Positions 1 through 63,551 of a DNA stretch of 63,551 bases are shown here, one piece after another. The position numbers and the translations under genes are program-made. How positions within the stretch are numbered: position 1 is the first letter of the stretch; each line of letters opens with the position of its first letter. The notes beneath the pieces are model-generated. The model was given only the letters and a program-made list of their open reading frames with translations, was not told the DNA's origin and made no database searches. Source of the DNA: an uncultured Bacilli bacterium (lineage in GTDB: Bacteria; Bacillota_I; Bacilli_A; RF39; UBA660); contig CALVKN010000002.1 in assembly GCA_944332715.1 (NCBI GenBank), positions 1 to 63,551 of the forward strand. Reading direction: 5' to 3'.

Positions 1-16
1 ATGTATGTGAATAGTT

Positions 17-150
17 TATAATATTGATTGTGAACAAAAATAGTAGGGTGGCGACCATCCGAAGTTGGTCTATGGAGGACTCAAAGAGTCCTATGAAGTA
101 GAAATGCCTTGTAGTGATGCAAGGTCAGTCAAACTCGTTTGACTTTTGTT
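17..150 (+). ncRNA. Candidate small structured RNA of unassigned family, upstream of priA
   Basis: TATAAT at 17-22. Three short hairpins: gacca/tggtc (53-70), aggactc/gagtcct (76-92), ccttg/caagg (107-124). Then a terminator-like hairpin gtcaaa/tttgac (128-143) followed by TTTT. No ORF. Family not recognised. Confidence 0.25.
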
Positions 151-201
151 CTAGAAACTCTTTAATGTTAAAATAAAAATGCAAGAAAATGAGGTAAAAT
201 T

Positions 202-2379
202 ATGTATGCAAATGTAATAATAGAATATGGTGTAAAATCATTAAATAAAACATTTATTTATAAAGTCCCTGATGCATTAAAAGACAAAATAAGCGTAGGA
301 ATGAAAGTATATGTTCCCTTTGGTAAAACGGAAGTATTTGGTTTTGTTGTGGATTTAAAAAATAATAATGATACAGAGTATGATGCTAAAGAAATTATTA
401 GAATAGATAATGAAGAATTAGTATTAAATAAAGAACTTATGGATGTAGGTGCATATTTATCAAGTATTACATTGTGTACACTAATAACTGCTTATCAAAC
501 AATGTTGCCATCCTCTTTAAAAATAAAAAAACAAGAACATAGTTATGATTTATATGATGAATATTTAGTATTAACTGATAAATTAAAAGCCATGGAATAT
601 ATTTGTAAATACCCAAGAAGAATTGCTCAGATTAAAACAATAAATAATATTTTAGAAGTAGGTAAATTAAATAAAAAAGAAGTATCTAGTGAAATAGTTA
701 AAGCCCTAGAAGATAATAATATTGTAAGTATTGAAAAGGTAAGTAAATATCGTATTAATAAAGATAACAATGAAGCAATTAAAAAAACACTTACTAAAGA
801 ACAAGAAAGTGTTTATAGAAGTGTTCTTTTTAATAAGCATGATACCTATTTGTTATATGGAGTTACAGGTAGTGGAAAAACAGAAGTTTATATCAAATGG
901 ATAGAAAAATGTATTAGCGAAGGTAAAACTGCTATTATGCTTGTTCCGGAGATTGGCCTAACTACGCAAATTGCCAAGAGGTTCTATGAGGCATTTGGTA
1001 GTGATGTTGCTATATTCCACTCATCGCTATCAGAAGGTGAAAAATATGATGAATATTTAAAAATCTTGCGTGGTGAAGTCCATGTTGTCGTAGGTACACG
1101 TAGTGCCGTTTTTGTACCTTTAAAAAATCTAGGGATAATCATTATTGATGAAGAAGACAGTAGTAGTTATAAACAAGATAATAATCCAAGATATCATGCA
1201 AGAGACATTGCTATATACCGCGGAAAATACAATAATATTCCTGTTATTCTTGGTAGTGCTACTCCAACACTTGAAAGTAAAGCAAGGGCTGATAAAGGTG
1301 TATATAAATTATTAAGACTTTCTAGTAGAGTGGGTAATGCTAAACTTCCTTTAATTCACGCGGTTGACATGGAGCCAGAGATGAAAAAAAGGAACATGAT
1401 ATTTAGTGAATTTTTGCAAAATAAAATTAAGGAAAAACTAGCAAAAGGGGAACAAATAATTCTTCTTCTTAATAGAAGAGGTTTTTCTACATATATTACC
1501 TGTAGTAATTGTGGGTTCACCTATAAATGTCCAAGTTGTGATATAACCCTAACTTACCATAAATCAACTAATAATTTGATTTGTCACTATTGTGGATATC
1601 AAAAAAAGCGTGATGAAATGTGTCCTGAATGCCATGAAGCAAGTTTGAATTATTATGGCCTTGGTACGGAAAAGTTAGAAGAAAAGATTAAAGAATTTTA
1701 TCCAACTGCTAGAGTAGTGCGTATGGATCAAGATACAACAAGAAATAAAGGCATGCATGAACGTATTATCAATGATTTTAAAGATTATAAATACGATATA
1801 TTACTAGGTACGCAAATGATTAGTAAGGGCCTAGATTTTCCTAAAGTAACACTTGTTGGGGTCATAAATGCTGATGCATCATTAAATATACCAGACTATC
1901 GAAGTAGTGAAGTAACTTATTCTTTGTTAAGTCAAGTATCAGGTAGGGCAGGAAGAAGCAACATGCCTGGAGAAGTAGTAATTCAAACATTTAATCCAGA
2001 TCATTATGTAATAGAGTGTGTAAAGGAAAATAATTATGATAAATTTTATTTACAAGAAATGCAGTTTAGAAAGAATTTAAAATATCCTCCATATTATTAT
2101 TTAGTAAGTATTAAAGTAATTGGTAAAAATTATGAAGAGATAATTACTAATGCTAAAAAGGCTAAAAAATACTTAGATGATAATTTGAATAAAGATACAA
2201 TTATTCTAGGACCAACAACAGCATCAGTATTTAAATTTAATAATGAATATCGTATGCAAACAATAATAAAATATAAATATGATGATAAATTAATGGATGT
2301 ATTAAAAGATTTAGATAATATATTTATAAATAATAAAGAGTGTTATTTAGAAATAGATTTTAATCCATTACGCATATAA
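202..2379 (+). CDS. priA: Primosomal protein N' (replication restart helicase PriA)
   Basis: 725-aa ORF. Walker A GVTGSGKTEVY, DEED box (IIIDEEDSSSYKQ), Cys-rich zinc-binding insert (CSNCG...CPSCD...CHYCG...CPEC), helicase C-terminal motifs (QVSGRAGR). Confidence 0.95.
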   Translation: MYANVIIEYGVKSLNKTFIYKVPDALKDKISVGMKVYVPFGKTEVFGFVVDLKNNNDTEYDAKEIIRIDNEELVLNKELMDVGAYLSSITLCTLITAYQTMLPSSLKIKKQEHSYDLYDEYLVLTDKLKAMEYICKYPRRIAQIKTINNILEVGKLNKKEVSSEIVKALEDNNIVSIEKVSKYRINKDNNEAIKKTLTKEQESVYRSVLFNKHDTYLLYGVTGSGKTEVYIKWIEKCISEGKTAIMLVPEIGLTTQIAKRFYEAFGSDVAIFHSSLSEGEKYDEYLKILRGEVHVVVGTRSAVFVPLKNLGIIIIDEEDSSSYKQDNNPRYHARDIAIYRGKYNNIPVILGSATPTLESKARADKGVYKLLRLSSRVGNAKLPLIHAVDMEPEMKKRNMIFSEFLQNKIKEKLAKGEQIILLLNRRGFSTYITCSNCGFTYKCPSCDITLTYHKSTNNLICHYCGYQKKRDEMCPECHEASLNYYGLGTEKLEEKIKEFYPTARVVRMDQDTTRNKGMHERIINDFKDYKYDILLGTQMISKGLDFPKVTLVGVINADASLNIPDYRSSEVTYSLLSQVSGRAGRSNMPGEVVIQTFNPDHYVIECVKENNYDKFYLQEMQFRKNLKYPPYYYLVSIKVIGKNYEEIITNAKKAKKYLDDNLNKDTIILGPTTASVFKFNNEYRMQTIIKYKYDDKLMDVLKDLDNIFINNKECYLEIDFNPLRI

Positions 2380-2450
2380 AGTGTAAAGAATGTAAATTTT
2401 GTTTTATAAATAGTAAAAATATGATAAAATATTTTTAGGAGGATTGATTT

Positions 2451-3011
2451 ATGACAGGATGGATTGTATTAGGTGTTATAGTAGTAATAGTTATACTAAT
2501 AATTGTTTGGGGTATCTCAACTTACAATAAATTAATTGATTTAAGAAACCGTGTAAAAGATCAATGGTCTCAAATAGATGTTCAATTAAAAAGAAGGTTT
2601 GATTTAATCCCTAATTTAGTAGAAACTGTTAAAGGATATGCTAAACACGAATCAGAGACTTTAGAATCTGTAATTCAAGCAAGAAACACATATGTTTCTG
2701 CAACAACACCAGAAGCACAAATGAAGGCTGATGGTGAACTTGAAAAAGCAATTTCGAAATTATTTGCTCTTGCAGAAAGTTACCCAGACTTAAAAGCAAA
2801 TACTAATTTCCAACATTTGCAAAGTGAACTTACAGAAACTGAAGGTAAAATTGCTAGTGCTAGACAATTTTATAATGATACAGTACTTGTATATAATAAT
2901 AAAATTGAAATGGTACCAAGTAATATTATTGCTTCTTTATTTAGGTTTACAAAAGAGGCATTCTTTGAAGCGGATGAAACTGAAAGAGAAAATGTCCAAG
3001 TTAAATTTTAA
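2451..3011 (+). CDS. lemA: LemA family membrane protein
   Basis: N-terminal TM helix. Conserved [41 protein letters not shown] typical of LemA. Paired with a downstream DUF2207-like gene. Confidence 0.9.
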
Positions 3012-3033
3012 AGACGTGCCAACGTCTTTTTTT
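3011..3033 (+). terminator. Intrinsic terminator/attenuator between lemA and the DUF2207 gene
   Basis: Hairpin aagacgt-gcca-acgtctt followed by a T-run, immediately before the RBS of the next gene. Confidence 0.55.
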
Positions 3034-3042
3034 AGGTGAGTT

Positions 3043-4893
3043 ATGAAAAAAATATTATTTAGTTTATTTGTATTTTTATGTTTTCCTATAATTACTTTAG
3101 CGGCAGATTACACTATCGAAAGCTATATTATTGATGTAAATATCTTAGAAAATGGCGATGCTGAAGTATCAGAAATATTTTTAGTTAATGGATCATTAAT
3201 TAATGGATATAAAATGAATCTTTTTTATGAAAGTACTGCTAGTTCCCTACATGCATCAGATATAAGTAATATTAAGATATCAGGAAAAAATGCAAGTAGT
3301 ATATCTTTTAATACATTTTCTGATATATTTACTGAATATGAATTAGTTAATCATGCTATTGATGGCTTAGTAGATAAATATACAGTTACACCATTAGATA
3401 GTGGTTATGAAATACTTATGTATCATCCATTAAATGGAGAAAGATATGTATTTAAATTAGATTATACCTTAGAAGATGTTGTAATTGGTCACAATGGCTT
3501 TGCGGAGTTCTATTGGAATTTTTTTAGTGGAGAATTGCCAGATAATATCCACGATTTACAAGTTAGAGTAACACTGCCAGGATTAGATGAAAGTGATACA
3601 TTCCGTTTTTGGGCGCATGGTCCCCTTTCTGGAAAAATAAATGATGCTAGCAGTAATACAAATAATATCGTGTTAGCAACTATTGATGAATTAGAGGCAA
3701 ATGGAATACTTGATATCCGTATTACTTTTGATAATAGACTTGTAAATAATTTAAGTGAGTATAGTGCAGATACTTTGGATGATATAATTGAAGAAGAAAC
3801 TAAAAGAGCAGAAGAGGCTAATGCTCTAAGGGAAGATATTCGTTTTAAATATTATACTGCGTTAGTAGCAACAGTTATTTTCTATATTGCCTTAGTTGCA
3901 TCAGCAATCTATATTTATATAAAATATGATAAAGAAAGAAAACCAATATTTAAACTTAAATATAATCGTGAATTTATTGATGATTACAATGTAGAAGTAG
4001 TTGATTACTTAATGCATAAAAATATCACAGAAAATGCCTTAAGTGCATCAATTATGAATTTAGTTTACAAAAAAAATATAAAAGTAGAAAAAATTGAACA
4101 AACAAAAAATGACTATTTATTTACTCTTATTAGTAGAGACAAATTAAATGATACTGAAAATGCTTTAGTGGATTTTCTATTTACAAATGTTGGAAAAGGT
4201 AACACATTTACTACAGCTAATTTAAGAAATTATGCAAGTAGTCCTAAAACTTGTCAAACATTTATGAATACTTATACCAACTGGAAAGGGTTAGTCATAA
4301 AAGACGGCGAAACTCAAGAATTTTTTGAAAGTAAGAAAAAATATGTTATAGTACCATTTATATTATTAATAATATCTATATTACTTATGGTATTTATTAT
4401 TTATTATAATATTGAACTAATACCTGGAGTAATTACAGTTTTATTTGCTATATTTTTCTTAATATATGTTTTATCATTTAGTAAAAAAACGCAGAAAGGT
4501 ATTGAACACTATGCTAGATGGCAAGCATTTAAAAATTTCTTAAATGATTTTGGCAATTTTAGTATAAAAGAACTTCCTGAAATAGTATTGTGGGAAAGAT
4601 ATTTAGTTTATGCTACCATTTTTGGACTTGCTGATAAAGTAGAAAAAACAATGAATGTTAAAATTAATGAAGTTAGCACTGCCGATATTGACTATTATAC
4701 TCTAAATTATATAACTAATATTCATATTGCTAATTTGATTACTACATCAATGCATTCTGCAATTAATTCATCTCAAGTTGCTATAAATCAAATAAATGCT
4801 TCATCTAACATGAGTAGTGGTGGAGGATTTGGTGGTGGATTCTCATCAGGCGGTGGCTTTGGTGGTGGTGGCCGCAGTGGTGGAGGATTTTAA
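3043..4893 (+). CDS. DUF2207-type membrane protein with Gly-rich C-terminal tail
   Basis: Signal peptide, extracellular N-domain, several TM helices, C-terminal SSGGGFGGGFSSGGGFGGGGRSGGGF tail. Canonical partner of LemA. Confidence 0.85.
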   Translation: MKKILFSLFVFLCFPIITLAADYTIESYIIDVNILENGDAEVSEIFLVNGSLINGYKMNLFYESTASSLHASDISNIKISGKNASSISFNTFSDIFTEYELVNHAIDGLVDKYTVTPLDSGYEILMYHPLNGERYVFKLDYTLEDVVIGHNGFAEFYWNFFSGELPDNIHDLQVRVTLPGLDESDTFRFWAHGPLSGKINDASSNTNNIVLATIDELEANGILDIRITFDNRLVNNLSEYSADTLDDIIEEETKRAEEANALREDIRFKYYTALVATVIFYIALVASAIYIYIKYDKERKPIFKLKYNREFIDDYNVEVVDYLMHKNITENALSASIMNLVYKKNIKVEKIEQTKNDYLFTLISRDKLNDTENALVDFLFTNVGKGNTFTTANLRNYASSPKTCQTFMNTYTNWKGLVIKDGETQEFFESKKKYVIVPFILLIISILLMVFIIYYNIELIPGVITVLFAIFFLIYVLSFSKKTQKGIEHYARWQAFKNFLNDFGNFSIKELPEIVLWERYLVYATIFGLADKVEKTMNVKINEVSTADIDYYTLNYITNIHIANLITTSMHSAINSSQVAINQINASSNMSSGGGFGGGFSSGGGFGGGGRSGGGF

Positions 4894-4900
4894 CTCAATA

Positions 4901-4999
4901 TTGCATAATTTATAAAAATTTGATATATTATAAATGTAAGTGTTACCCGTATGGAGTAACGCCTGCACTAAGTCAGAGCGCTATTTTCAGCGCTTTTTT
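4901..4999 (+). ncRNA. Candidate ~60-nt small RNA (promoter plus two hairpins plus terminator)
   Basis: TTGCAT (4901-4906), 17-nt spacer, TATATT (4924-4929). Hairpin gttac/gtaac. Then AGCGCT-attttc-AGCGCT hairpin (4977-4994) with a T-run. No plausible ORF. Confidence 0.25.
4977..4999. terminator. Palindromic intrinsic terminator
   Basis: AGCGCT-attttc-AGCGCT stem-loop with TTTTTT on the + strand and an A-run upstream. May also terminate DUF2207 gene transcripts. Confidence 0.6.
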
Positions 5000-5254
5000 C
5001 ATGGTTTCGATCAAGAATGATGAGAACCATAATTATTATTACTTGATAAAAAAGATTATCTTTCATAACCATGTCTCACTTTCATCCCAATCTCCCAAAA
5101 GTTTCCCCCTGAAAGTGAATTACTCACAAAGAAAAGCAGGTGCCTACCACATAGGTAACGGATATCTATTCTAAAGTTAAATAAATATAATTGCAAGAAA
5201 AATCGTGCGACAAAATAGGACATACAAACAAAAATAAAGCGCCAATATAACACT

Positions 5255-5458
5255 TTATTTTTGTTTACTAAACCCTTTTATATATTCTATTAAATCCTTA
5301 TCTTTTATTTCTAATGCATTAACTAATTTAGATAAAGTCTCTAAACTAGGAATTTCTTCTTCATTTTCAATCCTTTGTATAGTCCTAGTATTTAAATCAG
5401 CTTTATCTGCTAATGCTTCTTGAGTTAAATTTAACTTTTTGCGATATTCTTTGAACAT
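5255..5458 (-). CDS. XRE-family helix-turn-helix transcriptional regulator (67 aa)
   Basis: LNLTQEALADKADLNTRTIQRIENEE is a classic Cro/C1-type HTH. Divergent from surface-protein paralogue 1. Confidence 0.9.
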   Translation of the reverse strand: MFKEYRKKLNLTQEALADKADLNTRTIQRIENEEEIPSLETLSKLVNALEIKDKDLIEYIKGFSKQK

Positions 5459-5528
5459 AGTTTTTACCTCAAAATATTATTTCACATGAGCGGTGTTCAT
5501 GCCACGGCGATAAAACCACATTTGAACG

Positions 5529-5557
5529 TTGACACGGTATAAACACCGTGATAAAAT
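5529..5557 (+). promoter_or_regulatory. Sigma-A-type promoter with embedded palindromic operator
   Basis: TTGACA (5529-5534), 17-nt spacer, TAAAAT (5552-5557). Perfect palindrome CACGGT-n6-ACCGTG (5533-5550) fills the spacer. A related half-repeat CACGGCGATAAAACCACA lies about 30 nt upstream. Confidence 0.55.
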
Positions 5558-5588
5558 TAAATTACATAATACAATAGGAGAAGTTGAT

Positions 5589-8090
5589 ATGAATAATAAG
5601 AAAAACACATTTTTTTTAGTTATCGGAGCAATTACATTAATTGCCGTAACCCTTGGTGCAACATATGCCTACTTTACAGCCCAAAGTGGTGGATCCGGCA
5701 ATATTGATACTAGTGTTATAACTGGAACAACAGACCTTATATCTTTTGCCTTTGGTAGTGAAATAAATATCTATGCAACCGAAGAAAACTTTGGACAAGG
5801 TATGGGAAGTATTAGTGATTCAACAACAGCTCAAGCGTTACTTAGAGCAAATAACACAACTAATAATGTAACGACTAGATATAATATATATCTAATAATT
5901 GAAGAAAATGATTTTGTATATTCAACAGATGAACAAACACCAGAAATACTTTTGAATGTAACAGATCCAAATGGTAATAAAGTAGAAAACATAACGGGGC
6001 TAGTTCATTATGAAGATGGCTTTGATATAACAACTAGAACCGGAGGATTTTTGCTTGTACCAGATTATGAAATAAGTGCAACTGATACACAAACAGTTCA
6101 AAATTGGAATGTCGAAGTAACATTAGTAAATTTAAATTCTGACCAAAATGTAAATACCGGTAAAACCCTATCAGGAAAATTATATTTAACTCAAGAACAA
6201 ATGAGTAGTTATGAATTAACCGAAGTAAATAGTGTTGATGCAACAACAACCTACAATAGTATAACAGTAACACCAGAAGTAACACCAGGAAGCGCAAGTA
6301 TAGATAAATATTACTACGGTATTGAAAATACAACAGATACTGTAGCGTATAATAGCACAAATAAATTAACAAAATTAAGTAATACATTGGCAAGTGTGGA
6401 AGATGTAAACTTCATCGAAAGCGATGAATCTAGTTATACATTCAGTAACTTGGAACCAAGCAGTAGTTATACCATATATAGTTATACAGTAGATGAAAAC
6501 AAAATTAAATCAAATGTTTATTCAACAAGTATTACAACAAATGAATATGAACTACCTACAGTAGATTCAGTAAGTCATAGTGTAACATTAAATAGTATAT
6601 CTCTAACAGTAAATGCAAGTAATGGAAGCACAGACATTGTTAAATACATGTACAGTAAAGATAATGGAGCATCTTGGGAAGAAAGTACAAGTAATACTTA
6701 TACATTTAATGATTTAACAGATACAACAGAATATAAAATAAAAATAAAAGCTGTTGATTCTCTGGGTCATGAATCAACAGAATATTATGAAGCAATAACT
6801 ACTGAAATTTATATATTGCCAGTTATTTCTAGTGTAAATTCATCCACAACATGGAATAGTATCACATTAACACCAAGTGGAACAAATGGAACAAATACAA
6901 TAGATCACTATGAATATTCCATAGATAATGGAGCATACCAAACAAGTAATGTATTTAATAATTTAACGGATAACCATGAATATGTAGTAAGAGTAAAAGC
7001 GATTGACACTGCAGGCAGAGAATCAAATGTATATGAAATGAATGTAACAACAGATGCATATACATTACCAACTATAACAGTTACAACATCATCAACAACT
7101 AATAGTATAACGGTTAATGTAAATGCAACACCTGGGGATGGTTCTATAGTAAGTTATCACTATTCCAGAGATAATGGAAGTAACTATACTACTAGTAGTA
7201 GTAATTCATATACATTTAGTGGCTTAACAGCAGGAACAACATATTATTTAAAAGTATATGTAACTGACAGTAATGGAAGAACTTCTAGTATGTATGTAAG
7301 TAATATAACAACAGAATCAAATACTTTTGCTAATTATATAGTTAATAATGTGTATACTGGAACAGATGGGGAAAATGGGTTATACTATCATGATGGACAA
7401 GGAAGTTATACAAATGCAGACCGAGAGGCAGGAGATAATTCCTATAGATATAGTGGAGCAAATCCGAATAATTATGTATGTTTTGGGTCTGATGCAGCAA
7501 GTTGCCCAAGTGATAATTTATATAGAATCATTGGGGTATTTGATAATCAAGTAAAATTAATAAAATCAACAAGTTATGGAAATTATGTGTGGGATTCAAG
7601 TGATTCTAATGTTTGGAGTAGTTCAGATATAAATAATACATTAAATAGTACATATTTGAATTCTCTAGGAAGTACATGGAGTAGTAAAATAGAGACTCAT
7701 ACGTGGTATGTTGGTGGCCATACAACATATAATGCCTCAGCGAAAGGATTTTATAACGCTGAAAGTAGCGGAACTACATGGAACGGAAAAGTCGGTTTAA
7801 TGTATGTAAGTGATTATGGATATGCGGCAAATTCTAATGCTTGGTCTAATGCTCTTTATTATTATGATGAGTATTCATCAACTAATTGGCTTTTTTGGGG
7901 CAGTATTGAATGGACAATTGCTCCGAACTCATCGAACTCGAATGGCGTGTTCTACGTGTACTATGACGGCTACTTGTACGTCAGCAACGCGTGCCTCGGC
8001 TATTCAGCCCGGCCTGTCTTTTATCTGAATTCTAATGTAGTACTAACAGGGGGAACTGGCACAGCCAGTGACCCATACCGGATAACTTAA
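5589..8090 (+). CDS. Secreted surface protein, paralogue 1: TasA/camelysin-type signal and N-domain, FN3 repeats, variable C-terminal domain
   Basis: ATG at 5589 behind AGGAG (the track ORF starts too early). N-terminus MNNKKNTFFLVIGAITLIAVTLGATYAYFTAQSGG. Repeated ~90-aa units with Y(T/K)FxxLxxxTxYxIxVxA(V/I)D FN3 signatures. C-terminus ends RPVFYLNSNV..GTGTASDPYRIT. Two close paralogues at 31403 and 33948. Confidence 0.85.
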   Translation: MNNKKNTFFLVIGAITLIAVTLGATYAYFTAQSGGSGNIDTSVITGTTDLISFAFGSEINIYATEENFGQGMGSISDSTTAQALLRANNTTNNVTTRYNIYLIIEENDFVYSTDEQTPEILLNVTDPNGNKVENITGLVHYEDGFDITTRTGGFLLVPDYEISATDTQTVQNWNVEVTLVNLNSDQNVNTGKTLSGKLYLTQEQMSSYELTEVNSVDATTTYNSITVTPEVTPGSASIDKYYYGIENTTDTVAYNSTNKLTKLSNTLASVEDVNFIESDESSYTFSNLEPSSSYTIYSYTVDENKIKSNVYSTSITTNEYELPTVDSVSHSVTLNSISLTVNASNGSTDIVKYMYSKDNGASWEESTSNTYTFNDLTDTTEYKIKIKAVDSLGHESTEYYEAITTEIYILPVISSVNSSTTWNSITLTPSGTNGTNTIDHYEYSIDNGAYQTSNVFNNLTDNHEYVVRVKAIDTAGRESNVYEMNVTTDAYTLPTITVTTSSTTNSITVNVNATPGDGSIVSYHYSRDNGSNYTTSSSNSYTFSGLTAGTTYYLKVYVTDSNGRTSSMYVSNITTESNTFANYIVNNVYTGTDGENGLYYHDGQGSYTNADREAGDNSYRYSGANPNNYVCFGSDAASCPSDNLYRIIGVFDNQVKLIKSTSYGNYVWDSSDSNVWSSSDINNTLNSTYLNSLGSTWSSKIETHTWYVGGHTTYNASAKGFYNAESSGTTWNGKVGLMYVSDYGYAANSNAWSNALYYYDEYSSTNWLFWGSIEWTIAPNSSNSNGVFYVYYDGYLYVSNACLGYSARPVFYLNSNVVLTGGTGTASDPYRIT

Positions 8091-8159
8091 TACTGGACAG
8101 TTTTAGAAAAATATGGGAAAAAACAAGTAAAAAAGGATATAAAAATACGCCCGATAGTA

Positions 8160-8196
8160 AATCCACAGATTTATAATGATGAATCTGTGGATTTTA
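8160..8196 (+). terminator. Intrinsic terminator of paralogue 1
   Basis: 12-bp stem aatccacagatt/aatctgtggatt followed by TTT. Confidence 0.7.
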
Positions 8197-8255
8197 TACA
8201 TGCTAAAAACAAGTAACGAGGTTACTTTAAAAAAATATATTGAGATAAAGTAATA

Positions 8256-8882
8256 CTAGGTATCATAAAGAGTAAAAGTAATAGGTAACCTGAATTTTCT
8301 AGTAGAATTAACAGCCATTTTAAATAACGTTAAACCAGATTTAAACCTAGAAATGACTCTGTAGGTATTGTTAGTTTTAGGATTTCTACGAGTAATAGTT
8401 ATACCTAAATCTTTATAACATCTAGAGTTTTTAGATATTTCAGTGCCAAGGCAAGTAAGATAAAGATTGGCAATACAAACTAAAGAATAAAGATTGTCAA
8501 AAGCATGAAGATTTTTTATGCCGCATTCTTCAAGATAAAAACCATTGGTTTTTTGAGATTTAAATAAAAATTCAATACCACCAACTCTATAACCAAAATC
8601 TATAATAGTGTGTTTATAATCTCCATTGGTAGCAATAACGTGTTTAATAATAAAATCATAGAAATTAATAGGATCAAAAAGATTATTGTTAAAGAATCTG
8701 CGAATTCTTTTGACTTTAGAATCAAATTGCACATTATCAAAGTCAAAGCCTTTTAAATGTTTAGCAATATCGGATGCAACAGCAGATTTAGCATTAATCA
8801 TACCCCAAATAATGTGAGGTAAAATATTAAGCTGAGTTTTTCTAATAAAAGGAACATAATCTTTTAGAAATTTATTGCATAA
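8256..8882 (-). pseudogene. IS4-superfamily transposase relic (internally deleted, no complete DDE domain)
   Basis: Open frame of about 208 codons with no proper start. N-terminal-type segment (LPHIIWGMINAKSAVASDIAKHL..KRIRRFFNN) is fused directly to a C-terminal-type Y-R-E-K segment (YRVGGIEFLFKSQKTNGFYLEE). Too short for a functional transposase. No inverted repeats identified. Confidence 0.5.
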
Positions 8883-8976
8883 ATCAAATACTTATGTTAT
8901 AATCTAATGGACCCAAAAGGTATATAATCCGCTGTATTTAATATAAGATTATAGGTGAGTATAAGGAGGTAAAGTA

Positions 8977-9318
8977 ATGGCTAATCTTGTAGATAAGATT
9001 AATGAAAAACACATTCGTAAAGATGTTCCTGAATTTAGAGTAGGGGATACTGTTAAAGTTGATGTTTGGGTTAAAGAAGGTAAAAAGGAAAGAATTCAAT
9101 CATTCGAAGGTTTAGTAATTGCTAAACGTGGTGGTGGAGTTTCTGAAACATTTACAGTTCGTAAAAAGAGTGGCACTGTTGGAGTATCTCGTATATTCCC
9201 AGTTAATGCCCCAACAATTGATTCTATAACAGTTGTTAAAAAAGGTAAAGTTAGAAGAGCAAAACTTAACTTTATCAAAGGAATGCGTAAAGAATACAAA
9301 GTTAAGGAAAGAAATTAA
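8977..9318 (+). CDS. rplS: 50S ribosomal protein L19
   Basis: 113 aa. EFRVGDTVKVDVWVKEG.KERIQSFEGLVIAKRGGG..ETFTVRK signature. RBS AAGGAGG. Confidence 0.97.
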   Translation: MANLVDKINEKHIRKDVPEFRVGDTVKVDVWVKEGKKERIQSFEGLVIAKRGGGVSETFTVRKKSGTVGVSRIFPVNAPTIDSITVVKKGKVRRAKLNFIKGMRKEYKVKERN

Positions 9319-9363
9319 ATCTTTCCTTTTCTTTTTGCATAAAATAGTGTAAAATTAATTAAG

Positions 9364-9864
9364 GTGATCATCGTGGAAAAAGTAAAAAAAATTATCTGGG
9401 AACTAATTCCTTATGTTTTAATCATTATAATTATTATAATAATTCGTACCTATATTATTACTCCCGTTAGAGTTGATGGTGCAAGTATGAATAGAACCTT
9501 AGAAGATGGTGATATCCTACTTTTATATAAGATGGCCAAAATTGACAGATATGACATTGTAGTATTAGATGAAGAATATGATAATGAAATAATTATTAAA
9601 AGAATAATTGGTTTACCTGGTGAAACAATTGAAATAAAAAATAACAAAATATATATAAATGATGAAGAAGTAGAAGATGAATATGCTTATGGAGATACCG
9701 GAGATTATGAAAAAATAACTCTAGCTGATGATGAATATTTTATACTTGGGGACAATCGCCTTATTAGTAAAGACTCAAGATATTTTGGCCCTATCAAAGA
9801 AAGTGACTTAATGGGAGAAGTCGTATTTAGAATTTGGCCATTCAGTGGATTCGGTAGTGTGTAG
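9364..9864 (+). CDS. lepB: Signal peptidase I (P-type, LepB/SipS-like), copy 1
   Basis: TM anchor. Catalytic Ser box DGASMNRTL, Lys box IKRIIGLPGETIEI, GDNRLISKDSRYFG box. Start could be GTG 9364 or GTG 9373. Confidence 0.9.
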   Translation: MIIVEKVKKIIWELIPYVLIIIIIIIIRTYIITPVRVDGASMNRTLEDGDILLLYKMAKIDRYDIVVLDEEYDNEIIIKRIIGLPGETIEIKNNKIYINDEEVEDEYAYGDTGDYEKITLADDEYFILGDNRLISKDSRYFGPIKESDLMGEVVFRIWPFSGFGSV

Positions 9865-9873
9865 GAGGTTTAT

Positions 9874-10455
9874 ATGAAAGTCCCTTTAAGATTTCAAATT
9901 ACAGAATATGATTGTGCAACAACTACTTTGCAAAATGCAATAAGTTTTTTATTTAAACGTGAAGAAATTCCTGCTGAAATAGTTCGAACTATTTCTCTTT
10001 ATACTTTGGATTGTTATGATAACGAAGGAGATATTGGTGAAGGCGGAACTAGTAAAGCTGCAATGGCTTTGATGTCTTCTTGGATAAAAAATTATGCTAA
10101 TAGTCATGATTTTGCCTTAAAATCAGAACATTACTTAAATGAAGATGTAAATATCGATATTATAACCAAATGTCTTAAGAAAAATGGTTGCGTAGTTTTA
10201 AGAACTTATCAAAAATGTGAACATTATTGCTTAATAACAGAAATTGATAATGACTTTGTATATTTATGGGATCCATATTATATTGAGGAAAAATATTATG
10301 ACACTGATAAATTAATTGAAGTGGTTTTTGATGAACCATTTAAATTTAATCGAAAAGTTGCAATGTCACGTTTTTTATCTTCGACCCATAATGACTTTGC
10401 TTTGGGACCAATTAAAAATAGAGAATGTTTATGTTTATATACTAAGGAGAGGTAA
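9874..10455 (+). CDS. Papain-like (C39-like) cysteine peptidase-fold protein, stand-alone
   Basis: 193 aa. Q-x5-C arrangement (QITEYDCATTTLQNAISFL), downstream His (CEHYCLI) and Asp (LWDPYY) in the order expected for C39-type peptidases. No signal peptide or TM. Confidence 0.45.
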   Translation: MKVPLRFQITEYDCATTTLQNAISFLFKREEIPAEIVRTISLYTLDCYDNEGDIGEGGTSKAAMALMSSWIKNYANSHDFALKSEHYLNEDVNIDIITKCLKKNGCVVLRTYQKCEHYCLITEIDNDFVYLWDPYYIEEKYYDTDKLIEVVFDEPFKFNRKVAMSRFLSSTHNDFALGPIKNRECLCLYTKER

Positions 10456-10457
10456 TT

Positions 10458-11054
10458 ATGGCAAAATTAACTTTGTATTATGGAACAATGGAAACAGGAA
10501 AAACTACTAAGTTAATCCAAGATCATTACAATTATTCAAAATACTTACTTAAAGTAATATTGTTAAAACCTAAAGTTGATACTAAAGGGGGGAGTACTGT
10601 TGTAACTAGAATTGGGGAAAATATAAAATGTGATTTGCTTATACCTAAAACTGCTAATTTATTAAGCAAAAAATATTTTGATAAATATAAATATATGCAA
10701 TTTATATTGGTAGATGAAGCCCAGTTTTTAACTAAAAGACAAGTAAATGAATTGTGGTTTATTGCTCACAAATATAATATTAATGTCGTTTGTTATTCTC
10801 TAAAAAGTAATTTTAAAGGTGATTTATTTGAAGGTAGCAGTCAACTTCTTGCTAGAAGTGATGAAAAACATGAACTAACTGTTAATTGTTCTTGTGGTAA
10901 AACCGCTATGTTTAACGCGAGAAGAGTTAATGGCAAATATATCTATGATGGTAAAGAAGTAGTAATTGATGGTGCTTATGAAAATGTAGAATATATTCCA
11001 TTATGTAGTGATTGTTATCTTAGTTTCGTTTTAAATGGCAAAATGCCTAAATAG
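10458..11054 (+). CDS. tdk: Thymidine kinase
   Basis: P-loop YGTMETGKTTKL, VDEAQF, C-terminal Cys pairs (CSCG...CSDC). Confidence 0.93.
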   Translation: MAKLTLYYGTMETGKTTKLIQDHYNYSKYLLKVILLKPKVDTKGGSTVVTRIGENIKCDLLIPKTANLLSKKYFDKYKYMQFILVDEAQFLTKRQVNELWFIAHKYNINVVCYSLKSNFKGDLFEGSSQLLARSDEKHELTVNCSCGKTAMFNARRVNGKYIYDGKEVVIDGAYENVEYIPLCSDCYLSFVLNGKMPK

Positions 11055-11086
11055 ATGTTATAATATGAAAAAGAAAGAGGGATATT

Positions 11087-12460
11087 ATGAAAGTAACTAT
11101 GGAAGAATTAGTAAATTATGCTAAACAATATGGTCTTATATTTCAAGGAAGTGAAATATACAATGGCCTATCTAACACTTGGGATTACGGTCCAGTTGGT
11201 ACTAATTTAAAAGAAAATATAAGGTGGGCTTGGAAGAAAAAATTTATTCAAGAAAATCCTTATAATGTGGGGCTAGATGCGGCGATTTTAATGAATCCTC
11301 AAGTTTGGGTAGCATCAGGTCATGTTGCATCATTTGCTGACCCCCTAATTGATTGTAAGAAATGTAAGAGTAGACATCGCGCTGATAAATTAATCGAAGA
11401 TGCTACAAAAGGTGAAGTAACTGGTGATGGTTGGGATAACGAAAAACTAGAAAGTTATATTGCTGAAAATAAAATAAAATGTCCAGTCTGCGGAGCAACT
11501 GATTTTACACCAATTCGTAAATTCAATTTATTGTTTGAAACATCTATCGGGGTAACTGATGACACTAAAAATACTGTATATTTGCGGGGAGAAACTGCTC
11601 AAGGTATTTTTGTAAACTTCAAAAATGTTGAAAGAAGTATGCGCCTTAAAGTACCATTTGGTATTGCTCAAACAGGTAAGGCATTCCGAAATGAAATAAC
11701 TCCAGGTAACTTTATCTTTAGAACTAGGGAATTTGAACAAATGGAACTTGAATTTTTCTGCAAACCTAATACTGATTTAGAATGGTTTGGTTATTGGAAA
11801 AATTTCTGCATGGATTTTTTAAAAACACTTGGAATAAACAAAGAAAATCTAAGATTTAGAGATCACGCCAAAGAAGAATTATCATTCTACAGTAAAGCAA
11901 CTACCGATATTGAATATTTATTTCCAATGGGTTGGGGAGAACTTTGGGGTATCGCTGATCGAACTGATTATGACTTAGGTGTTCATCAAACTCATAGTGG
12001 GGCAGATCTTCGTTATTTAGATCCTGAAACAAATGAAAAGTATTTACCATTTGTTATTGAACCATCAGTAGGTCTAGATAGATTATTCTTAAGCATACTA
12101 ACTGATGCCTACACTAAAGAAAATATTGATGGTGAAGAAAGAATTGTGTTAAAAGTACATCCCGCACTTGCTCCATTTAAAGTAACTATACTTCCTTTGA
12201 TAAAAAAAGTTCACGCTGATAAAGCCAATGATATATACGCTTTACTTTGCAAACATTTTGCTTGTACTTACGATGAATCTGGATCAATCGGAAAACGTTA
12301 TAGAAGAAGTGATGCAATTGGAACACCTTTTGCTATAACTATTGATGATAATACTTTAGAAAATGATACAGTAACTCTAAGAGATAGAGATACAATGGAA
12401 CAAATAACATTAAAAATTGATGAATTAGTAGATTACATAAATAAAAAAATAGAACTTTAA
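11087..12460 (+). CDS. glyQS: Glycine--tRNA ligase (alpha2 type)
   Basis: 457 aa. Class II motifs incl. [31 protein letters not shown]-terminal anticodon-binding domain. Confidence 0.96.
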
Positions 12461-12520
12461 GTATTGCTAAAAATATAAAAGTTTGATAAAATGAGATAGT
12501 AGACTAGGGAGGAATCACGA

Positions 12521-12934
12521 ATGGCTTTTAACCTAAAAAATATTTTTAAAGATGATGGCGATGAAGATAATTTAATTGGAACTGAAGATGAATATTATAC
12601 AATGAGTGAAGAAGAAGCCATAAAAGAAGCTGATAAATCAGGAAATAAAATGATTTTGCTTGAACCACGGGCTTATTCTGAATCACAACAAATAGCCGAT
12701 CACTTAAAAAATCGCAATAGTGTTGTAGTTAATTTAAAAAGAGTAACTTCTGATCAAGCTAAAAGAATCATCGACTTTTTAAGCGGTGTTATCTATGCCA
12801 TCGGGGGTTCTATGCAAAAAATTGGTGTAGGAATTTATCTTTGCACTCCAAAAAATGTTAATGTTCAAGGCAAAATAAGCGATGAATCAGAAAAAGTAAG
12901 TAAAAATAATACCGATGAAGAATTAGATTGGTAG
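12521..12934 (+). CDS. sepF: Cell division protein SepF
   Basis: LEPRAYSESQQIADHLKNRNSVVVNLKRV..AKRIIDFLSGVIYAIGGSMQKIG..IYLCTP matches the SepF core. Confidence 0.9.
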   Translation: MAFNLKNIFKDDGDEDNLIGTEDEYYTMSEEEAIKEADKSGNKMILLEPRAYSESQQIADHLKNRNSVVVNLKRVTSDQAKRIIDFLSGVIYAIGGSMQKIGVGIYLCTPKNVNVQGKISDESEKVSKNNTDEELDW

Positions 12935-12949
12935 TAAAGAGGTGGCCTT

Positions 12950-13381
12950 ATGGTAAATAAGTTCAGTACAAGTATTCAAGGCTATAAAAAAGAAGAAGTT
13001 AATGATTTTGTTAAAGAGGTAACTAAAGAATATGAAAATATGTTACAAAAACTTAAAAATAGTTGTGAGGTAATTGAGTCTTTAAGGAGTGAATTAAAAC
13101 ATTATAAAGATATTGAAGCAACTCTAAATCGTGCTATTTTAGTAGCAGAAGAATCAACTTCCAATATAAAAAAGGCCGCATACGATGAATCGAAAGTTAT
13201 TGTGGAAGATGCTAAACGAAATGCAACAAAAGTAATAAATAATGCCTTAATTAAAGCTGAAAGAATTGAAGCAGAAGCTGAATCTTTAAGAAGAAAAGTA
13301 TTGGTTTATAAAAGAAGATTTAAAGAACTTGTTGAAGACCAGTTAGATGAAATAGAACAATTTGATGATAGAATTTCATAA
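12950..13381 (+). CDS. DivIVA-domain protein
   Basis: N-terminal F..S.QGYKKEEVNDFV DivIVA motif followed by coiled coil. Located next to sepF. Confidence 0.8.
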   Translation: MVNKFSTSIQGYKKEEVNDFVKEVTKEYENMLQKLKNSCEVIESLRSELKHYKDIEATLNRAILVAEESTSNIKKAAYDESKVIVEDAKRNATKVINNALIKAERIEAEAESLRRKVLVYKRRFKELVEDQLDEIEQFDDRIS

Positions 13382-13407
13382 GATAGATTATAGTCTATCT
13401 TTTTTTT
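13381..13407 (+). terminator. Intrinsic terminator
   Basis: agataga-n6-tctatct hairpin followed by TTTTTTT. Confidence 0.7.
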
Positions 13408-13457
13408 GGGGTTGTTATTTCTTTTAAAAAATGTTATATTTTATAAGAGGATAGAAA

Positions 13458-15419
13458 ATGAAAAAAGGTTTTACATTAACAGAATTAATTGCAGTAATTG
13501 CCATATTATCATTACTTGTAGTATTATCTATTGGTATGTTTCTAAGTTTTAGAAGCGCTGCTTTAGAAAGTCAATATAGTAATATAATTATAGATATTGA
13601 AAATAAGGCAAAAAATTATGCTAGAGATATTGATACAACTGATGTTTTATATATTAATGTTGATTTTTTAATTGAAAAAGGTTATATTCAAGGTGATGAA
13701 GGTAACTTGCTATATGATCCTAGAGATAATTCTATTTTAAATTGTTACATGATTCATGTATATTTAGAACATGGCGAATATATAGCTGAATTTTTGGAAG
13801 ATGAAAACCTTATTAATGAAGACAATACTTGTGATACCAAAGATTTTGTAACAGGGGAAATGGATGTATTATGTAATGGTGAAAAATGTAGTGATGAATG
13901 GGTAAATCATGATATTACATTAACTTTATCAGGAGATGAAGAAAAGATATTAAATAGTACAGTTGAATGGACTAGCCTGCTAGGTACCTATGCTGTTCAA
14001 AATCCTGGAGAAGAAAAAACTATTACTATCTCACCAGAAACTGTATTAGACACAACATTCAATATAACTGTAACTTTAGATGACCAAAAATATCACTTTA
14101 GTAAAAATATAAAAATTGATAAAGAAAGCCCCTCATACATAAGTGGTAATTTAATGATTAATTATAATGGGGATGAACAAAGACTCGCAATAGATAATAG
14201 TGATTTAAGTGGTTCAGGAATAGTGGGAATAGCCTTAACTAAAGGTGATTGTGATGGTGTTACTTATAGTAGTGATGATATTATAATTAATTCTTCTGGC
14301 AAATTTAACTTATGTATGATTGATAAGGCCGGTAATGTTTCATCAAATGAAATTGAAATTAATAAAGTTATATTTAACTACAATGATACATCTAACCCTA
14401 ATCCTCAAAGTAAAGATGTTTATTATTTAACTGATAGTGAAAGTCAACCGCTATTATATCCAAGTAGAAATGGTTATACTTTTGAATATTGGGAAGATTC
14501 CTCTGGAGAACGTGTTTATTCATTTGATGAATTAGAAGATGGCGAAGTAATAAATGGTAAATGGCAAATAAATGATATTGAAGTTCCTGTTGATAAAATT
14601 GATACTGCCTCAGTTGGGGTAACTATTCAAAATAGAATAAATATGATGATTTTATTAGATACTTCTGGCAGCATGAAGCGTGGAAATAAAACACAGCAAC
14701 TTATATCAGCTGTTCAAAATACAATAAATTCTATGAGTTTTGATAATGGTTCAACGATAACAATACTTCAATTTACTCATGTTATTAAAACATATTTGCT
14801 TCCAACATCCAATAAACAATCAGCCCTAAGTTTTATAAATACATATAACCCTGAATGGGGCCATGATGAAAACTTTGCTTTAGCCTTAAATTGGAGTTAT
14901 AACATAATTAATACCTATAATTTTGAAAAAGAAAAAACATATATAATCTTTTTTACGGATGGGGAAGATGTAGCAAGTACACCAGCAGAAAGAAGGGCAG
15001 CATATCAACAAATTAGAAATCATGTTGCTGAGATTTATGCTGTTGGTTTGGATTTAACTTCAAGTGGTAGAGATAAATTATTAGATGTTATTTCTTCAAC
15101 TGATAATTATTTTGATGCATCTTCTGCGCAATCTAACCTTGAAGATATATTTTGGCAAATTCAAGAAGAAATAAGAGAAGAAGTAACCATTAATTCTGTT
15201 AAAGGTCTAATAGAACTACCAAGCCTTTATGTATCAAGTGAATACCCTTTCCTTATAAATATAGGTAATTCTGAATATACATTTACATCAATTGCTCAAA
15301 TAAATGATATGTTAACCATACAAAATGGCACTTATTATTTAGATTTAGCTAAAGTTGACACTAAATATAAACTAAATGGTGATTTATCTACCTTTAACTT
15401 TACATATTATTATCATTAA
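13458..15419 (+). CDS. Prepilin-leader (type IV pilin-like) protein with Ig-like, Listeria-Bacteroides-repeat-like and vWA domains, copy A
   Basis: MKKGFTLTELIAVIAILSLL class III signal (G|FTLxE). GYTFEYWEDSSGERVY repeat motif. MIDAS-type LLDTSGSM, later FFTDGED. Confidence 0.85.
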   Translation: MKKGFTLTELIAVIAILSLLVVLSIGMFLSFRSAALESQYSNIIIDIENKAKNYARDIDTTDVLYINVDFLIEKGYIQGDEGNLLYDPRDNSILNCYMIHVYLEHGEYIAEFLEDENLINEDNTCDTKDFVTGEMDVLCNGEKCSDEWVNHDITLTLSGDEEKILNSTVEWTSLLGTYAVQNPGEEKTITISPETVLDTTFNITVTLDDQKYHFSKNIKIDKESPSYISGNLMINYNGDEQRLAIDNSDLSGSGIVGIALTKGDCDGVTYSSDDIIINSSGKFNLCMIDKAGNVSSNEIEINKVIFNYNDTSNPNPQSKDVYYLTDSESQPLLYPSRNGYTFEYWEDSSGERVYSFDELEDGEVINGKWQINDIEVPVDKIDTASVGVTIQNRINMMILLDTSGSMKRGNKTQQLISAVQNTINSMSFDNGSTITILQFTHVIKTYLLPTSNKQSALSFINTYNPEWGHDENFALALNWSYNIINTYNFEKEKTYIIFFTDGEDVASTPAERRAAYQQIRNHVAEIYAVGLDLTSSGRDKLLDVISSTDNYFDASSAQSNLEDIFWQIQEEIREEVTINSVKGLIELPSLYVSSEYPFLINIGNSEYTFTSIAQINDMLTIQNGTYYLDLAKVDTKYKLNGDLSTFNFTYYYH

Positions 15420-15469
15420 TAAATTGCTATATTAATAAAAATATGGTATATTTTATAAGAGGTTAGCAT

Positions 15470-17413
15470 ATGAAAAAAGGATTTACATTAACTGAACTTA
15501 TTGCAGTTATAGCAATATTGTCATTATTAATTTTACTTGCAACTGGAATATTTATAAATATGCAACGAGTTGCTTTAGAAGGGCAATACAGTAATGTTTT
15601 AATAGATATTGAAAATAAGGCTGAGGAATATGCTAGAGATATTAGTACAACAGATGTTTTATATATAAATGTGGATTTTCTAATAAAAAACGGCTATATT
15701 CAAGGTGATGAAGGTAATTTATTATATGATCCTAGAGATAATTCTGTTATGAATTGTTATATGATTCATATAGTTTTAAAAGATGGCGTATATGAAGCCA
15801 ATCTTTTAGAAGATGAAAACTTAATGAATGAAGATGGAACTTGTGATGTAACCCATATTGAAACTGGGGCTGTTGGCTTACTTTGTAATGATACAAATTG
15901 CAGTAGTGGATGGTATGACCGAGATATAACTCTTAGTATTAAAGGTCTATCTGAAGAAGATATATTAAATAGTAAAGTTGAATGGACTAGCCTACTAGGT
16001 ACCTATGTTGTTCAAAACAAAGGAGAAGAAAAAGTGCTTGAAGTAAGTCCTAACACTGTATTAAATACGACTTATAATGTAACAATTACTACCCCGGAAG
16101 AAACATACCATGTCACGCAAAATATTCTCATTGATAAAGAAAATCCAATAATAGTTTCAGCAGAATTGCCAGTATCCTATACGGGAACTCAATATTTAGA
16201 GATTGATGCTAATGATGTTGGTGGTTCAGGAATTTTTGGTTATGCCATTACTGATAAAGATTGCGAAATTTTAATAGATTCGGACTTTTCTAGCACTAAT
16301 GTTTCTGTTAATCAAAGTGGAACACTTTATGTATGTGCTAAAGATAATGCTGGTAATATTGGTTCGTATGAATTAAATGTAGCAGAAGTTACATTTGATT
16401 ATAATAATACATCTAGTAATACAAATACTGAAATACCTGTTTATTATCTTGAACAAAATACCAATTATCCATTATTAGAACCAACTAGAAATGGTTATAC
16501 ATTTAATTCTTGGGTTGATGAAAACGGTGATAGAGTATATGGCTTTGAAAATTTAGAAAATGGCGATAGAATAGAAGCAACGTGGGACATTATCGATGTA
16601 GATATACCTGCTGATAAAATTGATAAAGATACTGTTGGAGTGACAATTGAAAATAAGATTAATATGATTTTGGTTCTAGATGTTTCAGGAAGCATGAGTG
16701 GTAGTGATTTATCAAATTTAAAAGAAGTTTCTAACAACCTTATAAATAGTATGTCTTTCCAAGTAGGATCAACTATTTCAATAATAGAGTTTGAATCTAG
16801 TGCTAGCATTTTGCTTGAAAATAGAACTAGTGCAAGTGAAGCTACAAGAACAATTAATGGACTAAGAGCTAGTGGTGGAACAGACTTTGTCAACGCTTTA
16901 AGCAAGACTCAAACAATTCTTAATAGAAATAATTTTAATAAAGAAGAAACATTTGTAATTTTTGTTAGTGATGGTGTTGATAGTGATTATAGTGGACAGT
17001 ACGCATCAACTGTAAGATCAATGGTTAATACTGTTTATGCCATTGGTATAGGAAGTGGAGCAAATGCCACAAAATTAAGAATGATTGCATCAAGTGGTGG
17101 CTATTTTAACTCTAGTTCTGGTTTAGAAAGCTTAAGCCAAATATTTACCAAAATCCAAGAGGAAATAAGAGAAGAGGTAACCATAAGAAGTGTTGAAGGC
17201 TTAATAGAACTTCCAAACCTTTATGTAACAACGGATTATCCATTTATTTTGAATGTTGGTACTGGCGATTTAGAATTTCCATCAATCAGTAGCATTTCAG
17301 ATATTTTAACAGTTGTAAATGGAACCTATTATCTAGACCTAACAAAGGTTGATAATAAATACAAACTAGATGGTAATTTTAGTAATTTCTCATTTACATA
17401 TTACTATAGTTAG
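15470..17413 (+). CDS. Prepilin-leader protein with vWA domain, copy B (tandem paralogue)
   Basis: Same architecture as copy A. MKKGFTLTELIAVIAILSLL, GYTFNSWVDENGDRVY, VLDVSGSMSG, FVSDGVD. The upstream 30 nt including the RBS is also duplicated. Confidence 0.85.
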   Translation: MKKGFTLTELIAVIAILSLLILLATGIFINMQRVALEGQYSNVLIDIENKAEEYARDISTTDVLYINVDFLIKNGYIQGDEGNLLYDPRDNSVMNCYMIHIVLKDGVYEANLLEDENLMNEDGTCDVTHIETGAVGLLCNDTNCSSGWYDRDITLSIKGLSEEDILNSKVEWTSLLGTYVVQNKGEEKVLEVSPNTVLNTTYNVTITTPEETYHVTQNILIDKENPIIVSAELPVSYTGTQYLEIDANDVGGSGIFGYAITDKDCEILIDSDFSSTNVSVNQSGTLYVCAKDNAGNIGSYELNVAEVTFDYNNTSSNTNTEIPVYYLEQNTNYPLLEPTRNGYTFNSWVDENGDRVYGFENLENGDRIEATWDIIDVDIPADKIDKDTVGVTIENKINMILVLDVSGSMSGSDLSNLKEVSNNLINSMSFQVGSTISIIEFESSASILLENRTSASEATRTINGLRASGGTDFVNALSKTQTILNRNNFNKEETFVIFVSDGVDSDYSGQYASTVRSMVNTVYAIGIGSGANATKLRMIASSGGYFNSSSGLESLSQIFTKIQEEIREEVTIRSVEGLIELPNLYVTTDYPFILNVGTGDLEFPSISSISDILTVVNGTYYLDLTKVDNKYKLDGNFSNFSFTYYYS

Positions 17414-17423
17414 GGAGGAATAA

Positions 17424-18266
17424 ATGAAATCTATTAATAAAAAAATCATCATATTTATATTAATTACAATAGTTTTAATAATTACTATTATATTTGTCTT
17501 ATTGCATCGTAATACTAAAACTCCCGAAAGTATTGTATATATCGATGGCGTAGCCTTTACGCTTAACGATATAAAAGATAAATTTCTAGAAAGTTCCTAT
17601 GCTGAAAACAATAACTGTTGGGGGACAGTTGCTGAGCAAACTCTTTCTCTAACATGCAATGGTGATACTTACGAATTTATATTTAATGACTATGAATTAG
17701 AACTTGACTCGAACCTTACCGCTAGCACCGAACTTTTCAAATATCTAGTTAATGCTATTCAAGAGTTGCACGGTTATGAAAAAGATGAATATTTAGTAAC
17801 ATTAGATAAATTTTTAACTGGAAAAACAGCTATAACAGGCTTAGAATATACAAATACTGACGATAATATGCATTATTCAGTTTATGTATTAGAACCATTA
17901 GATAAATATATGGTTGATGAAGTAATTACAAACGAAACCATAAAAAACATAATTGAAGAAAGCAACTATGAATTTCAAAGTCTAGGGTACACTATTAATA
18001 ATATAGAATTAACAAAAGATGCTGAAGAATATCTAGTAATCTTTTCTGGTATCATCGGAGGACAAGATTCATATAATGTAATTTTTAATATAAATTATTA
18101 CGATGATGAAAATAATCTAGTGATTACAGAAAGTATGGATTTAAGCACTCATGATCCATACGGCAATCCCTATTTAGGTTTTGTTGTAACTGCTAGATTA
18201 GAAGATCAAGATACCTTCGATCGTATAACCAAATATAGTATAAGTTTATCAGAAGTTGGTGAATAA
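17424..18266 (+). CDS. Hypothetical membrane-anchored protein
   Basis: 280-aa ORF with a single N-terminal TM helix, RBS GGGAGG, 10-nt gap after pilin-vWA copy B. No recognisable motif. Confidence 0.6.
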   Translation: MKSINKKIIIFILITIVLIITIIFVLLHRNTKTPESIVYIDGVAFTLNDIKDKFLESSYAENNNCWGTVAEQTLSLTCNGDTYEFIFNDYELELDSNLTASTELFKYLVNAIQELHGYEKDEYLVTLDKFLTGKTAITGLEYTNTDDNMHYSVYVLEPLDKYMVDEVITNETIKNIIEESNYEFQSLGYTINNIELTKDAEEYLVIFSGIIGGQDSYNVIFNINYYDDENNLVITESMDLSTHDPYGNPYLGFVVTARLEDQDTFDRITKYSISLSEVGE

Positions 18267-18267
18267 T

Positions 18268-19056
18268 ATGAAAAAAAGAATAATTAGTGCAATTGTAGCT
18301 GCCATAATTGCTATTCCTTTAATTTATCTTGGTGGTTTTTTCTTTGCGGCATTTGCTTGCGTTTTGGCGGTATTAGCCTATAAAGAAATAATTGATTTAA
18401 AAGAATCACACAAAGAAATACCAATAATAATGATTTTTTTAGGTTTTTTATCCATGATAATATTAGTGTTATCTAATAATGTAGATGCATCAATTTATAA
18501 AGGACTAACTTACCAAACAATTACCTTTATTTTATTATTTTTACTTGTACCTACTATTTTTTATAGTAAGGATAAATATTCTACACGAGATGCATTTTAT
18601 TTAATAGGTATTGTACTATTACTTGGTATAGTATTTAATACATTCGTCGTTATAAGAAATAGAAGCCTTGCTTTATTCTTATATTTACTAATTGTACCTA
18701 TGGTTACAGATGTATTTGCAATGCTGGGAGGTAAATTTTTCGGTAAAAAGAAAATGTGTCCGAAATTAAGTCCTCATAAAACCCGGGAAGGTTCACTTTG
18801 TGGTTTAATCGGAGGTTCTCTTGTAGGTATTATCTTTTATTCTGTTTTTGCAGGAAACTTCTCATTTTATCTAATTATTATGACACTTGTTTTATCAATT
18901 GTAGGTCAAATGGGAGATTTAGTTATGAGCAAAATAAAAAGAGAAAATAGTATTAAAGATTTTTCTAATATAATGCCAGGACATGGGGGAATACTTGATA
19001 GACTTGATAGTGTCATATTTGTCTTTTTAACATATATGCTTTTACTAGTTATTTAA
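18268..19056 (+). CDS. cdsA: Phosphatidate cytidylyltransferase
   Basis: Multi-TM. Signature SKIKRENSIKDFSNIMPGHGGILDRLDS. ATG 18268 chosen (the track start overlaps the previous gene). Confidence 0.93.
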   Translation: MKKRIISAIVAAIIAIPLIYLGGFFFAAFACVLAVLAYKEIIDLKESHKEIPIIMIFLGFLSMIILVLSNNVDASIYKGLTYQTITFILLFLLVPTIFYSKDKYSTRDAFYLIGIVLLLGIVFNTFVVIRNRSLALFLYLLIVPMVTDVFAMLGGKFFGKKKMCPKLSPHKTREGSLCGLIGGSLVGIIFYSVFAGNFSFYLIIMTLVLSIVGQMGDLVMSKIKRENSIKDFSNIMPGHGGILDRLDSVIFVFLTYMLLLVI

Positions 19057-19067
19057 GGAGGGTTAAT

Positions 19068-20120
19068 ATGTGGTTTATTTCACTTTTAGTTTTAATATTT
19101 ATTTTAGGTATTATTATTTTAGTTCATGAATTTGGTCATTTCATCTGGGCTAAAACATTTAAGGTTCATATTTATGAGTTTTCCATTGGTATGGGTCCAG
19201 TCATTTTTACTCATAAAGGTAAAAAAGATAAGATAGATTATAATCTCCGAGCTATACCAATCGGCGGTTTTGTTTCCATGGCTGGTGAAGTTTACGAAGA
19301 TGATGAAAAAATTAACAAAAAATCATTCATGTGTAACAAACCTTGGTGGCAAAGACTAATTATTTTAGTTGCTGGCGTTGTTAATAACTTTATTTTAGCA
19401 TTATTACTACTTTTCTTAGGTGCTCTTATTTGGGGAGCCACTATTAATTTACCAGAGGTTAAAGAAGTAGTAGAAGGTTCTGCTATGGATGAAGCAGGTA
19501 TTGTTGCAGGAGATGAAATTCTTGCAATAAATGGCCGTAAGGTATCTAATTGGGATACTGCTTCAATACTGCTTATTATGGAAAGTGAAGATAATGTCTA
19601 TACATTTAATATAAGACATGAGGATGGTACAGTTGAAGATATTGATGTAACCCCAACTATAACAGAAAATGAAAATGGTACTAAAACAAATACTTTCGGA
19701 GTATATATCAAAAGTGAAGAAGTTCATGGCTTTGTTGATTCCTTGAAATATGCTTTTCAAAAATTTGGTAGTATCGTTCATTCCATGGCTTTAACTATCG
19801 AAGGCTTATTTACTGGTAAAATTTCCTTGCAAGCCTTATCTGGCCCAGTAGGTATGTATGAAGTAGTTGATCAGTCTATTGGTTATGGCATAAGTTACAT
19901 GCTTTATTTAGTAGCTTTCCTTTCAATCAATGTTGGATTCATTAATATCTTACCATTCCCAGCCTTTGATGGTGGTAGAGTATTATTCCTAATAATTGAA
20001 AAGATTAAAGGTAGCCCAGTAAATTCTAAGGTTGAAAATATCTGTCATATGATTGGCTTCTTCTTGCTAATATTACTGATGATTTACATTACTATTCAAG
20101 ATATATTTAGATTTTTTTAA
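19068..20120 (+). CDS. rseP: RIP zinc metalloprotease RseP/site-2 protease
   Basis: HEFGHF zinc motif, PDZ segment, NILPFPAFDGG motif. Confidence 0.93.
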   Translation: MWFISLLVLIFILGIIILVHEFGHFIWAKTFKVHIYEFSIGMGPVIFTHKGKKDKIDYNLRAIPIGGFVSMAGEVYEDDEKINKKSFMCNKPWWQRLIILVAGVVNNFILALLLLFLGALIWGATINLPEVKEVVEGSAMDEAGIVAGDEILAINGRKVSNWDTASILLIMESEDNVYTFNIRHEDGTVEDIDVTPTITENENGTKTNTFGVYIKSEEVHGFVDSLKYAFQKFGSIVHSMALTIEGLFTGKISLQALSGPVGMYEVVDQSIGYGISYMLYLVAFLSINVGFINILPFPAFDGGRVLFLIIEKIKGSPVNSKVENICHMIGFFLLILLMIYITIQDIFRFF

Positions 20121-20146
20121 AGGGATATTGAATTATCCTTTTTTCT
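20120..20146 (+). terminator. Intrinsic terminator after rseP
   Basis: aagggata-n6-tatcctt hairpin followed by a T-run. Confidence 0.7.
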
Positions 20147-20178
20147 TTGCTAAAATAATTTTAAGGAGGTAAGAGTTT

Positions 20179-20658
20179 ATGAATCATTTTTGTCCTAATT
20201 GTGGCAATGAAATTCCTGAGGGAACTAACTTTTGTACTAGGTGTGGTGCTAATGTTGGAGGAAGTCAAAACGGCACCGTTATAATTAATAATAATTATAA
20301 TGGGTCCTCTAATATAAGAGTACCAGAAAGAAATATTGCTATGTGTATAATTTTCTCGATTTTAACCTGTGGTATTTACGGAATTTATTGGTTTATTTGT
20401 ATAACTGATGAAGTAAACGCGGTAAGTAATGAAGGTGGAACATCTGGTGGTGCGTCTTTCTTATTAACACTAATAACCTGTGGCCTTTATGGTATATATT
20501 GGGCATATCGCAATGGCCAAAAATTGGCAAATGCAGGAAGAATGTACAATAAGCCAATCAGTGATAGTGCTATTCTTTATTTGATTTTACAATTTGTTGG
20601 TTTAGGTTTAATCAATTACTGCTTAATGCAAAATGATTTAAATAGGTTCTCAAAATAA
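20179..20658 (+). CDS. Zinc-ribbon plus DUF4234-type membrane protein
   Basis: CPNCG..CTRCG ribbon, then two CGIYGIYWF/CGLYGIYWA membrane repeats. Confidence 0.7.
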   Translation: MNHFCPNCGNEIPEGTNFCTRCGANVGGSQNGTVIINNNYNGSSNIRVPERNIAMCIIFSILTCGIYGIYWFICITDEVNAVSNEGGTSGGASFLLTLITCGLYGIYWAYRNGQKLANAGRMYNKPISDSAILYLILQFVGLGLINYCLMQNDLNRFSK

Positions 20659-21044
20659 TGAAGCCCAAAAATAGAGTAAAAATAGGAATTTTTCTATTTT
20701 TTCTTTTTATCATTTATTACTTATTGAATAAAAAAATAGGTATTGGCATTCCCTGTGTATTTCATGAACTTACAGGTCTTTATTGCCCCGGTTGTGGAAT
20801 AACTAGATTGCTATTTTCATTACTTGAATTAAACTTTTTCCAAGCATTCTGTTCCAATCCTTTAGTATTTATTTTATTGATACTTATCATACTTTATTTA
20901 ATACTAAAACTAATATTAAAAAGATTTAATATAAATTTAACTATACCTAATTACATTTATTATTTTTTACTTATAATAGTAATTCTTTTTGGCATACTTA
21001 GAAATATACCAGGATTTGAATTTTTAACTCCGTTAAAATTGTAA
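20658..21044 (+). CDS. DUF2752-type membrane protein
   Basis: CVFHELTGLYCPGCGITR motif. Start overlaps the previous stop (TAATG). Confidence 0.7.
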   Translation: MKPKNRVKIGIFLFFLFIIYYLLNKKIGIGIPCVFHELTGLYCPGCGITRLLFSLLELNFFQAFCSNPLVFILLILIILYLILKLILKRFNINLTIPNYIYYFLLIIVILFGILRNIPGFEFLTPLKL

Positions 21045-21211
21045 GGTAAATTACTCAAAAATACTTGTAAAAATGCATAATATTTGGTAGAATTGAAATT
21101 GCTGTAAATGCAAAAAAATAAACATCAATATGGATTATCTTTGCGAGTGCCAAAAGTGGTGTAGAGATGTTGGAAGTATTGAGAAGTTAAAACGAAGGAG
21201 GGATTATATTT

Positions 21212-22153
21212 ATGGCAGTAGTTTCTATGAATTATTTATTAGAAGCTGGAGTTCATTTTGGACATCAAACTAAAAGATGGAATCCTAAAATGAAAGAGTA
21301 TATTTTTACATCTAGAGATGATATTTATATTATCGACCTAGAAAAAACCAAAGCATGCCTTGAAGAAGCATACGCTGAAATTAAGACAATTGCTGAAAAT
21401 GGAGGTAAGTTCTTATTTGTTGGAACTCGTAAGCAAGCTGCAGAAGTTTGTGTTGAAGAAGCAACAAGAAGTAATTCTTACTATGTGACTGAAAGATGGT
21501 TAGGAGGAACACTTACAAATTTCCGCACTATCAGAAGAAGAGTTAAGAGATTAGAAGAAATCGAAGAAATGGAAAAGAATGGTACTTTTGATCTTTTACC
21601 TAAAAAGGAAGTTATCGGACTTAAGAAAGAATATGAAAAATTAAATCGTGTTCTAGCAGGTATTCGCGCAATGGATAAACTTCCTCAAGCATTAATTGTA
21701 GTTGATCCTAAAAAAGAAATTAACGCAATTAAAGAAGCTAGAAAATTAAGAATACCAGTATTTGGAATTGTTGATACTAACAATGACCCAGATGATGTTG
21801 ATTTTGTTATTCCTGGTAATGATGATGCTGTTCGCTCAATCAAAGTTATGCTTGGAGTGCTTACTAATGCGATTTGTGAAGCAAATGGCTTAGAAATGGT
21901 TGATTATGTATCAGAAGATGAAAAGAAAGCTGATACTGAATCTAAAAAGGAAAAAGTAGAAGATAAAAAGGAAGAAACAAAAGAAGAAGTTAAAGTTGAT
22001 GAAACCGTTTTAGAAGAAATTAAAGAAATGGAAAAAGTTGATGAACTTGAATCTAAAACTTTAAGTGAACTAAAAAAAATTGCTAAAGAAAACAAAATCA
22101 AAGGTTATTCAACAATGAAAAAAGATGAATTAATTGATGCATTAAGTAAATAA
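21212..22153 (+). CDS. rpsB: 30S ribosomal protein S2 with about 70-aa acidic/Rho_N-like C-terminal extension
   Basis: [30 protein letters not shown] core. Extra tail [20 protein letters not shown]...[30 protein letters not shown]. Confidence 0.95.
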
Positions 22154-22164
22154 GGAGGGAATTT

Positions 22165-23043
22165 ATGGAAGTTACTGCAAGTATGGTTAAAGACCTAAGA
22201 GAACTTACTGGAGCAGGAATGATGGATTGCAAAAAAGCTCTAGCAGAAACTAATGGTAATATGGATGAAGCGGTAAATTGGCTTCGTGAAAAAGGTATTG
22301 CTAAGTCTGCTAAGAAAGAATCTCGTATTGCTGCTGAAGGTCTTGCTAATATTTATGTAGATGGTAATAAAGCAGTTATCCTAGAAGTAAATAGTGAAAC
22401 TGACTTTGTTAGTAAAAATGAAGAATTTGTTAGTATGATTGATACTATTGGGGCTACTTTACTTAAAAGCGATGTAGAGTCTGTTGATGAAGCAAAATGC
22501 CTTGCAACTGATGATGGTACAATCGGAGAATTAATAGTTAATAAAACTGCAAAAATTGGTGAAAAACTTTCTTTAAGAAGATTTGCCATTGTTACTAAGA
22601 GTGATGATGAATACTTTGGTTCATATATCCATATGGGAGGAAAAATTGCTGCTTTAACAGTTATTAAAGGAGCAAATGCTGAAGTTGCTAAAGATGTCGC
22701 AATGCAAGCAGCAGCTATGAAACCACTTTATACTTTCCCAAGCGAAGTTCCTGCAGATGTAATTGATAATGAAAAAAATGTTTTAAAGGAACAAGCAATG
22801 AATGAAGGAAAACCTCAAGATATTGCTGAAAAAATGGTTGAAGGTAGAATTAAAAAGTTCTATAAAGAAATTTGTTTATCAGAACAAGCATTCATTAAAG
22901 ATGGTGATGTATCTGTAGGAAAATACGTAACTAACAATGGTGGAGAAATTAAAAGTATGATTCGTTATGAAGTTGGTGAAGGAATGGAAAAACGTAATGA
23001 TAACTTTGCTGAAGAAGTAATGAATCAAGTGAAAGGTAACTAA
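22165..23043 (+). CDS. tsf: Elongation factor Ts
   Basis: VKDLRELTGAGMMDCKKAL UBA-like N-terminus, ETDFVSKNEEF, typical length. Confidence 0.96.
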   Translation: MEVTASMVKDLRELTGAGMMDCKKALAETNGNMDEAVNWLREKGIAKSAKKESRIAAEGLANIYVDGNKAVILEVNSETDFVSKNEEFVSMIDTIGATLLKSDVESVDEAKCLATDDGTIGELIVNKTAKIGEKLSLRRFAIVTKSDDEYFGSYIHMGGKIAALTVIKGANAEVAKDVAMQAAAMKPLYTFPSEVPADVIDNEKNVLKEQAMNEGKPQDIAEKMVEGRIKKFYKEICLSEQAFIKDGDVSVGKYVTNNGGEIKSMIRYEVGEGMEKRNDNFAEEVMNQVKGN

Positions 23044-23066
23044 GTCAACGCAAGTTGACTTTTTTT
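23043..23066 (+). terminator. Intrinsic terminator after tsf
   Basis: agtcaac-gcaa-gttgact followed by TTTTTT. Confidence 0.8.
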
Positions 23067-23128
23067 GACAATTTTTTTGTTTTCCTCCTTAATAAATACT
23101 CACTTTAATGCTATAATAAAAATGGTGA

Positions 23129-23749
23129 ATGAGTACTGTGGAAAAGAAAATATATATAAAAAATGAAAAATTATTTAAAAATAAATGGCAAATGATAATA
23201 TATTGCATCCTTTTCGTTGCTTTAATCGGAGCATTTATTTACTTGGGTACACTTGATTATGATGATACCTTACCAGATAATGAAGAATTTGCCAAAGAAT
23301 TTAGTTTGGTGAGTGAAGATAATGTTTTTGAATACGTTAATGCTACAACTGCTTTAATGGTAGCAAATGGAACTAAAGGAATTGTATTATTTGGAACAAC
23401 TAATGAATGGGTAAATTATTATGCTAATATTGTAAATAAAGTTGCTAAAGAAGTTGGAATAGATAAAATTTATTACTATGATTTTGTCGAAAATAGACAA
23501 GATAATAATGGAACTTATGAAGCAATTGTAGAAAAATTAAGTGACTATGTTACATATAATGATTATGGAACTGCTGAAATTTACGCACCAACTCTTTTGG
23601 TAGTAAGTGGAGATGAAGTAATCTTTTTTGATACAGAAACATCTCTAGTAAGTGGTAATATAACTCCAAGTGAATATTGGAATTCTTTCAATGAAGAATC
23701 TAAAATGAAAGAACTTCGTGATGTTTTTACAGAATATTTAGAAAGTTGA
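23129..23749 (+). CDS. Hypothetical membrane-anchored protein
   Basis: 206-aa ORF with one N-terminal TM. No catalytic motif recognised. Occupies the position where pyrH usually sits. Confidence 0.6.
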   Translation: MSTVEKKIYIKNEKLFKNKWQMIIYCILFVALIGAFIYLGTLDYDDTLPDNEEFAKEFSLVSEDNVFEYVNATTALMVANGTKGIVLFGTTNEWVNYYANIVNKVAKEVGIDKIYYYDFVENRQDNNGTYEAIVEKLSDYVTYNDYGTAEIYAPTLLVVSGDEVIFFDTETSLVSGNITPSEYWNSFNEESKMKELRDVFTEYLES

Positions 23750-23756
23750 GGTATGT

Positions 23757-24536
23757 ATGGATAATACAAAAAATACAGTTGGTTTAATATTTTTCATTAT
23801 TATTATTTTACTTTTTACTGTTGGTGGCTATTTTTTCATGCGTTATATGTTAAATGATTTTGAAAACAAGTCTAATGGTGAGGAAGCTATAACAGAAATA
23901 AAAGAAATAAGAATAGATGCCACAAAAGACTATATATACTATGAAAATGCTACGGATTTATTACATGAAGAACATATTGAAAAAAGAGACGTTGTAATAA
24001 ATATTAAAGGTTTTGAAAGCATTAATGAAACACTAAGAGAAGAACTAGCATCATATGATTCTGAACAAGTAACTCTTGATGAAGTAACACTTAGTGATGG
24101 TGTAACTTGTACAAACGAAGCAAACCTTTATAGTTTCCCATATCGTGAATATGAAGATACAGTTTTTGGTGATTATATTAGTTTAGTTATCAATGATTTT
24201 ACTTATAATTGTGTAAATGGTAGTAGGATAGAAAATATTAAAGGCTATGTAATAGATAAAAATACAGGGGATGTCTATACTCCAGAAGAACTACTCGAAG
24301 AATTTTCTATAACTGAAGATTCTATTATAGAGCAAATTAGAGAAAGACTTAATGATACGCAAGTATTAGATGGTGATACCCAAGTAATTGATATCGAAGG
24401 CACAATTTCTGATATAAAAAACGGTGAATACGGTACAGTTAAAAGCCTAAGTATTAGTAAAACTGGCAATTTAGTAATAAATTTTATTGTAAAATCTAAT
24501 AGAATTAATTATAATGATAGTATAGAATTAAATTAA
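23757..24536 (+). CDS. Hypothetical membrane-anchored protein
   Basis: 259-aa ORF with one N-terminal TM and an acidic extracellular part. Confidence 0.6.
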   Translation: MDNTKNTVGLIFFIIIILLFTVGGYFFMRYMLNDFENKSNGEEAITEIKEIRIDATKDYIYYENATDLLHEEHIEKRDVVINIKGFESINETLREELASYDSEQVTLDEVTLSDGVTCTNEANLYSFPYREYEDTVFGDYISLVINDFTYNCVNGSRIENIKGYVIDKNTGDVYTPEELLEEFSITEDSIIEQIRERLNDTQVLDGDTQVIDIEGTISDIKNGEYGTVKSLSISKTGNLVINFIVKSNRINYNDSIELN

Positions 24537-24549
24537 GAAGGAGAGATTT

Positions 24550-25080
24550 ATGGACTCATCAGAGAAAAAAATGGAACAAACCATTGAAAATTTAAAAGCA
24601 AAATTATTAAATATTAGAGCAGGAAGAGCTAATCCTGCAATGCTTAATGGCATAATGGTTAGTTATTATGGCACTCCAACACCTATTCAAAGTGTTGCTA
24701 ATATTACAGTACCAGAAGCAAAACAACTATTTATTAAACCATATGACCGGAGTACTCTAAAAGATATTGAAAGGGCAATCAACGAAGCTAATTTAGGTAT
24801 TGCTCCAACTAATAATGGCGAAATGATTATACTTACTATTCCTGATCTAACAGAAGATAGACGTAGAGAATATGTAAAACAAGCCAAGGCTGTAGGTGAA
24901 GAAGCTAAAGTAGCTCTAAGAAATATTCGCCAAGATGCTAATAATGAAATAAAGCGTCAAGAATATCCTGAAGATGAAGAAAAATTATATCTTGAAGATA
25001 TTCAAGACCTTATAACTAAATATAATAAAATAGTAGATGATGAAATTAAAATAAAAGAACAAGAACTAATGCAAGTTTGA
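24550..25080 (+). CDS. frr: Ribosome recycling factor
   Basis: 176 aa. LLNIRAGRANPAMLNGIMVSYYGTPTPI..PDLTEDRRREYVKQAK signature. Confidence 0.96.
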   Translation: MDSSEKKMEQTIENLKAKLLNIRAGRANPAMLNGIMVSYYGTPTPIQSVANITVPEAKQLFIKPYDRSTLKDIERAINEANLGIAPTNNGEMIILTIPDLTEDRRREYVKQAKAVGEEAKVALRNIRQDANNEIKRQEYPEDEEKLYLEDIQDLITKYNKIVDDEIKIKEQELMQV

Positions 25081-25291
25081 AACTTCATATAATAATATAA
25101 GAAAATGTTTCTCGCTCCCAGATGGTGCGAGTAATAAATTGTCCCAAATGAAAATGTTTAAAATTCTATTTTAAGGTTAAAAATCATTAGAAATTTTTTT
25201 AAAAATTTGCTAAAATAGTTATAGAAACGTGTAGTCATAAAATATGGCGTAAGTCCAGTTTTATGACTATTTTTCATTTTAAGGAGGATTC

Positions 25292-25755
25292 ATGAAAACT
25301 ATCGGAGACTTTATTGTTTGTCATAAACAAGTTTGCAAAATTGTTGATATAAAGAATAATTATTTAGAACTAGTTCCATTAAATGATGAGTCATTAAAAA
25401 TGCGTATTCCATCTGATTCTAAAGTTTTAAGAAATTTAATATCCAAAGAAGAAATTGATAAATTATTAAAAGAAATACCAAGTATTGATGCAGTAGGAAT
25501 AAGTGAAAGAATGATTGAAAATACTTATAAAGAATTACTTCAAAGTGGTACATATGAAGACTTAGTAAAAATAATTAAAACTGCTTATTTAAGAAATGAA
25601 TATAGAAAGAATAATAATAAAAAGGTTAGTGATAGAGATATTAATACTTAGAACAAGCTGAAAAATATTTATATACCGAAATCGGAGCAGCACTAGGTTT
25701 AGATTTTAATGGCGCTAAAGAATATGTCATTGATACAGTAAGTAAGTATAGTTGA
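25292..25755 (+). pseudogene. CarD/CdnL-family transcription factor gene interrupted by a frameshift
   Basis: 25292-25651 encodes the CarD_TRCF-like N-domain and most of the helical domain, ending ...SDRDINT*. The next frame (25651-25755) continues EQAEKYLYTEIGAALGLDFNGAKEYVIDTVSKYS*, the expected CarD C-terminus. One missing T in the 'actta' stretch (25646-25650) would restore the frame. Confidence 0.65.
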
Positions 25756-25800
25756 TTTATTTGGTAGTTTATGCTAATATAAATTTCACTTGGTGATTTT

Positions 25801-26796
25801 ATGGATATTAATTTTACTATGAGTGATGGACTTATATTACGTGGTACTTTACTTGATAATACTTCTTCTAATGATTTAATTATTATGCTTCATAGCGGTG
25901 GATACGAAAGAACTGAACATGGTGTAAAAAAAATAAATAATGGAAAAAAGGAATATTATAATCCCGAAGGCAATTATACTTATCTAAGTAATTATCTATC
26001 TAGTGATGCATCAATTCTTTTGCTTGATCAAAGAAACCACGGTCAAAGTGGTAAAAACATTGATGAAGTTGCTATGTATAAAGCTATAAAAAGTATTGAT
26101 AGTAGTATTAATGCTAAAAAAATTATTAAAGCATTAAAAGAAAAAGATATGAAAACCTTATCTGAATTTAAAAATCCAAAGTTACAAGAATTAATTAAAA
26201 GACCTATAATAAAAGATATGTCATTTGTAAGTATGGCTCATGATTTAAAAGAAGTAATTGATGAGTTAAACAAAAGCGGAAGATATAAAAACATCCATTT
26301 AGTTGGAACTTGTATGGGAGGCTTAGTATCAGCTCTTTACTTAATAAATTATCCCAATAATGTGAAATCTCTTACATTGTTTTCGCCACTATTTTTATTT
26401 GATCAAGTATTCTTGCATCCTGTAAATGAATTTGGCGTTCATAAGCAAGAGATAATTAAAGATGGTAAGCAATATCATATGGGTAATGCTATTGAAGGAG
26501 CAAAAACAATTGCTGAAATAGCAAGTATTAAAGATTATTTTTATAAAAAATTATTTGAACTTGATATTCCCATATTTTGTATTCAAGGCCTTGATGATGC
26601 TTTAGTACCAGTGGCACACCAAAATGCTTTATTTGCCAGTTTAAAAGAATACCATGATACCCACAACTTAAGTAAAGTTTATTATGCAGAAATATCTCTG
26701 GGAGTACATTGTTTGTATGATGTTTTATATCCATCTCTACAAATGGCATCTGAATTTATCTATAGTAATTTAGATACAGGGTTAAAAAGAAATTAG
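25801..26796 (+). CDS. Alpha/beta-fold hydrolase (nucleophile elbow G-T-C-M-G)
   Basis: HSGG oxyanion-type motif, HLVGTCMGG elbow (26305-26319), C-terminal GLDD..V and H in the expected order. Confidence 0.7.
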   Translation: MDINFTMSDGLILRGTLLDNTSSNDLIIMLHSGGYERTEHGVKKINNGKKEYYNPEGNYTYLSNYLSSDASILLLDQRNHGQSGKNIDEVAMYKAIKSIDSSINAKKIIKALKEKDMKTLSEFKNPKLQELIKRPIIKDMSFVSMAHDLKEVIDELNKSGRYKNIHLVGTCMGGLVSALYLINYPNNVKSLTLFSPLFLFDQVFLHPVNEFGVHKQEIIKDGKQYHMGNAIEGAKTIAEIASIKDYFYKKLFELDIPIFCIQGLDDALVPVAHQNALFASLKEYHDTHNLSKVYYAEISLGVHCLYDVLYPSLQMASEFIYSNLDTGLKRN

Positions 26797-26947
26797 GAAA
26801 CAAAAATCCTAGTTTTTTATCAAAAACATCCATTCTTAGACAATATATATCTACCAGATAAAAATCTTTGTAAACATTGCTTATAGCCTATTGCTAAATT
26901 AAAAAAGTTACTATATAATTTATTTAGAATAGAAAAGGAAGATAGTA

Positions 26948-27589
26948 ATGAAAAAGAAGTTAATTTTAACAATATCTATTGTATTAGTATTTGTTTTAAC
27001 AATGTTTATTGTAATGCAAAATGATGAAAAAGTCATTTATGAATCTGGAGTTCATAGTATTGAGGTTGCTGATGCTCTTGCTATGATGTATGAAACTGAA
27101 TTTGGAAGTGGAGAATATGTAGTTTCTGATGATACTACCTGGCCACTGGAAGGTTATGTATTTAATGCAGAACTTTCTAGATGCGAAAACGGTAGTGCCC
27201 TTTATTGGGATGAAGAAACTAAATCAGTTATGATGGAAGCAAATGTATCAGATAAATGTTATATTTACTTTGATAAGGAAAATCCATATTTGATAGTTGA
27301 TTTCATAAATAACGGAAGCGGTAGATTATATTTAAATAGTGTAAATATTACTGACCAAATTAATGAAAATATAGCATATGAAATTGGAGATATACTAAGC
27401 TATACTCATTTTCAACAATGTTCAGAACGAGGTCTTAAAATATATAATGAATATAATGAACTTATCAAACAAATTTCTTCAAGTTATGGAAATAGTTATG
27501 AAGACATTGTTTTAACCGGCGAAGAAAGATATATAGAAGAATATACTGAAGGATTTTGTGAACCTTATGGTACTACTACAGTTTCATAG
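26948..27589 (+). CDS. Hypothetical secreted/membrane-anchored Cys-containing protein
   Basis: 213-aa ORF, N-terminal TM/signal, RBS AAGGAAG. Confidence 0.6.
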   Translation: MKKKLILTISIVLVFVLTMFIVMQNDEKVIYESGVHSIEVADALAMMYETEFGSGEYVVSDDTTWPLEGYVFNAELSRCENGSALYWDEETKSVMMEANVSDKCYIYFDKENPYLIVDFINNGSGRLYLNSVNITDQINENIAYEIGDILSYTHFQQCSERGLKIYNEYNELIKQISSSYGNSYEDIVLTGEERYIEEYTEGFCEPYGTTTVS

Positions 27590-27618
27590 TATTGCTATAT
27601 TATAAAATTATAAAAAGC

Positions 27619-28722
27619 CTAGTCGATTATGACTGGCTTATTTTTTTGTTCAAATAAATATGTATTAGTATCATTAATTAAATCATAAATTAAACTGGCT
27701 CTTACCTCATACAAATACTCTATAGAATCTTTATTAACAGTGGTAGATATTTCTAAATCTTCTAATTTATTTAAGTAATCTTGGCCTTTTTTATTAAAAC
27801 CTAATATTTTAATGTAAGATAATGTAGAATTATCTTCTTTTTTTAATGATGTAAGAATATGAATAAACATTCTATTTAATTTATTATAAGTATATCTCTT
27901 AGTTTTAATATAATTTATAAATTCATCTAAATTATTTGATTTATTAATATATTTTAGCAAACGATATTCAATTCCTTCATCGACATCTAAATATTCATTT
28001 AAATTATTATCGGTATTTATTTTATATTTTAATAATTTAAAGTACATTTCTTTATTTGGTTGTATTATATATTTTTGTGTATATGCTGGTATATATTTAG
28101 ATATATCTTCTTTACTATATAATTTTTTTCTGATATTTGATGCACTAACTATTGTCTCATTACTTGTAATATCATGATAACTATTAGTTCTTTTAATAGT
28201 TTCTATTTTTATATCAAATTTATTTTTTATGATTGCTTTAGCATAAGATATACCTAGTAAATCATTGGGTTGAAAGTCAAATTCTATTTCAAGTGCTTTA
28301 GCAAGTGCCGTAGGGTAGTTAATTCCATCACTCAAATATTTTTTTACCAATTCATCATAATTACCACTAAGTTGTTTTTCTGCTAATTTAATTAGTATAT
28401 TTACATCATTAGATTCACTTCCAAAAATGATTCTTCGGGCGTGGAAGTTATTAAGTATCTTTATTGAAGTTTCTGCAAAGGTATCTGCTGATTGTGTTCC
28501 ATAGATAAATGGTAGTTCTAAAACGATATCAATACCACTTTCTAGGGAAACTTTAGTTTTATCTTCTTTAGTTAAAACAGATATTTCTCCACGTTCTAAA
28601 AAATAGCCATTTAAAACTAATATGATTAGTGAATCAGGATACATTTCCTTTATTTTTTGTATGTGATAAATATGTCCATTATGTAGTGGATTATATTCAC
28701 AAATAATTCCTATTACTTCCAT
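27619..28722 (-). CDS. tmcAL: tRNA(Met) cytidine acetate ligase (UPF0348/DUF795 nucleotidyltransferase)
   Basis: MEVIGIICEYNPLHNGHIYHIQK N-terminus with HxGH-type motif. Start moved to ATG 28722 behind AGAGGA. Confidence 0.8.
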   Translation of the reverse strand: MEVIGIICEYNPLHNGHIYHIQKIKEMYPDSLIILVLNGYFLERGEISVLTKEDKTKVSLESGIDIVLELPFIYGTQSADTFAETSIKILNNFHARRIIFGSESNDVNILIKLAEKQLSGNYDELVKKYLSDGINYPTALAKALEIEFDFQPNDLLGISYAKAIIKNKFDIKIETIKRTNSYHDITSNETIVSASNIRKKLYSKEDISKYIPAYTQKYIIQPNKEMYFKLLKYKINTDNNLNEYLDVDEGIEYRLLKYINKSNNLDEFINYIKTKRYTYNKLNRMFIHILTSLKKEDNSTLSYIKILGFNKKGQDYLNKLEDLEISTTVNKDSIEYLYEVRASLIYDLINDTNTYLFEQKNKPVIID

Positions 28723-28729
28723 AAGTCCT

Positions 28730-29104
28730 CTAATTAATAAAATAGTATGTTGCTGACATAATAGCAATTAGTTCATTCTTATCATTATAAATATTGGCTT
28801 TTAAAACACTTGTAGTCTTACCAATCTTTACAACTTCTGCTTTAGCAGTTAAATATTTACCCTTACCAGGTTTTATATAATTAATTGATGCATCAAGTGT
28901 CACAGCATCTCTTCCTGTACTTCTAACAGTAACTCCCATTACCGTATCTCCCATACTAAAAATTAATCCACCATGAACAATACCATATGGATTTAAAGAC
29001 TTTTCTGTTATCTCCATTTTAACGGTACTAGTTTTATCACTAACTTCTTCAATTATAATATCATTATGTTTTAAAAAAACATTTTGTTCATTTAATATGT
29101 TCAT
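28730..29104 (-). CDS. PaaI/hotdog-fold thioesterase
   Basis: 124 aa. NPYGIVHGGLIFSMGDTVMG motif typical of the PaaI family. Confidence 0.8.
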   Translation of the reverse strand: MNILNEQNVFLKHNDIIIEEVSDKTSTVKMEITEKSLNPYGIVHGGLIFSMGDTVMGVTVRSTGRDAVTLDASINYIKPGKGKYLTAKAEVVKIGKTTSVLKANIYNDKNELIAIMSATYYFIN

Positions 29105-29174
29105 CCTTCCACCTCAAGAGTTATTATATCACATATCAAAATTCTATGGTATAATATCTCATGTGGTGGTATTC

Positions 29175-30032
29175 ATGATTTTAGCAATTGTAGGACCTAC
29201 TGGTGTAGGTAAAACTAAACTTAGTGTAGAACTTGCTAAATACTATAATGGCATAATTATAAATGCTGATGCTGTTCAAATTTTTAAAAGCCTTGATATA
29301 GGTTCGGCGAAGGTACGTGAAGAAGAAAAGTGCGGCATTCCGCATTTACTATTTGATATAAAAAATCCTGATGAAGATTATACTGTTAAAGATTATCAAA
29401 CAGATGCTAGAAAAATTGTTGAAGAATATAAAGGTAAAAATATTATATTCTGCGGAGGAACTGGGCTTTATTTAAGTGCTGCTTTAATGGATTATCGCTT
29501 TTATGAAGATGAAGATACTAATACTTATGATGATTTAACTAATGATGAACTTTATGGGAAAGTATTAGCTAAATACCCTGATACTAAAATAGATAAAAAT
29601 AATAGAGTTCGTTTAATAAGGGCTTTAAATAAAAAAAATATGCCAGTTGTTGACCCTAAAATGTTATATGAAAATGTAATTATTATCGGTCTTACTACCC
29701 AAAGAGATAAGTTATATGATATAATAAATAAAAGAGTAGATGATATGTTTGATAAAGGGTTACTTGATGAAGTAAAATCTTTATATGCAAAGTATCCTAC
29801 CTCAAGAGTGCTTAAAAGCGCTATTGGATATAAAGAAGTAATAGGTTACTTAAATTGCGAATACTCTTTAGAAGAAGCAAAAGAATTAATCAAAAAAAAT
29901 AGTAGACATTATGCTAAAAGACAATATACATGGTTTAATAATAAAATGAATGTAACTTGGTTTAATGTTAACTATGATAATTTTGATGAAACTATAAATG
30001 ATGTAAAAAATTATATAGATAAGGTGGTTTAA
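29175..30032 (+). CDS. miaA: tRNA dimethylallyltransferase
   Basis: ILAIVGPTGVGKTKLS P-loop, GGTGLY, RHYAKRQYTWF. ATG 29175 preferred over the track start, which overlaps the divergent gene. Confidence 0.93.
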   Translation: MILAIVGPTGVGKTKLSVELAKYYNGIIINADAVQIFKSLDIGSAKVREEEKCGIPHLLFDIKNPDEDYTVKDYQTDARKIVEEYKGKNIIFCGGTGLYLSAALMDYRFYEDEDTNTYDDLTNDELYGKVLAKYPDTKIDKNNRVRLIRALNKKNMPVVDPKMLYENVIIIGLTTQRDKLYDIINKRVDDMFDKGLLDEVKSLYAKYPTSRVLKSAIGYKEVIGYLNCEYSLEEAKELIKKNSRHYAKRQYTWFNNKMNVTWFNVNYDNFDETINDVKNYIDKVV

Positions 30033-31255
30033 TGAATGCGTTAAAAAAGGGGATAATTTTGTTATGGATTAGTATATTTGTTATATTTACTAGTCTTGTC
30101 TTTTTTGTTATCGGATGTAATTCTAGTTATTTAGTTACAGATATATTTAAAAGAATTTCTTTGACATTTTTAATACTTGCCGTTCTTCTTTTAATATATA
30201 GCATATTTTTAATAATTAGGTATAGATTTTCTCGTAGGTTTAAAAAGGTAAAAATGATTATTATATCTGTTATAGTATCAATTTATGCTATAGGTTGTTC
30301 ATCATTTCTATTTATTTTGTATGGTCCAAATGACACTTTTAGGACTTGGTTAATTACAACCGCTATGGCTACAATGAACCATCAACATTATTGTAAGTGG
30401 TTTTATTCTGATGATACAATTAATGCTGTTTTAGGACAGAACTATGTAGCTGAAGGAACTGACTCGACAGATCCATCGCTAATTACATTTGATAAAGAAC
30501 CTGTTACATATTCTAATGAATATGAAAGAGAAATTTTAGAACACGATGAAGATGATTTATATAAAATAATTCGTTTTGAAGTAAATGGCTGTGATGCTTA
30601 TCTTGCTGCAATATATGATCCAAGTAAAATAAGTGTTGGAGTAAGTAAGTGGTTAGGTAGAAGTGGCCAATATATTTACGATATGGCTAAAGAACAAGAT
30701 GCCATTTTAGCTATCAACGGCGGTGGATTTTTTGATCCTGGTTATAATAGCAATGGCGCAAATCCTTTAGGTATTACTATAAGTAATGGTGAAGTTATCA
30801 CAGATGATGCTTATAGTTCTAATAATGGTGGAGTAATTGGTCTAACTTGGGATAACCAGCTTGTTCTTCTTCGTAATGTAAATGCTCATGATGCTTTAAA
30901 TAGAGGAGTTCGTGATGCTGTAACTATGGGACCATTTCTAATTGTTAATGGTAAGACTGCTGATATCAAAGGTAATGGTGGATGGGGTTATGCTGCCAGA
31001 ACCGCTATAGGGCAAAGAAAAGATGGCATTGTATTAATGCTTGTAGTTGATTCCAACGAATTTAGAACTAAAGGAGCATCAATGCGAGATTTAGCAGATA
31101 TTATGGAACGATATGGAGCCATAAATGCCGCAAATCTAGATGGTGGAACATCTAGTGCCATTGTAGAGCATGGTAAACTTATAAATGATCCAATCGATTC
31201 AGCATTAAGGCATAAAACAAGGGGTATTCCTACAATATTTAAAGTGGTTGCATAA
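30032..31255 (+). CDS. Membrane-anchored phosphodiester glycosidase-family (DUF2233) protein
   Basis: N-terminal TMs. AINGGGF, TAIGQRKDG, NAANLDGGTSS motifs. Confidence 0.75.
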   Translation: MNALKKGIILLWISIFVIFTSLVFFVIGCNSSYLVTDIFKRISLTFLILAVLLLIYSIFLIIRYRFSRRFKKVKMIIISVIVSIYAIGCSSFLFILYGPNDTFRTWLITTAMATMNHQHYCKWFYSDDTINAVLGQNYVAEGTDSTDPSLITFDKEPVTYSNEYEREILEHDEDDLYKIIRFEVNGCDAYLAAIYDPSKISVGVSKWLGRSGQYIYDMAKEQDAILAINGGGFFDPGYNSNGANPLGITISNGEVITDDAYSSNNGGVIGLTWDNQLVLLRNVNAHDALNRGVRDAVTMGPFLIVNGKTADIKGNGGWGYAARTAIGQRKDGIVLMLVVDSNEFRTKGASMRDLADIMERYGAINAANLDGGTSSAIVEHGKLINDPIDSALRHKTRGIPTIFKVVA

Positions 31256-31345
31256 GTAGGTAGATAATCTTTTTCTACTTACTTTTTAATTGCCAAAAAT
31301 AAATTTTAAAATTTTAAAATTTAATTAAAAGTACATTTTTTTGTA

Positions 31346-31374
31346 TTGCGGTTGTATATTATTCTTGGTATAAT
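31346..31374 (+). promoter_or_regulatory. Promoter of paralogue 2/3 operon
   Basis: TTGCGG, 17-nt spacer, TGgTATAAT (extended -10, 31366-31374). Confidence 0.5.
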
Positions 31375-31402
31375 TTAACTGTAATAATAAAGGATGGTAG
31401 TA

Positions 31403-33919
31403 ATGAATAATAAAAAGAATTTAGTTTACATGGTTATTGGAACAATTACTCTAATTACTGTAACACTAGGTGCAACATATGCATACTTTACTGCCCAAAG
31501 TGGTGGGTCGGGAAATATTGATGTTGATGCAAGCACAGCAACAACAGATAATTTATCTTTCTCTTTTGGAGACTTAATAAATATTCAAGCCACCGAAGAA
31601 AACTTTGGCCAAGGTATGGGTAGTATTAGTGATTCCACTACAGGTAGAGCTATATTAAGGGCTAATAATGCAACAAATGAAGCAACGACTTCTTATAATA
31701 TATATTTAATAATAGAATCAAATGATTTTGTTTATACAACAGAAAATGGGACTCCAGAAATAGTACTTAATGTAACAGATCCTAATGGTAACAAGGTAGA
31801 AAACATTACAGGACTAGTTCATTATGAAAATGGATTTGACATAACAACTAGAACTGGAGGATTTTTACTTGTACCAGATTATGAAATAAGTGCAACAGAT
31901 GCAGAAACTATTCAAGATTGGAATATTGAAGTAACACTAGTAAACCTAGATAGTGATCAAAATGCCAATACTGGAAAAACACTAACTGGAAAACTATATA
32001 TGACTCAAGATAAAATGAGTTCATATGAATTAACTGAAGTAAATAGTATAAGTACAACTGTAACTTACAATAGTGTTACAGTAACTCCACAAATAACTCA
32101 AGGTAGTGCAGCAATTGAAAAATATTATTATGGAATAGAAAAAAATACAGAAACAATGGCGTATAATAATGTCAGTAAGTTAACAAAATTAAGTAACTTA
32201 GCATCTGTAGAAGATGTAGAATTTATAGAAACAGATGAATCAAGCTATACATTTAGTAATCTAGAAGCAAATAGTTCGTATACAGTATATAGTTATACAG
32301 CAGATGAAAATAAAATAAAATCAAATGTTTATTCAACAACAGTAACGACTGGAACTTATGGAGTTCCAACAATAGATTCTGTAACTCACAGTGTAACATT
32401 AAATAGTATTACATTAACTGTAAATGCAACACCAGGAAGTAATGAAATAGTAAAATATATGTATAGTAAAGATAATGGATTAAGTTGGGAAGAAAGTACA
32501 AGTAATACATATACATTTACTAATTTAACAGATTCAACAGAATATGATATTAAAGTAAAAGTAGTAGATAGTGAAAATAAGGAATCAACAGAATACTATG
32601 AAGCCATAACAACAGAAGTATATATACTACCAGTTGTTGCAAGTGTTAACACAACAACTACATGGAATAGTATAACATTAACACCAAGTGGAACAGATGG
32701 AACTAATGCAATAGATCATTATGAATATTCGATAAATAATGGTGCATATCAAACAAGCAATGTATTTAGTAATTTAACAGATAATACAAACTATACAATA
32801 AAAGTAAAAGCAATAGATGCTATCGGCAGAGAATCAAATGTATATGAAATGACAGTTAAAACGGATACATATAAACTTCCAAAGATATCAGTTACAACAT
32901 CATCAACTGCAAACAGTATAACAGTAAATGTAAATGCAACGCCAGGAGATGGTAATATAGTAAGTTATCATTATTCAAGAGATGATGGAAGTAATTATAC
33001 TGTTAGTGAAAGTAATAATTATATTTTTTCAAATCTTACAGATAATACAACATATTATTTGAAGATATTTGTAACTGATAGTAATGGTAGGACTTCAAGT
33101 GTTTATGTAGGCAATGTTACTACAGAATCAAATACTTTAGCGGATTATATAGTTAATAATGTGTATACTGAAGATGGAGCAAATGGACTATATTATCATG
33201 ATGGACAAGGAACATACACCAATGCAAGTCAAGAAGCCGGTGATAATTCATATAGATATGCTGGGCCTAATCCAAATAACTATGTCTGCTTTGGAAGTGA
33301 TGAAACAACATGTCCAGCAGAAAATTTATATCGCATAATAGGTGTTTTTGATAATAATGTTAAATTGATAAAAAATACTACTTATAATGCATATGCATGG
33401 AATACTAATGGAACAAACGACTGGAATACATCTACATTAGCTAATATACTTAATACAACGTATCTAAATAGTTTTGAAGCAAAATGGGGAGATATGATTG
33501 CTACAATAAGTTGGCCAACTAATGGAAGTGGTTATGAAAATATTGGTAATTCTAGTGTTAAGACAGCGTTTGGAAATGAGATGAACACTCAAAAAATTTA
33601 TACTGGTAAAATAGGATTAATGTATACTTCTGAGTATGGATATGCCACCATCCCTAATTATTGGACTAATACATTATATGAATATTACAATGTTGACATT
33701 AAAAACAATGATTGGTTATATATGACAGCAACAGAATGGACAATGACTCCAAATATGGATGGCAATAATTTAGCATATTTTAATTGCTATGATGGCGATA
33801 TATATTTTGATGTAGTTACAACTGCAAATGTTGTACGGCCAACATTTTACTTAAATGAAAATGTAGACTTTTTAAGTGGTACAGGGACTTTAAGTGATCC
33901 ATATCGCTTAACTGTTTAA
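31403..33919 (+). CDS. Secreted surface protein, paralogue 2 (TasA-type signal, FN3 repeats, variable C-terminal domain)
   Basis: MNNKKNLVYMVIGTITLITVTLGATYAYFTAQSGGSGNID. Long stretches identical to paralogues 1 and 3 through the FN3 region. Divergent last ~250 aa ending RPTFYLNENV..GTGTLSDPYRLTV. Confidence 0.85.
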   Translation: MNNKKNLVYMVIGTITLITVTLGATYAYFTAQSGGSGNIDVDASTATTDNLSFSFGDLINIQATEENFGQGMGSISDSTTGRAILRANNATNEATTSYNIYLIIESNDFVYTTENGTPEIVLNVTDPNGNKVENITGLVHYENGFDITTRTGGFLLVPDYEISATDAETIQDWNIEVTLVNLDSDQNANTGKTLTGKLYMTQDKMSSYELTEVNSISTTVTYNSVTVTPQITQGSAAIEKYYYGIEKNTETMAYNNVSKLTKLSNLASVEDVEFIETDESSYTFSNLEANSSYTVYSYTADENKIKSNVYSTTVTTGTYGVPTIDSVTHSVTLNSITLTVNATPGSNEIVKYMYSKDNGLSWEESTSNTYTFTNLTDSTEYDIKVKVVDSENKESTEYYEAITTEVYILPVVASVNTTTTWNSITLTPSGTDGTNAIDHYEYSINNGAYQTSNVFSNLTDNTNYTIKVKAIDAIGRESNVYEMTVKTDTYKLPKISVTTSSTANSITVNVNATPGDGNIVSYHYSRDDGSNYTVSESNNYIFSNLTDNTTYYLKIFVTDSNGRTSSVYVGNVTTESNTLADYIVNNVYTEDGANGLYYHDGQGTYTNASQEAGDNSYRYAGPNPNNYVCFGSDETTCPAENLYRIIGVFDNNVKLIKNTTYNAYAWNTNGTNDWNTSTLANILNTTYLNSFEAKWGDMIATISWPTNGSGYENIGNSSVKTAFGNEMNTQKIYTGKIGLMYTSEYGYATIPNYWTNTLYEYYNVDIKNNDWLYMTATEWTMTPNMDGNNLAYFNCYDGDIYFDVVTTANVVRPTFYLNENVDFLSGTGTLSDPYRLTV

Positions 33920-33947
33920 AGTAAAAATTTTTATAAGGATGGTAGTA

Positions 33948-36497
33948 ATGAATAATAAAAAGAATTTAGTTTTTATGATTATCGGAGCAATAACATTAAT
34001 TGCTGTGACTCTTGGTGCAACATATGCATATTTCACAGCTCAAAGTGGTGGATCAGGAAATATTGATACTGATGTAATAACTGGTACAACTGATAACTTA
34101 TCATTTTCTTTTGGGGATTTAATAAACATTTATGCAACTGAAGAAAATTTTGGACAAGGTATGGGTAGTATTAGTGATTCAACTACAGGTAGAGCCATAT
34201 TAAGAGCCAATAATACAACTAATGAAGCAACTGCTACATATAATATCTATTTGATTATTGAAGCAAATGATTTTGTATATTCAACAGAAGATGCAAAACC
34301 AGAAATACTTTTAAATGTAACAGACCCTAATGGTAATAAAGTAGAAAACATAACAGGGTTAATACATTATGAAGATGGCTTTGATATAACGACCAGAACC
34401 GGAGGATTTCTTCTAGTTCCAGATTATGAAATAAGCGCAACTAATGTTGAAACTATTCAAGATTGGAATATCGAAATAACTTTAGTTAATTTAGATAGTG
34501 ATCAAAACGCCAATACTAATAAAACATTAACTGGAAGACTATACTTAACTCAAGAACAAATGAGTAGTTATGAATTAGCTCAAATAAAAAATGTTGAATC
34601 ATCAACAACATATAATACTATAAATGTAACACCAGAAATAACTAGCGGTAGTGCAGAAGTAAAAACATACTTTTTTGGTATTGAAGAAACAACAGATTCA
34701 GCAGTAGCATATAATAGTGAAAATAAATTAACAAAATTAAGTAATACTTTAGCAAGTATTGATGATATATCATTCATTGAAAGTGATACTCCAGACTATA
34801 AATTTTCTAATCTAGAGCCAAATACGGAATATACAATATATAGTTATGTCGAAGATGAAAATAAAATTAAGTCAAATGTTTATTCAACAAATATAACAAC
34901 AGATGAGTATGAACTGCCTATAATAGATTCAGTAAGTCATAGTGTAACATTAAATAGTATAACATTAACAGTAAATGCAACAAATGGTAGCAATGAGATA
35001 GTAAAATATATGTATAGTAAAGATAATGGAGCAAGTTGGGAAGAAAGTACAAATAATACACATACATTTAATGGATTAACAGATACAACCCAATATAAAA
35101 TAAAAGTAAAAGTAGTAGACAGTGAAGGTGCAGAATCAACAGAATACTATGAAGCAATAACAACAGAAGTATATATTTTACCAGTTGTAGCAAGTGTTAA
35201 CGCAACAACGACATGGAATAGCATAACATTAACACCAAGTGGAACAAATGGAACAAATGCAATAGATCATTATGAATATTCAATAAATAGCGGGGCATAT
35301 CAAACAAGTAATGTATTTAGTAATTTGACGGACAATACAAATTATACTATAAGAGTAAAAGCAATAGATACTGCAGGTAGAGAATCTAATGTATATGAAA
35401 CAACTGTAAGAACAGATGCATATGTATTGCCTACAATATCTGTTTCCACATCATCAACTGCAAATAGTATAACAATAAATGTAAGTGCTACGACTGGAGA
35501 TGGATCAATAGTAAGTTATCACTATTCAAGAGATAATGGAAGTAATTATCAAACAAGTAATAGTAATAACTATACATTTACAGGGCTTACGGTTAATACA
35601 ACATATTATTTAAGAGTATATGTAACAGATAGTAATGGAAGAACATCTGCGGTTACAAACATAAGTGTTAAAACCCAAGGAGTTTTATTTGCAGAATATA
35701 TAAAGAATTTGTATACATCAGATGGCGTTAATAATATATATTTGCATAATGGCAGCGGAACGTATGGTTCCTTAGAAGCAAGTGATGGAAGTTATAGATA
35801 CTCAGGAGCAAACCCAAATAATTACGTATGTTTTGGTTCAGATGCTAGTTCTTGTCCTTCTAACAATTTATATAGAATAGTGGGGGTATTTGGTAATCAA
35901 GTTAAACTCATAAAATACAATGCACTAGGTTCATATTATTGGAGTGGCTCAGCAAGTAATTCGAGTAATAATTGGCAAAGTAGTACATTAAATAGTAGTG
36001 TTTTAAATGGAACATATTTAAGTGGGCTTGGAACTTGGGCTGATAAAATTGCAACAAGCACATGGCAAATAGGTGGAATGGATGATGCATATGGATATTC
36101 TACTCCTAAAACAATATACAATTATGAAGTAGGTAATTACAAAAGAAATGTAACTTATAATGCCAAAATAGGATTAATGTATGTATCGGATTATGTTTAT
36201 GCAGCGAGTCCTAACTATTGGTCATATAGAGGATATGATACAAGTGGCTCAAGACAAGATTACCGTTTGGCTAGTGATTATAATTGGTTATATTATGATG
36301 ATTTTGCTCTCACAATATCACTTAACTATCCAACATCGGACTGTGTATATATTATTTATTCTCAAGGACATGTAAATAATGGCCCGGTTAATAATGAATA
36401 TTCAGTTGGATTAGCTCTACCTACATTTTATTTGAACTCAGATGTTATATATACTAGTGGTACAGGTACAGTTAATAATCCATATCGCATAGCATAA
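33948..36497 (+). CDS. Secreted surface protein, paralogue 3
   Basis: MNNKKNLVFMIIGAITLIAVTLGATYAYFTAQSGGSGNID. Same architecture. Only 28 nt after paralogue 2, with the same RBS context AAGGATGGTAGTAATG. Confidence 0.85.
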   Translation: MNNKKNLVFMIIGAITLIAVTLGATYAYFTAQSGGSGNIDTDVITGTTDNLSFSFGDLINIYATEENFGQGMGSISDSTTGRAILRANNTTNEATATYNIYLIIEANDFVYSTEDAKPEILLNVTDPNGNKVENITGLIHYEDGFDITTRTGGFLLVPDYEISATNVETIQDWNIEITLVNLDSDQNANTNKTLTGRLYLTQEQMSSYELAQIKNVESSTTYNTINVTPEITSGSAEVKTYFFGIEETTDSAVAYNSENKLTKLSNTLASIDDISFIESDTPDYKFSNLEPNTEYTIYSYVEDENKIKSNVYSTNITTDEYELPIIDSVSHSVTLNSITLTVNATNGSNEIVKYMYSKDNGASWEESTNNTHTFNGLTDTTQYKIKVKVVDSEGAESTEYYEAITTEVYILPVVASVNATTTWNSITLTPSGTNGTNAIDHYEYSINSGAYQTSNVFSNLTDNTNYTIRVKAIDTAGRESNVYETTVRTDAYVLPTISVSTSSTANSITINVSATTGDGSIVSYHYSRDNGSNYQTSNSNNYTFTGLTVNTTYYLRVYVTDSNGRTSAVTNISVKTQGVLFAEYIKNLYTSDGVNNIYLHNGSGTYGSLEASDGSYRYSGANPNNYVCFGSDASSCPSNNLYRIVGVFGNQVKLIKYNALGSYYWSGSASNSSNNWQSSTLNSSVLNGTYLSGLGTWADKIATSTWQIGGMDDAYGYSTPKTIYNYEVGNYKRNVTYNAKIGLMYVSDYVYAASPNYWSYRGYDTSGSRQDYRLASDYNWLYYDDFALTISLNYPTSDCVYIIYSQGHVNNGPVNNEYSVGLALPTFYLNSDVIYTSGTGTVNNPYRIA

Positions 36498-36573
36498 ACC
36501 AAAATATCTAGGAGCTTTATTGTCCTAGGTATTTTTCTTTTCTCAAAAATATCACAAAATACTCAAAGTTATA

Positions 36574-36602
36574 TTGCAAATCATTTTTGAGTTTGGTATA
36601 AT
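36574..36602 (+). promoter_or_regulatory. Near-consensus promoter of the four-gene McrB-like operon
   Basis: TTGCAA (36574-36579), 17-nt spacer, TGgTATAAT (-10 at 36597-36602). Preceded by terminator-like hairpin ctagga/tcctag at about 36508-36540. Confidence 0.6.
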
Positions 36603-36629
36603 TTATTAAGAATAGGTTAGGTGACATAG

Positions 36630-37703
36630 ATGAGTTTAAGTGTTATCGATAAATACGTAGAAAAAAAGAAAAAAGATATCTTAGAATATTCTAAAATACT
36701 TGAATCTTTGATAACTCTAGAAGATAACAAAATGTGGAATAATAAAACAGAATTTAGTGTATACAGCAAAGAAATAATATCTCTTTATGCGGATACATAT
36801 TACTTTTTAAATAATGTCAATCGGGATAACCCAATAGAGTATTTAAATGATAATATAAATAATGTTTTAAAATCTATTATTGAATATTGTAAAAAAACTT
36901 CTAAAGAAAGTATGCTTAGAGAACTTAAAAATGAAACTTTTTTACTTTCAGTAATAATATCTACGGCTTGTTACTTAGATATTGCTACAAATGTTATCGA
37001 TGGTAATTTTGTAGATACTAAAAGTAAGTTTAAATATTTACTTACATATTTAAAGAAAACTAAAATATTAAAAGTGTATGCTCAAGACAGGGTAAGAATT
37101 AATGACTTATTTAATGCAATTAAGAAAAATACAAAAGAAGATGGTAAGTTCTTTGAATATTATAAAGGTGATACCTACAGTAATGAATTTATCAAGTATA
37201 CTAATAAACCAGTGTATTACTTAGTTAATTTCAAGTATACTGTACCAGGTCTAGAAGAATTTGATGAATCATTAGTTAAAAAGGTTAAAGAATCATATAA
37301 TGCTAAATTACTTAGTATGTCTTATGATTTATTAATCATCTATATTCTAGAAGAATTAATAAGTAATAAAGATGTGGCAATACATTTGATTGTCTTAGAT
37401 AAAGTATTAAATAAAAAAATAACCTTACTTAAAGTATTTGATAATAAATATTTAAAAGATTATATTAAAGTTTTAATACCCCATGAACATATTGCTGATT
37501 ACCTAGATGCAATAAATTATATTGAGAAATTAGGACTTAATATTATTTATGAATATAGCGGTACAGATAATGTCAAAGAAAATAAGTTTGAAAGAGATTG
37601 TGAAATAATAGTAACTGATGAGTTTTTAAATAATAATGCCGAAAATGAGTATTCATGGAAACAATCAGGTGTAAAGTTTGTAATTAAGAATAAGGAGGAT
37701 TAG
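36630..37703 (+). CDS. Hypothetical cytoplasmic protein (operon gene 1)
   Basis: 357-aa ORF, no TM, no motif I can assign. 3-nt gap to the next gene. Confidence 0.6.
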   Translation: MSLSVIDKYVEKKKKDILEYSKILESLITLEDNKMWNNKTEFSVYSKEIISLYADTYYFLNNVNRDNPIEYLNDNINNVLKSIIEYCKKTSKESMLRELKNETFLLSVIISTACYLDIATNVIDGNFVDTKSKFKYLLTYLKKTKILKVYAQDRVRINDLFNAIKKNTKEDGKFFEYYKGDTYSNEFIKYTNKPVYYLVNFKYTVPGLEEFDESLVKKVKESYNAKLLSMSYDLLIIYILEELISNKDVAIHLIVLDKVLNKKITLLKVFDNKYLKDYIKVLIPHEHIADYLDAINYIEKLGLNIIYEYSGTDNVKENKFERDCEIIVTDEFLNNNAENEYSWKQSGVKFVIKNKED

Positions 37704-37706
37704 AAA

Positions 37707-39212
37707 ATGAGTGTGTACGGAGAATTTTTTACAAAATTTATGGAACCTTTCTTTGAAGGGTTACTAAATATTTTCAAGGGGATTGGTAGTGGCATTGGGC
37801 AAATGTTTAATATTGTCAATTACATTACAGTAATAAATGACTACAAGAGTGATTTAACAGGTGTTGGCTTGGTAATAATGATTCTTACAATAATTTTGTT
37901 AGTTGCTATAATTGCTGTTATAATTTTCTTTATATATCGAGCAATTAGAACATATGTAAGATACAGAAGAAATGTAAAAAAAGAAGATCAACTTATCGAA
38001 GAAATCGAAGTTTTAAATAATGAAATTTTAAAACTAAAAAGACAAAACGCTAAAATTGCTGAACTTACCAATGAAAATGGAGAAATTGAATATGATGAAG
38101 ATGGCAATGTTAAGGGAGAATTAAAAGAAGGCGAAAGCAGATTCTTTAAACTTAGCAGTGTTGATGCTAAATTTGCTGAGTACACTCCAGAAGAAATTCA
38201 TAATGACTTTACTTTAGATAGTCTATGTGAACAATTCAGAAACTTTGCAGCATCTAAATTAGGTTTATATTATGATATTAATTTAATAAGATTATTTGTT
38301 GCCTCATTTGCATCCAATAAACTTATAATTCTTGAAGGTATTTCTGGTACTGGTAAAACTTCCCTTGCTTATGCTTTCGGTGAATTTACTAAAAATGAAA
38401 CAACTGTAGCAAGTGTTCAACCTTCATGGAGAGACTCAACCGAAATATTTGGTTACTTCAACGAATTTACCAAGAAATTTAATGAAACTGAAATACTAGA
38501 AAAGATGTATGAAGCACAATATACTGACGAAGTTTATATCACACTTCTTGATGAAATGAATATATCTCGTGTTGAATATTATTTTGCTGAAATGCTATCT
38601 ATTCTAGAACTTCCTAATAAGAAAGACTGGGTTGTTGAATTAGTACCAAATGTTTGGCCAGGAGATCCAGAAAAACTAGATGAAGGAAAATTAAAGATTC
38701 CAGAAAATATGTGGTATGTTGGTACAATCAACAACGATGACTCAACATTTATGATTACTGATAAAGTTTATGACCGTGCTATGCCAATAGCAATCGATGA
38801 TAAATGTGAAGAATTCGAAGCTCCCGATACGGAAGCAGTTCAAATCAGTTATAAATATTTCCAAAATCTATTTGTTGAAGCCGAAAACAAACATGCAGTA
38901 ACTGATGAAACACTAGAAAAGGTTGCTCAACTTGATAGATATGTAATTGATCACTTTAGACTTGCTTTTGGTAACAGAATAGTCAAACAATTAAAAGAAT
39001 TCGTTCCAACTTTTGTTGCCTGTGGTGGTGATGAAGTAGCTGGAATCGATTATCTTATAGCTCATAAGATACTAAGAAAATTTGAACAATTAAATTTGGC
39101 ATACATTAAAGATGAAATAGATGGTTTAATAACTTACTTAGAAAAATTATTTGGTACTGGTAAAATGCCAGAATGTAAAGCTTATTTACTACGTTTAAAG
39201 AAGACGATATAG
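37707..39212 (+). CDS. Membrane-anchored McrB-like AAA+ NTPase (AAA_5 type)
   Basis: N-terminal TM (VGLVIMILTIILLVAIIAVIIFFIY), coiled coil, Walker A LEGISGTGKTS, Walker B plus signature LLDEMNISRVEYYFAEMLSILE, IPENMWYVGTINNDDS (NxxD-like) and DKVYDRA, collinear with McrB motifs. Confidence 0.75.
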   Translation: MSVYGEFFTKFMEPFFEGLLNIFKGIGSGIGQMFNIVNYITVINDYKSDLTGVGLVIMILTIILLVAIIAVIIFFIYRAIRTYVRYRRNVKKEDQLIEEIEVLNNEILKLKRQNAKIAELTNENGEIEYDEDGNVKGELKEGESRFFKLSSVDAKFAEYTPEEIHNDFTLDSLCEQFRNFAASKLGLYYDINLIRLFVASFASNKLIILEGISGTGKTSLAYAFGEFTKNETTVASVQPSWRDSTEIFGYFNEFTKKFNETEILEKMYEAQYTDEVYITLLDEMNISRVEYYFAEMLSILELPNKKDWVVELVPNVWPGDPEKLDEGKLKIPENMWYVGTINNDDSTFMITDKVYDRAMPIAIDDKCEEFEAPDTEAVQISYKYFQNLFVEAENKHAVTDETLEKVAQLDRYVIDHFRLAFGNRIVKQLKEFVPTFVACGGDEVAGIDYLIAHKILRKFEQLNLAYIKDEIDGLITYLEKLFGTGKMPECKAYLLRLKKTI

Positions 39213-39219
39213 GTGATGC

Positions 39220-40305
39220 ATGAATATAGTTGATTACATAAATAATTTAAATAAAGATAAAGTTACTAAATTTATTGAATCTACTAGTTCAGATATAACC
39301 ATAAAAAGTGATATTGAAAGAAAAGTAAGTGATACATCTTGGATTGATATGGTCGAAGAATGTATCCCTTATCTAGATAATATCATAAGAAATCCAAGAA
39401 GATTTATTGTTCAAGAGGAAAATATTGTACCAATCGAAAAAGCCAAAGTCGTAACTGAAGAATCTATTAGACACTTAGCTCAAAATACTAATTTGATTCA
39501 AGAAGTACATGATGATGGTACCGTTATTCCTCTTAAACTTCTTAATGTATATCGGGAAGAAACAATTGATCTTTATGAAAATAGATTTATTAAATCTCTA
39601 GTAGATAATCTGTATATGTTCGTTCAAAATAAACTAAATGAATCGGACCAAAAATCATATGCCAAGATAAAAAATGTTGTAACTTATGAAGGCGTAAAGC
39701 ACGAAAAATATGCAGACTTCAAAATAAATGTTACTTTAGAAGGTAATTACTCTGATGAATTAGAAGCAAGCAAAGATGGACACACTCTAGAAGAACGTAT
39801 TGAACATATTAGGGATGTCATCGGAGCCTTCCGGTCTTCAACATTTATTAAAGGTCTAAAAGAAAGTAGTCCAGTACGTAGTCCAATTAGAAAGACTAAT
39901 GTAATATTAAAAGAACCTAACTTTATTAAAGCATTAGAGTTATGGGAATACTTAGAAAAAAATAATATTAAACCAGTTACATCTATTGAACATGAAAGTA
40001 CTACTAGTAAAGATAATGATATAAAAGAAAAGTATGATTTTGGTTTCTTTATATCAACTGATGCTCTAAGAAAAGAAACAAGTGATACTCCAGTATATAA
40101 TGAGGCAATCATTTCTAAATTAGTCCAAGATTTTGTTTATTCTGGGGATGTAACAGAAACTGAATTTAAAAAGTTATTAAATAAAGAATTTAAAGAAGCT
40201 AGTAAACGTAAACAAAAAGAAGAAAATAACGTCAAAAAATGCTTTAAAGACTTTTTTGCAGACTTTGAGAAAAAATCTAGAAAAGCAATTAGTTTACTTA
40301 AATAG
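39220..40305 (+). CDS. Hypothetical protein, possibly McrC/DUF2357-like N-terminal region without an obvious nuclease motif
   Basis: 361 aa. IDLYENRFIKSLVDNL and NFIKALELWEYL segments resemble DUF2357/McrC-type partners (weak, by eye). No PD-(D/E)xK motif found by eye. Confidence 0.4.
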   Translation: MNIVDYINNLNKDKVTKFIESTSSDITIKSDIERKVSDTSWIDMVEECIPYLDNIIRNPRRFIVQEENIVPIEKAKVVTEESIRHLAQNTNLIQEVHDDGTVIPLKLLNVYREETIDLYENRFIKSLVDNLYMFVQNKLNESDQKSYAKIKNVVTYEGVKHEKYADFKINVTLEGNYSDELEASKDGHTLEERIEHIRDVIGAFRSSTFIKGLKESSPVRSPIRKTNVILKEPNFIKALELWEYLEKNNIKPVTSIEHESTTSKDNDIKEKYDFGFFISTDALRKETSDTPVYNEAIISKLVQDFVYSGDVTETEFKKLLNKEFKEASKRKQKEENNVKKCFKDFFADFEKKSRKAISLLK

Positions 40306-40311
40306 TGAGGG

Positions 40312-41577
40312 ATGAATATGGCTAAGAAAAAAGAAGATAAAATCAAACAAAATACAAATAGAGAAACAATAGACTTAAAAGAGTTTATGCTTCTTGATGC
40401 CAAAAAACAAGATGAAAAAATTAAAGAAACTCTAGATTTAATATATGAAGGCAAGTTAGAAGTAACAAAAAAACATATAGAAAAAGTCTTAAATATTTGT
40501 TTTGATACCAAAGATAATGAAATCTATTTGCCAGGTAGTTTATGTGTTGAAAAAACCGGTAGTAAATTAACATTCTTCTTTAAAAAACGTAATAATGTTG
40601 GCCTTATTCTTTTATTCCTTTTAGCCTTTTTATTTGTTGCGGGCTTTGCCACTTATACTGGAGTTCAATATTTAGGAAGACTGCAAATGAATCAAGACTT
40701 AGATGGTGATGGTATAGCAGATTTAAACATTGACTTAGATGACGATGGTATCTGCGATATTAACTGTGATACTGACAAGGACGGCAAACCTGATCGAAAT
40801 ATAGATTATCATAATAATAGAAAACCAATATTTAATGTTTTAATGGATGATGATACACTTTTTAATCCTGTAAACCAAGATACTAATAATGATGGTAAAT
40901 GTGACATTAACTGTGATTCAAATGCCGATGGCTGGCCAGATTATAACATCGATTATGATGGTGATGGGGAAATTGATTTAGATAGAGACACCAATAATGA
41001 TGGCATTAAAGATTTGGATTTAGACTTTAATGGTGATGGTGTATGTGACCTTAACTGTGATGATGACAAAGATAATCTTTGTGATAGAAACTGTGCAACT
41101 ATAGATATTACTGGAAATGGTGGAGGAACTAGTCAAGAAGGTGATGGAGACTATGGATTATCTTCTGCAAACTTAATAGTAATATTTGAAAGTAGAAATA
41201 ATGTTGTAGCCGAAAATATCTATCCGGATGACCAAGAAGAGGGCGAAGGTATTAACACAACTGTTCCAGATTTAGTATTTACAGTTGAAAATACTACTAA
41301 TAGAACTCTAACTTATAATCTAGGATGGTTAATTAATAGTAATACTTTTGAAACTGATAACTTCTGGTATCGTGTTGTAAGTGATAATGGTGGACTTAAT
41401 CAATCTTGGACAACAGCACCATTTGAAACTACAGACTTTGCAACAAATGTTGAAATAGCACCAAATACTACTCAAACATACCGAATATCATTCACATTAC
41501 ATGGAACTGGTGAAGAACAAAATATCGATCAAGGAAAAGTTTTTGATGCTGAAGTAACTTTAGAATTAAATGAATAG
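40312..41577 (+). CDS. Single-pass membrane protein with thrombospondin-type-3-like Ca-binding Asp repeats and a beta-rich C-terminal domain
   Basis: About 95-aa cytoplasmic N-domain, TM (VGLILLFLLAFLFVAGFATY), then repeated DxDxDGxxDxNxD units (DLDGDGIADLNIDLDDDGICDINCDTDKDGKPDRNIDY ...), then a ~150-aa domain. Confidence 0.75.
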   Translation: MNMAKKKEDKIKQNTNRETIDLKEFMLLDAKKQDEKIKETLDLIYEGKLEVTKKHIEKVLNICFDTKDNEIYLPGSLCVEKTGSKLTFFFKKRNNVGLILLFLLAFLFVAGFATYTGVQYLGRLQMNQDLDGDGIADLNIDLDDDGICDINCDTDKDGKPDRNIDYHNNRKPIFNVLMDDDTLFNPVNQDTNNDGKCDINCDSNADGWPDYNIDYDGDGEIDLDRDTNNDGIKDLDLDFNGDGVCDLNCDDDKDNLCDRNCATIDITGNGGGTSQEGDGDYGLSSANLIVIFESRNNVVAENIYPDDQEEGEGINTTVPDLVFTVENTTNRTLTYNLGWLINSNTFETDNFWYRVVSDNGGLNQSWTTAPFETTDFATNVEIAPNTTQTYRISFTLHGTGEEQNIDQGKVFDAEVTLELNE

Positions 41578-41581
41578 GACG
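41568..41581. repeat. Left copy of direct repeat AAATGAATAGGACG flanking the IS
   Basis: Identical 14-mer at 43046-43059. Includes the stop codon of the 40312-41577 gene. Confidence 0.8.
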
Positions 41582-43045
41582 GGTTAATTGTCAAATAGTG
41601 TGTGTAGCACAAGATAATTACCATGAGAGGTAGCTTAAATAGCTACTTCTTTTTTAATGAAAAATAAACCTTTGCATATCATAATCCTAGCTTTAAATCT
41701 TCTAAAAGATCTAAAGCCAAAAGCAATTCGTTTAATGACTTTGATAAAGTTATTATTACCTTCAATAAAACCATTATTGAAATGAAATTTAAAAGAGTTT
41801 TTAATATAAGGTGAAAATTCTTTTAAAGTTTTAATTGAAGTAAGCATATAATCAGAAATATTAGTATATCTTTGATTGATGGTTTCATTAAATAAATCAA
41901 AATTATCGTTTTGAAAAGCATCAAGTAAATTTTGATAAACATTATAAGTACTTTTAAGTTCATCTGAAAGATTTAATAAATAGTTTAAAACATCAGATTC
42001 TGTAGTGAGATTAGGAAAGCAAGTAAAACGTTTCCACATAGAGTAATCGACATCATTTTTAGATTTTAAAAGTAATCTCCAATATCTTTTAAGTTTATTA
42101 TAATTGGCTTTGTCATATTTCATAAGCCTAATTCTAGTTTTATTTAAGGATCTGGAAACTAATTGGATTAAATGAAATTTATCAATTACAATAGAAGCAT
42201 TAGGAAACATCTTTTTAATTAAAGAAACATAAGGAGAATACATATCAATTGTAATAACTTTAACATTAGCTCTAGCTTTATGAGAATACCTAGAGAAATA
42301 TTTAATCAAACTATCTAATCTACGATCTTCAACAATATCAATAATCTTACCAGTTTTACCATTACATAAATGAAAACTCATGGCCCCATCCGCAGATTTA
42401 ACAGATTTAAATTCATCAAAAGATAAAATTTGAGGAAGATAAGTCTTATGAATCTTTTCTAAATCGTAGTAGGAATCCATAACTCTTTCAACAGTATTAG
42501 GAGAAACGTTATGATTAATAGCAATATCTTTCTCACTAATTTTAGAAGCCAAAGATTTAGCAATAGAATATTTAGTATTGTTAGAAATAAAACAACCATA
42601 ATTAACAATATTAGTTTTTAAAGTAAAGGCTTTATTACAATGCTTACAAAGATATCTTTGCTTATGAAGACGAAGAATTGTTTTATAACCAGATACATCT
42701 AAGACTTTAATATTAGAGGTAATAAAGCCATGCTTTTCAAATAATTCATCAAAAACAACACCACATCTAGGACAGGATTCTGGCTTGTATGAAAGATATC
42801 CTTCGAAAATCTTATGAATAATACCTTTGATTTTCTCTTCTTTGTAAAAATTTTCTTTAAAAAAGATATTATTGTCTTTTAATCCTAAGATATTTGTTAT
42901 ATAATTTAAATGGAACATGTTATCACTTCTTTCTTATATTTTGGATAATTATATTGTAACAGGAAATGGTAAACATGTTCCTTTTATTTTGTAAAAAAAC
43001 AAAAGTGTATGTAAACCACTTACACACACTAAATATTTTACAACC
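41582..43045 (-). mobile_element. ISL3-family insertion sequence
   Basis: 1464-bp element. Imperfect terminal inverted repeats GGTTAATTGTCAAATAGTGTGTGTA (41582-41606) and its partner at 43021-43045. Single transposase ORF. Flanked by a 14-bp direct repeat. Confidence 0.85.
41635..42918 (-). CDS. ISL3 family transposase
   Basis: 427 aa. N-terminal zinc finger (CPRCG...CKHC), SFDEFKS, ITIDMYSPY, VIDKFHLIQ DDE_Tnp_ISL3 landmarks. Confidence 0.92.
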   Translation of the reverse strand: MFHLNYITNILGLKDNNIFFKENFYKEEKIKGIIHKIFEGYLSYKPESCPRCGVVFDELFEKHGFITSNIKVLDVSGYKTILRLHKQRYLCKHCNKAFTLKTNIVNYGCFISNNTKYSIAKSLASKISEKDIAINHNVSPNTVERVMDSYYDLEKIHKTYLPQILSFDEFKSVKSADGAMSFHLCNGKTGKIIDIVEDRRLDSLIKYFSRYSHKARANVKVITIDMYSPYVSLIKKMFPNASIVIDKFHLIQLVSRSLNKTRIRLMKYDKANYNKLKRYWRLLLKSKNDVDYSMWKRFTCFPNLTTESDVLNYLLNLSDELKSTYNVYQNLLDAFQNDNFDLFNETINQRYTNISDYMLTSIKTLKEFSPYIKNSFKFHFNNGFIEGNNNFIKVIKRIAFGFRSFRRFKARIMICKGLFFIKKEVAI

Positions 43046-43059
43046 AAATGAATAGGACG
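43046..43059. repeat. Right copy of direct repeat AAATGAATAGGACG
   Basis: Identical to 41568-41581. Followed by the terminator hairpin aggac-gcaa-gtcct and a T-run (43054-43076). Confidence 0.8.
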
Positions 43060-43079
43060 CAAGTCCTTTTTCTTTTGGC

Positions 43080-43108
43080 TTGCAATGAGGAAAACATTTT
43101 GCTATAAT
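43080..43108 (+). promoter_or_regulatory. Consensus-like promoter of the peptide-maturation operon
   Basis: TTGCAA (43080-43085), 17-nt spacer, TATAAT (43103-43108). Confidence 0.65.
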
Positions 43109-43143
43109 ACTTAACAAGTAGTAGGTATATTGTAGAGGTTATC

Positions 43144-43257
43144 ATGAAAAAGGAAAAAAGCAAAAAGAAGGAAAATAAAATCTATATTAAAGAATTAAGG
43201 CCAGACATGACCCAATGCCGCATTATTGTTATTGATAAAAAGGAAAAAGTAAAATGA
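43144..43257 (+). CDS. Small Lys-rich ORF (37 aa), translationally coupled to the first radical SAM gene
   Basis: ATG 43144 behind AGAGG. Sequence MKKEKSKKKENKIYIKELRPDMTQCRIIVIDKKEKVK. Stop TGA overlaps the next ATG (ATGA at 43254-43257). Absent from the ORF track (under 60 aa). Confidence 0.4.
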   Translation: MKKEKSKKKENKIYIKELRPDMTQCRIIVIDKKEKVK

Positions 43258-44513
43258 AAACTTTTTTAGAGTCAACAAATGTTAATTCGTTTTATAATTT
43301 AAACACATTAACTTATCCGGTTATAGTATATTTGAAAATAACAGAATGTTGTAATTTATGCTGTAATTTTTGTTCTCAAGCATATGAGAAAAAGAATATT
43401 ATGGATATAAATTTAGCTAAAAAGATTTTGAGAGAATTGCACAATGGAGGAGTTGTATCTATTAATTATACTGGTGGAGAACCGCTCCTTTATCCTGATT
43501 TACAAGAACTTTTAAAGTATGGTTCAAGTTTAGGATTTGAACAAACATTAATTACAAATGGATTAAATATATTAAAGAATAAGAATATTTTGAAATATGT
43601 TAATTGTATTGGTATATCATTGCATGGAACTCCTGAAATACATAATCATCTTTGTAATTTGCCAAATGCCTTTGATAAAGTTAAAAGCAATATAGACAAA
43701 TTATTAAGTGATTATCCAAAAATTAAATTGAATTTAAATTGTACCTTAACAGAAGAAAATATTAACGAAGATTCCCTAAAATTTTTAAAAAATTTTGCTC
43801 AAGAAAGAAATATTAAACTATGCTTTGGCAGACTAAATTATTTAGGATTATCTTCTAACACAAAAATAATAAATCCAGATAAGTATTTAAAAATAATTGC
43901 TGAACTAAAAAAAGAGTATTTTAATATATCTATAAGTAATTGTATAGCGCATTGTACCCATCAGCAAGAATATAAGTATTTGAATCATGCTTGTGGAGCA
44001 GGCATATCAATCTTTAGCATTGAACCGAATGGCGATGTTAAAATATGCCCATCATCATCATATATTTTAGGAAATGTTTTAAATACAAAATTCAGTAAAA
44101 TAATAAAAAATAAAAAATTAGATAATTATAAGAAATTAAATTGGCTTCCTAATATATGCCGAATTTGTAAGGATTTTTCTTATTGTAAAGGGGGATGCCA
44201 CGCTGAAGGAAATTCACTATTTTATGAAAATACATGTGATACTTTAGTTATTGATAAGTTAAATAGCGTTTGGGAGAAAATAAAAAATAAAAAAATAATT
44301 TCTAAATGTAATAAATTACGTAAAGAGAAAAATAAATATTTAATAATTAAAATACCTATAAGGAAAATAGATAAATTAGGTTATAAAATTTTGCTTCAAT
44401 GTGATGGAACAAAAACAGGATCAGAAATTGCTGAAATATTTAGTAAAATAACTAATATAGAAGATTTTTTATCCACGTTATATCTTGATAACATAATAGG
44501 AGTACAAAAATGA
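43254..44513 (+). CDS. Radical SAM/SPASM peptide-maturase-type enzyme with C-terminal PqqD-like (RRE) segment
   Basis: CX3CX2C (CNLCCNFC), GGEPLL. SPASM-type Cys clusters (CGAGISIFSIEPNGDVKICP; CRICKDFSYCKGGCHAEG). C-terminal ..KILLQCDGTKTGSEIAEIF...FLSTLYLDNII resembles PqqD. Confidence 0.85.
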   Translation: MKTFLESTNVNSFYNLNTLTYPVIVYLKITECCNLCCNFCSQAYEKKNIMDINLAKKILRELHNGGVVSINYTGGEPLLYPDLQELLKYGSSLGFEQTLITNGLNILKNKNILKYVNCIGISLHGTPEIHNHLCNLPNAFDKVKSNIDKLLSDYPKIKLNLNCTLTEENINEDSLKFLKNFAQERNIKLCFGRLNYLGLSSNTKIINPDKYLKIIAELKKEYFNISISNCIAHCTHQQEYKYLNHACGAGISIFSIEPNGDVKICPSSSYILGNVLNTKFSKIIKNKKLDNYKKLNWLPNICRICKDFSYCKGGCHAEGNSLFYENTCDTLVIDKLNSVWEKIKNKKIISKCNKLRKEKNKYLIIKIPIRKIDKLGYKILLQCDGTKTGSEIAEIFSKITNIEDFLSTLYLDNIIGVQK

Positions 44514-45709
44514 AAAAAAGAGAAATTGCTAATGACAGATATATCATATATATTAACAATAAATACTATGTAGTAAATGAGTATACTTTAAAAATTATAA
44601 GTGCTTATTATGATAATAATAAAAATATAGAAAAAACCGCAAAAGGTCTAAATATAAGTGGATTTCACTTAAAAAGAATTTTAAATAAATTACAAAAAGA
44701 AATAAAGAATATTACTTATTATGAAGATAATGTAAACTTGAATTTTCCTCTTAAAATTCAATGGAAAATAACTAATAAATGCAATCTTTTATGTCTTCAT
44801 TGCTATTTGGGAGCATTGAATAATAAAGAGTTAAGCGAAGATAAATTATTTAAAATTACTGATAAAATAATTAATAGCAATGTTTTTGAAGTAACATTAA
44901 CTGGAGGAGAAGCATTATTAGTAAAATCATTACCATTAATTGTATCTAAATTGCTTAAAAATGATATCAAAGTAAATATTTTTACTAATGGTTTACTGCT
45001 ACCAGACTTTGAACGGAAGTTAGTTGATATTTTAGGGTATGCTCCAACAGAAAAATTAGACTTTTTTATTAGTTTAGATGGCTTAGAAAATAGTCATGAT
45101 AAGATTAGAGGTAAAGGTAATTTTAAAAAAACATTTAATAATATAAAGTTAATTACTCAAAAAGGATATCGTATTACTACTAATACAGTTTTAAATACAT
45201 CTAATTATTTGGATGTCCCTGATTTATATAAGTTATTATGGGAAACTGGTATTTATAAAATTCAAATATCTAATATGATTTCTTTAGGCCGAGCAACTTC
45301 TGATATGTTACTTTCTGAGAATCAACATGAAGAATTTTTAAAAAATTTTAAAAAAATATTAAGTGAGTTAGATCGAGGAGCTAAACTTCTGTATGCAGAT
45401 ATGCCCGATGAGGAATGCCAAAGTAAGGTATATTTATTATCAGGTAATAAAACAGAATATTTACAAAAAGAACATTGGAAATGTTCTGCTGGTATTGGTA
45501 AATGTACAATCGAATCAAATGGTGATGTTTATTGTTGCCCATTTATTAAAAATTACTGTTTAGGAAACATTAATGAAAAAGATATAGCACAAATTTGGGA
45601 TAATAAAAAAAGATATGAATTTTTGAAAATGATTGCTAAAGAAAATAATGATAGTAGAGTTTGTATTGCTGCTAAGTCTAATTATAAGGCGCGAAAGGAG
45701 GTGATTTAG
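44510..45709 (+). CDS. Radical SAM/SPASM-type enzyme with N-terminal RRE-like segment
   Basis: Overlaps the previous gene (ATGA). CNLLCLHCY (CX3CX2C), TGGEALL, CSAGIGKCTIESNGDVYCCPF auxiliary cluster motif. The N-terminal 70 aa look winged-helix/PqqD-like. Confidence 0.85.
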   Translation: MKKREIANDRYIIYINNKYYVVNEYTLKIISAYYDNNKNIEKTAKGLNISGFHLKRILNKLQKEIKNITYYEDNVNLNFPLKIQWKITNKCNLLCLHCYLGALNNKELSEDKLFKITDKIINSNVFEVTLTGGEALLVKSLPLIVSKLLKNDIKVNIFTNGLLLPDFERKLVDILGYAPTEKLDFFISLDGLENSHDKIRGKGNFKKTFNNIKLITQKGYRITTNTVLNTSNYLDVPDLYKLLWETGIYKIQISNMISLGRATSDMLLSENQHEEFLKNFKKILSELDRGAKLLYADMPDEECQSKVYLLSGNKTEYLQKEHWKCSAGIGKCTIESNGDVYCCPFIKNYCLGNINEKDIAQIWDNKKRYEFLKMIAKENNDSRVCIAAKSNYKARKEVI

Positions 45710-45835
45710 TTGAAAAAAATAATAAGTATCCTTAAAAGGGCTTTTGGTAAAAATAAAGTAATTGATTTATTTGAATCTAATAACGAAGCAACATTAGCTG
45801 AATTAGGTGGAAATTATTGCTCTGATTCATGCTAA
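45710..45835 (+). CDS. Candidate RiPP precursor peptide (41 aa, TTG start): leader ...ATLAELGG, core NYCSDSC
   Basis: Strong SD AAAGGAGGTGA (45694-45704) 6 nt before TTG 45710, which directly abuts the TAG of the preceding rSAM gene. Sequence MKKIISILKRAFGKNKVIDLFESNNEATLAELGGNYCSDSC*. Not in the ORF track (non-ATG start, under 60 aa). Confidence 0.65.
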   Translation: MKKIISILKRAFGKNKVIDLFESNNEATLAELGGNYCSDSC

Positions 45836-45851
45836 AAAGGAGGTAAGAAAT

Positions 45852-46838
45852 ATGGCTTCATCTTCTGTTTGGAAAGATAATACAATTTTGAGAAAATGGT
45901 TGAAAAAATATAGTTTAGATTTTTTGGATGGTAATTTTAATTATGATTTGACTGATTACTTATCTGATCCTTTACTAAATGCATTAGCCAAAAAATTAAA
46001 TATAGATAAAGAATATATTTATCTGGGAGCAGGAAGCAGTCAAATCATAACAAACATTTTAAATTTAAAAGTTTGGAATAAAATTTTTATTACTTCTCCA
46101 GAGTTTGGATTATATAATAGAAATCTAGAAAAGAACAGCATCAATCATGTCAAAATTGAATGCATAACAACTGTCGATTTTGTAAATAAATTAAGTTCTA
46201 TTAAAAGCACAGAGGAAGACCTTTTATGCTTATCATCACCTAGATGGTTTTCTGGTGAGAGGTTTTCTGATGAGCAGATTTATACCATTTTACAGGAATT
46301 TAAGGGAACTATTTTAGTTGATGAAGCCTATATTGCTTATTCTGATAATGAAAAAGGATTAATTGATTTAGCGATAAATAATGCTAGAATAATTCTTTTA
46401 AGAAGTTTTTCTAAAACATACTTTGCCTCAGGATTTAGAATTGGTTATATTATAACAACTAAAAAAATAGATGGCTTAAGAGATACTTTTATTGCTCCAC
46501 ATTCTATATCTACATGTTCAGCAAGATTTGCAACATCTTTAATTAATGATGATAAATTACAGAAAATTTTCAGTAATACAAGAAAACTAGTTAATAAAAA
46601 CCGTGATATTATTTATGATAATTTAAAAAATAATGGAAATTTTAATGTAATAAAATCAGAAGCAAATTTTATTACATTAATTTTTCAAAAACGTCAGGAA
46701 TTTAGCAAGTGTTATGAGTTACTTAAAGATCTACCGGGTATTCAAAAATTTGATAATAATATAACATTTATAAAAATTTGGATAAGCAATAAAGAATTTT
46801 CTTTAAAGATACTAAAAAGATTGGAACAGTTAAAATGA
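45852..46838 (+). CDS. Class I/II PLP-dependent aminotransferase (HisC-like)
   Basis: ATG 45852 behind AAGGAGG (the track GTG start overlaps the precursor). VDEAY, PLP-lysine motif SFSKTYFASGFRIGY. Confidence 0.85.
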   Translation: MASSSVWKDNTILRKWLKKYSLDFLDGNFNYDLTDYLSDPLLNALAKKLNIDKEYIYLGAGSSQIITNILNLKVWNKIFITSPEFGLYNRNLEKNSINHVKIECITTVDFVNKLSSIKSTEEDLLCLSSPRWFSGERFSDEQIYTILQEFKGTILVDEAYIAYSDNEKGLIDLAINNARIILLRSFSKTYFASGFRIGYIITTKKIDGLRDTFIAPHSISTCSARFATSLINDDKLQKIFSNTRKLVNKNRDIIYDNLKNNGNFNVIKSEANFITLIFQKRQEFSKCYELLKDLPGIQKFDNNITFIKIWISNKEFSLKILKRLEQLK

Positions 46839-48376
46839 TTTATTTGTATACACTTCCCGGTATAAATTTTAACTATCCTGATATAAAAAATATTTTATAT
46901 AGTACATATTTAAGACAAAATAAAATTAAATATAAATTTTTTGATTATACAGATTATCTATTAAATAATATTTTTATTAATAAAAATTTTAGTGAAGATA
47001 TTGATACCATAAAAGAAAATATTAAAAACAGTAATATGGATTTACTAAAGGCAAATAATAGTTTTATTAAAGCAATAAACAATTATTTAGATAAATTTGG
47101 TATTATTTATACTGGCCGAGGATTTAATTATAAATATCGTATAACTAATATTTCTGATTTTTTAAAAGTAGGTGAAAAAATTGAAGACTTCATTGATTTA
47201 TTTGTAATTGATCAATATAATGATGGTGACATTATATTTATGAATGTTTCCTATGGTTTTCAAGTCCCAATCGCAATAGCCCTATCTAAAAGAATAAAAA
47301 AATGTAATAATAATACCCGAATTATTTGGGGTGGAAATTATATAACGCAAATAAATGAAAATTGTAATGAACTAATAAATAAAGTAAAATACTTAGATGC
47401 AATTATAATATTTGATTATATTAAAACTTTCAAGGACTTGATTGCATATTATCAAGAAAGAAAATTAGAATTAATAAATGTCATAAGAAAAAATCAACCA
47501 TTTATTATAAGAAATAATTTAGTTGATGATAAAAATTATTATTATTTGGATTATTCTGATATAGATTTAAGTCATTATTTATCAAGGGATAGAATATTGC
47601 CAGTATTTTTGACTTACGGATGTTATTATCATAAATGTAATTTTTGTTCTCACCATTATCATTTCGGTGGTTACCTATCTATAAATCGGAAAAAGATGTA
47701 TGAAAATATTTTTAAAATGTATAAAAAAAATTCATTTGATAGTATAATCCTTATTGATGAATGTGTTCCTCCGAATATTTTATTGGAGTTTGCTGAGTTT
47801 TTACTAAATAAAAAAATCCATACTAAGTGGATGGTGGAAACTAGAATTAAAGAAGAGTATTTGGATAAAAGAAATGTTTTTAAACTTGCTGATAGTGGAT
47901 GTAAATTTATATCTTTTGGGATAGAAAGTTATAACAAAAGAATTTTGAGGTTAATGAATAAGGGAATAGATATAAAAAGCATTAAAAAAGTATTACGCAA
48001 TTTTTTTAATAGTAATATAATAGTGTCTTCGACATTTATGATTGGATATCCTAAAGAAAATATTTTTAATATATATAAAACCTTAAATTTTATAAAGAAA
48101 TTTAAATATATTGATGTTTTTGGTTTAAATATCTTTGTATTATCGCGAAATTCTATTCTATATAATGAATTAGGTTTTAAGAGTAATAATATTAATCTCA
48201 TTTATAGGTTTAAAAATAGTCGAAGAAATAAGATAGAAAAAATATTAAATACATTTAATAATAATAGCAAAATAAAAAAACTTAATAATATAAAAAATAA
48301 TTTGCTAAATAGATGTGATTATTTCTATTTAGAAAGAAAAAATTTTAGTTTAAATTATAAAGAGGTGATAAAATGA
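46835..48376 (+). CDS. B12-binding-domain-type (class B-like) radical SAM enzyme with atypical CX4CX2C cluster spacing
   Basis: 513 aa. About 250-aa N-terminal Rossmann-like region before GCYYHKCNFCSHH. Later FGIESYN. Overlaps neighbours by 4 nt on both sides. Confidence 0.7.
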   Translation: MIYLYTLPGINFNYPDIKNILYSTYLRQNKIKYKFFDYTDYLLNNIFINKNFSEDIDTIKENIKNSNMDLLKANNSFIKAINNYLDKFGIIYTGRGFNYKYRITNISDFLKVGEKIEDFIDLFVIDQYNDGDIIFMNVSYGFQVPIAIALSKRIKKCNNNTRIIWGGNYITQINENCNELINKVKYLDAIIIFDYIKTFKDLIAYYQERKLELINVIRKNQPFIIRNNLVDDKNYYYLDYSDIDLSHYLSRDRILPVFLTYGCYYHKCNFCSHHYHFGGYLSINRKKMYENIFKMYKKNSFDSIILIDECVPPNILLEFAEFLLNKKIHTKWMVETRIKEEYLDKRNVFKLADSGCKFISFGIESYNKRILRLMNKGIDIKSIKKVLRNFFNSNIIVSSTFMIGYPKENIFNIYKTLNFIKKFKYIDVFGLNIFVLSRNSILYNELGFKSNNINLIYRFKNSRRNKIEKILNTFNNNSKIKKLNNIKNNLLNRCDYFYLERKNFSLNYKEVIK

Positions 48377-50118
48377 GTATATCAATTAAAGAATTTAGAG
48401 ATTTTAAAACTAATTATTGTGATACTTTTTTTCCTAGTGATGTAACGATTTGGTCAAGTATAGTCTTATTAGAATGTATGGATAACCCGGACTTAATGGC
48501 TGAAGTAAAAGAGTATTTAACAATTAAGGAAGATATTAGTGCAAATGAACTTAATGATTTAATGCAAAAGTTAAGAGATAAAACTAATGAATATATAAAT
48601 ATGATGAATCATGCTGCAACTAAAGATGAAGCATATGAGATTTTTAGAATGTCTTTAGTATATTATGGTATTTTAGAATCCCTTGATGAACTGGCTAGTT
48701 TTTCAGCGAATTTAATTAGTCAAATAAAAGATAAATACAAAGATAATTACTTAGAGGTAATTGCTAATTTTGATAAAGGTAATTTATCTGTTGATGGTAG
48801 TAAAGTTTTAGAAAATATGGCATTACCCAAAGAATATAATGCTGATGAATTACTAAAAAAATATAGAGTGCTAAAAATATGGCAAGATAAACAACATGGT
48901 TATTATCAAACTGTTATTGAACCAATATTACATAAGATGGCAGAGTATTATGAAAATATGTATTCTAATTCTTTAGATGTTCATTTTGAAAGTCCTGTCA
49001 TGTATCTGAAGTTTTACCAATTATGTCAAAAAGATTTAATTTCAATTGATGAATTATCAAAACTTTATTTATGTGGTATAGATAAAGAATTAATTAAGCT
49101 AGTAGGAGGAAAAGGGTATGGTTTAACTGTTTTAAATGCCAAAGGAATAGAAATTCCTAAAACTTATGTAATACCTTGTTTTGCATCTTCTTGTGATATT
49201 CACGGGTTGGCAGAGTTAAGCAGTAATATTCATTATTCAGTGAGGAGTTCTGCTGATATTGAAGATGGTCAAAAAAATTCTTTTGCAGGTTTATTTGATT
49301 CCTATTTGGATGTTGATTATAAATCACTAAATGAATATATAGCTAAAGTTATTGCTTCAAAAGATAATAGTAGAGTACAAGAATACATTACTCATAATAA
49401 TTTAACTCAACCAAATATGGCTGTATTATTACAACCATTTCAAGAACCAACATTCGCTGGAGTATGGATAGGAAAGGATAGTAATAGTGGCTATTTAGAA
49501 TATGTCGAAGGTAATGGAGAAAAATTAGTTTCTGGAAAAGTTACACCGAAAATGGAGTCTTGGGATAACCATACAAATACTACTGATAAATTGAAATGCC
49601 AAAATGGTTTTGTAGGAGAAAAATTAATAGAATATCAAAAACTTCTTTCTGATAGCAATCCTGCTGACTTTGAATGGATGATTTTAAATGATAAGTTAGT
49701 TTTATTACAGTATCGTCCTGTTACAACAAAATTAGAAATACCAAAAGATATTAATTTAGAAGAAAAAGGTGTTTATAAAGGTATTGCAGCATCTCCAGGA
49801 TTTACTTCTGGACCAGCTAGGTTTATTAATGCTAGATACATTGATAAAGTTGATGACTGGAAAGATGGCGACATTTTAATGTCTTGGTATACTGATCCTG
49901 AATGGATGAACATTTTATCTCATTCTAGTGGAATTGTGACTGCTGTTGGAGGATTTTTATGTCATGCTGCAATTATAGCAAGGGAATTAGGAATACCATG
50001 TGTGATAGGTATCGGCGGAGATGCTATGAAAAAAATATGGAATGAAAAAGAACTGACTGTTGATGGAACTAATGGTTTAGTTAAAACTACCTTGACTAGG
50101 AAAAGAAATAGTAGATAG
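48373..50118 (+). CDS. PEP-utilising-enzyme family protein (PPDK_N ATP-grasp plus swivelling His domain, no PEP/pyruvate TIM barrel)
   Basis: About 230-aa unknown N-terminal region. GGKGYGLTVLNAKGIEIPKTYVIP (PPDK_N). C-terminal GGFLCHAAIIARELGIPCVIG (mobile His domain). Confidence 0.8.
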   Translation: MSISIKEFRDFKTNYCDTFFPSDVTIWSSIVLLECMDNPDLMAEVKEYLTIKEDISANELNDLMQKLRDKTNEYINMMNHAATKDEAYEIFRMSLVYYGILESLDELASFSANLISQIKDKYKDNYLEVIANFDKGNLSVDGSKVLENMALPKEYNADELLKKYRVLKIWQDKQHGYYQTVIEPILHKMAEYYENMYSNSLDVHFESPVMYLKFYQLCQKDLISIDELSKLYLCGIDKELIKLVGGKGYGLTVLNAKGIEIPKTYVIPCFASSCDIHGLAELSSNIHYSVRSSADIEDGQKNSFAGLFDSYLDVDYKSLNEYIAKVIASKDNSRVQEYITHNNLTQPNMAVLLQPFQEPTFAGVWIGKDSNSGYLEYVEGNGEKLVSGKVTPKMESWDNHTNTTDKLKCQNGFVGEKLIEYQKLLSDSNPADFEWMILNDKLVLLQYRPVTTKLEIPKDINLEEKGVYKGIAASPGFTSGPARFINARYIDKVDDWKDGDILMSWYTDPEWMNILSHSSGIVTAVGGFLCHAAIIARELGIPCVIGIGGDAMKKIWNEKELTVDGTNGLVKTTLTRKRNSR

Positions 50119-50121
50119 AAA

Positions 50122-51735
50122 TTATTTGTTCAAAAATAATTTCTCTTTTTCTTTTAATGTATTGTTTAACTTTTTCCAATTTTTATATTTGCAGTTTGCT
50201 TTGAGTTTGCATAACTTACAATTAGGACATTTAGGAATTATTAGTTTTAAATCTTTAATAATGAAGGAAAATTTATCTTGACAGTTAATACTATTTAAGT
50301 AATTTATTAATTTTTTATTGCTAAGGGTATTTAAGTCTGGTTTTTCATTAATTTTGTATTTAATTAAAACATATAATAATTCAAAAGTTATATTGTTGTA
50401 ATTTGTTTTAATAAAATTATATGAATGGAAGAATATACCTAATTTAATAAATGAATATCTAAAACTTTTTATCATATCTTCAATAATTAGACAAGCGCGT
50501 TTTAATTCGTCCTTATTATTTACAGTGTCTAAATTAAAATAAATGCTCTTCAAAAATTCAAATTCTTTTATTACAGAAGCTTCTTTATTATCTATTGTAA
50601 TAATATTAGACAAATTGGGAATAAATACTTTATAAGTATGAAATTTTAAGAATGAATAATCTTTAATATAAATACTTAAATTGTTTTTAGTAATTATGTT
50701 TATGAGTTCTTTATAAACATCTTTATTATTATCTAAATTTTTAAATGCTTTTAATTCATTATAATTTATTAATACATTAGAATTAAATATTATTGTAGGG
50801 TGTATGCCGTTATTAGTAGAATAATTATTTAACCAATTAACTTTTCTTTCATCTATAGTTAATTTATCATAGTTATTATTAATATCTTTCATTTTATTAA
50901 TTAAAGCATTTATATCTTTAAGGCCTTGAAATATTTCTGTTAGGCACCTTTGAATTGCTATGTCTATATTTAAATCACTTCCAACAGTCATGATATATTT
51001 GCTATTATCTTTATTAGTAATTATTACTCCAACTACTGGATAGATACCTAAAGAAAAGTCTTTAATATAAACATTTAAGTTATATTTTTTTATATTTTCA
51101 ATCTTATAGTAAGAATCTAATTTATTATCAATGATAATTGTATTTAATATTATTTCATTATTAACTATTGTTTGATAACAATATCTTTCAAATATTTCAC
51201 ATATGCCTTGATTTACTGCTTCAAAATAACTATTGCCTGCACATAAACCATTAGAGTAAGTTGTAGCATTAATTAATTTAATAGGTAGATAAACATACTT
51301 ATTGTTTTTTAAATCATAATACTTAGAAATTAAATTATATTTCGAATTATTATTAAAAAAAATATTTTTATTTACATTATTTTCAAAAAAGGTATTAATA
51401 ATATTTTGATTTTTTTGTATTATTTTGGGTTCTACTATTTCATCAGTATTGATAAAACTATTTTCTTTAGATAAATAATATATAGGAATTAATAATCTAG
51501 ATTGTAAACGCTCCATTAATTCGGCATAAGCAGATGCTTTGGCTAAATCTTTAGATATTCCCTTCCCATTAGTTCCTAAATTATAAAATCCTTTAATTTC
51601 TATTCTTATGGAATATAACTCTTTATTAATGCTTTTAAATTTATATTCTTTTACTTTTATATTATTCTGTTTTAATATTTTTTTTATTATTTCGATAGTA
51701 AGTTGGGGTTTACATTCTTTTCTAATATTATTCAT
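50122..51735 (-). CDS. YcaO-family ATP-dependent peptide backbone-modifying enzyme
   Basis: NGKGISKDLAKASAYAELMERL and later ICEIFERY, LTEIFQG segments typical of YcaO. ATG 51735 (MNNIRKE) preferred over GTG 51747. The stop lies 3 nt from the stop of the convergent PEP-utilising gene. Confidence 0.8.
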   Translation of the reverse strand: MNNIRKECKPQLTIEIIKKILKQNNIKVKEYKFKSINKELYSIRIEIKGFYNLGTNGKGISKDLAKASAYAELMERLQSRLLIPIYYLSKENSFINTDEIVEPKIIQKNQNIINTFFENNVNKNIFFNNNSKYNLISKYYDLKNNKYVYLPIKLINATTYSNGLCAGNSYFEAVNQGICEIFERYCYQTIVNNEIILNTIIIDNKLDSYYKIENIKKYNLNVYIKDFSLGIYPVVGVIITNKDNSKYIMTVGSDLNIDIAIQRCLTEIFQGLKDINALINKMKDINNNYDKLTIDERKVNWLNNYSTNNGIHPTIIFNSNVLINYNELKAFKNLDNNKDVYKELINIITKNNLSIYIKDYSFLKFHTYKVFIPNLSNIITIDNKEASVIKEFEFLKSIYFNLDTVNNKDELKRACLIIEDMIKSFRYSFIKLGIFFHSYNFIKTNYNNITFELLYVLIKYKINEKPDLNTLSNKKLINYLNSINCQDKFSFIIKDLKLIIPKCPNCKLCKLKANCKYKNWKKLNNTLKEKEKLFLNK

Positions 51736-51756
51736 AAATATCACCAAATTTCCTTT

Positions 51757-51785
51757 ATACTACCATTTCCTATAAATGGTGTCAA
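51757..51785 (-). promoter_or_regulatory. Promoter of the YcaO gene
   Basis: Minus strand: TTGACA (51785-51780), 17-nt spacer, TGgTAGTAT (-10 at 51762-51757). Confidence 0.5.
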
Positions 51786-51795
51786 TTATTTAAAG

Positions 51796-51824
51796 TTGAA
51801 AAATACAATATATTTTGTTATAAT
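51796..51824 (+). promoter_or_regulatory. Promoter of the dual-Rx4H gene
   Basis: TTGAAA (51796-51801), 17-nt spacer, TATAAT (51819-51824). Confidence 0.6.
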
Positions 51825-51849
51825 ACGCCATATATTTAGGGGGAATATC

Positions 51850-53382
51850 ATGAATATCGATAAGGCAAGCCTAGGTACTAGATACTTAATTAATTATATA
51901 AATAGTAAAAATCCTGCTCATTTAGATGTTGTAAGAAACTGCACTAAAGATATAGCATTCTGGGCAATGCTTATGCATTTTTGCAATAATATGAATGATT
52001 TATTTGATGCTTTATCAGAACCTATTTTAGAGCGAATATTTACGCAAAAAAAGGTTGTAAAAGTTGTAGATATTTTAAGTGATGCAACTGAAGAATACAC
52101 TTATGGCTTAGGTTATACTTCTAATACTAAGGGTAAATACAAAAATCACATAAGGAATATTAGAAATGCTTTAGCCCATGGAACATTTGAATTTGATGGA
52201 ACCCAAATACATATTTCTACACCTAACTCTTATGTGGCAACATTTGATTATGAATGGTTTAAATCCCTAGTCTTATCGACATTATCCAATGAAAATTTTC
52301 AAATAAAAAGAGGTATCGAAGATTATTCTATAATCAAGTTAACTGAAGGTACTGATAAAAATTATAAAACAAGTGATATAAAAAATTTAGAACAACTCGG
52401 TTTAATAAAATTAATTAAATTAACTTGTAAGGCAACTGATGCAACAGTAATATCAACAAAGTTTCCAGGATTAGCCAAAAAGGAAGGTAAAATTACCTTT
52501 GATGATTTAAAAATAATATTTATTAGATTATTATCGGAATTATCTAGCAAAGTAGGTTTTACAAAGACTTTAGAAAAATTAAAAAGAGCATATAAAGGTA
52601 TAATTGATATTGAAGCATTAGATATTAAAAGCGATGCCTTAAATGATCCTGAATTTCTAAATCTACCACTAGAATCAGGCATAGATTATTTAGTAAACGA
52701 AATAAGTAGTAAAGATAAAAATACTAAAAGTACAATTAATTTAAAAAGAATATTAAATTTACTTGATAAATTAAATGAAGATGCACCATTAACACCTTCA
52801 GAAGAATATGCTCTAAAAGATACCTTAGAGTTTTTACTTAATTTATATGGCTATATCTATTTTAATCAATTTCCTTCCAAAAAAAGAGATGATGATTCCT
52901 TAGCCCCATTTGATGAAAAAATAGAATTTAAAATAGTTCATGCCAAAAACGTATGGGGAGAATATATTAAAAAAATCAGTAAATCAATTGACTGTTTAAT
53001 TGCTGCTAATGCTAGTGAAAAAAGAATTGATATGTGGAAAGAACGTCTTAGAATATATAAATTAAGACTAGAAAAAATGCTTGAAGATGATAATAATATA
53101 TTGCGTTTGCTAAGAAATTCTATAACTCATGGATTAGTTGAACATAGTGATAACTTAATCGTTTTTTATGGTGAAGAACCCACTCTTACTTTACCTAAAA
53201 TTAATTCTAAAACTAAAGAATTAACAGAATATACTTTTCAAAATAAAGGAAGAACTTTTGAAATTGATATGGATAAAGATACATATTTGTCTTTACTTGA
53301 TAGCTTATATGAAGCAAGTGGTATCGAAATAAAAGTAAATATATCTAAATACCGTAAAAGAAAAAATTATTTAAGTAATTAA
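51850..53382 (+). CDS. Hypothetical 510-aa protein with two Rx4H (HEPN-like) motifs
   Basis: ATG 51850 behind GGGGG. Motif 1 IRNIRNALAHGTFEFDG (R-x4-H at 52162-52179). Motif 2 LRLLRNSITHGLVEHSD (53113-53130). No TM or signal peptide. Confidence 0.6.
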   Translation: MNIDKASLGTRYLINYINSKNPAHLDVVRNCTKDIAFWAMLMHFCNNMNDLFDALSEPILERIFTQKKVVKVVDILSDATEEYTYGLGYTSNTKGKYKNHIRNIRNALAHGTFEFDGTQIHISTPNSYVATFDYEWFKSLVLSTLSNENFQIKRGIEDYSIIKLTEGTDKNYKTSDIKNLEQLGLIKLIKLTCKATDATVISTKFPGLAKKEGKITFDDLKIIFIRLLSELSSKVGFTKTLEKLKRAYKGIIDIEALDIKSDALNDPEFLNLPLESGIDYLVNEISSKDKNTKSTINLKRILNLLDKLNEDAPLTPSEEYALKDTLEFLLNLYGYIYFNQFPSKKRDDDSLAPFDEKIEFKIVHAKNVWGEYIKKISKSIDCLIAANASEKRIDMWKERLRIYKLRLEKMLEDDNNILRLLRNSITHGLVEHSDNLIVFYGEEPTLTLPKINSKTKELTEYTFQNKGRTFEIDMDKDTYLSLLDSLYEASGIEIKVNISKYRKRKNYLSN

Positions 53383-53435
53383 TATTGTAAAAAAAATATA
53401 ACTATTATATAATTTTAATGTTAGGAGATTACAAT

Positions 53436-53963
53436 ATGGATTGGTTAAGTATACGTGAAACTTTAATAGATACAGTAAAGTTAGTTGTAATTATATTTAT
53501 AATATTATTTTTAATGATTTATGTTGTATCTATTACCCAAGTTGTTGGTTCATCAATGAAATCAACTTTAATTGATGGTGATGTATTAATACTTAGTAAA
53601 GCAAATTATCGCTTTTTTGATATAGAAAGAGGAGATATAATATCTCTTGATTATGAAGATACTAAATATCTAATTAAAAGAGTTATAGGTCTTCCTGGAG
53701 ATAGTATTGAAATAGTTGATAACGTTTTATATATTAATGGCGAAGTATATGAAGAAGATTATTTAGATGAAGGCCTTAATTACCCTGATTTTCATTTAAG
53801 CGATTTAGGTTATGACACGATACCAGAAGATATGTATTTGGTATTAGGTGATAATAGAGAAGACTCACTTGATAGTAGAGATATCGGCCTTATAAGTAAA
53901 GATAGCGTCAATGGGAAAATCGTTTTAAGGATATGGCCAATTAATAAAATTAGTTTATTTTAG
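53436..53963 (+). CDS. Signal peptidase I (P-type), copy 2
   Basis: ATG 53436 behind AGGAG. VGSSMKSTL Ser box, IKRVIGLPGDSIEI, GDNREDSLDSRDIG. Confidence 0.9.
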   Translation: MDWLSIRETLIDTVKLVVIIFIILFLMIYVVSITQVVGSSMKSTLIDGDVLILSKANYRFFDIERGDIISLDYEDTKYLIKRVIGLPGDSIEIVDNVLYINGEVYEEDYLDEGLNYPDFHLSDLGYDTIPEDMYLVLGDNREDSLDSRDIGLISKDSVNGKIVLRIWPINKISLF

Positions 53964-54027
53964 AAAACTTTTACACTAGCCCACATAAATTATTAATGGA
54001 GCTAGTTTTTATTTGTGCTGATTTTTG

Positions 54028-54056
54028 TTGAAAATTGTCAAATATTGTGGTATATT
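54028..54056 (+). promoter_or_regulatory. Promoter of the giant surface-protein gene
   Basis: TTGAAA, 17-nt spacer, TGgTATATT. Confidence 0.5.
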
Positions 54057-54081
54057 AGAGTCAGCTAGAAAGGGAGGAAAT

Positions 54082-57000
54082 ATGGATAAGAGAAAAGGTA
54101 TAATTTTAGCTATTGTACTATTTTTGATCATTGGACTTGGAACATTCGTGTTTGCAGGTGGCAGTGAAGATGAAGGATCAGGAAATGGTACAATTACTCC
54201 ACAACCTAATGGTGGAGATAATAATGATCCTGTTAATCCAGATTCTGAAGAAGAAACTGGAAATAATGAAGAAGGAGGAAACCAAGGCGGAAGTCAAAGT
54301 AGACCAGCTGGTGGAAATGATGGTTCTGACGGAGAAGAATTAGTAACTGATGGCGAAGGTGAAGAACAAAATCCGGAAGAAACAGTTGATTATAAAGCAT
54401 TACTTTCTAAACTAGAAGAAATGGTTAATTCAGCAACTAATAAAGACGATTTAGCCAAAGCAGAAGAATTTAGACAAGATAATAATATAACTGAAACTAA
54501 TATTGATGCTTTAGGTAATGCTGAAGACAGCAAAACATTCGATGAAATAATGGCTATTTTAACCGATGAAACTGCACCAGTAGTAACACCTGACAATTTA
54601 AATAATCTCTTTACTAAAGATGATGTTAAAGTTACTATCACAGATGATACTGAAACTTCTTATACAGTAACATTAAATGGTAAAGAAGTAGAAGATGCCG
54701 ATTTAAGTAATTTAAGTGCTGAAGGAACATATACTTTAACTGTTGTTGATGCCGCATTTAATGAAACAGTTGTAACATTCACAATTGATAAAACTGCTCC
54801 AACTATTTCAGGAGTAGATGTAGAATATAATAATAAATCTGAAATAGTAAAGATAAGTGATACAAATTTATCAAGTGTTACAATTAATGGTGTAGAACAA
54901 GAATTGACTGGAACTACATTTGAAAAGAAATTCCCAAGCGATGGAACATATACAATTGTAGTAAAAGACAAAGCTGGAAATGAAAACTCAGTAACATTTA
55001 CAATTGATAAAACTGCTCCAACTATTTCGGGAGTAGATGTAGAATATAATAATAAATCTGAAATAGTAAAAATAAGTGATACAAATTTATCAAGTGTTAC
55101 AATTAATGGTGTAGAACAAGAATTGACTGGAACTACATTTGAAAAGAAATTCCCAAGCGATGGAACATATACAATTGTAGTAAAAGACAAAGCTGGAAAT
55201 GAAAACTCAGTAACATTTACAATTGATAAAACTAATCCATTATTAGTTATAAATGGTGAAGTTATCGAAGAAACTGATGAAACATTATATTTTACTGAAG
55301 ATATAAAAGTAACTGTTGAAGAAGCAAATTTAGAAACATTTACTTCAAATACACATGATAGAACTAAAGAAGTTTTAGAAGAATGGAATGTTTCTGAAGG
55401 TGGTTATACATTTGTCATAACTGATAAAGCAGGTAATAAGACAACTTATAAAGTAGTTGTTGATAAAACTCCAATTCCTGTAAATCATTTATATGTAAAA
55501 AATAATAGCCATGAAGATTACAATGTAAGTGAAGAAAATCGCTATAAAGTAATTGGTAATGGTCAAGAATTATATGTTGAATATGTTCTAAAAGAAGAAT
55601 TTACTTCTACTCCAATACTTACTATTGGTGGTAAAGAATATGAAATGACTTGTGATGTTGCAAGTTGGAATGATGAACTTTACAAATGTGATGCTCATGT
55701 AACTATTAGTGAAGATATGAATCTTGTTAATGGTGAAGTAATTCCATTTACTATAACAGGTGTTAAAGATATCGCTGGTAATGAAACAGTTGTTACAGAA
55801 AAAGATACAACTGTAAGTGATAAATATGGAAAAGTTGTATATGACAATGATCCAGCACAATCTATTTGGGTATACATTTTAAATGCTGATGAAGATCACA
55901 GAACAATTATTGGTAATAATCAAAAGTTAATCGTTGAAATAAATGTTAATGAAGAATTACTTGTAAATCCAGTAATTACTATCGGAGATTATCAAGTAGA
56001 ATTAACTCGTAGAGCTAATGATTCTCGTTATATTTATTCAAAAACTATTACAATTGATGCTGATGAAATGAAATTAGTTCATGATGAGAATATAGCATTT
56101 ACTATTTCAGTTACTGATGTTGCAGGTAAAACTACAACTCTTGATAATAAAAATGTTACAATTCATGAAGAAAAAGGTTATGGTCAAGTTAAATACGATG
56201 GAGAAGCTCCTGAATATGTATCACTAGGTATGCAAAACAATGACCATACATCTAGTCATGAAAATGGTGATATTACGGTTGCTAATATTGGTGATCATAT
56301 AAGAATATTAATTCGTTTTGATGAATTATTAGCTATAACTCCAAAAATTAGAATTGGAGATTCTGAAGAATTTGAATTAAAGTTACATACTGATTATGAA
56401 AACTTTGAAAAGTATACATATTGGGCAGATATTGAATTAACTAAAGATATGAATTTAGCTGATGGTGCCTTAGAATATGTTATTTATGGTTATGCTGATG
56501 CTTTCGGTAATGTTGGTAAGAATTTATCATCAACTGATGAAGTAAATCCAATAAATAATCCATCTTTACCAGGAGTTACATTAGATACAGAAGTGGAAAA
56601 TCCTGAATGGATTTATACTTTAAATTTATCAGATAAAAACAATCGTAAAACTATTAAAGATGGGCAAACATTAAGAGTTGAAGCTAATTTTACTGAAGAA
56701 TTAGTTACAACTCCAGTACTTACAATTGGTGATTCACAAAGCGTAGCTTTTAGAAAATGCGAAGAAACTAGTTTTGGTAAGTATGTTTGTGTAGCTGATA
56801 TTGTAATTGATAATAGTATAGCAAATTTAGAAAATAATAAAGTAATTCCAATTAAAATAACAAATATTGAAGATAAAGGTGGAAATACTTTAGAATTAGA
56901 TAACTCATATATTACAGAAACAACAGAATATGGAGAAGTTACATATGATAATGAAGCTCCTGTATATACTTCATTAGGATTAGTAAATATGACTCATTTT

Positions 57001-58356
57001 GATGAAGATTCTAAAGGTGATAATTTATATGTTGCTAATGTTGGGGATAAATTAAGAGTAATAATTTTCTTCGATGAATTACTTGCAACAGACCCAACTG
57101 TAACTATTGGTGGAGTTTCTGAAAAATTACATCATGATGAAGATTGGGAAAATTATGGTTATTGGGCAGATATTGAAATAACTGAAGAAATGAATCTTGA
57201 AGATGGAAACATTGACTTTGTAGTTAGTGGCTATGCTGATGCTGTTGGTAATGTTGGTGTTGATCTAACTAGTAAAGATATTAAAAATAGTCCTCATAAA
57301 GGAGTAAGACTTGATACTGTTGCTGCAAAAAAACATGCAGTGTATCTATGGGCTAATACTGAATCTGTAGTAGAAAACATTGATGGTAAAGATTATGTAG
57401 TTTATTATGTAACTAATGGTGATGTAGTAACTGCTACTATTAGTGTAAATGAAATTCTAGGTGAAAATCCTAAGTTTGTTATAGGCTATAACGGTGGAAG
57501 TTATGATGTACCACAAGATCAAGTTATATTTAGTGAACTAGATGATGTCGAAGACTTTAAATATGTATATTCAGCTCAAATCACAATTCCTGAAGATGTA
57601 AAAACTGAAAATACAGAATTAACATTAACTGTTTATAATGTAGTTGATCAAGCAGGAAATGTTACAAATAATGGGGAAGCAATTGGTATTTCTAATGTAA
57701 ACAGAATTTTCGTTGATACAACTGCACCAGAACTAACTTTGGTTGGTAAAGAAGAAACATATGATAATATTCTTCGTATTGAAGCTGGTACAGAAATAAC
57801 TTTAGAAGATGTATTAGCAACTGCAACTGATGCATCATTTGATGGTGAAATTACTGTTGAACCATATCGTGCAGAATTTTATGCAAATACTGGTATAGCA
57901 GAAGATAATGATTATACATACGATTTTTCTAATGGTTTTGATACTAGAAAACCAACTGGATCAAGATATAATATCTATTATAAAGTAACTGATAAAGCAG
58001 GTAATACTACTGAAGATGTAATGATTCTTGCAATATCTGATACTACTGCTGCAACTATTACACCAAACCAAGATGATAATTATCATGTAGAATATGGTAG
58101 TGAATATACTTCTGTTACAGCAAAAGTAACTGATAATGTAGATGAAACCGATATTATTGAACCTTGGGAATATATTAGATTTGATTTTCAATTCAATAAT
58201 TTGGGTGAAGTATATTATAATGATACATTCGATACTACTAAACCAGGACGTTATTTAGCAATATGGGATTATAAAGATTCGTCTGGAAATGTAAGCGATA
58301 CTTTAAAAAGATGGGTAATAGTAAGTGATACTACTTGCTCCAGCATTAGTAGTTGA
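54082..58356 (+). CDS. Giant surface protein with Gly/Glu-rich linker and many Ig-like (DKTAP/DTTAP-delimited) domains; reading frame breaks at about 58335
   Basis: ATG 54082 behind GGGAGG. N-terminal TM/signal. Recurrent FTIDKTAPTISG / VDTTAPELTLVG domain boundaries. ORF ends ...VSDTTCSSISS* where the +1 frame continues the repeat logic. Confidence 0.85.
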   Translation: MDKRKGIILAIVLFLIIGLGTFVFAGGSEDEGSGNGTITPQPNGGDNNDPVNPDSEEETGNNEEGGNQGGSQSRPAGGNDGSDGEELVTDGEGEEQNPEETVDYKALLSKLEEMVNSATNKDDLAKAEEFRQDNNITETNIDALGNAEDSKTFDEIMAILTDETAPVVTPDNLNNLFTKDDVKVTITDDTETSYTVTLNGKEVEDADLSNLSAEGTYTLTVVDAAFNETVVTFTIDKTAPTISGVDVEYNNKSEIVKISDTNLSSVTINGVEQELTGTTFEKKFPSDGTYTIVVKDKAGNENSVTFTIDKTAPTISGVDVEYNNKSEIVKISDTNLSSVTINGVEQELTGTTFEKKFPSDGTYTIVVKDKAGNENSVTFTIDKTNPLLVINGEVIEETDETLYFTEDIKVTVEEANLETFTSNTHDRTKEVLEEWNVSEGGYTFVITDKAGNKTTYKVVVDKTPIPVNHLYVKNNSHEDYNVSEENRYKVIGNGQELYVEYVLKEEFTSTPILTIGGKEYEMTCDVASWNDELYKCDAHVTISEDMNLVNGEVIPFTITGVKDIAGNETVVTEKDTTVSDKYGKVVYDNDPAQSIWVYILNADEDHRTIIGNNQKLIVEINVNEELLVNPVITIGDYQVELTRRANDSRYIYSKTITIDADEMKLVHDENIAFTISVTDVAGKTTTLDNKNVTIHEEKGYGQVKYDGEAPEYVSLGMQNNDHTSSHENGDITVANIGDHIRILIRFDELLAITPKIRIGDSEEFELKLHTDYENFEKYTYWADIELTKDMNLADGALEYVIYGYADAFGNVGKNLSSTDEVNPINNPSLPGVTLDTEVENPEWIYTLNLSDKNNRKTIKDGQTLRVEANFTEELVTTPVLTIGDSQSVAFRKCEETSFGKYVCVADIVIDNSIANLENNKVIPIKITNIEDKGGNTLELDNSYITETTEYGEVTYDNEAPVYTSLGLVNMTHFDEDSKGDNLYVANVGDKLRVIIFFDELLATDPTVTIGGVSEKLHHDEDWENYGYWADIEITEEMNLEDGNIDFVVSGYADAVGNVGVDLTSKDIKNSPHKGVRLDTVAAKKHAVYLWANTESVVENIDGKDYVVYYVTNGDVVTATISVNEILGENPKFVIGYNGGSYDVPQDQVIFSELDDVEDFKYVYSAQITIPEDVKTENTELTLTVYNVVDQAGNVTNNGEAIGISNVNRIFVDTTAPELTLVGKEETYDNILRIEAGTEITLEDVLATATDASFDGEITVEPYRAEFYANTGIAEDNDYTYDFSNGFDTRKPTGSRYNIYYKVTDKAGNTTEDVMILAISDTTAATITPNQDDNYHVEYGSEYTSVTAKVTDNVDETDIIEPWEYIRFDFQFNNLGEVYYNDTFDTTKPGRYLAIWDYKDSSGNVSDTLKRWVIVSDTTCSSISS
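54778..55215 (+). repeat. Two tandem 219-bp coding repeats (73-aa Ig-like unit)
   Basis: 54778-54996 vs 54997-55215 differ at 3 positions (ttc/ttt, tca/tcg, aag/aaa), all synonymous. Confidence 0.95.
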
Positions 58357-59099
58357 TACGGTTGAAAATGGAGTTTCTATAAGTGATAACCCTCAAGTTC
58401 ATGCAACTGACTTACAAGAATTTGAAGTGGTAATTAAGTTAGATGGCAAAGAAGTAAGAAGAGATAAAGCAACATTAAATAGTGAAGGTCTATATTCAGT
58501 ATGGTTCGGAATTGGCCATTTAGCTGATGGTGACTATGTTGTTGAAGCAACAGATGCTGCTGGAAACACATCAAAAGAAGAATTTACATTAATAAGATTA
58601 AATATAACAGATTCTGATGTTGGTTCTAATCTTATAGATACATCTAGTTAACACTATAAATAATTTCAATTCATTTGCTGTTAAATTTAATAAAGATTTA
58701 ATATTTGAATATGGGTCAACCGATAAAACTTATACAATTTCATTTGAATATAGCACAGATGGAGTAACATACAATGAATCTGATTATAAAATAACAAATT
58801 GGGCTGATGCTTTAGTAAAAAATCCTTATTCGTCTCCAGCTGAAAGATATATATTAAGTCCTAGTGTTACTATTCCTGCTGGCTCTCCAATTTATTGGAG
58901 TGGAACTAAAGTCGGAGAAAGATGGACAGAAATATATGATGCAATTGTTGCTACAAAAGGGACAGATGATAAGGTATATGTAAAAACAATCTTTACAGTT
59001 GTTCAACCATCATATACTAAATCATTTGAATTAGGAGAAGTTATTTACTCAGATGGTGGCAATGAAGTGTCTGAAAGAGGAATGGCTGAATTCAATTAA
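58325..59099 (+). pseudogene. 3' continuation of the giant surface-protein gene in two further frames
   Basis: Frame 2 (58325-58651) reads ..APALVVDTVENGVSISDNPQ... Frame 3 is open from 58638 to the stop at 59097-59099 with no start codon (..NTINNFNSFAVKFNKD...MAEFN*). Confidence 0.6.
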
Positions 59100-59123
59100 T
59101 GATTTTAATATCAATAAGTTTAA

Positions 59124-59149
59124 AGAGCAAAATTAATTGCTCTTTTTTT
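59124..59149 (+). terminator. Intrinsic terminator
   Basis: agagcaa-aattaa-ttgctct followed by TTTTTT. Near-identical copy at 61086-61110. Confidence 0.75.
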
Positions 59150-59238
59150 AATACTTTGGTAATGTATTAAAAAAAGATAAATTCTTTGCAATAAATTTGA
59201 TTCCTATTGCATTGTCTTAGTGAAAGGAGTTAAAAACA

Positions 59239-59745
59239 GTGGAATTAAGTAGTTACATTGTAAGAATAGCTGACAAAGATACAAATGCTTTGCATGAATT
59301 ATATGAATTTATAAATAAAAATGTCTATGCATACTCATTAAGTATTTTAAAAAATCATGATGATGCTTTAGAGGTAATGCAAGATACATTTATAACTATT
59401 TATAATAATGCTGATAAGTATGAAAACCAAGATAAACCAATGGCATGGATACTTACTATTACTAAGAATTTGTCTTATATGAAGTTAAGAAAAAGTAAAG
59501 TAACAAGTGATATTGATGATCTAGTATTTGCAAGTAATGATAATCATGATGATAAATTATTAGTTAAGCATCTATTAGATAAATTAACTAAGGAAGAAAG
59601 AGAAATAGTAATACTACATGTTGTAAATGGATTTAAGTTTCATGAAATAGCTAAATTACTTAATTTAAAGTTGTCTACGACATTATCTAAATATCACAGG
59701 GCAATTAAAAGAATCAAAGAAATTGTAAAGGAGGAATCGATATGA
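59239..59745 (+). CDS. ECF-type RNA polymerase sigma-70 family factor
   Basis: GTG start behind AAAGGAG. Region 2 (DALEVMQDTFITIYNNADKY..PMAWILTITKNL) and region 4 HTH (LTKEEREIVILHVVNGFKFHEIAKLLNLKLSTTLSKYHRA). Confidence 0.88.
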   Translation: MELSSYIVRIADKDTNALHELYEFINKNVYAYSLSILKNHDDALEVMQDTFITIYNNADKYENQDKPMAWILTITKNLSYMKLRKSKVTSDIDDLVFASNDNHDDKLLVKHLLDKLTKEEREIVILHVVNGFKFHEIAKLLNLKLSTTLSKYHRAIKRIKEIVKEESI

Positions 59746-61085
59746 GTAAAATAAAGAAAAAAATTAAGGGGGCTTTTAATAATATCGTACTTCCCGATTT
59801 TGATATGAATACTCTAGAAAAAAGGAAAGGAATGGTATTAGTGAAAGAAGAGAGTAAAAAAAGTAAAAAGGGGTTATGGATTGGTTTATCTACAGCAGTG
59901 GTTGCTGTTTGTGTTTGTTTATTTATTGGCCTTGGCTATTTTAATAATAATATAAGGGTTGCATCTACAATTGGTATTGATGTAAATCCTAGTATTACTG
60001 TAACTGTTAACAAAAAAGAAAAAGTACTTGATGTAACAGCCAATAATGATGATGCTCGCATTATTCTGGAAGGAATGGATCTGGCAGGTAGTGATATAAA
60101 TGTTGCTATTAACGCCTTGATTGGTTCAATGGTTAAAAATGGCTATATTGATGAACTGGCTAACTCAATCCTTATTTCCGTAGATAATCCAAATAGTGCT
60201 GAAAGTGAAGCACTAAGACAAAAAATAGTTGATGAATTAAATACCTTCATAAATAGTGGAAATAATATTTCTGTTGTTAGTCAAAGTATTACTTCAAGTA
60301 GTGATAAAGAAGCATTAGCAAATAGTTACGGTATATCAGTGGGCAAATTAGAACTTATTGAAAAATTGATTGCTAAAAACAATTTATATACCTATGAAGA
60401 CTTAAAAGATTTATCTATTAATGAATTAAATTTATTACTTGGAAGTACGACAGAAAATGTAACTACCTCTGGTACTGCTAGTGATAAGTCATATATAGGT
60501 AAAGATAAAGCGTTAGAAATTGCTTTAAGTGATGCTGGAGTAAGTAGTGTAACTTGGAGTGAAGTAGAGATGGATTATGATGATGGCTTCATGACTTATG
60601 AAGTAGAATTTACCTATAATAATCGAGAATATGATTATGAGATAAATGCTATAACTGGAGATATTTTAGAATCTAATAGAGAATATGATGATGATGCAAA
60701 TGCTAATAGTGGTTCATCAAGTAATAGTAATAGTTCTAGCAGCAGTTCAAGTAATAATTCTAGTAGTAGTGCTAATACGTCTTCTATTTCATCAACCATT
60801 TCTGGCTATGAAAGTGAAGCAGAAAGTATATTAAGTTCTATCAATAATATTACAACTCCAAGTAACAGGGATGATGCTCTATCTTTATATAGAGAATGGG
60901 AAAGTAAGATTGAATCTTTGGATAATGAGTTAGATAATTATGATGATACTCTAGAAAGAATGTATAAACGCGGAGAATTATCGCGTAGTGATTATAATTC
61001 TTATGAACGCCAAATAGAAGCAATAGAAAACACTTTAGAACAAGCAGAAGAAACTTTAGAATACCGCACTGGTTATGATGATTAA
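59742..61085 (+). CDS. Anti-sigma-factor-like membrane protein with RsgI-type middle domain, PepSY domain, Ser-rich linker and coiled coil
   Basis: ATGA overlap with the sigma gene. Single TM. IDVNPSITVTVNKKEKVLDVTANNDDARIIL segment. PepSY-like YIGKDKALEIALSDAG...YEVEFTYNNREYDYEINAITGDIL. Poly-Ser tract. Confidence 0.7.
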   Translation: MSKIKKKIKGAFNNIVLPDFDMNTLEKRKGMVLVKEESKKSKKGLWIGLSTAVVAVCVCLFIGLGYFNNNIRVASTIGIDVNPSITVTVNKKEKVLDVTANNDDARIILEGMDLAGSDINVAINALIGSMVKNGYIDELANSILISVDNPNSAESEALRQKIVDELNTFINSGNNISVVSQSITSSSDKEALANSYGISVGKLELIEKLIAKNNLYTYEDLKDLSINELNLLLGSTTENVTTSGTASDKSYIGKDKALEIALSDAGVSSVTWSEVEMDYDDGFMTYEVEFTYNNREYDYEINAITGDILESNREYDDDANANSGSSSNSNSSSSSSSNNSSSSANTSSISSTISGYESEAESILSSINNITTPSNRDDALSLYREWESKIESLDNELDNYDDTLERMYKRGELSRSDYNSYERQIEAIENTLEQAEETLEYRTGYDD

Positions 61086-61110
61086 AGAGTAAAATTAATT
61101 GCTCTTTTTT
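61086..61110 (+). terminator. Intrinsic terminator (twin of 59124-59149)
   Basis: agagtaa-aattaa-ttgctct followed by TTTTTT. Confidence 0.75.
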
Positions 61111-61152
61111 CTTTGATATGCTATACTTTTAATGTAGTAAGGATGTGAAATT

Positions 61153-61545
61153 ATGGCATATATAAAATTTAAAGAATTAACTAAATATTTTGATTTTAAG
61201 GATGAAACAAATCCTTTTGATTTACCAGATTATGCAAAGGAATATGTTGAAAAAGAAGAAAAAATATTAATGGGTTATAAAAATAGTAAAGATTATGTAG
61301 TATTTACTGATAGAAAAATGATTTTATTTGATAGGGATACTCTAGCAGTATATTATAAAAAAATCCATATAATACCTTATGTATCAATTTCAACTAGTGC
61401 CATTAATTTTAAACCAGGCAAGGTAGAAATATTATTTAGCCTAGATAGTGGATATCAATTACATATAAATTTTTTAGATATGAATCATGATAAAAAAGAA
61501 ACTATAAAAGGTATTTACAAAGTAATGATGCGGACAAAAATATAA
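61153..61545 (+). CDS. Bacterial PH-domain (YokE/bPH-like) protein
   Basis: 130 aa. VVFTDRKMILFD...ILFSL pattern typical of bacterial PH-like domains (by-eye assignment). Confidence 0.5.
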   Translation: MAYIKFKELTKYFDFKDETNPFDLPDYAKEYVEKEEKILMGYKNSKDYVVFTDRKMILFDRDTLAVYYKKIHIIPYVSISTSAINFKPGKVEILFSLDSGYQLHINFLDMNHDKKETIKGIYKVMMRTKI

Positions 61546-61640
61546 CTTAACATAAAAAATGTATAGGACTCTATTTTTAGAGTTTTTTGCTTGTTAAAAA
61601 GATGGTTCTATGTTATCCTTATAATAGGAGGAAAGATAAA

Positions 61641-63458
61641 ATGAAAAAATATTTTGCGGGGTTAGTAGCATTTGTCATTATGTTATTCCCTATGATGGTA
61701 AATGCTTCGGAAATAACTAAGGCTAGTGCTCCAGTTTGGATGGAAAGTGAACAATATTTTATCGCTAATGGAACACCAATAGTTATTGAAGAAAAAGATG
61801 GCGTTACATACGCTTTATGGGAAGAGGAAGGAGAAAAAAAGGAACAAGCCATTACTGCAGGTACAATTGTAATTGGTGGAGTTTATAATCCATTTAGTGA
61901 AGGTGAAGGCCATGTTATAGATTTACCTGAAACAAGTATTACAATGAATAGTGGATCTGTTTGGTTTATTTCTGGTGGTAATGCCGTAGATAAAAATCTA
62001 AGTAGTTATGATAAAGTTCATGTTGGTGAAGTAAATATCACTATGAATGGTGGAAAAGTTTACGAAATTGCTGGTATTAGTGCAGCTTGGGAAGGTTATA
62101 TTAATGTATCAATTCCAGCAGATAAATATGCTAATATAAAAGATTTCTATTCAGTAGATACAGTTAATTTAAAATTAAATGATGCTACAATTACTCAAAG
62201 AGTTTATCTTACATCTAGTTATACTTATGTTGATGTTGCCAATGTCGATGTAGCAAATACTACAATTGGTAAAGTAGGTGTTGGTTCTGGTGGTGTTACA
62301 TTTGCTTATTCATCACTTTCAGCAGGAACTAATGGTAAAGTTGGTAAATTTATTGTAAATATTACCGATTCAAATATTGCTCAATTAGATGCTGGGTTAC
62401 GTGCTATGGTAGATGAAATGGAATTTAATATTAAAGGTAACACAGAAATAGGTGATATCTACGCAGGTTCGGGTTATGCTTATGAATCATATTCAACAAG
62501 TGGTACAACTGCTTGGACAAAATACGGATGGATTCCTTATGGACAAGTTGGAAAAACAATAATTAATATTGATACTGACGTAAAATACAATAATATTTAT
62601 AAAGGATTCCAATATACAGATATTGATGGTGTATCTGAATATGATACTTTCTATGAAAAATTTAAAGATAATGCTGATGTTCAAAAAGTAGCAATGGGTA
62701 TTGAAAATGCTAAAAATGCCCCAGTAATTATAACTTTAGGATCATCTCCACTTGTAACTAATTCAAATAATCAAAGTATCTTAGATAGTACTGCTGATTA
62801 TGTAAAAGTAACTTATATTTCTAAAGTAGATGCTCCAGTAGTAGATACTAATACTCCAGTAAATGTTCCAACATTTGGAGTAAATAATACCGATTCTTTA
62901 GATGAAGCATTAAATGTTGCTTTAGAAAATAATGCCGAAGTAAATGCTGCCGTTGCTGCAGGTGATAACATTTCTACTTCAATTGAAATTTCAGAAATTA
63001 CTGAAGTAAGTGAAGATGTTACAAAATTAGTTTTAGATAAACTTGCTACAATTAATGGTAACGCTAATGTAGTAGGTTATTATGATATAAGTGTTTTAAT
63101 TAAAAATATTACTAAAGATAAAGACATTGCTTATGTTACAGAACTAACTAGTCCAATAGAACTTACAGTAGTATTACCAGAAGAATTACAAAATGTTGAA
63201 GAAGGATATAATAGAGTTTATTATATGATACGTGAACATAATGGTGAAGTTGAATTAATCAGTACTAATATGGCAGAAGATGGTAAATCATTAACATTTA
63301 TTACTGATAAATTCTCAACGTATGCATTAACTTATGTTGATAGTAAAATAGTAGAAAATCCAAGCACAAGTGATAATGTAATTTACTACGCAGTTGCTGG
63401 TATAATTGCTTTAGTTGGTCTTGCTGGTACAGTAATATACTTAAAAAAACATAATTAA
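61641..63458 (+). CDS. Secreted surface protein with C-terminal wall-sorting-like signal
   Basis: ATG 61641 behind AGGAGG. Signal peptide MKKYFAGLVAFVIMLFPMMVNA. C-terminus ENPSTSDN plus hydrophobic helix plus KKHN. Confidence 0.8.
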   Translation: MKKYFAGLVAFVIMLFPMMVNASEITKASAPVWMESEQYFIANGTPIVIEEKDGVTYALWEEEGEKKEQAITAGTIVIGGVYNPFSEGEGHVIDLPETSITMNSGSVWFISGGNAVDKNLSSYDKVHVGEVNITMNGGKVYEIAGISAAWEGYINVSIPADKYANIKDFYSVDTVNLKLNDATITQRVYLTSSYTYVDVANVDVANTTIGKVGVGSGGVTFAYSSLSAGTNGKVGKFIVNITDSNIAQLDAGLRAMVDEMEFNIKGNTEIGDIYAGSGYAYESYSTSGTTAWTKYGWIPYGQVGKTIINIDTDVKYNNIYKGFQYTDIDGVSEYDTFYEKFKDNADVQKVAMGIENAKNAPVIITLGSSPLVTNSNNQSILDSTADYVKVTYISKVDAPVVDTNTPVNVPTFGVNNTDSLDEALNVALENNAEVNAAVAAGDNISTSIEISEITEVSEDVTKLVLDKLATINGNANVVGYYDISVLIKNITKDKDIAYVTELTSPIELTVVLPEELQNVEEGYNRVYYMIREHNGEVELISTNMAEDGKSLTFITDKFSTYALTYVDSKIVENPSTSDNVIYYAVAGIIALVGLAGTVIYLKKHN

Positions 63459-63551
63459 TACTTAAATTTAGAACTCGTTGAATCAAAAATAAGTGCACAA
63501 ATGAATAAAAAATGATAATAAAAAGTCATTTTCAAAAGAAAGTGCACTTTT

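Follow-up and report, generated by a model that had tools for sequence, protein, structure and literature searches.

A probable RiPP-type maturation cluster of undescribed class, with two small substrate-like peptides, in uncultured gut bacteria

Thuricin CD is a two-peptide sactibiotic in which a single operon encodes both small peptides along with a pair of radical SAM maturases, as in the locus considered here. Its peptides contain several cysteines and its clusters carry ABC transporters; to our knowledge, unlike the cluster described here, these peptides are not accompanied by a YcaO, a dikinase or an aminotransferase. The substrates of YcaO enzymes are peptide backbones. E. coli YcaO thioamidates a backbone amide of uL16 independently of TfuA (PMC13063428). 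In daptides, C-terminal transamination is followed by the action of a divergent YcaO on the installed amine (PMC12670281). A HisC-family aminotransferase, MbnN, has been repurposed in methanobactin biosynthesis, where it acts on the product of a ribosomal peptide (Park et al. 2018, cited in PMC10352776), and SbtM oxidizes cysteine (PMC9204691).

Herein, we describe a locus at positions 43080–51785 of the window, i.e., of the whole 63,551-nucleotide stretch of DNA that was analysed. As the preliminary description had it, the open reading frame list comprises seven tightly packed genes on the + strand and, convergent with them, a YcaO gene, whose stop lies 3 nt from that of the operon end (Table 1). 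Overlaps of 4 nt, of the ATGA type, occur at 43254 (where the stop of a small ORF overlaps the start of the first radical SAM gene, rSAM1), 44510, 46835 and 48373, while at 45710 the precursor peptide gene abuts the second radical SAM gene, rSAM2. The aminotransferase gene had been placed with its start inside the peptide gene; it begins instead at ATG 45852, downstream of its own AAGGAGG. We consider it reasonably probable that the locus is a self-contained RiPP-type maturation cluster of an undescribed class with two substrate-like peptides. This combination of enzymes around two tiny peptides has not been described before, and we infer from it both the chemistry and the product, probably a sulfur-rich peptide-derived molecule.

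Table 1. Features of the locus, with positions in the window
Feature	Position	Strand	Basis or remark
Promoter-like site TTGCAA-17-TATAAT with TG extension	43080..43108	+	Sequence and scan; function assigned from position only
Small ORF, 37 aa, MKKEKSKKKENKIYIKELRPDMTQCRIIVIDKKEKVK	43144..43257	+	Second conserved peptide, invariant T-Q-C-R
rSAM1, radical SAM with full SPASM and conserved C-terminal extension of ~100 aa	43254..44513	+	Pfam, NCBIfam
rSAM2, RRE-like N-terminal domain, radical SAM core, 4-Cys twitch-like auxiliary domain	44510..45709	+	Pfam, AF2, Foldseek
Precursor peptide, 41 aa, TTG start, strong RBS	45710..45835	+	Sequence, conservation
PLP-dependent class I/II aminotransferase, HisC/CobD type, 328 aa	45852..46838	+	Pfam, NCBIfam, PDB
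Class B (B12-binding type) radical SAM, 513 aa	46835..48376	+	Pfam, NCBIfam
Dikinase-like phosphotransferase, 581 aa	48373..50118	+	Pfam PPDK_N 1e-25, PEP-utilizers 2e-21
Stand-alone YcaO, 541 aa, convergent with operon	50122..51747	-	Pfam YcaO 7e-41, full profile
Promoter-like site TTGACA-17-TAGTAT with TG, upstream of YcaO gene	51757..51785	-	Scan; consensus match only

Two statements about the surroundings of the operon held in part. The consensus-like promoter sequence is present, lies downstream of a terminator-like hairpin (43054–43067) and is unchanged in the IS-free strain L001. However, the AT-rich stretch contained 85 promoter-like sites compared with 80 ± 9.5 in shuffles; since such sites are not enriched, the TTGCAA-17-TATAAT motif alone is no evidence of a promoter. 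An ISL3 element does lie beside the cluster, but it is a recent, strain-specific insertion. As the G+C content of the cluster also mostly follows that of the host genome, the proposed accessory island is weakly supported.

The preliminary description had proposed to look for the genes in other genomes. The comparison set consisted of 31 fetched loci (type A), including 24 species-representative genomes; the hosts, about two dozen species, are without exception uncultured bacteria of the gut, most of them carrying the label Bacilli. The six enzymes and the short peptide come back together across these loci, in three or more gene orders. rSAM1, rSAM2 and the dikinase were present in 31/31 loci, and the B12 enzyme, the aminotransferase and YcaO in 26–27 of 31, with absences at contig ends except in L032, which lacks both the aminotransferase and the B12 enzyme. 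The aminotransferase was found in every other type A locus long enough to tell; since L032 has neither it nor the B12 enzyme, some version of the product can be made without these two steps. Such recurrence with shuffled order means that the gene set is more than a chance assembly. The eight genes are co-conserved and their catalytic motifs are intact: the PLP lysine, His531 of the dikinase-like enzyme, the radical SAM cysteines and the YcaO acidic residues are all kept. No enzyme of the cluster reached the cut-off of any named NCBIfam family, and the cluster matched none in the literature or among curated family models, in line with the earlier failure to place it in a named RiPP class.

HMM and structure searches upheld the radical SAM/SPASM, PLP, dikinase and YcaO assignments. 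Pfam detected Radical_SAM and SPASM in both rSAM1 (8e-16 and 3e-7) and rSAM2. The claim of two SPASM enzymes stands fully for rSAM1, which carries the complete pattern CX2CX5CX3C and whose cysteines C33/C37/C40, C230, C234, C247, C265, C302, C305, C311 and C315 were invariant in 23 sequences; its best NCBIfam matches were MftC (82.9 bits, cut-off 265) and PqqE (81.4 bits, cut-off 381). In rSAM2, however, only four auxiliary cysteines are conserved (C325, C342, C343, C385, besides C91/C95/C98), a twitch-like arrangement. Likewise, of two proposed RRE-like segments, the one in rSAM2 is supported by its fold, with residues 2–67 of the AF2 model (pLDDT 84.8) forming three strands and then three helices, whereas no RRE was detected in rSAM1. 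The PDB sequence search with rSAM2 found SkfB (1e-25), and Foldseek returned SkfB (3e-18), followed by SuiB and CteB, over the full length.

The third radical SAM enzyme (Pfam Radical_SAM 1e-14) has CX4CX2C where the canonical motif is expected, and its C263/C268/C271 were invariant in 25 sequences. Its B12-binding domain is indicated indirectly, through weak similarity to PhpK, the RiPP C-methyltransferase TIGR03975, BchE and ApyD (best NCBIfam matches, 1e-18 to 1e-8, below cut-offs) and to further families that are mostly B12-binding as well, but the Pfam B12-binding profile reaches only E=0.06. The aminotransferase matched Pfam Aminotran_1_2 (5e-26), NCBIfam hisC (133 bits, cut-off 277) and HisC in the PDB (6e-12); the lysine of its SFSK motif was invariant in 22 sequences. 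For YcaO, the nearest solved structure was E. coli YcaO (4e-21), NCBIfam YcaO_for_S12 scored 146 bits (cut-off 700), and E76, E79, R80, E184, E187 and R188 were invariant in 22 sequences.

The dikinase-like enzyme consists of a helical N-terminal domain (residues 1–256), an ATP-grasp domain (~257–455) and a swivelling phosphohistidine domain (465–575, with His531). Its AF2 model (pLDDT 86.3) matched PPDK (3e-14) and rifampin phosphotransferase (3e-13) in Foldseek, and His531 and the RSSADIEDG motif were kept in 53 homologues. Only this family has the N-terminal domain, which a search of 1.84 billion representatives located in just 62; of these, the full-length ones (about 500–640 aa) carry it N-terminally and the others are short fragments. 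Our literature search found no description of a dikinase of this type in a RiPP pathway.

The precursor peptide gene starts with TTG 6 nt downstream of AAGGAGGTG and its 3' end reads ...LAELGGNYCSDSC. The encoded C-terminus, GGNYCSDSC, is a case of an invariant G-x3-C-S-D-x-C pattern; the seven-residue core proposed earlier was a guess, and the conserved block spans nine residues. Homologues were present in 30 loci, that is, in all 30 that reach the peptide position, so that a conserved short peptide gene is kept wherever the contig allows. These comprise 21 distinct DNA versions, in which the invariant G, C, S, D and C are encoded by varying synonymous codons, and no Pfam or NCBIfam profile matched the peptide. 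The core remains invariant while the enzymes diverge to about 35–40% identity. Judged from their sequences, both small peptides were shown to be under purifying selection. This bears on whether the enzymes could instead make a non-ribosomal small molecule from free metabolites, with the small ORFs serving as regulatory leader peptides or occurring by chance. HisC/CobD-type aminotransferases and PEP-synthase-like dikinases do normally act on small phosphorylated metabolites. However, the protein-level conservation of both ORFs despite synonymous codon turnover, the persistence of the precursor with the cluster through changes in gene order, the RRE-like domain and peptide-maturase fold of rSAM2, and the action of YcaO enzymes on peptide backbones make this explanation very improbable. 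The searches thus turned up none of the computable outcomes named beforehand as contrary to a RiPP-type locus (unsupported enzyme assignments, homologous loci lacking the short peptide, or a match to a characterised cluster family).

Wherever the contig of a type A locus extends far enough, the second small peptide is encoded directly 5' of rSAM1, and its invariant residues also show synonymous codons. Its family comprises 104 cluster representatives of 33–68 aa, which lack both a Pfam match and a name. The T-Q-C-R peptide also occurs in another conserved cluster (type B), where it adjoins an rSAM2-type enzyme only: no other small ORF lies beside this rSAM2 orthologue (40% identity, full length), the genes are tightly packed with no space for one, and the pair has wholly different neighbours. 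Because it occurs in this other cluster too, paired only with the rSAM2-type enzyme, the T-Q-C-R peptide is probably a second substrate. Alternatively, it could serve the rSAM2-type enzyme as a chaperone or a small accessory subunit, such as a beta-hairpin completing the peptide-binding surface, leaving the C-S-D-x-C peptide as the sole precursor. Its conserved centre flanked on both sides by variable Lys/Glu-rich tails, together with its translational coupling to the downstream radical SAM gene in types A and B, is as compatible with a small subunit as with a substrate, and in three loci the ORF continues the reading frame of the B12-type enzyme at its C-terminus. In type B, however, a subunit role would leave an RRE-like radical SAM enzyme without a visible peptide substrate, and the invariant cysteine suits the Cys-directed chemistry of SkfB-like enzymes; we therefore hold a subunit role possible, but the less probable of the two.

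That the T-Q-C-R peptide and rSAM2-type enzyme stand alone elsewhere also raises the question of whether two independent pathways with two products lie side by side, one formed by this pair and the other by the C-S-D-x-C peptide and the remaining enzymes. The accessory domains of rSAM1 and rSAM2 do differ. Nevertheless, the two modules were never apart in 31/31 type A loci, in which the small ORF, rSAM1 and rSAM2 form a contiguous block with rSAM1 in the middle, and no C-S-D-x-C peptide cluster lacking the small ORF and rSAM2 turned up, although the dedicated search for one was uninformative. Two separate pathways are accordingly a tentative alternative to a single cluster with two substrates.

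For such a single cluster, the following steps may be envisaged. Both peptide-maturase-type radical SAM enzymes would dock peptide leaders, rSAM2 via its RRE-like domain, and perform radical chemistry at the invariant cysteines, yielding either thioethers, as SkfB/CteB/PapB/QhpD do, or C-beta oxidation, as with anSME/SbtM. rSAM2 would most likely act on the T-Q-C-R peptide, an assignment based only on their separate association in type B, and rSAM1 and the other enzymes on the G-x3-C-S-D-x-C tail. YcaO, with ATP, would activate a core backbone amide to give a thioamide or an azoline/amidine. His531 of the dikinase-like enzyme may relay a phosphoryl group to an enol or a hydroxyl; the best candidate acceptor would be the invariant serine, providing a leaving group for dehydration or a phospho-ester. 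The B12-type enzyme is predicted to C-methylate, and the aminotransferase may swap a carbonyl and an amine arising in the pathway or work at a new terminus, with MbnN (methanobactins) and DapD (daptides) as precedents.

Next, we considered what the product might be for. No transporter, immunity gene or C39 protease was recurrent in the 31 loci, and no dedicated leader protease either, apart from an S51 peptidase that adjoins 12 loci of one clade. The view that the locus lacks a leader protease, an ABC exporter and an immunity gene held across genomes with that one exception. Along with a core as invariant as those of PqqA and MftA, it lends indirect support to the idea of a product other than a typical bacteriocin. 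Since the core is invariant and these functions do not recur, a fixed-structure small molecule used by the producer itself (a cofactor, a metal or redox ligand, or a physiological signal) is more likely than a classical bacteriocin. The product could instead be secreted as an antimicrobial or a quorum signal, on the model of sactipeptides, ranthipeptides and streptococcal radical-SAM peptides, with general machinery encoded elsewhere handling its export and trimming. This reading would find some support in the S51 peptidase, in the ELGG that precedes the core in one clade and resembles double-glycine leaders, and in the closest structural relatives of rSAM2, SkfB and SuiB, whose substrates are a secreted killing factor and a peptide under signal control. 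Yet the larger clade lacks the GG motif, the core is not diversifying, and an ABC or C39 transporter or an immunity gene was present in 0/31 loci, where an absent exporter is negative evidence only; secretion seems unlikely.

Among known systems, rSAM2 most resembles SkfB, CteB, PapB and SuiB, with which it shares an N-terminal RRE-like domain, a radical SAM core, a C-terminal auxiliary Fe-S domain and adjacent short Cys-containing peptides. It scores 91.6 bits against the SkfB equivalog cut-off of 300, however, and PapB, AlbA and StsB scores are likewise far below. In contrast to sactipeptides and ranthipeptides, the locus adds a YcaO, a dikinase-like enzyme, an aminotransferase and a B12-type radical SAM, and a thioether is only predicted. 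With mycofactocin and PQQ, whose products are excised, it shares a short peptide, an invariant C-terminal core, a radical SAM/SPASM maturase and the lack of an exporter; a further likeness is the late amine/ketone interconversion of mycofactocin, performed by MftD. It differs in having no GVY or E-x3-Y core, the predicted core chemistry being Cys/Ser/Asp-based, and no MftB, MftD, MftE, MftF, PqqB, PqqC or PqqD.

The daptide pathway (DapBCDM with DapY) follows a similar logic of C-terminal oxidation/decarboxylation, PLP transamination, methylation and YcaO action (PMC12670281), and in one clade here a SAM methyltransferase (38.6 bits, cut-off 175) adjoins the aminotransferase. However, the C-terminal residue is Cys rather than Thr, the aminotransferase is class I/II and HisC-like (PF00155) rather than class III (PF00202), and radical SAM enzymes stand in place of the NAD-dependent step, with no DapB or DapC homologues. 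The likeness to methanobactins is confined to the HisC-type family; MbnB and MbnC (MNIO) are absent, and core and host lineage differ. The dikinase-like enzyme shares ATP-grasp and swivelling phosphohistidine domains and the His motif with PEP synthase/PPDK and rifampin phosphotransferase, and resembles the latter in having a helical extra domain and no PEP/pyruvate TIM barrel; its domain order differs, the family-restricted helical domain coming first, and all its NCBIfam scores lie 5 to 10 times under the cut-offs. Finally, YcaO here stands alone like E. coli YcaO, neither having TfuA, an E1-like partner or a dehydrogenase. Since its gene lies within a peptide-maturation cluster, its substrate is presumably a small peptide and not a ribosomal protein.

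The seven plus-strand genes of the cluster span positions 43144-50118, and both the ORF list and the raw sequence confirm the tightly packed operon with a convergent YcaO gene that the preliminary description had proposed. Neighboring genes overlap by 4 nt at 43254, 44510, 46835, and 48373, while the start at 45710 abuts the preceding gene. The precursor gene begins with a TTG located 6 nt downstream of AAGGAGGTG, and its product is MKKIISILKRAFGKNKVIDLFESNNEATLAELGGNYCSDSC. For the aminotransferase, the most likely predicted start is the ATG at 45852, which is preceded by its own AAGGAGG and was thus preferred to a GTG within the peptide gene. Positions 43080-43108 contain a TG-extended TTGCAA-17-TATAAT motif, and the same sequence is found in L001, the sister strain lacking the insertion sequence. 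Since the number of promoter-like matches in this stretch (24% G+C) does not exceed that in shuffled sequences (85 found versus 80 +/- 9.5), the motif alone is weak evidence. The YcaO gene has a separate promoter-like site at 51785-51757 in the motif scan, and Rfam and tRNA scans over the whole window gave no matches.

Features of the cluster, its upstream neighbors, and the type B clusters (presence was counted over 31 loci from a tblastn table and all-against-all clustering of neighboring ORFs)
Feature	Position	Strand	Size	Loci with gene	Basis or content
Probable defense-block gene	37707-39212				PADLOC PDC-M26A (candidate system) 3e-40; LmuB weakly
Probable defense-block gene	39220-40305				DUF2357
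Probable defense-block gene	40312-41577				Asp-rich repeat protein with hydrophobic segment
ISL3-family insertion sequence	~41581-43040; transposase 41635-42918	minus			Pfam DDE_Tnp_ISL3, 1e-53
sORF (T-Q-C-R peptide)	first gene of run, from 43144	+	37 aa		ORF list
rSAM1	second gene	+	419 aa	31/31	ORF list
rSAM2	third gene	+	399 aa	31/31	ORF list
Precursor (C-S-D-x-C) peptide	start 45710	+	41 aa		ORF list, raw sequence
Aminotransferase	probable ATG 45852	+		27/31	own AAGGAGG upstream of ATG
B12-type rSAM	46835-48376	+	513 aa	27/31	ORF list
Dikinase-like enzyme	last gene, run ends 50118	+	581 aa	31/31	ORF list
YcaO	ends 3 nt from last + strand stop	minus	541 aa	26/31	ORF list
Type B cluster	L050 9392-15667; L052 1341-8697; also L051, L053, L054				small methyltransferase; T-Q-C-R peptide; rSAM, 386-390 aa; P-loop-containing protein without assigned function, 714-726 aa; NAD_binding_8 oxidase-like protein; GT2 glycosyltransferase; second methyltransferase

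The short peptide gene proposed to lie beside the maturases is conserved: a G-x3-C-S-D-x-C peptide of about 40 aa was found in each of the 30 loci whose sequence extends to its position. Its C-terminus reads GGNYCSD[S/C/T/V]C, GNGNCSD[C/A]C, or GHG[N/D]CSDQC, with G(-9), C(-5), S(-4), D(-3), and C(-1) invariant and position -2 free. Among 21 distinct DNA versions, each invariant residue is encoded by two or three synonymous codons, which indicates that selection acts on the protein. This codon variation, together with the conservation across 30 loci, rules out a chance ORF. The ELGG preceding the core is confined to the clade of the window, while the larger clade has SMSMAG; the delimitation of a 7-residue core, and any double-glycine cleavage, is therefore conjectural. 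Neither this peptide nor the T-Q-C-R peptide encoded by the sORF matched any Pfam or NCBIfam model, and both carry invariant cysteines, which are candidate thioether sites.

By exact-sequence look-up, the locus was also present in three further assemblies of this species, one of them without the insertion sequence. When each species was sampled by a single genome, orthologues turned up at 24 loci, all in uncultured gut bacteria whose hosts were humans (Hadza among them), rabbit, sheep, and other animals. In the sequence collection, 368 blocks list one of the orthologues. Co-occurrence in other genomes had been suggested as a check on the locus, and the enzymes and the peptide indeed recur across the 31 loci with a cluster of this type (type A). 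Gene absences coincide with contig ends, with the sole exception of L032 (8592-18015), a locus from a genome labeled Lachnospiraceae, in which the aminotransferase and the B12 enzyme are genuinely missing and the YcaO is kept. The G+C content of this cluster is 32%, versus 42% in its flanks, which suggests transfer. In most genomes the G+C content of the cluster tracks that of the flanks, arguing for long residence. The L032 cluster is adjoined by a UbiE-like methyltransferase, a 255-aa protein without assigned function, and a glutamate-racemase-like protein. Gene order is not fixed: L006 has the YcaO gene at the front, and the order in the clade of L008 is methyltransferase, aminotransferase, B12 enzyme, sORF, rSAM1, rSAM2, dikinase, peptide, YcaO. 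Besides these genes, just two neighbors recurred in the 31 loci: an S51 (PepE-like) peptidase in 12 and a TehB-like SAM methyltransferase in 10. The recurrent neighbors include no transporter, no immunity gene, and no C39 protease, in agreement with the earlier remark that the window locus has no exporter or immunity gene. Short, broken matches to the cluster genes were also seen at ~6000-14700 of a complete 1.46-Mb "Bacilli bacterium" chromosome (CP091726.1), where both small ORFs are without starts, through either assembly frameshift errors or decay of the cluster.

The ISL3 element noted beside the locus was borne out by its Pfam match, by imperfect terminal inverted repeats, and by a target duplication, the flanking direct repeat AAATGAATAGGAC. 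It is lodged in the terminator hairpin just past the stop of the upstream gene. With one copy only, and an empty site in L001, it was rejected as the mobilizer of the cluster, to which it is incidental. Upstream, a four-gene block at 36630-41577 probably represents a defense island, and two Fn3-containing paralogues, each of about 845 aa, are encoded at 31394-36497. On the other side, the YcaO gene is adjoined by a gene for a 510-aa protein (51850-53382) with weak HEPN-like matches (RTasHEPN, 4e-4); it is conserved within the same species only and lies outside the conserved cluster. Downstream of the cluster are genes for signal peptidase I and for a predicted surface protein of 1443 aa (54025-58356) containing 2.1 copies of a 219-bp unit at 98% identity (54772-55233).

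Pfam profile matches supported each of the original radical SAM/SPASM, PLP, YcaO, and dikinase assignments. Both rSAM1 and rSAM2 have Radical_SAM and SPASM matches. The nearest NCBIfam models were MftC (82.9 bits, cut-off 265) and PqqE (81.4, cut-off 381) for rSAM1, and TIGR04133 (107, cut-off 425) and SkfB (91.6, cut-off 300) for rSAM2; sactipeptide and ranthipeptide cut-offs were likewise missed by rSAM2 (AlbA 66.9/850, StsB 79.8/625) and by rSAM1 (PapB 53.9/340). By sequence, the closest solved structures were SkfB for rSAM2 (1e-25) and SkfB and PqqE for rSAM1 (1e-10 to 1e-9). The RRE- or PqqD-like segments proposed earlier fared differently in the two enzymes. In the AF2 model of rSAM2 (50 homologues, pLDDT 84.8), residues 2-67 form three strands followed by three helices, a predicted RRE-type winged helix, and Foldseek aligned the model over its full length to SkfB (3e-18), SuiB, and CteB, which are peptide maturases bearing an RRE. 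A PqqD Pfam match was not obtained, even at E<=10, on either the rSAM2 N-terminus or the rSAM1 C-terminus. The C-terminal extension of rSAM1 compared with the rSAM2 RRE at an hhalign probability of 0.1, and its profile gave no meaningful match to PDB sequences. Conserved cysteines in rSAM1 (C230, C234, C247, and C265, with the canonical C302-x2-C305-x5-C311-x3-C315) mark a full SPASM domain. In rSAM2 only C325, C342, C343, and C385 are conserved as auxiliary cysteines, and its auxiliary domain is twitch-like, the same as in SkfB. The hundreds of rSAM2 homologues (42-67% identity) all come from metagenome-assembled genomes; few are named, and their record titles give Bacilli or Clostridiales.

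The second peptide has the motif [I/F][Y/F][I/L][K/R]E[L/V][R/K]P[D/E]MTQCR[I/V][I/V]x[I/V][D/E] and lies directly upstream of rSAM1 in all type A loci that reach that position. T-Q-C-R is invariant, with up to five synonymous codons at these residues. A profile search yielded 104 cluster representatives of 33-68 aa, none with a Pfam match or an informative name. In three loci (L008 at 8580-8780 and the equivalent positions of L027 and L033), the B12-type rSAM ORF has no stop and continues in-frame into the sORF, for a total of 589-590 aa; the sORF part is still preceded by its ATG and by an RBS-like AGAGGAGA. The most divergent members (e.g., MEQKIFIKEIREEVTQCRIIQIDKK..., which 376 blocks of the collection list) sit in a different, likewise conserved gene cluster, type B. 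Type B shares with the window locus just the T-Q-C-R peptide and an rSAM2 orthologue, which is 40% identical to rSAM2 over the full length, including the RRE, and 26% identical to rSAM1. No C-S-D-x-C peptide was found in type B clusters, whose packing leaves no space for another small ORF. Since the T-Q-C-R peptide and an rSAM2-type enzyme occur together in a second, unrelated cluster type, apart from the other type A genes, they form an independent and reusable peptide-maturase pair, so far unnamed, for which there is no described precedent in RiPP pathways. The simplest reading is that the T-Q-C-R peptide would be the substrate of rSAM2; alternatively, it may be a small subunit. If it is the substrate, the C-S-D-x-C peptide would fall to rSAM1 and the other enzymes. 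A metagenome scan using an rSAM1 alignment with generic patterns, aimed at clusters holding the C-S-D-x-C half alone, returned only unrelated radical SAM enzymes (36% identity or less).

The YcaO protein covers the entire YcaO Pfam profile (7e-41); its nearest NCBIfam model is YcaO_for_S12 (146 bits, cut-off 700), and its closest solved structure by sequence is E. coli YcaO (4e-21). E76, E79, R80, E184, E187, and R188 are invariant across 22-25 orthologues, as is the PLP lysine (in SFSK) of the aminotransferase. The latter matches Aminotran_1_2 (5e-26) and HisC (133 bits, cut-off 277), with HisC also the closest solved structure by sequence (6e-12). For the 513-aa protein described as a B12-type radical SAM enzyme, the radical SAM part was upheld by Pfam. 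The B12 part is suggested by NCBIfam, where its best and most numerous matches were B12-binding families (PhpK, TIGR03975, BchE, ApyD, and others; 1e-18 to 1e-8), every one below cut-off, though with alignments extending into the N-terminal region; PF02310 matched weakly (E=0.06 at best). Its closest solved structure by sequence is AprD4 (6e-5), and its cysteines, C263-x4-C268-x2-C271, form a CX4CX2C motif rather than the canonical CX3CX2C, invariant in 25 orthologues.

The Pfam matches of the dikinase-like enzyme are PPDK_N and PEP-utilizers, with no others, and its nearest NCBIfam model is PEP synthase (162.6 bits, cut-off 598). PEP synthase and rifampin phosphotransferase are its closest solved structures by sequence (about 1e-24 to 1e-26), and PPDK and rifampin phosphotransferase were the best fold matches by Foldseek. 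PEP synthase and PPDK have three modules, including a PEP/pyruvate-binding TIM barrel, whereas here, by Pfam and the AF2 model, the barrel is absent, the protein stops after the His domain, and only the ATP-grasp and His modules remain. The model (pLDDT 86.3) comprises an all-helical domain (residues 1-256), the ATP-grasp domain, and a swivelling His domain, in which His531 is invariant among 53 homologues. A search of 1.84 billion representative proteins with the helical domain by itself found it in just 62, and the domain is thus family-specific; full-length matches (about 500-640 aa) carry it N-terminally, and the remainder are short fragments. By analogy with the helical rifampin-binding domain, it is plausibly substrate-binding. 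In the literature searched, a PPDK-like dikinase with a private N-terminal domain has no described precedent in RiPP pathways.

What the analysis shows is which parts are present, that their catalytic motifs are intact, and that the genes are inherited together; the mechanism described herein is what we infer. rSAM1 and rSAM2 would act on the invariant cysteines, by either thioether formation or C-beta oxidation. SkfB, CteB, and PapB form thioethers, QhpD links Cys to Asp, and anSME is a precedent for C-beta oxidation. SbtM oxidizes an internal Gly-Cys motif at the C-beta, which yields a thiooxazole (PMC9204691). YcaO, with ATP, would activate a backbone amide to give a thioamide, with an azoline or amidine equally possible. 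Like rifampin phosphotransferase, the dikinase-like enzyme would transfer the ATP beta-phosphate via His531, with a hydroxyl or enol as the acceptor, and the invariant Ser of the precursor is the obvious candidate for this role. A C-terminal S-x-x-C is the classical lanthionine/AviCys ring pattern. If true, this enzyme would represent a new kind of ATP-dependent activation in peptide natural-product chemistry. The B12-type enzyme would probably catalyze C-methylation. The aminotransferase would require a carbonyl or a free amine; the two known precedents, the HisC-like MbnN (Park 2018, cited in PMC10352776) and the daptide route, both work on termini that arise during maturation. In the daptide route, the amine is installed and then used by a YcaO (PMC12670281). 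Since L032 has YcaO and no aminotransferase, dependence of YcaO on an installed amine is not general here.

As to the product, the invariant core and the 31 loci without export, immunity, or leader-protease genes favor a fixed-structure molecule for the producer; in these respects the cluster is closer to PQQ, mycofactocin, and the widespread SCIFF-type peptides than to bacteriocins. We put the chances of such a molecule, used by the producer itself, as roughly even, the main alternative being a signal or antimicrobial that is secreted and relies on unlinked machinery. A fixed-structure molecule with an invariant core and no export genes would be a candidate peptide-derived cofactor, of which, to our knowledge, few are known (PQQ, mycofactocin). 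We consider improbable the fullest version of this proposal: a peptide-derived cofactor or metal/redox ligand needed throughout a lineage of uncultured small-genome gut Bacilli, made with a phosphoryl transfer that would be new to ribosomal peptides, by a PPDK-like swivelling-His enzyme having its own peptide-binding domain, and from two separately encoded peptides that are co-processed and possibly joined.

By its gene content, the cluster has the general marks of a RiPP pathway, namely a conserved precursor and a predicted RRE-bearing maturase, with modification of the peptide itself a prediction. Mycofactocin has a GVY core, MftC at equivalog score, and MftB/MftD/MftE/MftF, whereas here the peptide ends in C-S-D-x-C, MftC scores 82.9 against 265, and the other proteins are not recurrent. 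PQQ pathways have the E-x3-Y core of PqqA, PqqE at equivalog score, and PqqB/PqqC/PqqD, as opposed to a PqqE score of 81.4 against 381 and no PqqD Pfam match. In azol(in)e RiPPs (TOMM/LAP, thiopeptides), the YcaO is of the SagD type and is joined by an E1-like/Ocin-ThiF partner and, in most cases, by an FMN dehydrogenase; TIGR03604 gave 66.3 bits on this YcaO (cut-off 219), and neither a partner nor a dehydrogenase family recurs in the 31 loci. In YcaO-TfuA thioamidated RiPPs, TfuA lies beside YcaO, while it is absent from the window locus and its recurrent neighbors. TfuA-independent thioamidation is made by E. coli YcaO, the nearest characterized relative (PMC13063428), and by analogy is possible for the cluster YcaO. 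Daptides have a C-terminal Thr, DapB/DapC, and a class III aminotransferase, in contrast to a C-terminal Cys and a PF00155 aminotransferase; the daptide methyltransferase model gave 38.6 bits (cut-off 175), and a methyltransferase is present in one clade only. The Pfam domains of the lanthipeptide dehydratases/cyclases (LanB, LanM, LanKC, or LanL) are absent from the locus proteins and recurrent neighbors, and rSAM1 and rSAM2 fall short of the curated maturase scores (SkfB, AlbA, StsB, PapB) of sactipeptides and ranthipeptides. Thus, as judged from score cut-offs, core sequence, or partner genes, the defining features of every named class tested are lacking, and the original statement that the enzyme combination could be matched to no named RiPP class still stands. 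In the full-text literature searched, no description was found of the peptide sequences or of this combination of enzymes. In conclusion, the cluster is classified as a putative new RiPP class; if this reading is right, never-cultured bacteria common in human and animal guts bring together two peptide radical SAM enzymes, a B12-type radical SAM enzyme, a HisC-type aminotransferase, a PPDK-like dikinase, and a stand-alone YcaO in a set that has no described counterpart.

Follow-up and report, generated by a model that had tools for sequence, protein, structure and literature searches.

The 41-codon frame at 45710-45835, hidden between a radical SAM (rSAM) gene and an aminotransferase gene of an uncultured Bacilli bacterium, is on comparative sequence data a genuine conserved coding gene. 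It probably encodes a 41-residue RiPP-type precursor whose CxDxC end would be modified by the enzymes of the surrounding cluster, tailoring enzymes included. The peptide-modifying cluster, for which this is most likely the substrate gene, appears to be undescribed in uncultured gut Bacilli and matched no curated family and no paper found. If this is true, the gene supplies the substrate that had been lacking for a modification cluster widespread among uncultured Bacilli of human and animal guts. Seen without the peptide, the cluster would pass for an assortment of orphan enzymes; with it, the system becomes directly testable. For the enzyme set that would act on this seven-residue CxDxC C-terminus no counterpart has been described, and it could bring new post-translational chemistry to light. 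The following features were assigned in the window (the whole 63,551-nt stretch of DNA that was analysed).

43080-43108, + strand: promoter-like site (TTGCAA, 17 nt, TG-TATAAT), 10/12 matches, ahead of the operon; only suggestive
43144-43257, + strand: small ORF of 37 aa, MKKEKSKKKENKIYIKELRPDMTQCRIIVIDKKEKVK; stop overlaps the rSAM1 start (ATGA)
43254-44513, + strand: rSAM-SPASM enzyme 1 (rSAM1), 419 aa; Pfam Radical_SAM 8e-16, SPASM 3e-7
44510-45709, + strand: rSAM-SPASM enzyme 2 (rSAM2), 399 aa, with predicted RRE-like N-terminal domain; Pfam
45694-45704, + strand: Shine-Dalgarno sequence AAAGGAGGTGA within the rSAM2 3' end; GGAGG at 45697-45701
45710-45835, + strand: 41-codon peptide gene, TTG-initiated; open frame and conservation
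45812-45832, + strand: codons of the C-terminal motif N35-Y-C37-S-D39-S-C41; family alignment
45852-46838, + strand: HisC/CobD-like PLP aminotransferase, 328 aa; Pfam Aminotran_1_2 4.5e-26, NCBIfam hisC 9e-39 (sub-threshold)
46835-48376, + strand: B12-binding-type radical SAM enzyme (B12-rSAM), 513 aa; Pfam Radical_SAM
48373-50118, + strand: PEP-utilising-type phosphotransferase, 581 aa; Pfam PPDK_N 1e-25, PEP-utilizers 2e-21
50122-51747, - strand: YcaO-domain protein, 541 aa, convergent with the operon; Pfam YcaO 6.6e-41

Peptide gene and translation start

The frame opens at TTG 45710, ends at TAA 45833-35 and is translated as MKKIISILKRAFGKNKVIDLFESNNEATLAELGGNYCSDSC. The TTG directly adjoins the TAG of rSAM2 (45707-45709). 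A hidden TTG frame abutting this TAG behind a strong Shine-Dalgarno sequence had been claimed in a sequence-only reading of the window, and was present in sequence and translation as described, except that 5 nt and not 6 were counted between the end of AAAGGAGGTGA and the TTG. The distance from GGAGG to the start was 8 nt both for TTG 45710 and for the aminotransferase ATG 45852, which has its own GGAGG at 45839-43. Translation would begin at TTG 45710 and would be coupled to rSAM2 termination through the Shine-Dalgarno sequence in the last codons of rSAM2. At the homologous position in other loci the start codon was ATG, GTG or TTG, each with a conserved Shine-Dalgarno sequence (AGGAGGTGA or AGGTGGTGA) retained 5-8 nt ahead of it.

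The whole window has 28.3% GC, and in shuffled sequence only 1.8% of positions had a 41-codon run free of stops. The two strands of the window together contain 40 copies of GGAGG, 15 of them just upstream of the start of an ORF of at least 100 aa. Programmed read-through or fusion to rSAM2 was considered, the peptide lying here in the rSAM2 frame with the TAG between, and was rejected on other loci that have a spacer of ~50 nt and a different frame. Genetic code 4 was rejected as well, TGA stops with ATGA overlaps being found to bound genes that are separate in other loci.

Gene calling and the start of the aminotransferase

The exact 41-aa peptide was not in a 15-billion-protein collection that holds both the 37-aa ORF and the aminotransferase. 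The stretch 45680-45860, including the TTG, was 100% identical in five independent assemblies, in which the gene callers had left the gap empty and lengthened the aminotransferase to the GTG; this protein is on record in forms of 343 aa (GTG 45807) and 328 aa (ATG 45852). That ORF callers miss the peptide, as had been proposed, was thus borne out, and the locus would be a concrete example of precursor genes lost to view through TTG starts and length filters, and of the wrongly extended neighbours that these produce.

The behaviour of the callers, which picked the GTG start in several assemblies and called nothing in the gap, is also what would be expected if the frame had arisen by chance or were non-coding spacer, with the true start of the aminotransferase at GTG 45807. 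In locus L001, however, two stop codons lie between the peptide frame and the aminotransferase ATG, so the GTG extension is closed there, and in the window the extension owes its existence solely to a +1 frame of the conserved GGTGGTAATTATTGC that is open by chance. Every aminotransferase homologue aligns from the ATG residue, all beginning M-A/S-S-V/I-W, including those of type B clusters that have no peptide upstream. By this comparison the aminotransferase starts at ATG 45852 and not at GTG 45807, the start whose use had been named as counting against the peptide. A search of the window for RNA elements with Rfam gave no match. The peptide frame is furthermore under strong purifying selection and conserved at differing positions within the cluster, as set out below; a chance ORF is thus scarcely credible, and this reading is already refuted by the comparative sequence data.

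Conservation of the peptide family

About 25 distinct homologues of the peptide were collected from syntenic clusters of uncultured gut Bacilli. A word-indexed protein search with the peptide gave one homologue only; the others came from direct translation of syntenic loci and from an exhaustive search of 1.84 billion representatives, which yielded 11 further peptides of 37-42 aa with the pattern E[L/C][G/S]GNYCxDxC. Conservation of the frame at syntenic loci, on which the sequence-only reading had made the gene depend, was accordingly found, with strong purifying selection over the last 13 codons (pS 0.70, near saturation, vs pN 0.096).

Every complete related cluster had a homologous small ORF. 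Its place is between rSAM2 and the aminotransferase in the window and in L001-4, L017, L024-26 and L029, between rSAM2 and the phosphotransferase in L022/23, and between the phosphotransferase and YcaO in L027/28 and in type B loci L005-L018. Since its position differs among loci, the peptide goes with the cluster and is not tied to a single neighbour. The final 27 residues of the type B peptide were 93-100% identical between loci whose rSAM2 proteins were 71-84% identical; conservation above that of rSAM2, as judged from these sequences, is unusual for a secreted antimicrobial. No Pfam or NCBIfam precursor family matched the 41-aa or the 37-aa peptide, and literature searches with the motifs GGNYC, NYCSD, NCSDCC and PEMTQCR found nothing relevant.

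Cluster enzymes and surroundings

The conserved core comprises the two rSAM-SPASM enzymes, the PEP-utilising-type phosphotransferase, YcaO, the 41-aa peptide and the 37-aa ORF. The phosphotransferase was conserved in 21 loci and YcaO was conserved beside the cluster in 21 loci, the pair occurring twice in L027/28. The aminotransferase and the B12-rSAM were found in most clusters and were absent from the L022/23/27 contigs. Operon boundaries were drawn solely from gene packing; in a promoter and terminator scan of this AT-rich region, sites were no commoner than in shuffles. The flanks of the cluster in the window hold restriction-like, transposase and signal peptidase genes.

The NCBIfam matches of rSAM1 were all sub-threshold and were to peptide-maturase and cofactor rSAM families, MftC and PqqE being the best. 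No second RRE was made out at the C-terminus of rSAM1, for which the single-sequence AF2 model had a pLDDT of 38 and comparison with the rSAM2 N-terminal domain by hhalign gave a probability of 2.7%. The nearest solved sequence to rSAM2 was the sactipeptide maturase SkfB (E 1e-25, 24% identity). The AF2 model of rSAM2 (pLDDT 85.6) has an N-terminal beta3-alpha3 domain at residues 3-67 (pLDDT 83-94), and its best Foldseek matches over the full length were SkfB, SuiB and CteB, which are RRE-bearing RiPP maturases. In this predicted structure the domain resembles an RRE-like leader-binding domain; at the sequence level the rSAM2 N-terminus had no Pfam PqqD match and weak HTH matches only. The rSAM2 family comprises 268 sequence clusters, none of them named beyond 'radical SAM protein'.

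For the B12-rSAM, sub-threshold NCBIfam matches were to PhpK-family and RiPP C-methyltransferase rSAMs. The phosphotransferase consists of 280 N-terminal aa without a known domain, followed by the PPDK_N ATP-grasp domain and the mobile His domain; the nearest solved proteins were PEP synthases and rifampin phosphotransferase-type proteins. YcaO scored 66 against the SagD-family model, with a cut-off of 219.

C-terminal motif

C37, D39 and C41 were invariant in the whole family and in both branches, giving C-x-D-x-C at the extreme C-terminus. Two Cys are present in the peptide here and three in some homologues. The core NYCSDSC that had been put forward therefore held for these three residues, whereas N-Y is replaced by N-G-N in type B and the serines vary. 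Position 38 is S, E or G and position 40 is S, T, I, L, V, C, A or Q; neither serine can thus be essential, which leaves the suggested phosphorylation or dehydration of Ser unsupported. Thioether formation from the Cys residues is plausible.

The leader had been described as ending in Gly-Gly. The consensus of double-glycine leaders is L(-12)..E(-8)L(-7)..I(-4)xGG, and its spacing does not fit the peptide, which has E at -4 and L at -3 (LAELGG). Near-invariance was confined to the Gly preceding the Asn: most type A members have GG, two (P0049, P0054) have SG, and type B has AG. No conserved C39 peptidase or ABC exporter emerged when the ORFs of 90 aa or more from ~27 loci were all clustered. 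As GG gives way to SG or AG in some members and no exporter is conserved, the idea of Gly-Gly cleavage was left unsupported. No leader protease was conserved among the loci either; only in 7 type B loci does a Peptidase_S51 gene come after YcaO.

Proposed function

The first ~30 residues, which begin basic and amphipathic and include a conserved x-L-F motif, would most likely be the leader for the RRE-like domain of rSAM2, and the invariant C-x-D-x-C-COOH would be the site of modification. The most likely first chemistry would be an rSAM thioether joining the sulfur of a Cys to a carbon adjacent to a carboxylate, the acceptor being the C-beta of Asp39 or the C-terminal residue, as with PapB in ranthipeptides. 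PapB links Cys to the carbon that lies alpha to the carboxylate on the Asp or Glu side chain in Cys-Xn-Asp with n = 0-6, and also links Cys to a C-terminal residue (PMC9413430, PMC12373016); the acceptor of the thioether can likewise be a free C-terminal carboxylate (PMC12373016). ATP-dependent activation by YcaO and the phosphotransferase would come next, and in most clusters the aminotransferase and the B12-rSAM may carry out further tailoring.

Given the unusually strong constraint and the lack of a conserved exporter nearby, a product that is a conserved signal, is cofactor-like or stays with the cell seems likelier than a hypervariable bacteriocin. The peptide could also be a scaffold for a small molecule or cofactor used intracellularly, in the manner of mycofactocin or PQQ, the CxDxC end being cross-linked and cleaved off, with tailoring by the aminotransferase, B12-rSAM and phosphotransferase. 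Such a role, which we regard as rather unlikely, would agree with a peptide more conserved than its enzymes, with exporter and immunity genes that are not conserved, with the best sub-threshold matches of rSAM1, with the small-molecule enzyme families from which the aminotransferase and the phosphotransferase come, and with the small size of at least one host genome (L019 chromosome, 1.46 Mb). It sits poorly with the L022/23/27 contigs, which lack two of the presumed tailoring enzymes, and with the absence nearby of an MftE/PqqF-type peptidase and of a dependent oxidoreductase; moreover, the cluster adjoins transposase or recombinase genes and its flanks vary by locus, which is more typical of an accessory element. 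In its most far-reaching form, to which we give a low probability, the CxDxC end, possibly with the MTQCR peptide of the 37-aa ORF, would yield a new small molecule or cofactor-like compound through the pairing of YcaO with a dikinase, with a conserved physiological role in uncultured gut Bacilli of small genome and not that of a bacteriocin. To our knowledge the PEP-synthase/rifampin-phosphotransferase-type dikinase class has not been seen in RiPP biosynthesis, and we know of no RiPP pathway that pairs YcaO with a PEP-utilising-type phosphotransferase. Literature searches on this pair in RiPP pathways and on the whole enzyme set found nothing relevant.

Comparison with known systems

As in sacti- and ranthipeptide systems, a short peptide with Cys donors lies beside an rSAM-SPASM gene, and rSAM2 has, in its predicted structure, the RRE-like domain of such maturases. 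The likeness extends to the ranthipeptides of PapA/PapB (freyrasin) and the Cys-Asp/Glu thioethers of the QhpC/QhpD type, in which a small precursor adjoins the rSAM-SPASM enzyme; Cys and Asp are invariant here, and their Cys-X1-Asp spacing is within the range tolerated by PapB (PMC9413430). Unlike PapA with its six CX3D repeats, the peptide has a single CxDxC, at its very C-terminal end. The PapB model was matched at 54 bits, far under its cut-off of 340, and known ranthipeptide clusters do not include the YcaO, dikinase-type, PLP and B12-rSAM enzymes. Among solved proteins, SkfB comes nearest to rSAM2 in both sequence and fold, including the N-terminal peptide-binding domain; the low identity, however, sets the two apart, SkfA has no CxDxC C-terminus, and the skf operon has export and immunity genes whereas none are found here.

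SCIFF peptides with CteB, which in Firmicutes adjoin an rSAM-SPASM gene, are likewise short and Cys-containing; they are highly conserved in a way that bacteriocins are not, and often go unannotated, as here. SCIFF (TIGR03973) differs in having six Cys in ~45 residues and one maturase, against two or three Cys and a much larger cluster here, and the SCIFF family model was not matched in NCBIfam at E <= 0.01. Thuricin CD also has two small peptides (TrnA/TrnB) and two rSAM-SPASM enzymes (TrnC/TrnD) per operon, but here the two small ORFs share no homology, there is no ABC transporter, and the extra enzymes are of different classes.

Mycofactocin (MftA/B/C) and PQQ (PqqA/D/E) share with the present cluster a tiny, often-missed precursor with an invariant C-terminal or central motif, and an rSAM-SPASM enzyme with an RRE followed by small-molecule-type tailoring. 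Their motifs are GVY and E-x3-Y, whereas the peptide here ends in CSDSC; rSAM1 scored 83 bits against MftC (cut-off 265) and 81 against PqqE (cut-off 381), far below both, and the cluster has no MftD/E/F or PqqB/C homologues. As in YcaO-dependent RiPPs (azol(in)e, thioamide, amidine), YcaO is invariably linked to the cluster, and the core Cys could be cyclodehydrated or the backbone thioamidated. Bottromycin combines YcaO with a B12-rSAM. Unlike in these RiPPs, conservation among the loci extended to neither an E1-like/Ocin-ThiF or TfuA partner nor an azoline dehydrogenase.

Second small ORF

A conserved 37-aa ORF upstream of rSAM1 had been overlooked in the sequence-only reading. All related loci have it immediately before rSAM1, with an invariant ELxPxMTQCR, and its exact sequence was found on 12 contigs; the family comprised 42 unnamed clusters in the protein database when a 46-aa homologue was the query. 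The ORF would be a component of this system, perhaps as a second substrate.

That it is the only true substrate, with the 41-aa peptide a non-substrate accessory such as a regulator or a partner that binds metal or a cluster through Cys/Asp, we consider quite improbable. The 37-aa family is at least as conserved as the 41-aa peptide, directly precedes rSAM1 at every locus and in four loci forms an in-frame fusion with the B12-rSAM gene, and CxDxC could bind metal. The invariant block of the 37-aa ORF, however, lies in mid-sequence, before a Lys-rich tail, whereas the 41-aa peptide has the classical precursor layout of a leader-like variable N-terminus, an invariant C-terminal end and free Cys, and in type A loci its translation is coupled to that of the RRE-bearing rSAM2.

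Homology of the two small ORF families or a shared leader was rejected on an hhalign probability of 1.8% with only 8 N-terminal columns aligned. Both families have a K-K-h-F-K-K likeness, which is anecdotal.

Identification of the peptide gene

The cluster in the window was read in the following order.

43144-43257 (+), 37-aa ORF, overlapping the start of rSAM1
43254-44513 (+), rSAM-SPASM enzyme 1 (rSAM1)
44510-45709 (+), rSAM-SPASM enzyme 2 (rSAM2)
45710-45835 (+), TTG-initiated ORF encoding the 41-aa peptide
from ATG 45852, HisC/CobD-like PLP aminotransferase
next in order, B12-type rSAM enzyme (B12-rSAM)
48373-50118 (+), PEP-utilising-type phosphotransferase
50122-51747 (-), convergent YcaO

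The window sequence agreed with the sequence-only reading, which had placed a TTG-initiated 41-codon ORF with a Shine-Dalgarno sequence directly after the rSAM2 stop. The motif AAAGGAGGTGA (45694-45704) lies within the final codons of the rSAM2 gene, the TAG of which (45707-45709) is followed immediately by TTG 45710, and the frame runs for 41 codons to TAA 45833-45835. GGAGG is 8 nt from this TTG, the same distance as for the aminotransferase ATG 45852. Of the 40 GGAGG motifs in the window, 15 are found just 5' of large-ORF starts, and 41-codon stop-free runs occurred at 1.8% of positions in shuffled sequence (28.3% GC). At 45707-45712 the ORF is in the rSAM2 frame with the TAG alone between them; the shared frame looks incidental because in other loci the frames differ and a spacer of ~50 nt is present.

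The aminotransferase was recorded in two lengths, 343 aa (from GTG 45807, overlapping the peptide) and 328 aa (from ATG 45852). GTG 45807 was ruled out as the start because two stop codons separate the peptide from the aminotransferase ATG in the related locus L001, the upstream GTG frame of the window is open only as the incidental +1 frame of the conserved GGT-GGT-AAT-TAT-TGC, and all homologues align from M-A/S-S-V/I-W. The last holds also for type B, a distant branch of loci in which the 5' neighbour of the aminotransferase is a methyltransferase gene or plain intergenic DNA. By comparison of sequences the start is thus placed at ATG 45852, and the earlier suspicion that the GTG-extended call was wrong is upheld, as is the statement that ORF callers miss the peptide gene. 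The exact 41-aa sequence was not found in a collection of 15 billion proteins, which does contain the 37-aa ORF product. The region 45680-45860 was 100% identical across five independent assemblies, whose gene calls show an empty gap and an extended aminotransferase.

Conservation of the peptide

Nineteen syntenic loci were obtained from MAGs of uncultured gut Bacilli by a genome scan with the rSAM2 protein as query. Scanning metagenomes with the alignment of the peptides added seven loci, and a Logan contig one more. Run exhaustively against 1.84 billion representative proteins, phmmer returned 11 more peptides of 37-42 aa with the same C-terminus. In loci with rSAM2 57-67% identical, the homologous position was occupied by a small ORF that had a Shine-Dalgarno sequence of its own and ended in ...LAELGGNYCxDxC; the homologous start codon was ATG in L004 and L017 and GTG in L001 and L029. 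Frame conservation in syntenic loci had been set beforehand as a refutation test, and the outcome favours the gene: over the last 13 codons of ten distinct DNA sequences pS was 0.70 versus a pN of 0.096, nonsynonymous change being limited to two positions. These comparisons show the 41-aa ORF to be a coding gene that is conserved, is under selection and moves together with the cluster.

In one species the peptide-start codon reads ACG, in each of two independent assemblies (L003, 11220; L025, 9963). An in-frame TTG six codons 5' of the ACG, preceded by AGGGG, may be an alternative start.

Type B (rSAM2 42-44% identical) was recognized in the remaining loci using an HMM built from the peptides. 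Its peptide gene sits between the phosphotransferase and YcaO genes and encodes M-I-x-F-h-K-K-L-F-K-..-N-h-L-I-N-L-N-N-V-N-K-T-L-S-M-S-M-A-G-N-G-N-C-S-D-C/A/Q-C, of which the last 27 residues are 93-100% identical where rSAM2 is only 71-84% identical between loci. Across the two branches C37, D39 and C41 alone do not vary, and F12, L20 and G33 are nearly invariant. Residue 38 is S/E/G, residue 40 is S/T/I/L/V/C/A/Q, and GG is replaced by SG or AG in several members. The family signature taken from this alignment is C-x-D-x-C at a free C-terminus. Since residues 38 and 40 vary, neither serine of NYCSDSC can, on this alignment, be essential. The signature is thus neither NYCSDSC nor a strict Gly-Gly junction, and the initial ideas of a Gly-Gly leader end and of phosphorylation or dehydration of Ser are not supported.

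Organization of the cluster

Gene order in related loci
Type B: (methyltransferase), aminotransferase, B12-rSAM, 37-aa ORF, rSAM1, rSAM2, phosphotransferase, peptide, convergent YcaO
L022 and L023: contig without aminotransferase or B12-rSAM
L027 and L028: two YcaO-phosphotransferase pairs flanking the peptide

The constant core consisted of rSAM1 and rSAM2, the phosphotransferase and YcaO, together with both small ORFs; the position of the peptide varied, always inside the cluster. At L027 6923-10824 and L028 55-3488 a phosphotransferase gene and a co-directional YcaO gene enclose the peptide gene, and the second pair is placed around it, which suggests that YcaO and the phosphotransferase act as a pair.

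The sequence-only reading had found the 41-aa gene and did not note the 37-aa ORF. The family of the latter, which makes up 42 clusters in the protein database, none of them named, has an invariant ELxPxMTQCR and lies 5' of rSAM1 in every related locus. In four type B loci the B12-rSAM gene and the 37-aa ORF homologue form one stop-free frame (L010 4968-6737, L011 7011-8780, L015 7010-8779, L018 7010-8782), with the Shine-Dalgarno sequence and ATG of the small ORF retained. No homology between the 37-aa ORF product and the 41-aa peptide was detectable; the conserved block of the former is central, with a Lys-rich tail after it, and so differs from the latter, in which a leader precedes the core. 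The 37-aa product may serve as another substrate or as an accessory peptide.

When all larger ORFs of 27 loci were clustered, none of the conserved groups was an exporter, a C39 peptidase or an immunity gene. The sole other recurrent genes encoded a class I methyltransferase (6 loci) and Peptidase_S51, the latter next to YcaO on its far side in 7 loci of type B (L005 10449-11294, L007 15131-15976, L010 13080-13928 and others; Pfam 5.8e-37 for the L003 representative), a candidate leader or processing peptidase. In L003 and L025 the Peptidase_S51 gene is about 4 kb upstream.

Enzymes and proposed product

The nearest solved relative of rSAM2 was the sactipeptide maturase SkfB (E 1e-25). An AF2 model built with 33 homologues (pLDDT 85.6) has a three-strand, three-helix N-terminal domain (residues 3-67) with the predicted topology of RiPP recognition elements, and its top full-length Foldseek matches were SkfB, SuiB and CteB, which are leader-binding RiPP maturases. 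The modelled fold of the enzyme adjoining the peptide gene is that of a leader-dependent peptide maturase. No cluster enzyme could be assigned to a curated equivalog family, because all NCBIfam matches scored far below the family cut-offs.

The N-terminal ~30 residues of the peptide would act as leader, and one of the rSAM-SPASM enzymes, or both, would introduce cross-links into the CxDxC C-terminus. In Cys-Xn-Asp motifs (n = 0-6) PapB links the sulfur of Cys to the carbon adjacent to a carboxylate, and it does so at C-terminal residues as well (PMC9413430, PMC12373016). By analogy, the two invariant thiols, the Asp side-chain carboxylate and the C-terminal carboxylate fit such chemistry. YcaO and the dikinase-type enzyme would next use ATP to activate oxygen atoms of the backbone or of side chains, and the aminotransferase and B12-rSAM, where encoded, would tailor the product further. 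The greater conservation of the type B peptide relative to rSAM2 and the lack of a conserved exporter speak against a bacteriocin and in favour of a conserved product that is a signal or cofactor-like.

The general kind, a small, often unannotated precursor beside rSAM-SPASM maturases, is already known from ranthipeptides, sactipeptides, SCIFF, mycofactocin and PQQ. For each of these families the cluster lacks a defining feature that was tested, be it the model score, the motif, the number of Cys or the partner genes. A literature search gave no match for the enzyme combination, in particular YcaO with a PEP-synthase-type phosphotransferase, and we know of no counterpart.

Flanking regions

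None of the window's flanking genes (ISL3 transposase, DUF2357 restriction-like gene, signal peptidase) was common to any related locus. The ISL3-family transposase (41635-42918, -) is directly 5' of the cluster. In L008, L009, L013, L018 and L023 the cluster has serine recombinase genes nearby, and it may be a mobile unit. The DUF2357 (McrBC-type restriction-like) protein (39220-40305, +) is flanked by two large ORFs without Pfam match, and this region (37707-41577) may be a defence island beside the transposase. A TTG-initiated ORF of 559 aa (51703-53382, +), also without Pfam match, overlaps the divergent YcaO start by its first 45 nt, and strong promoter-like sites point both ways at 51757-51824. 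In L019 (CP091726.1, 5950-14718) every cluster gene is fragmented, and homopolymers differ in length from those of L010 and L011, to which the locus is otherwise almost identical; these breaks are probably long-read assembly errors and not real decay.
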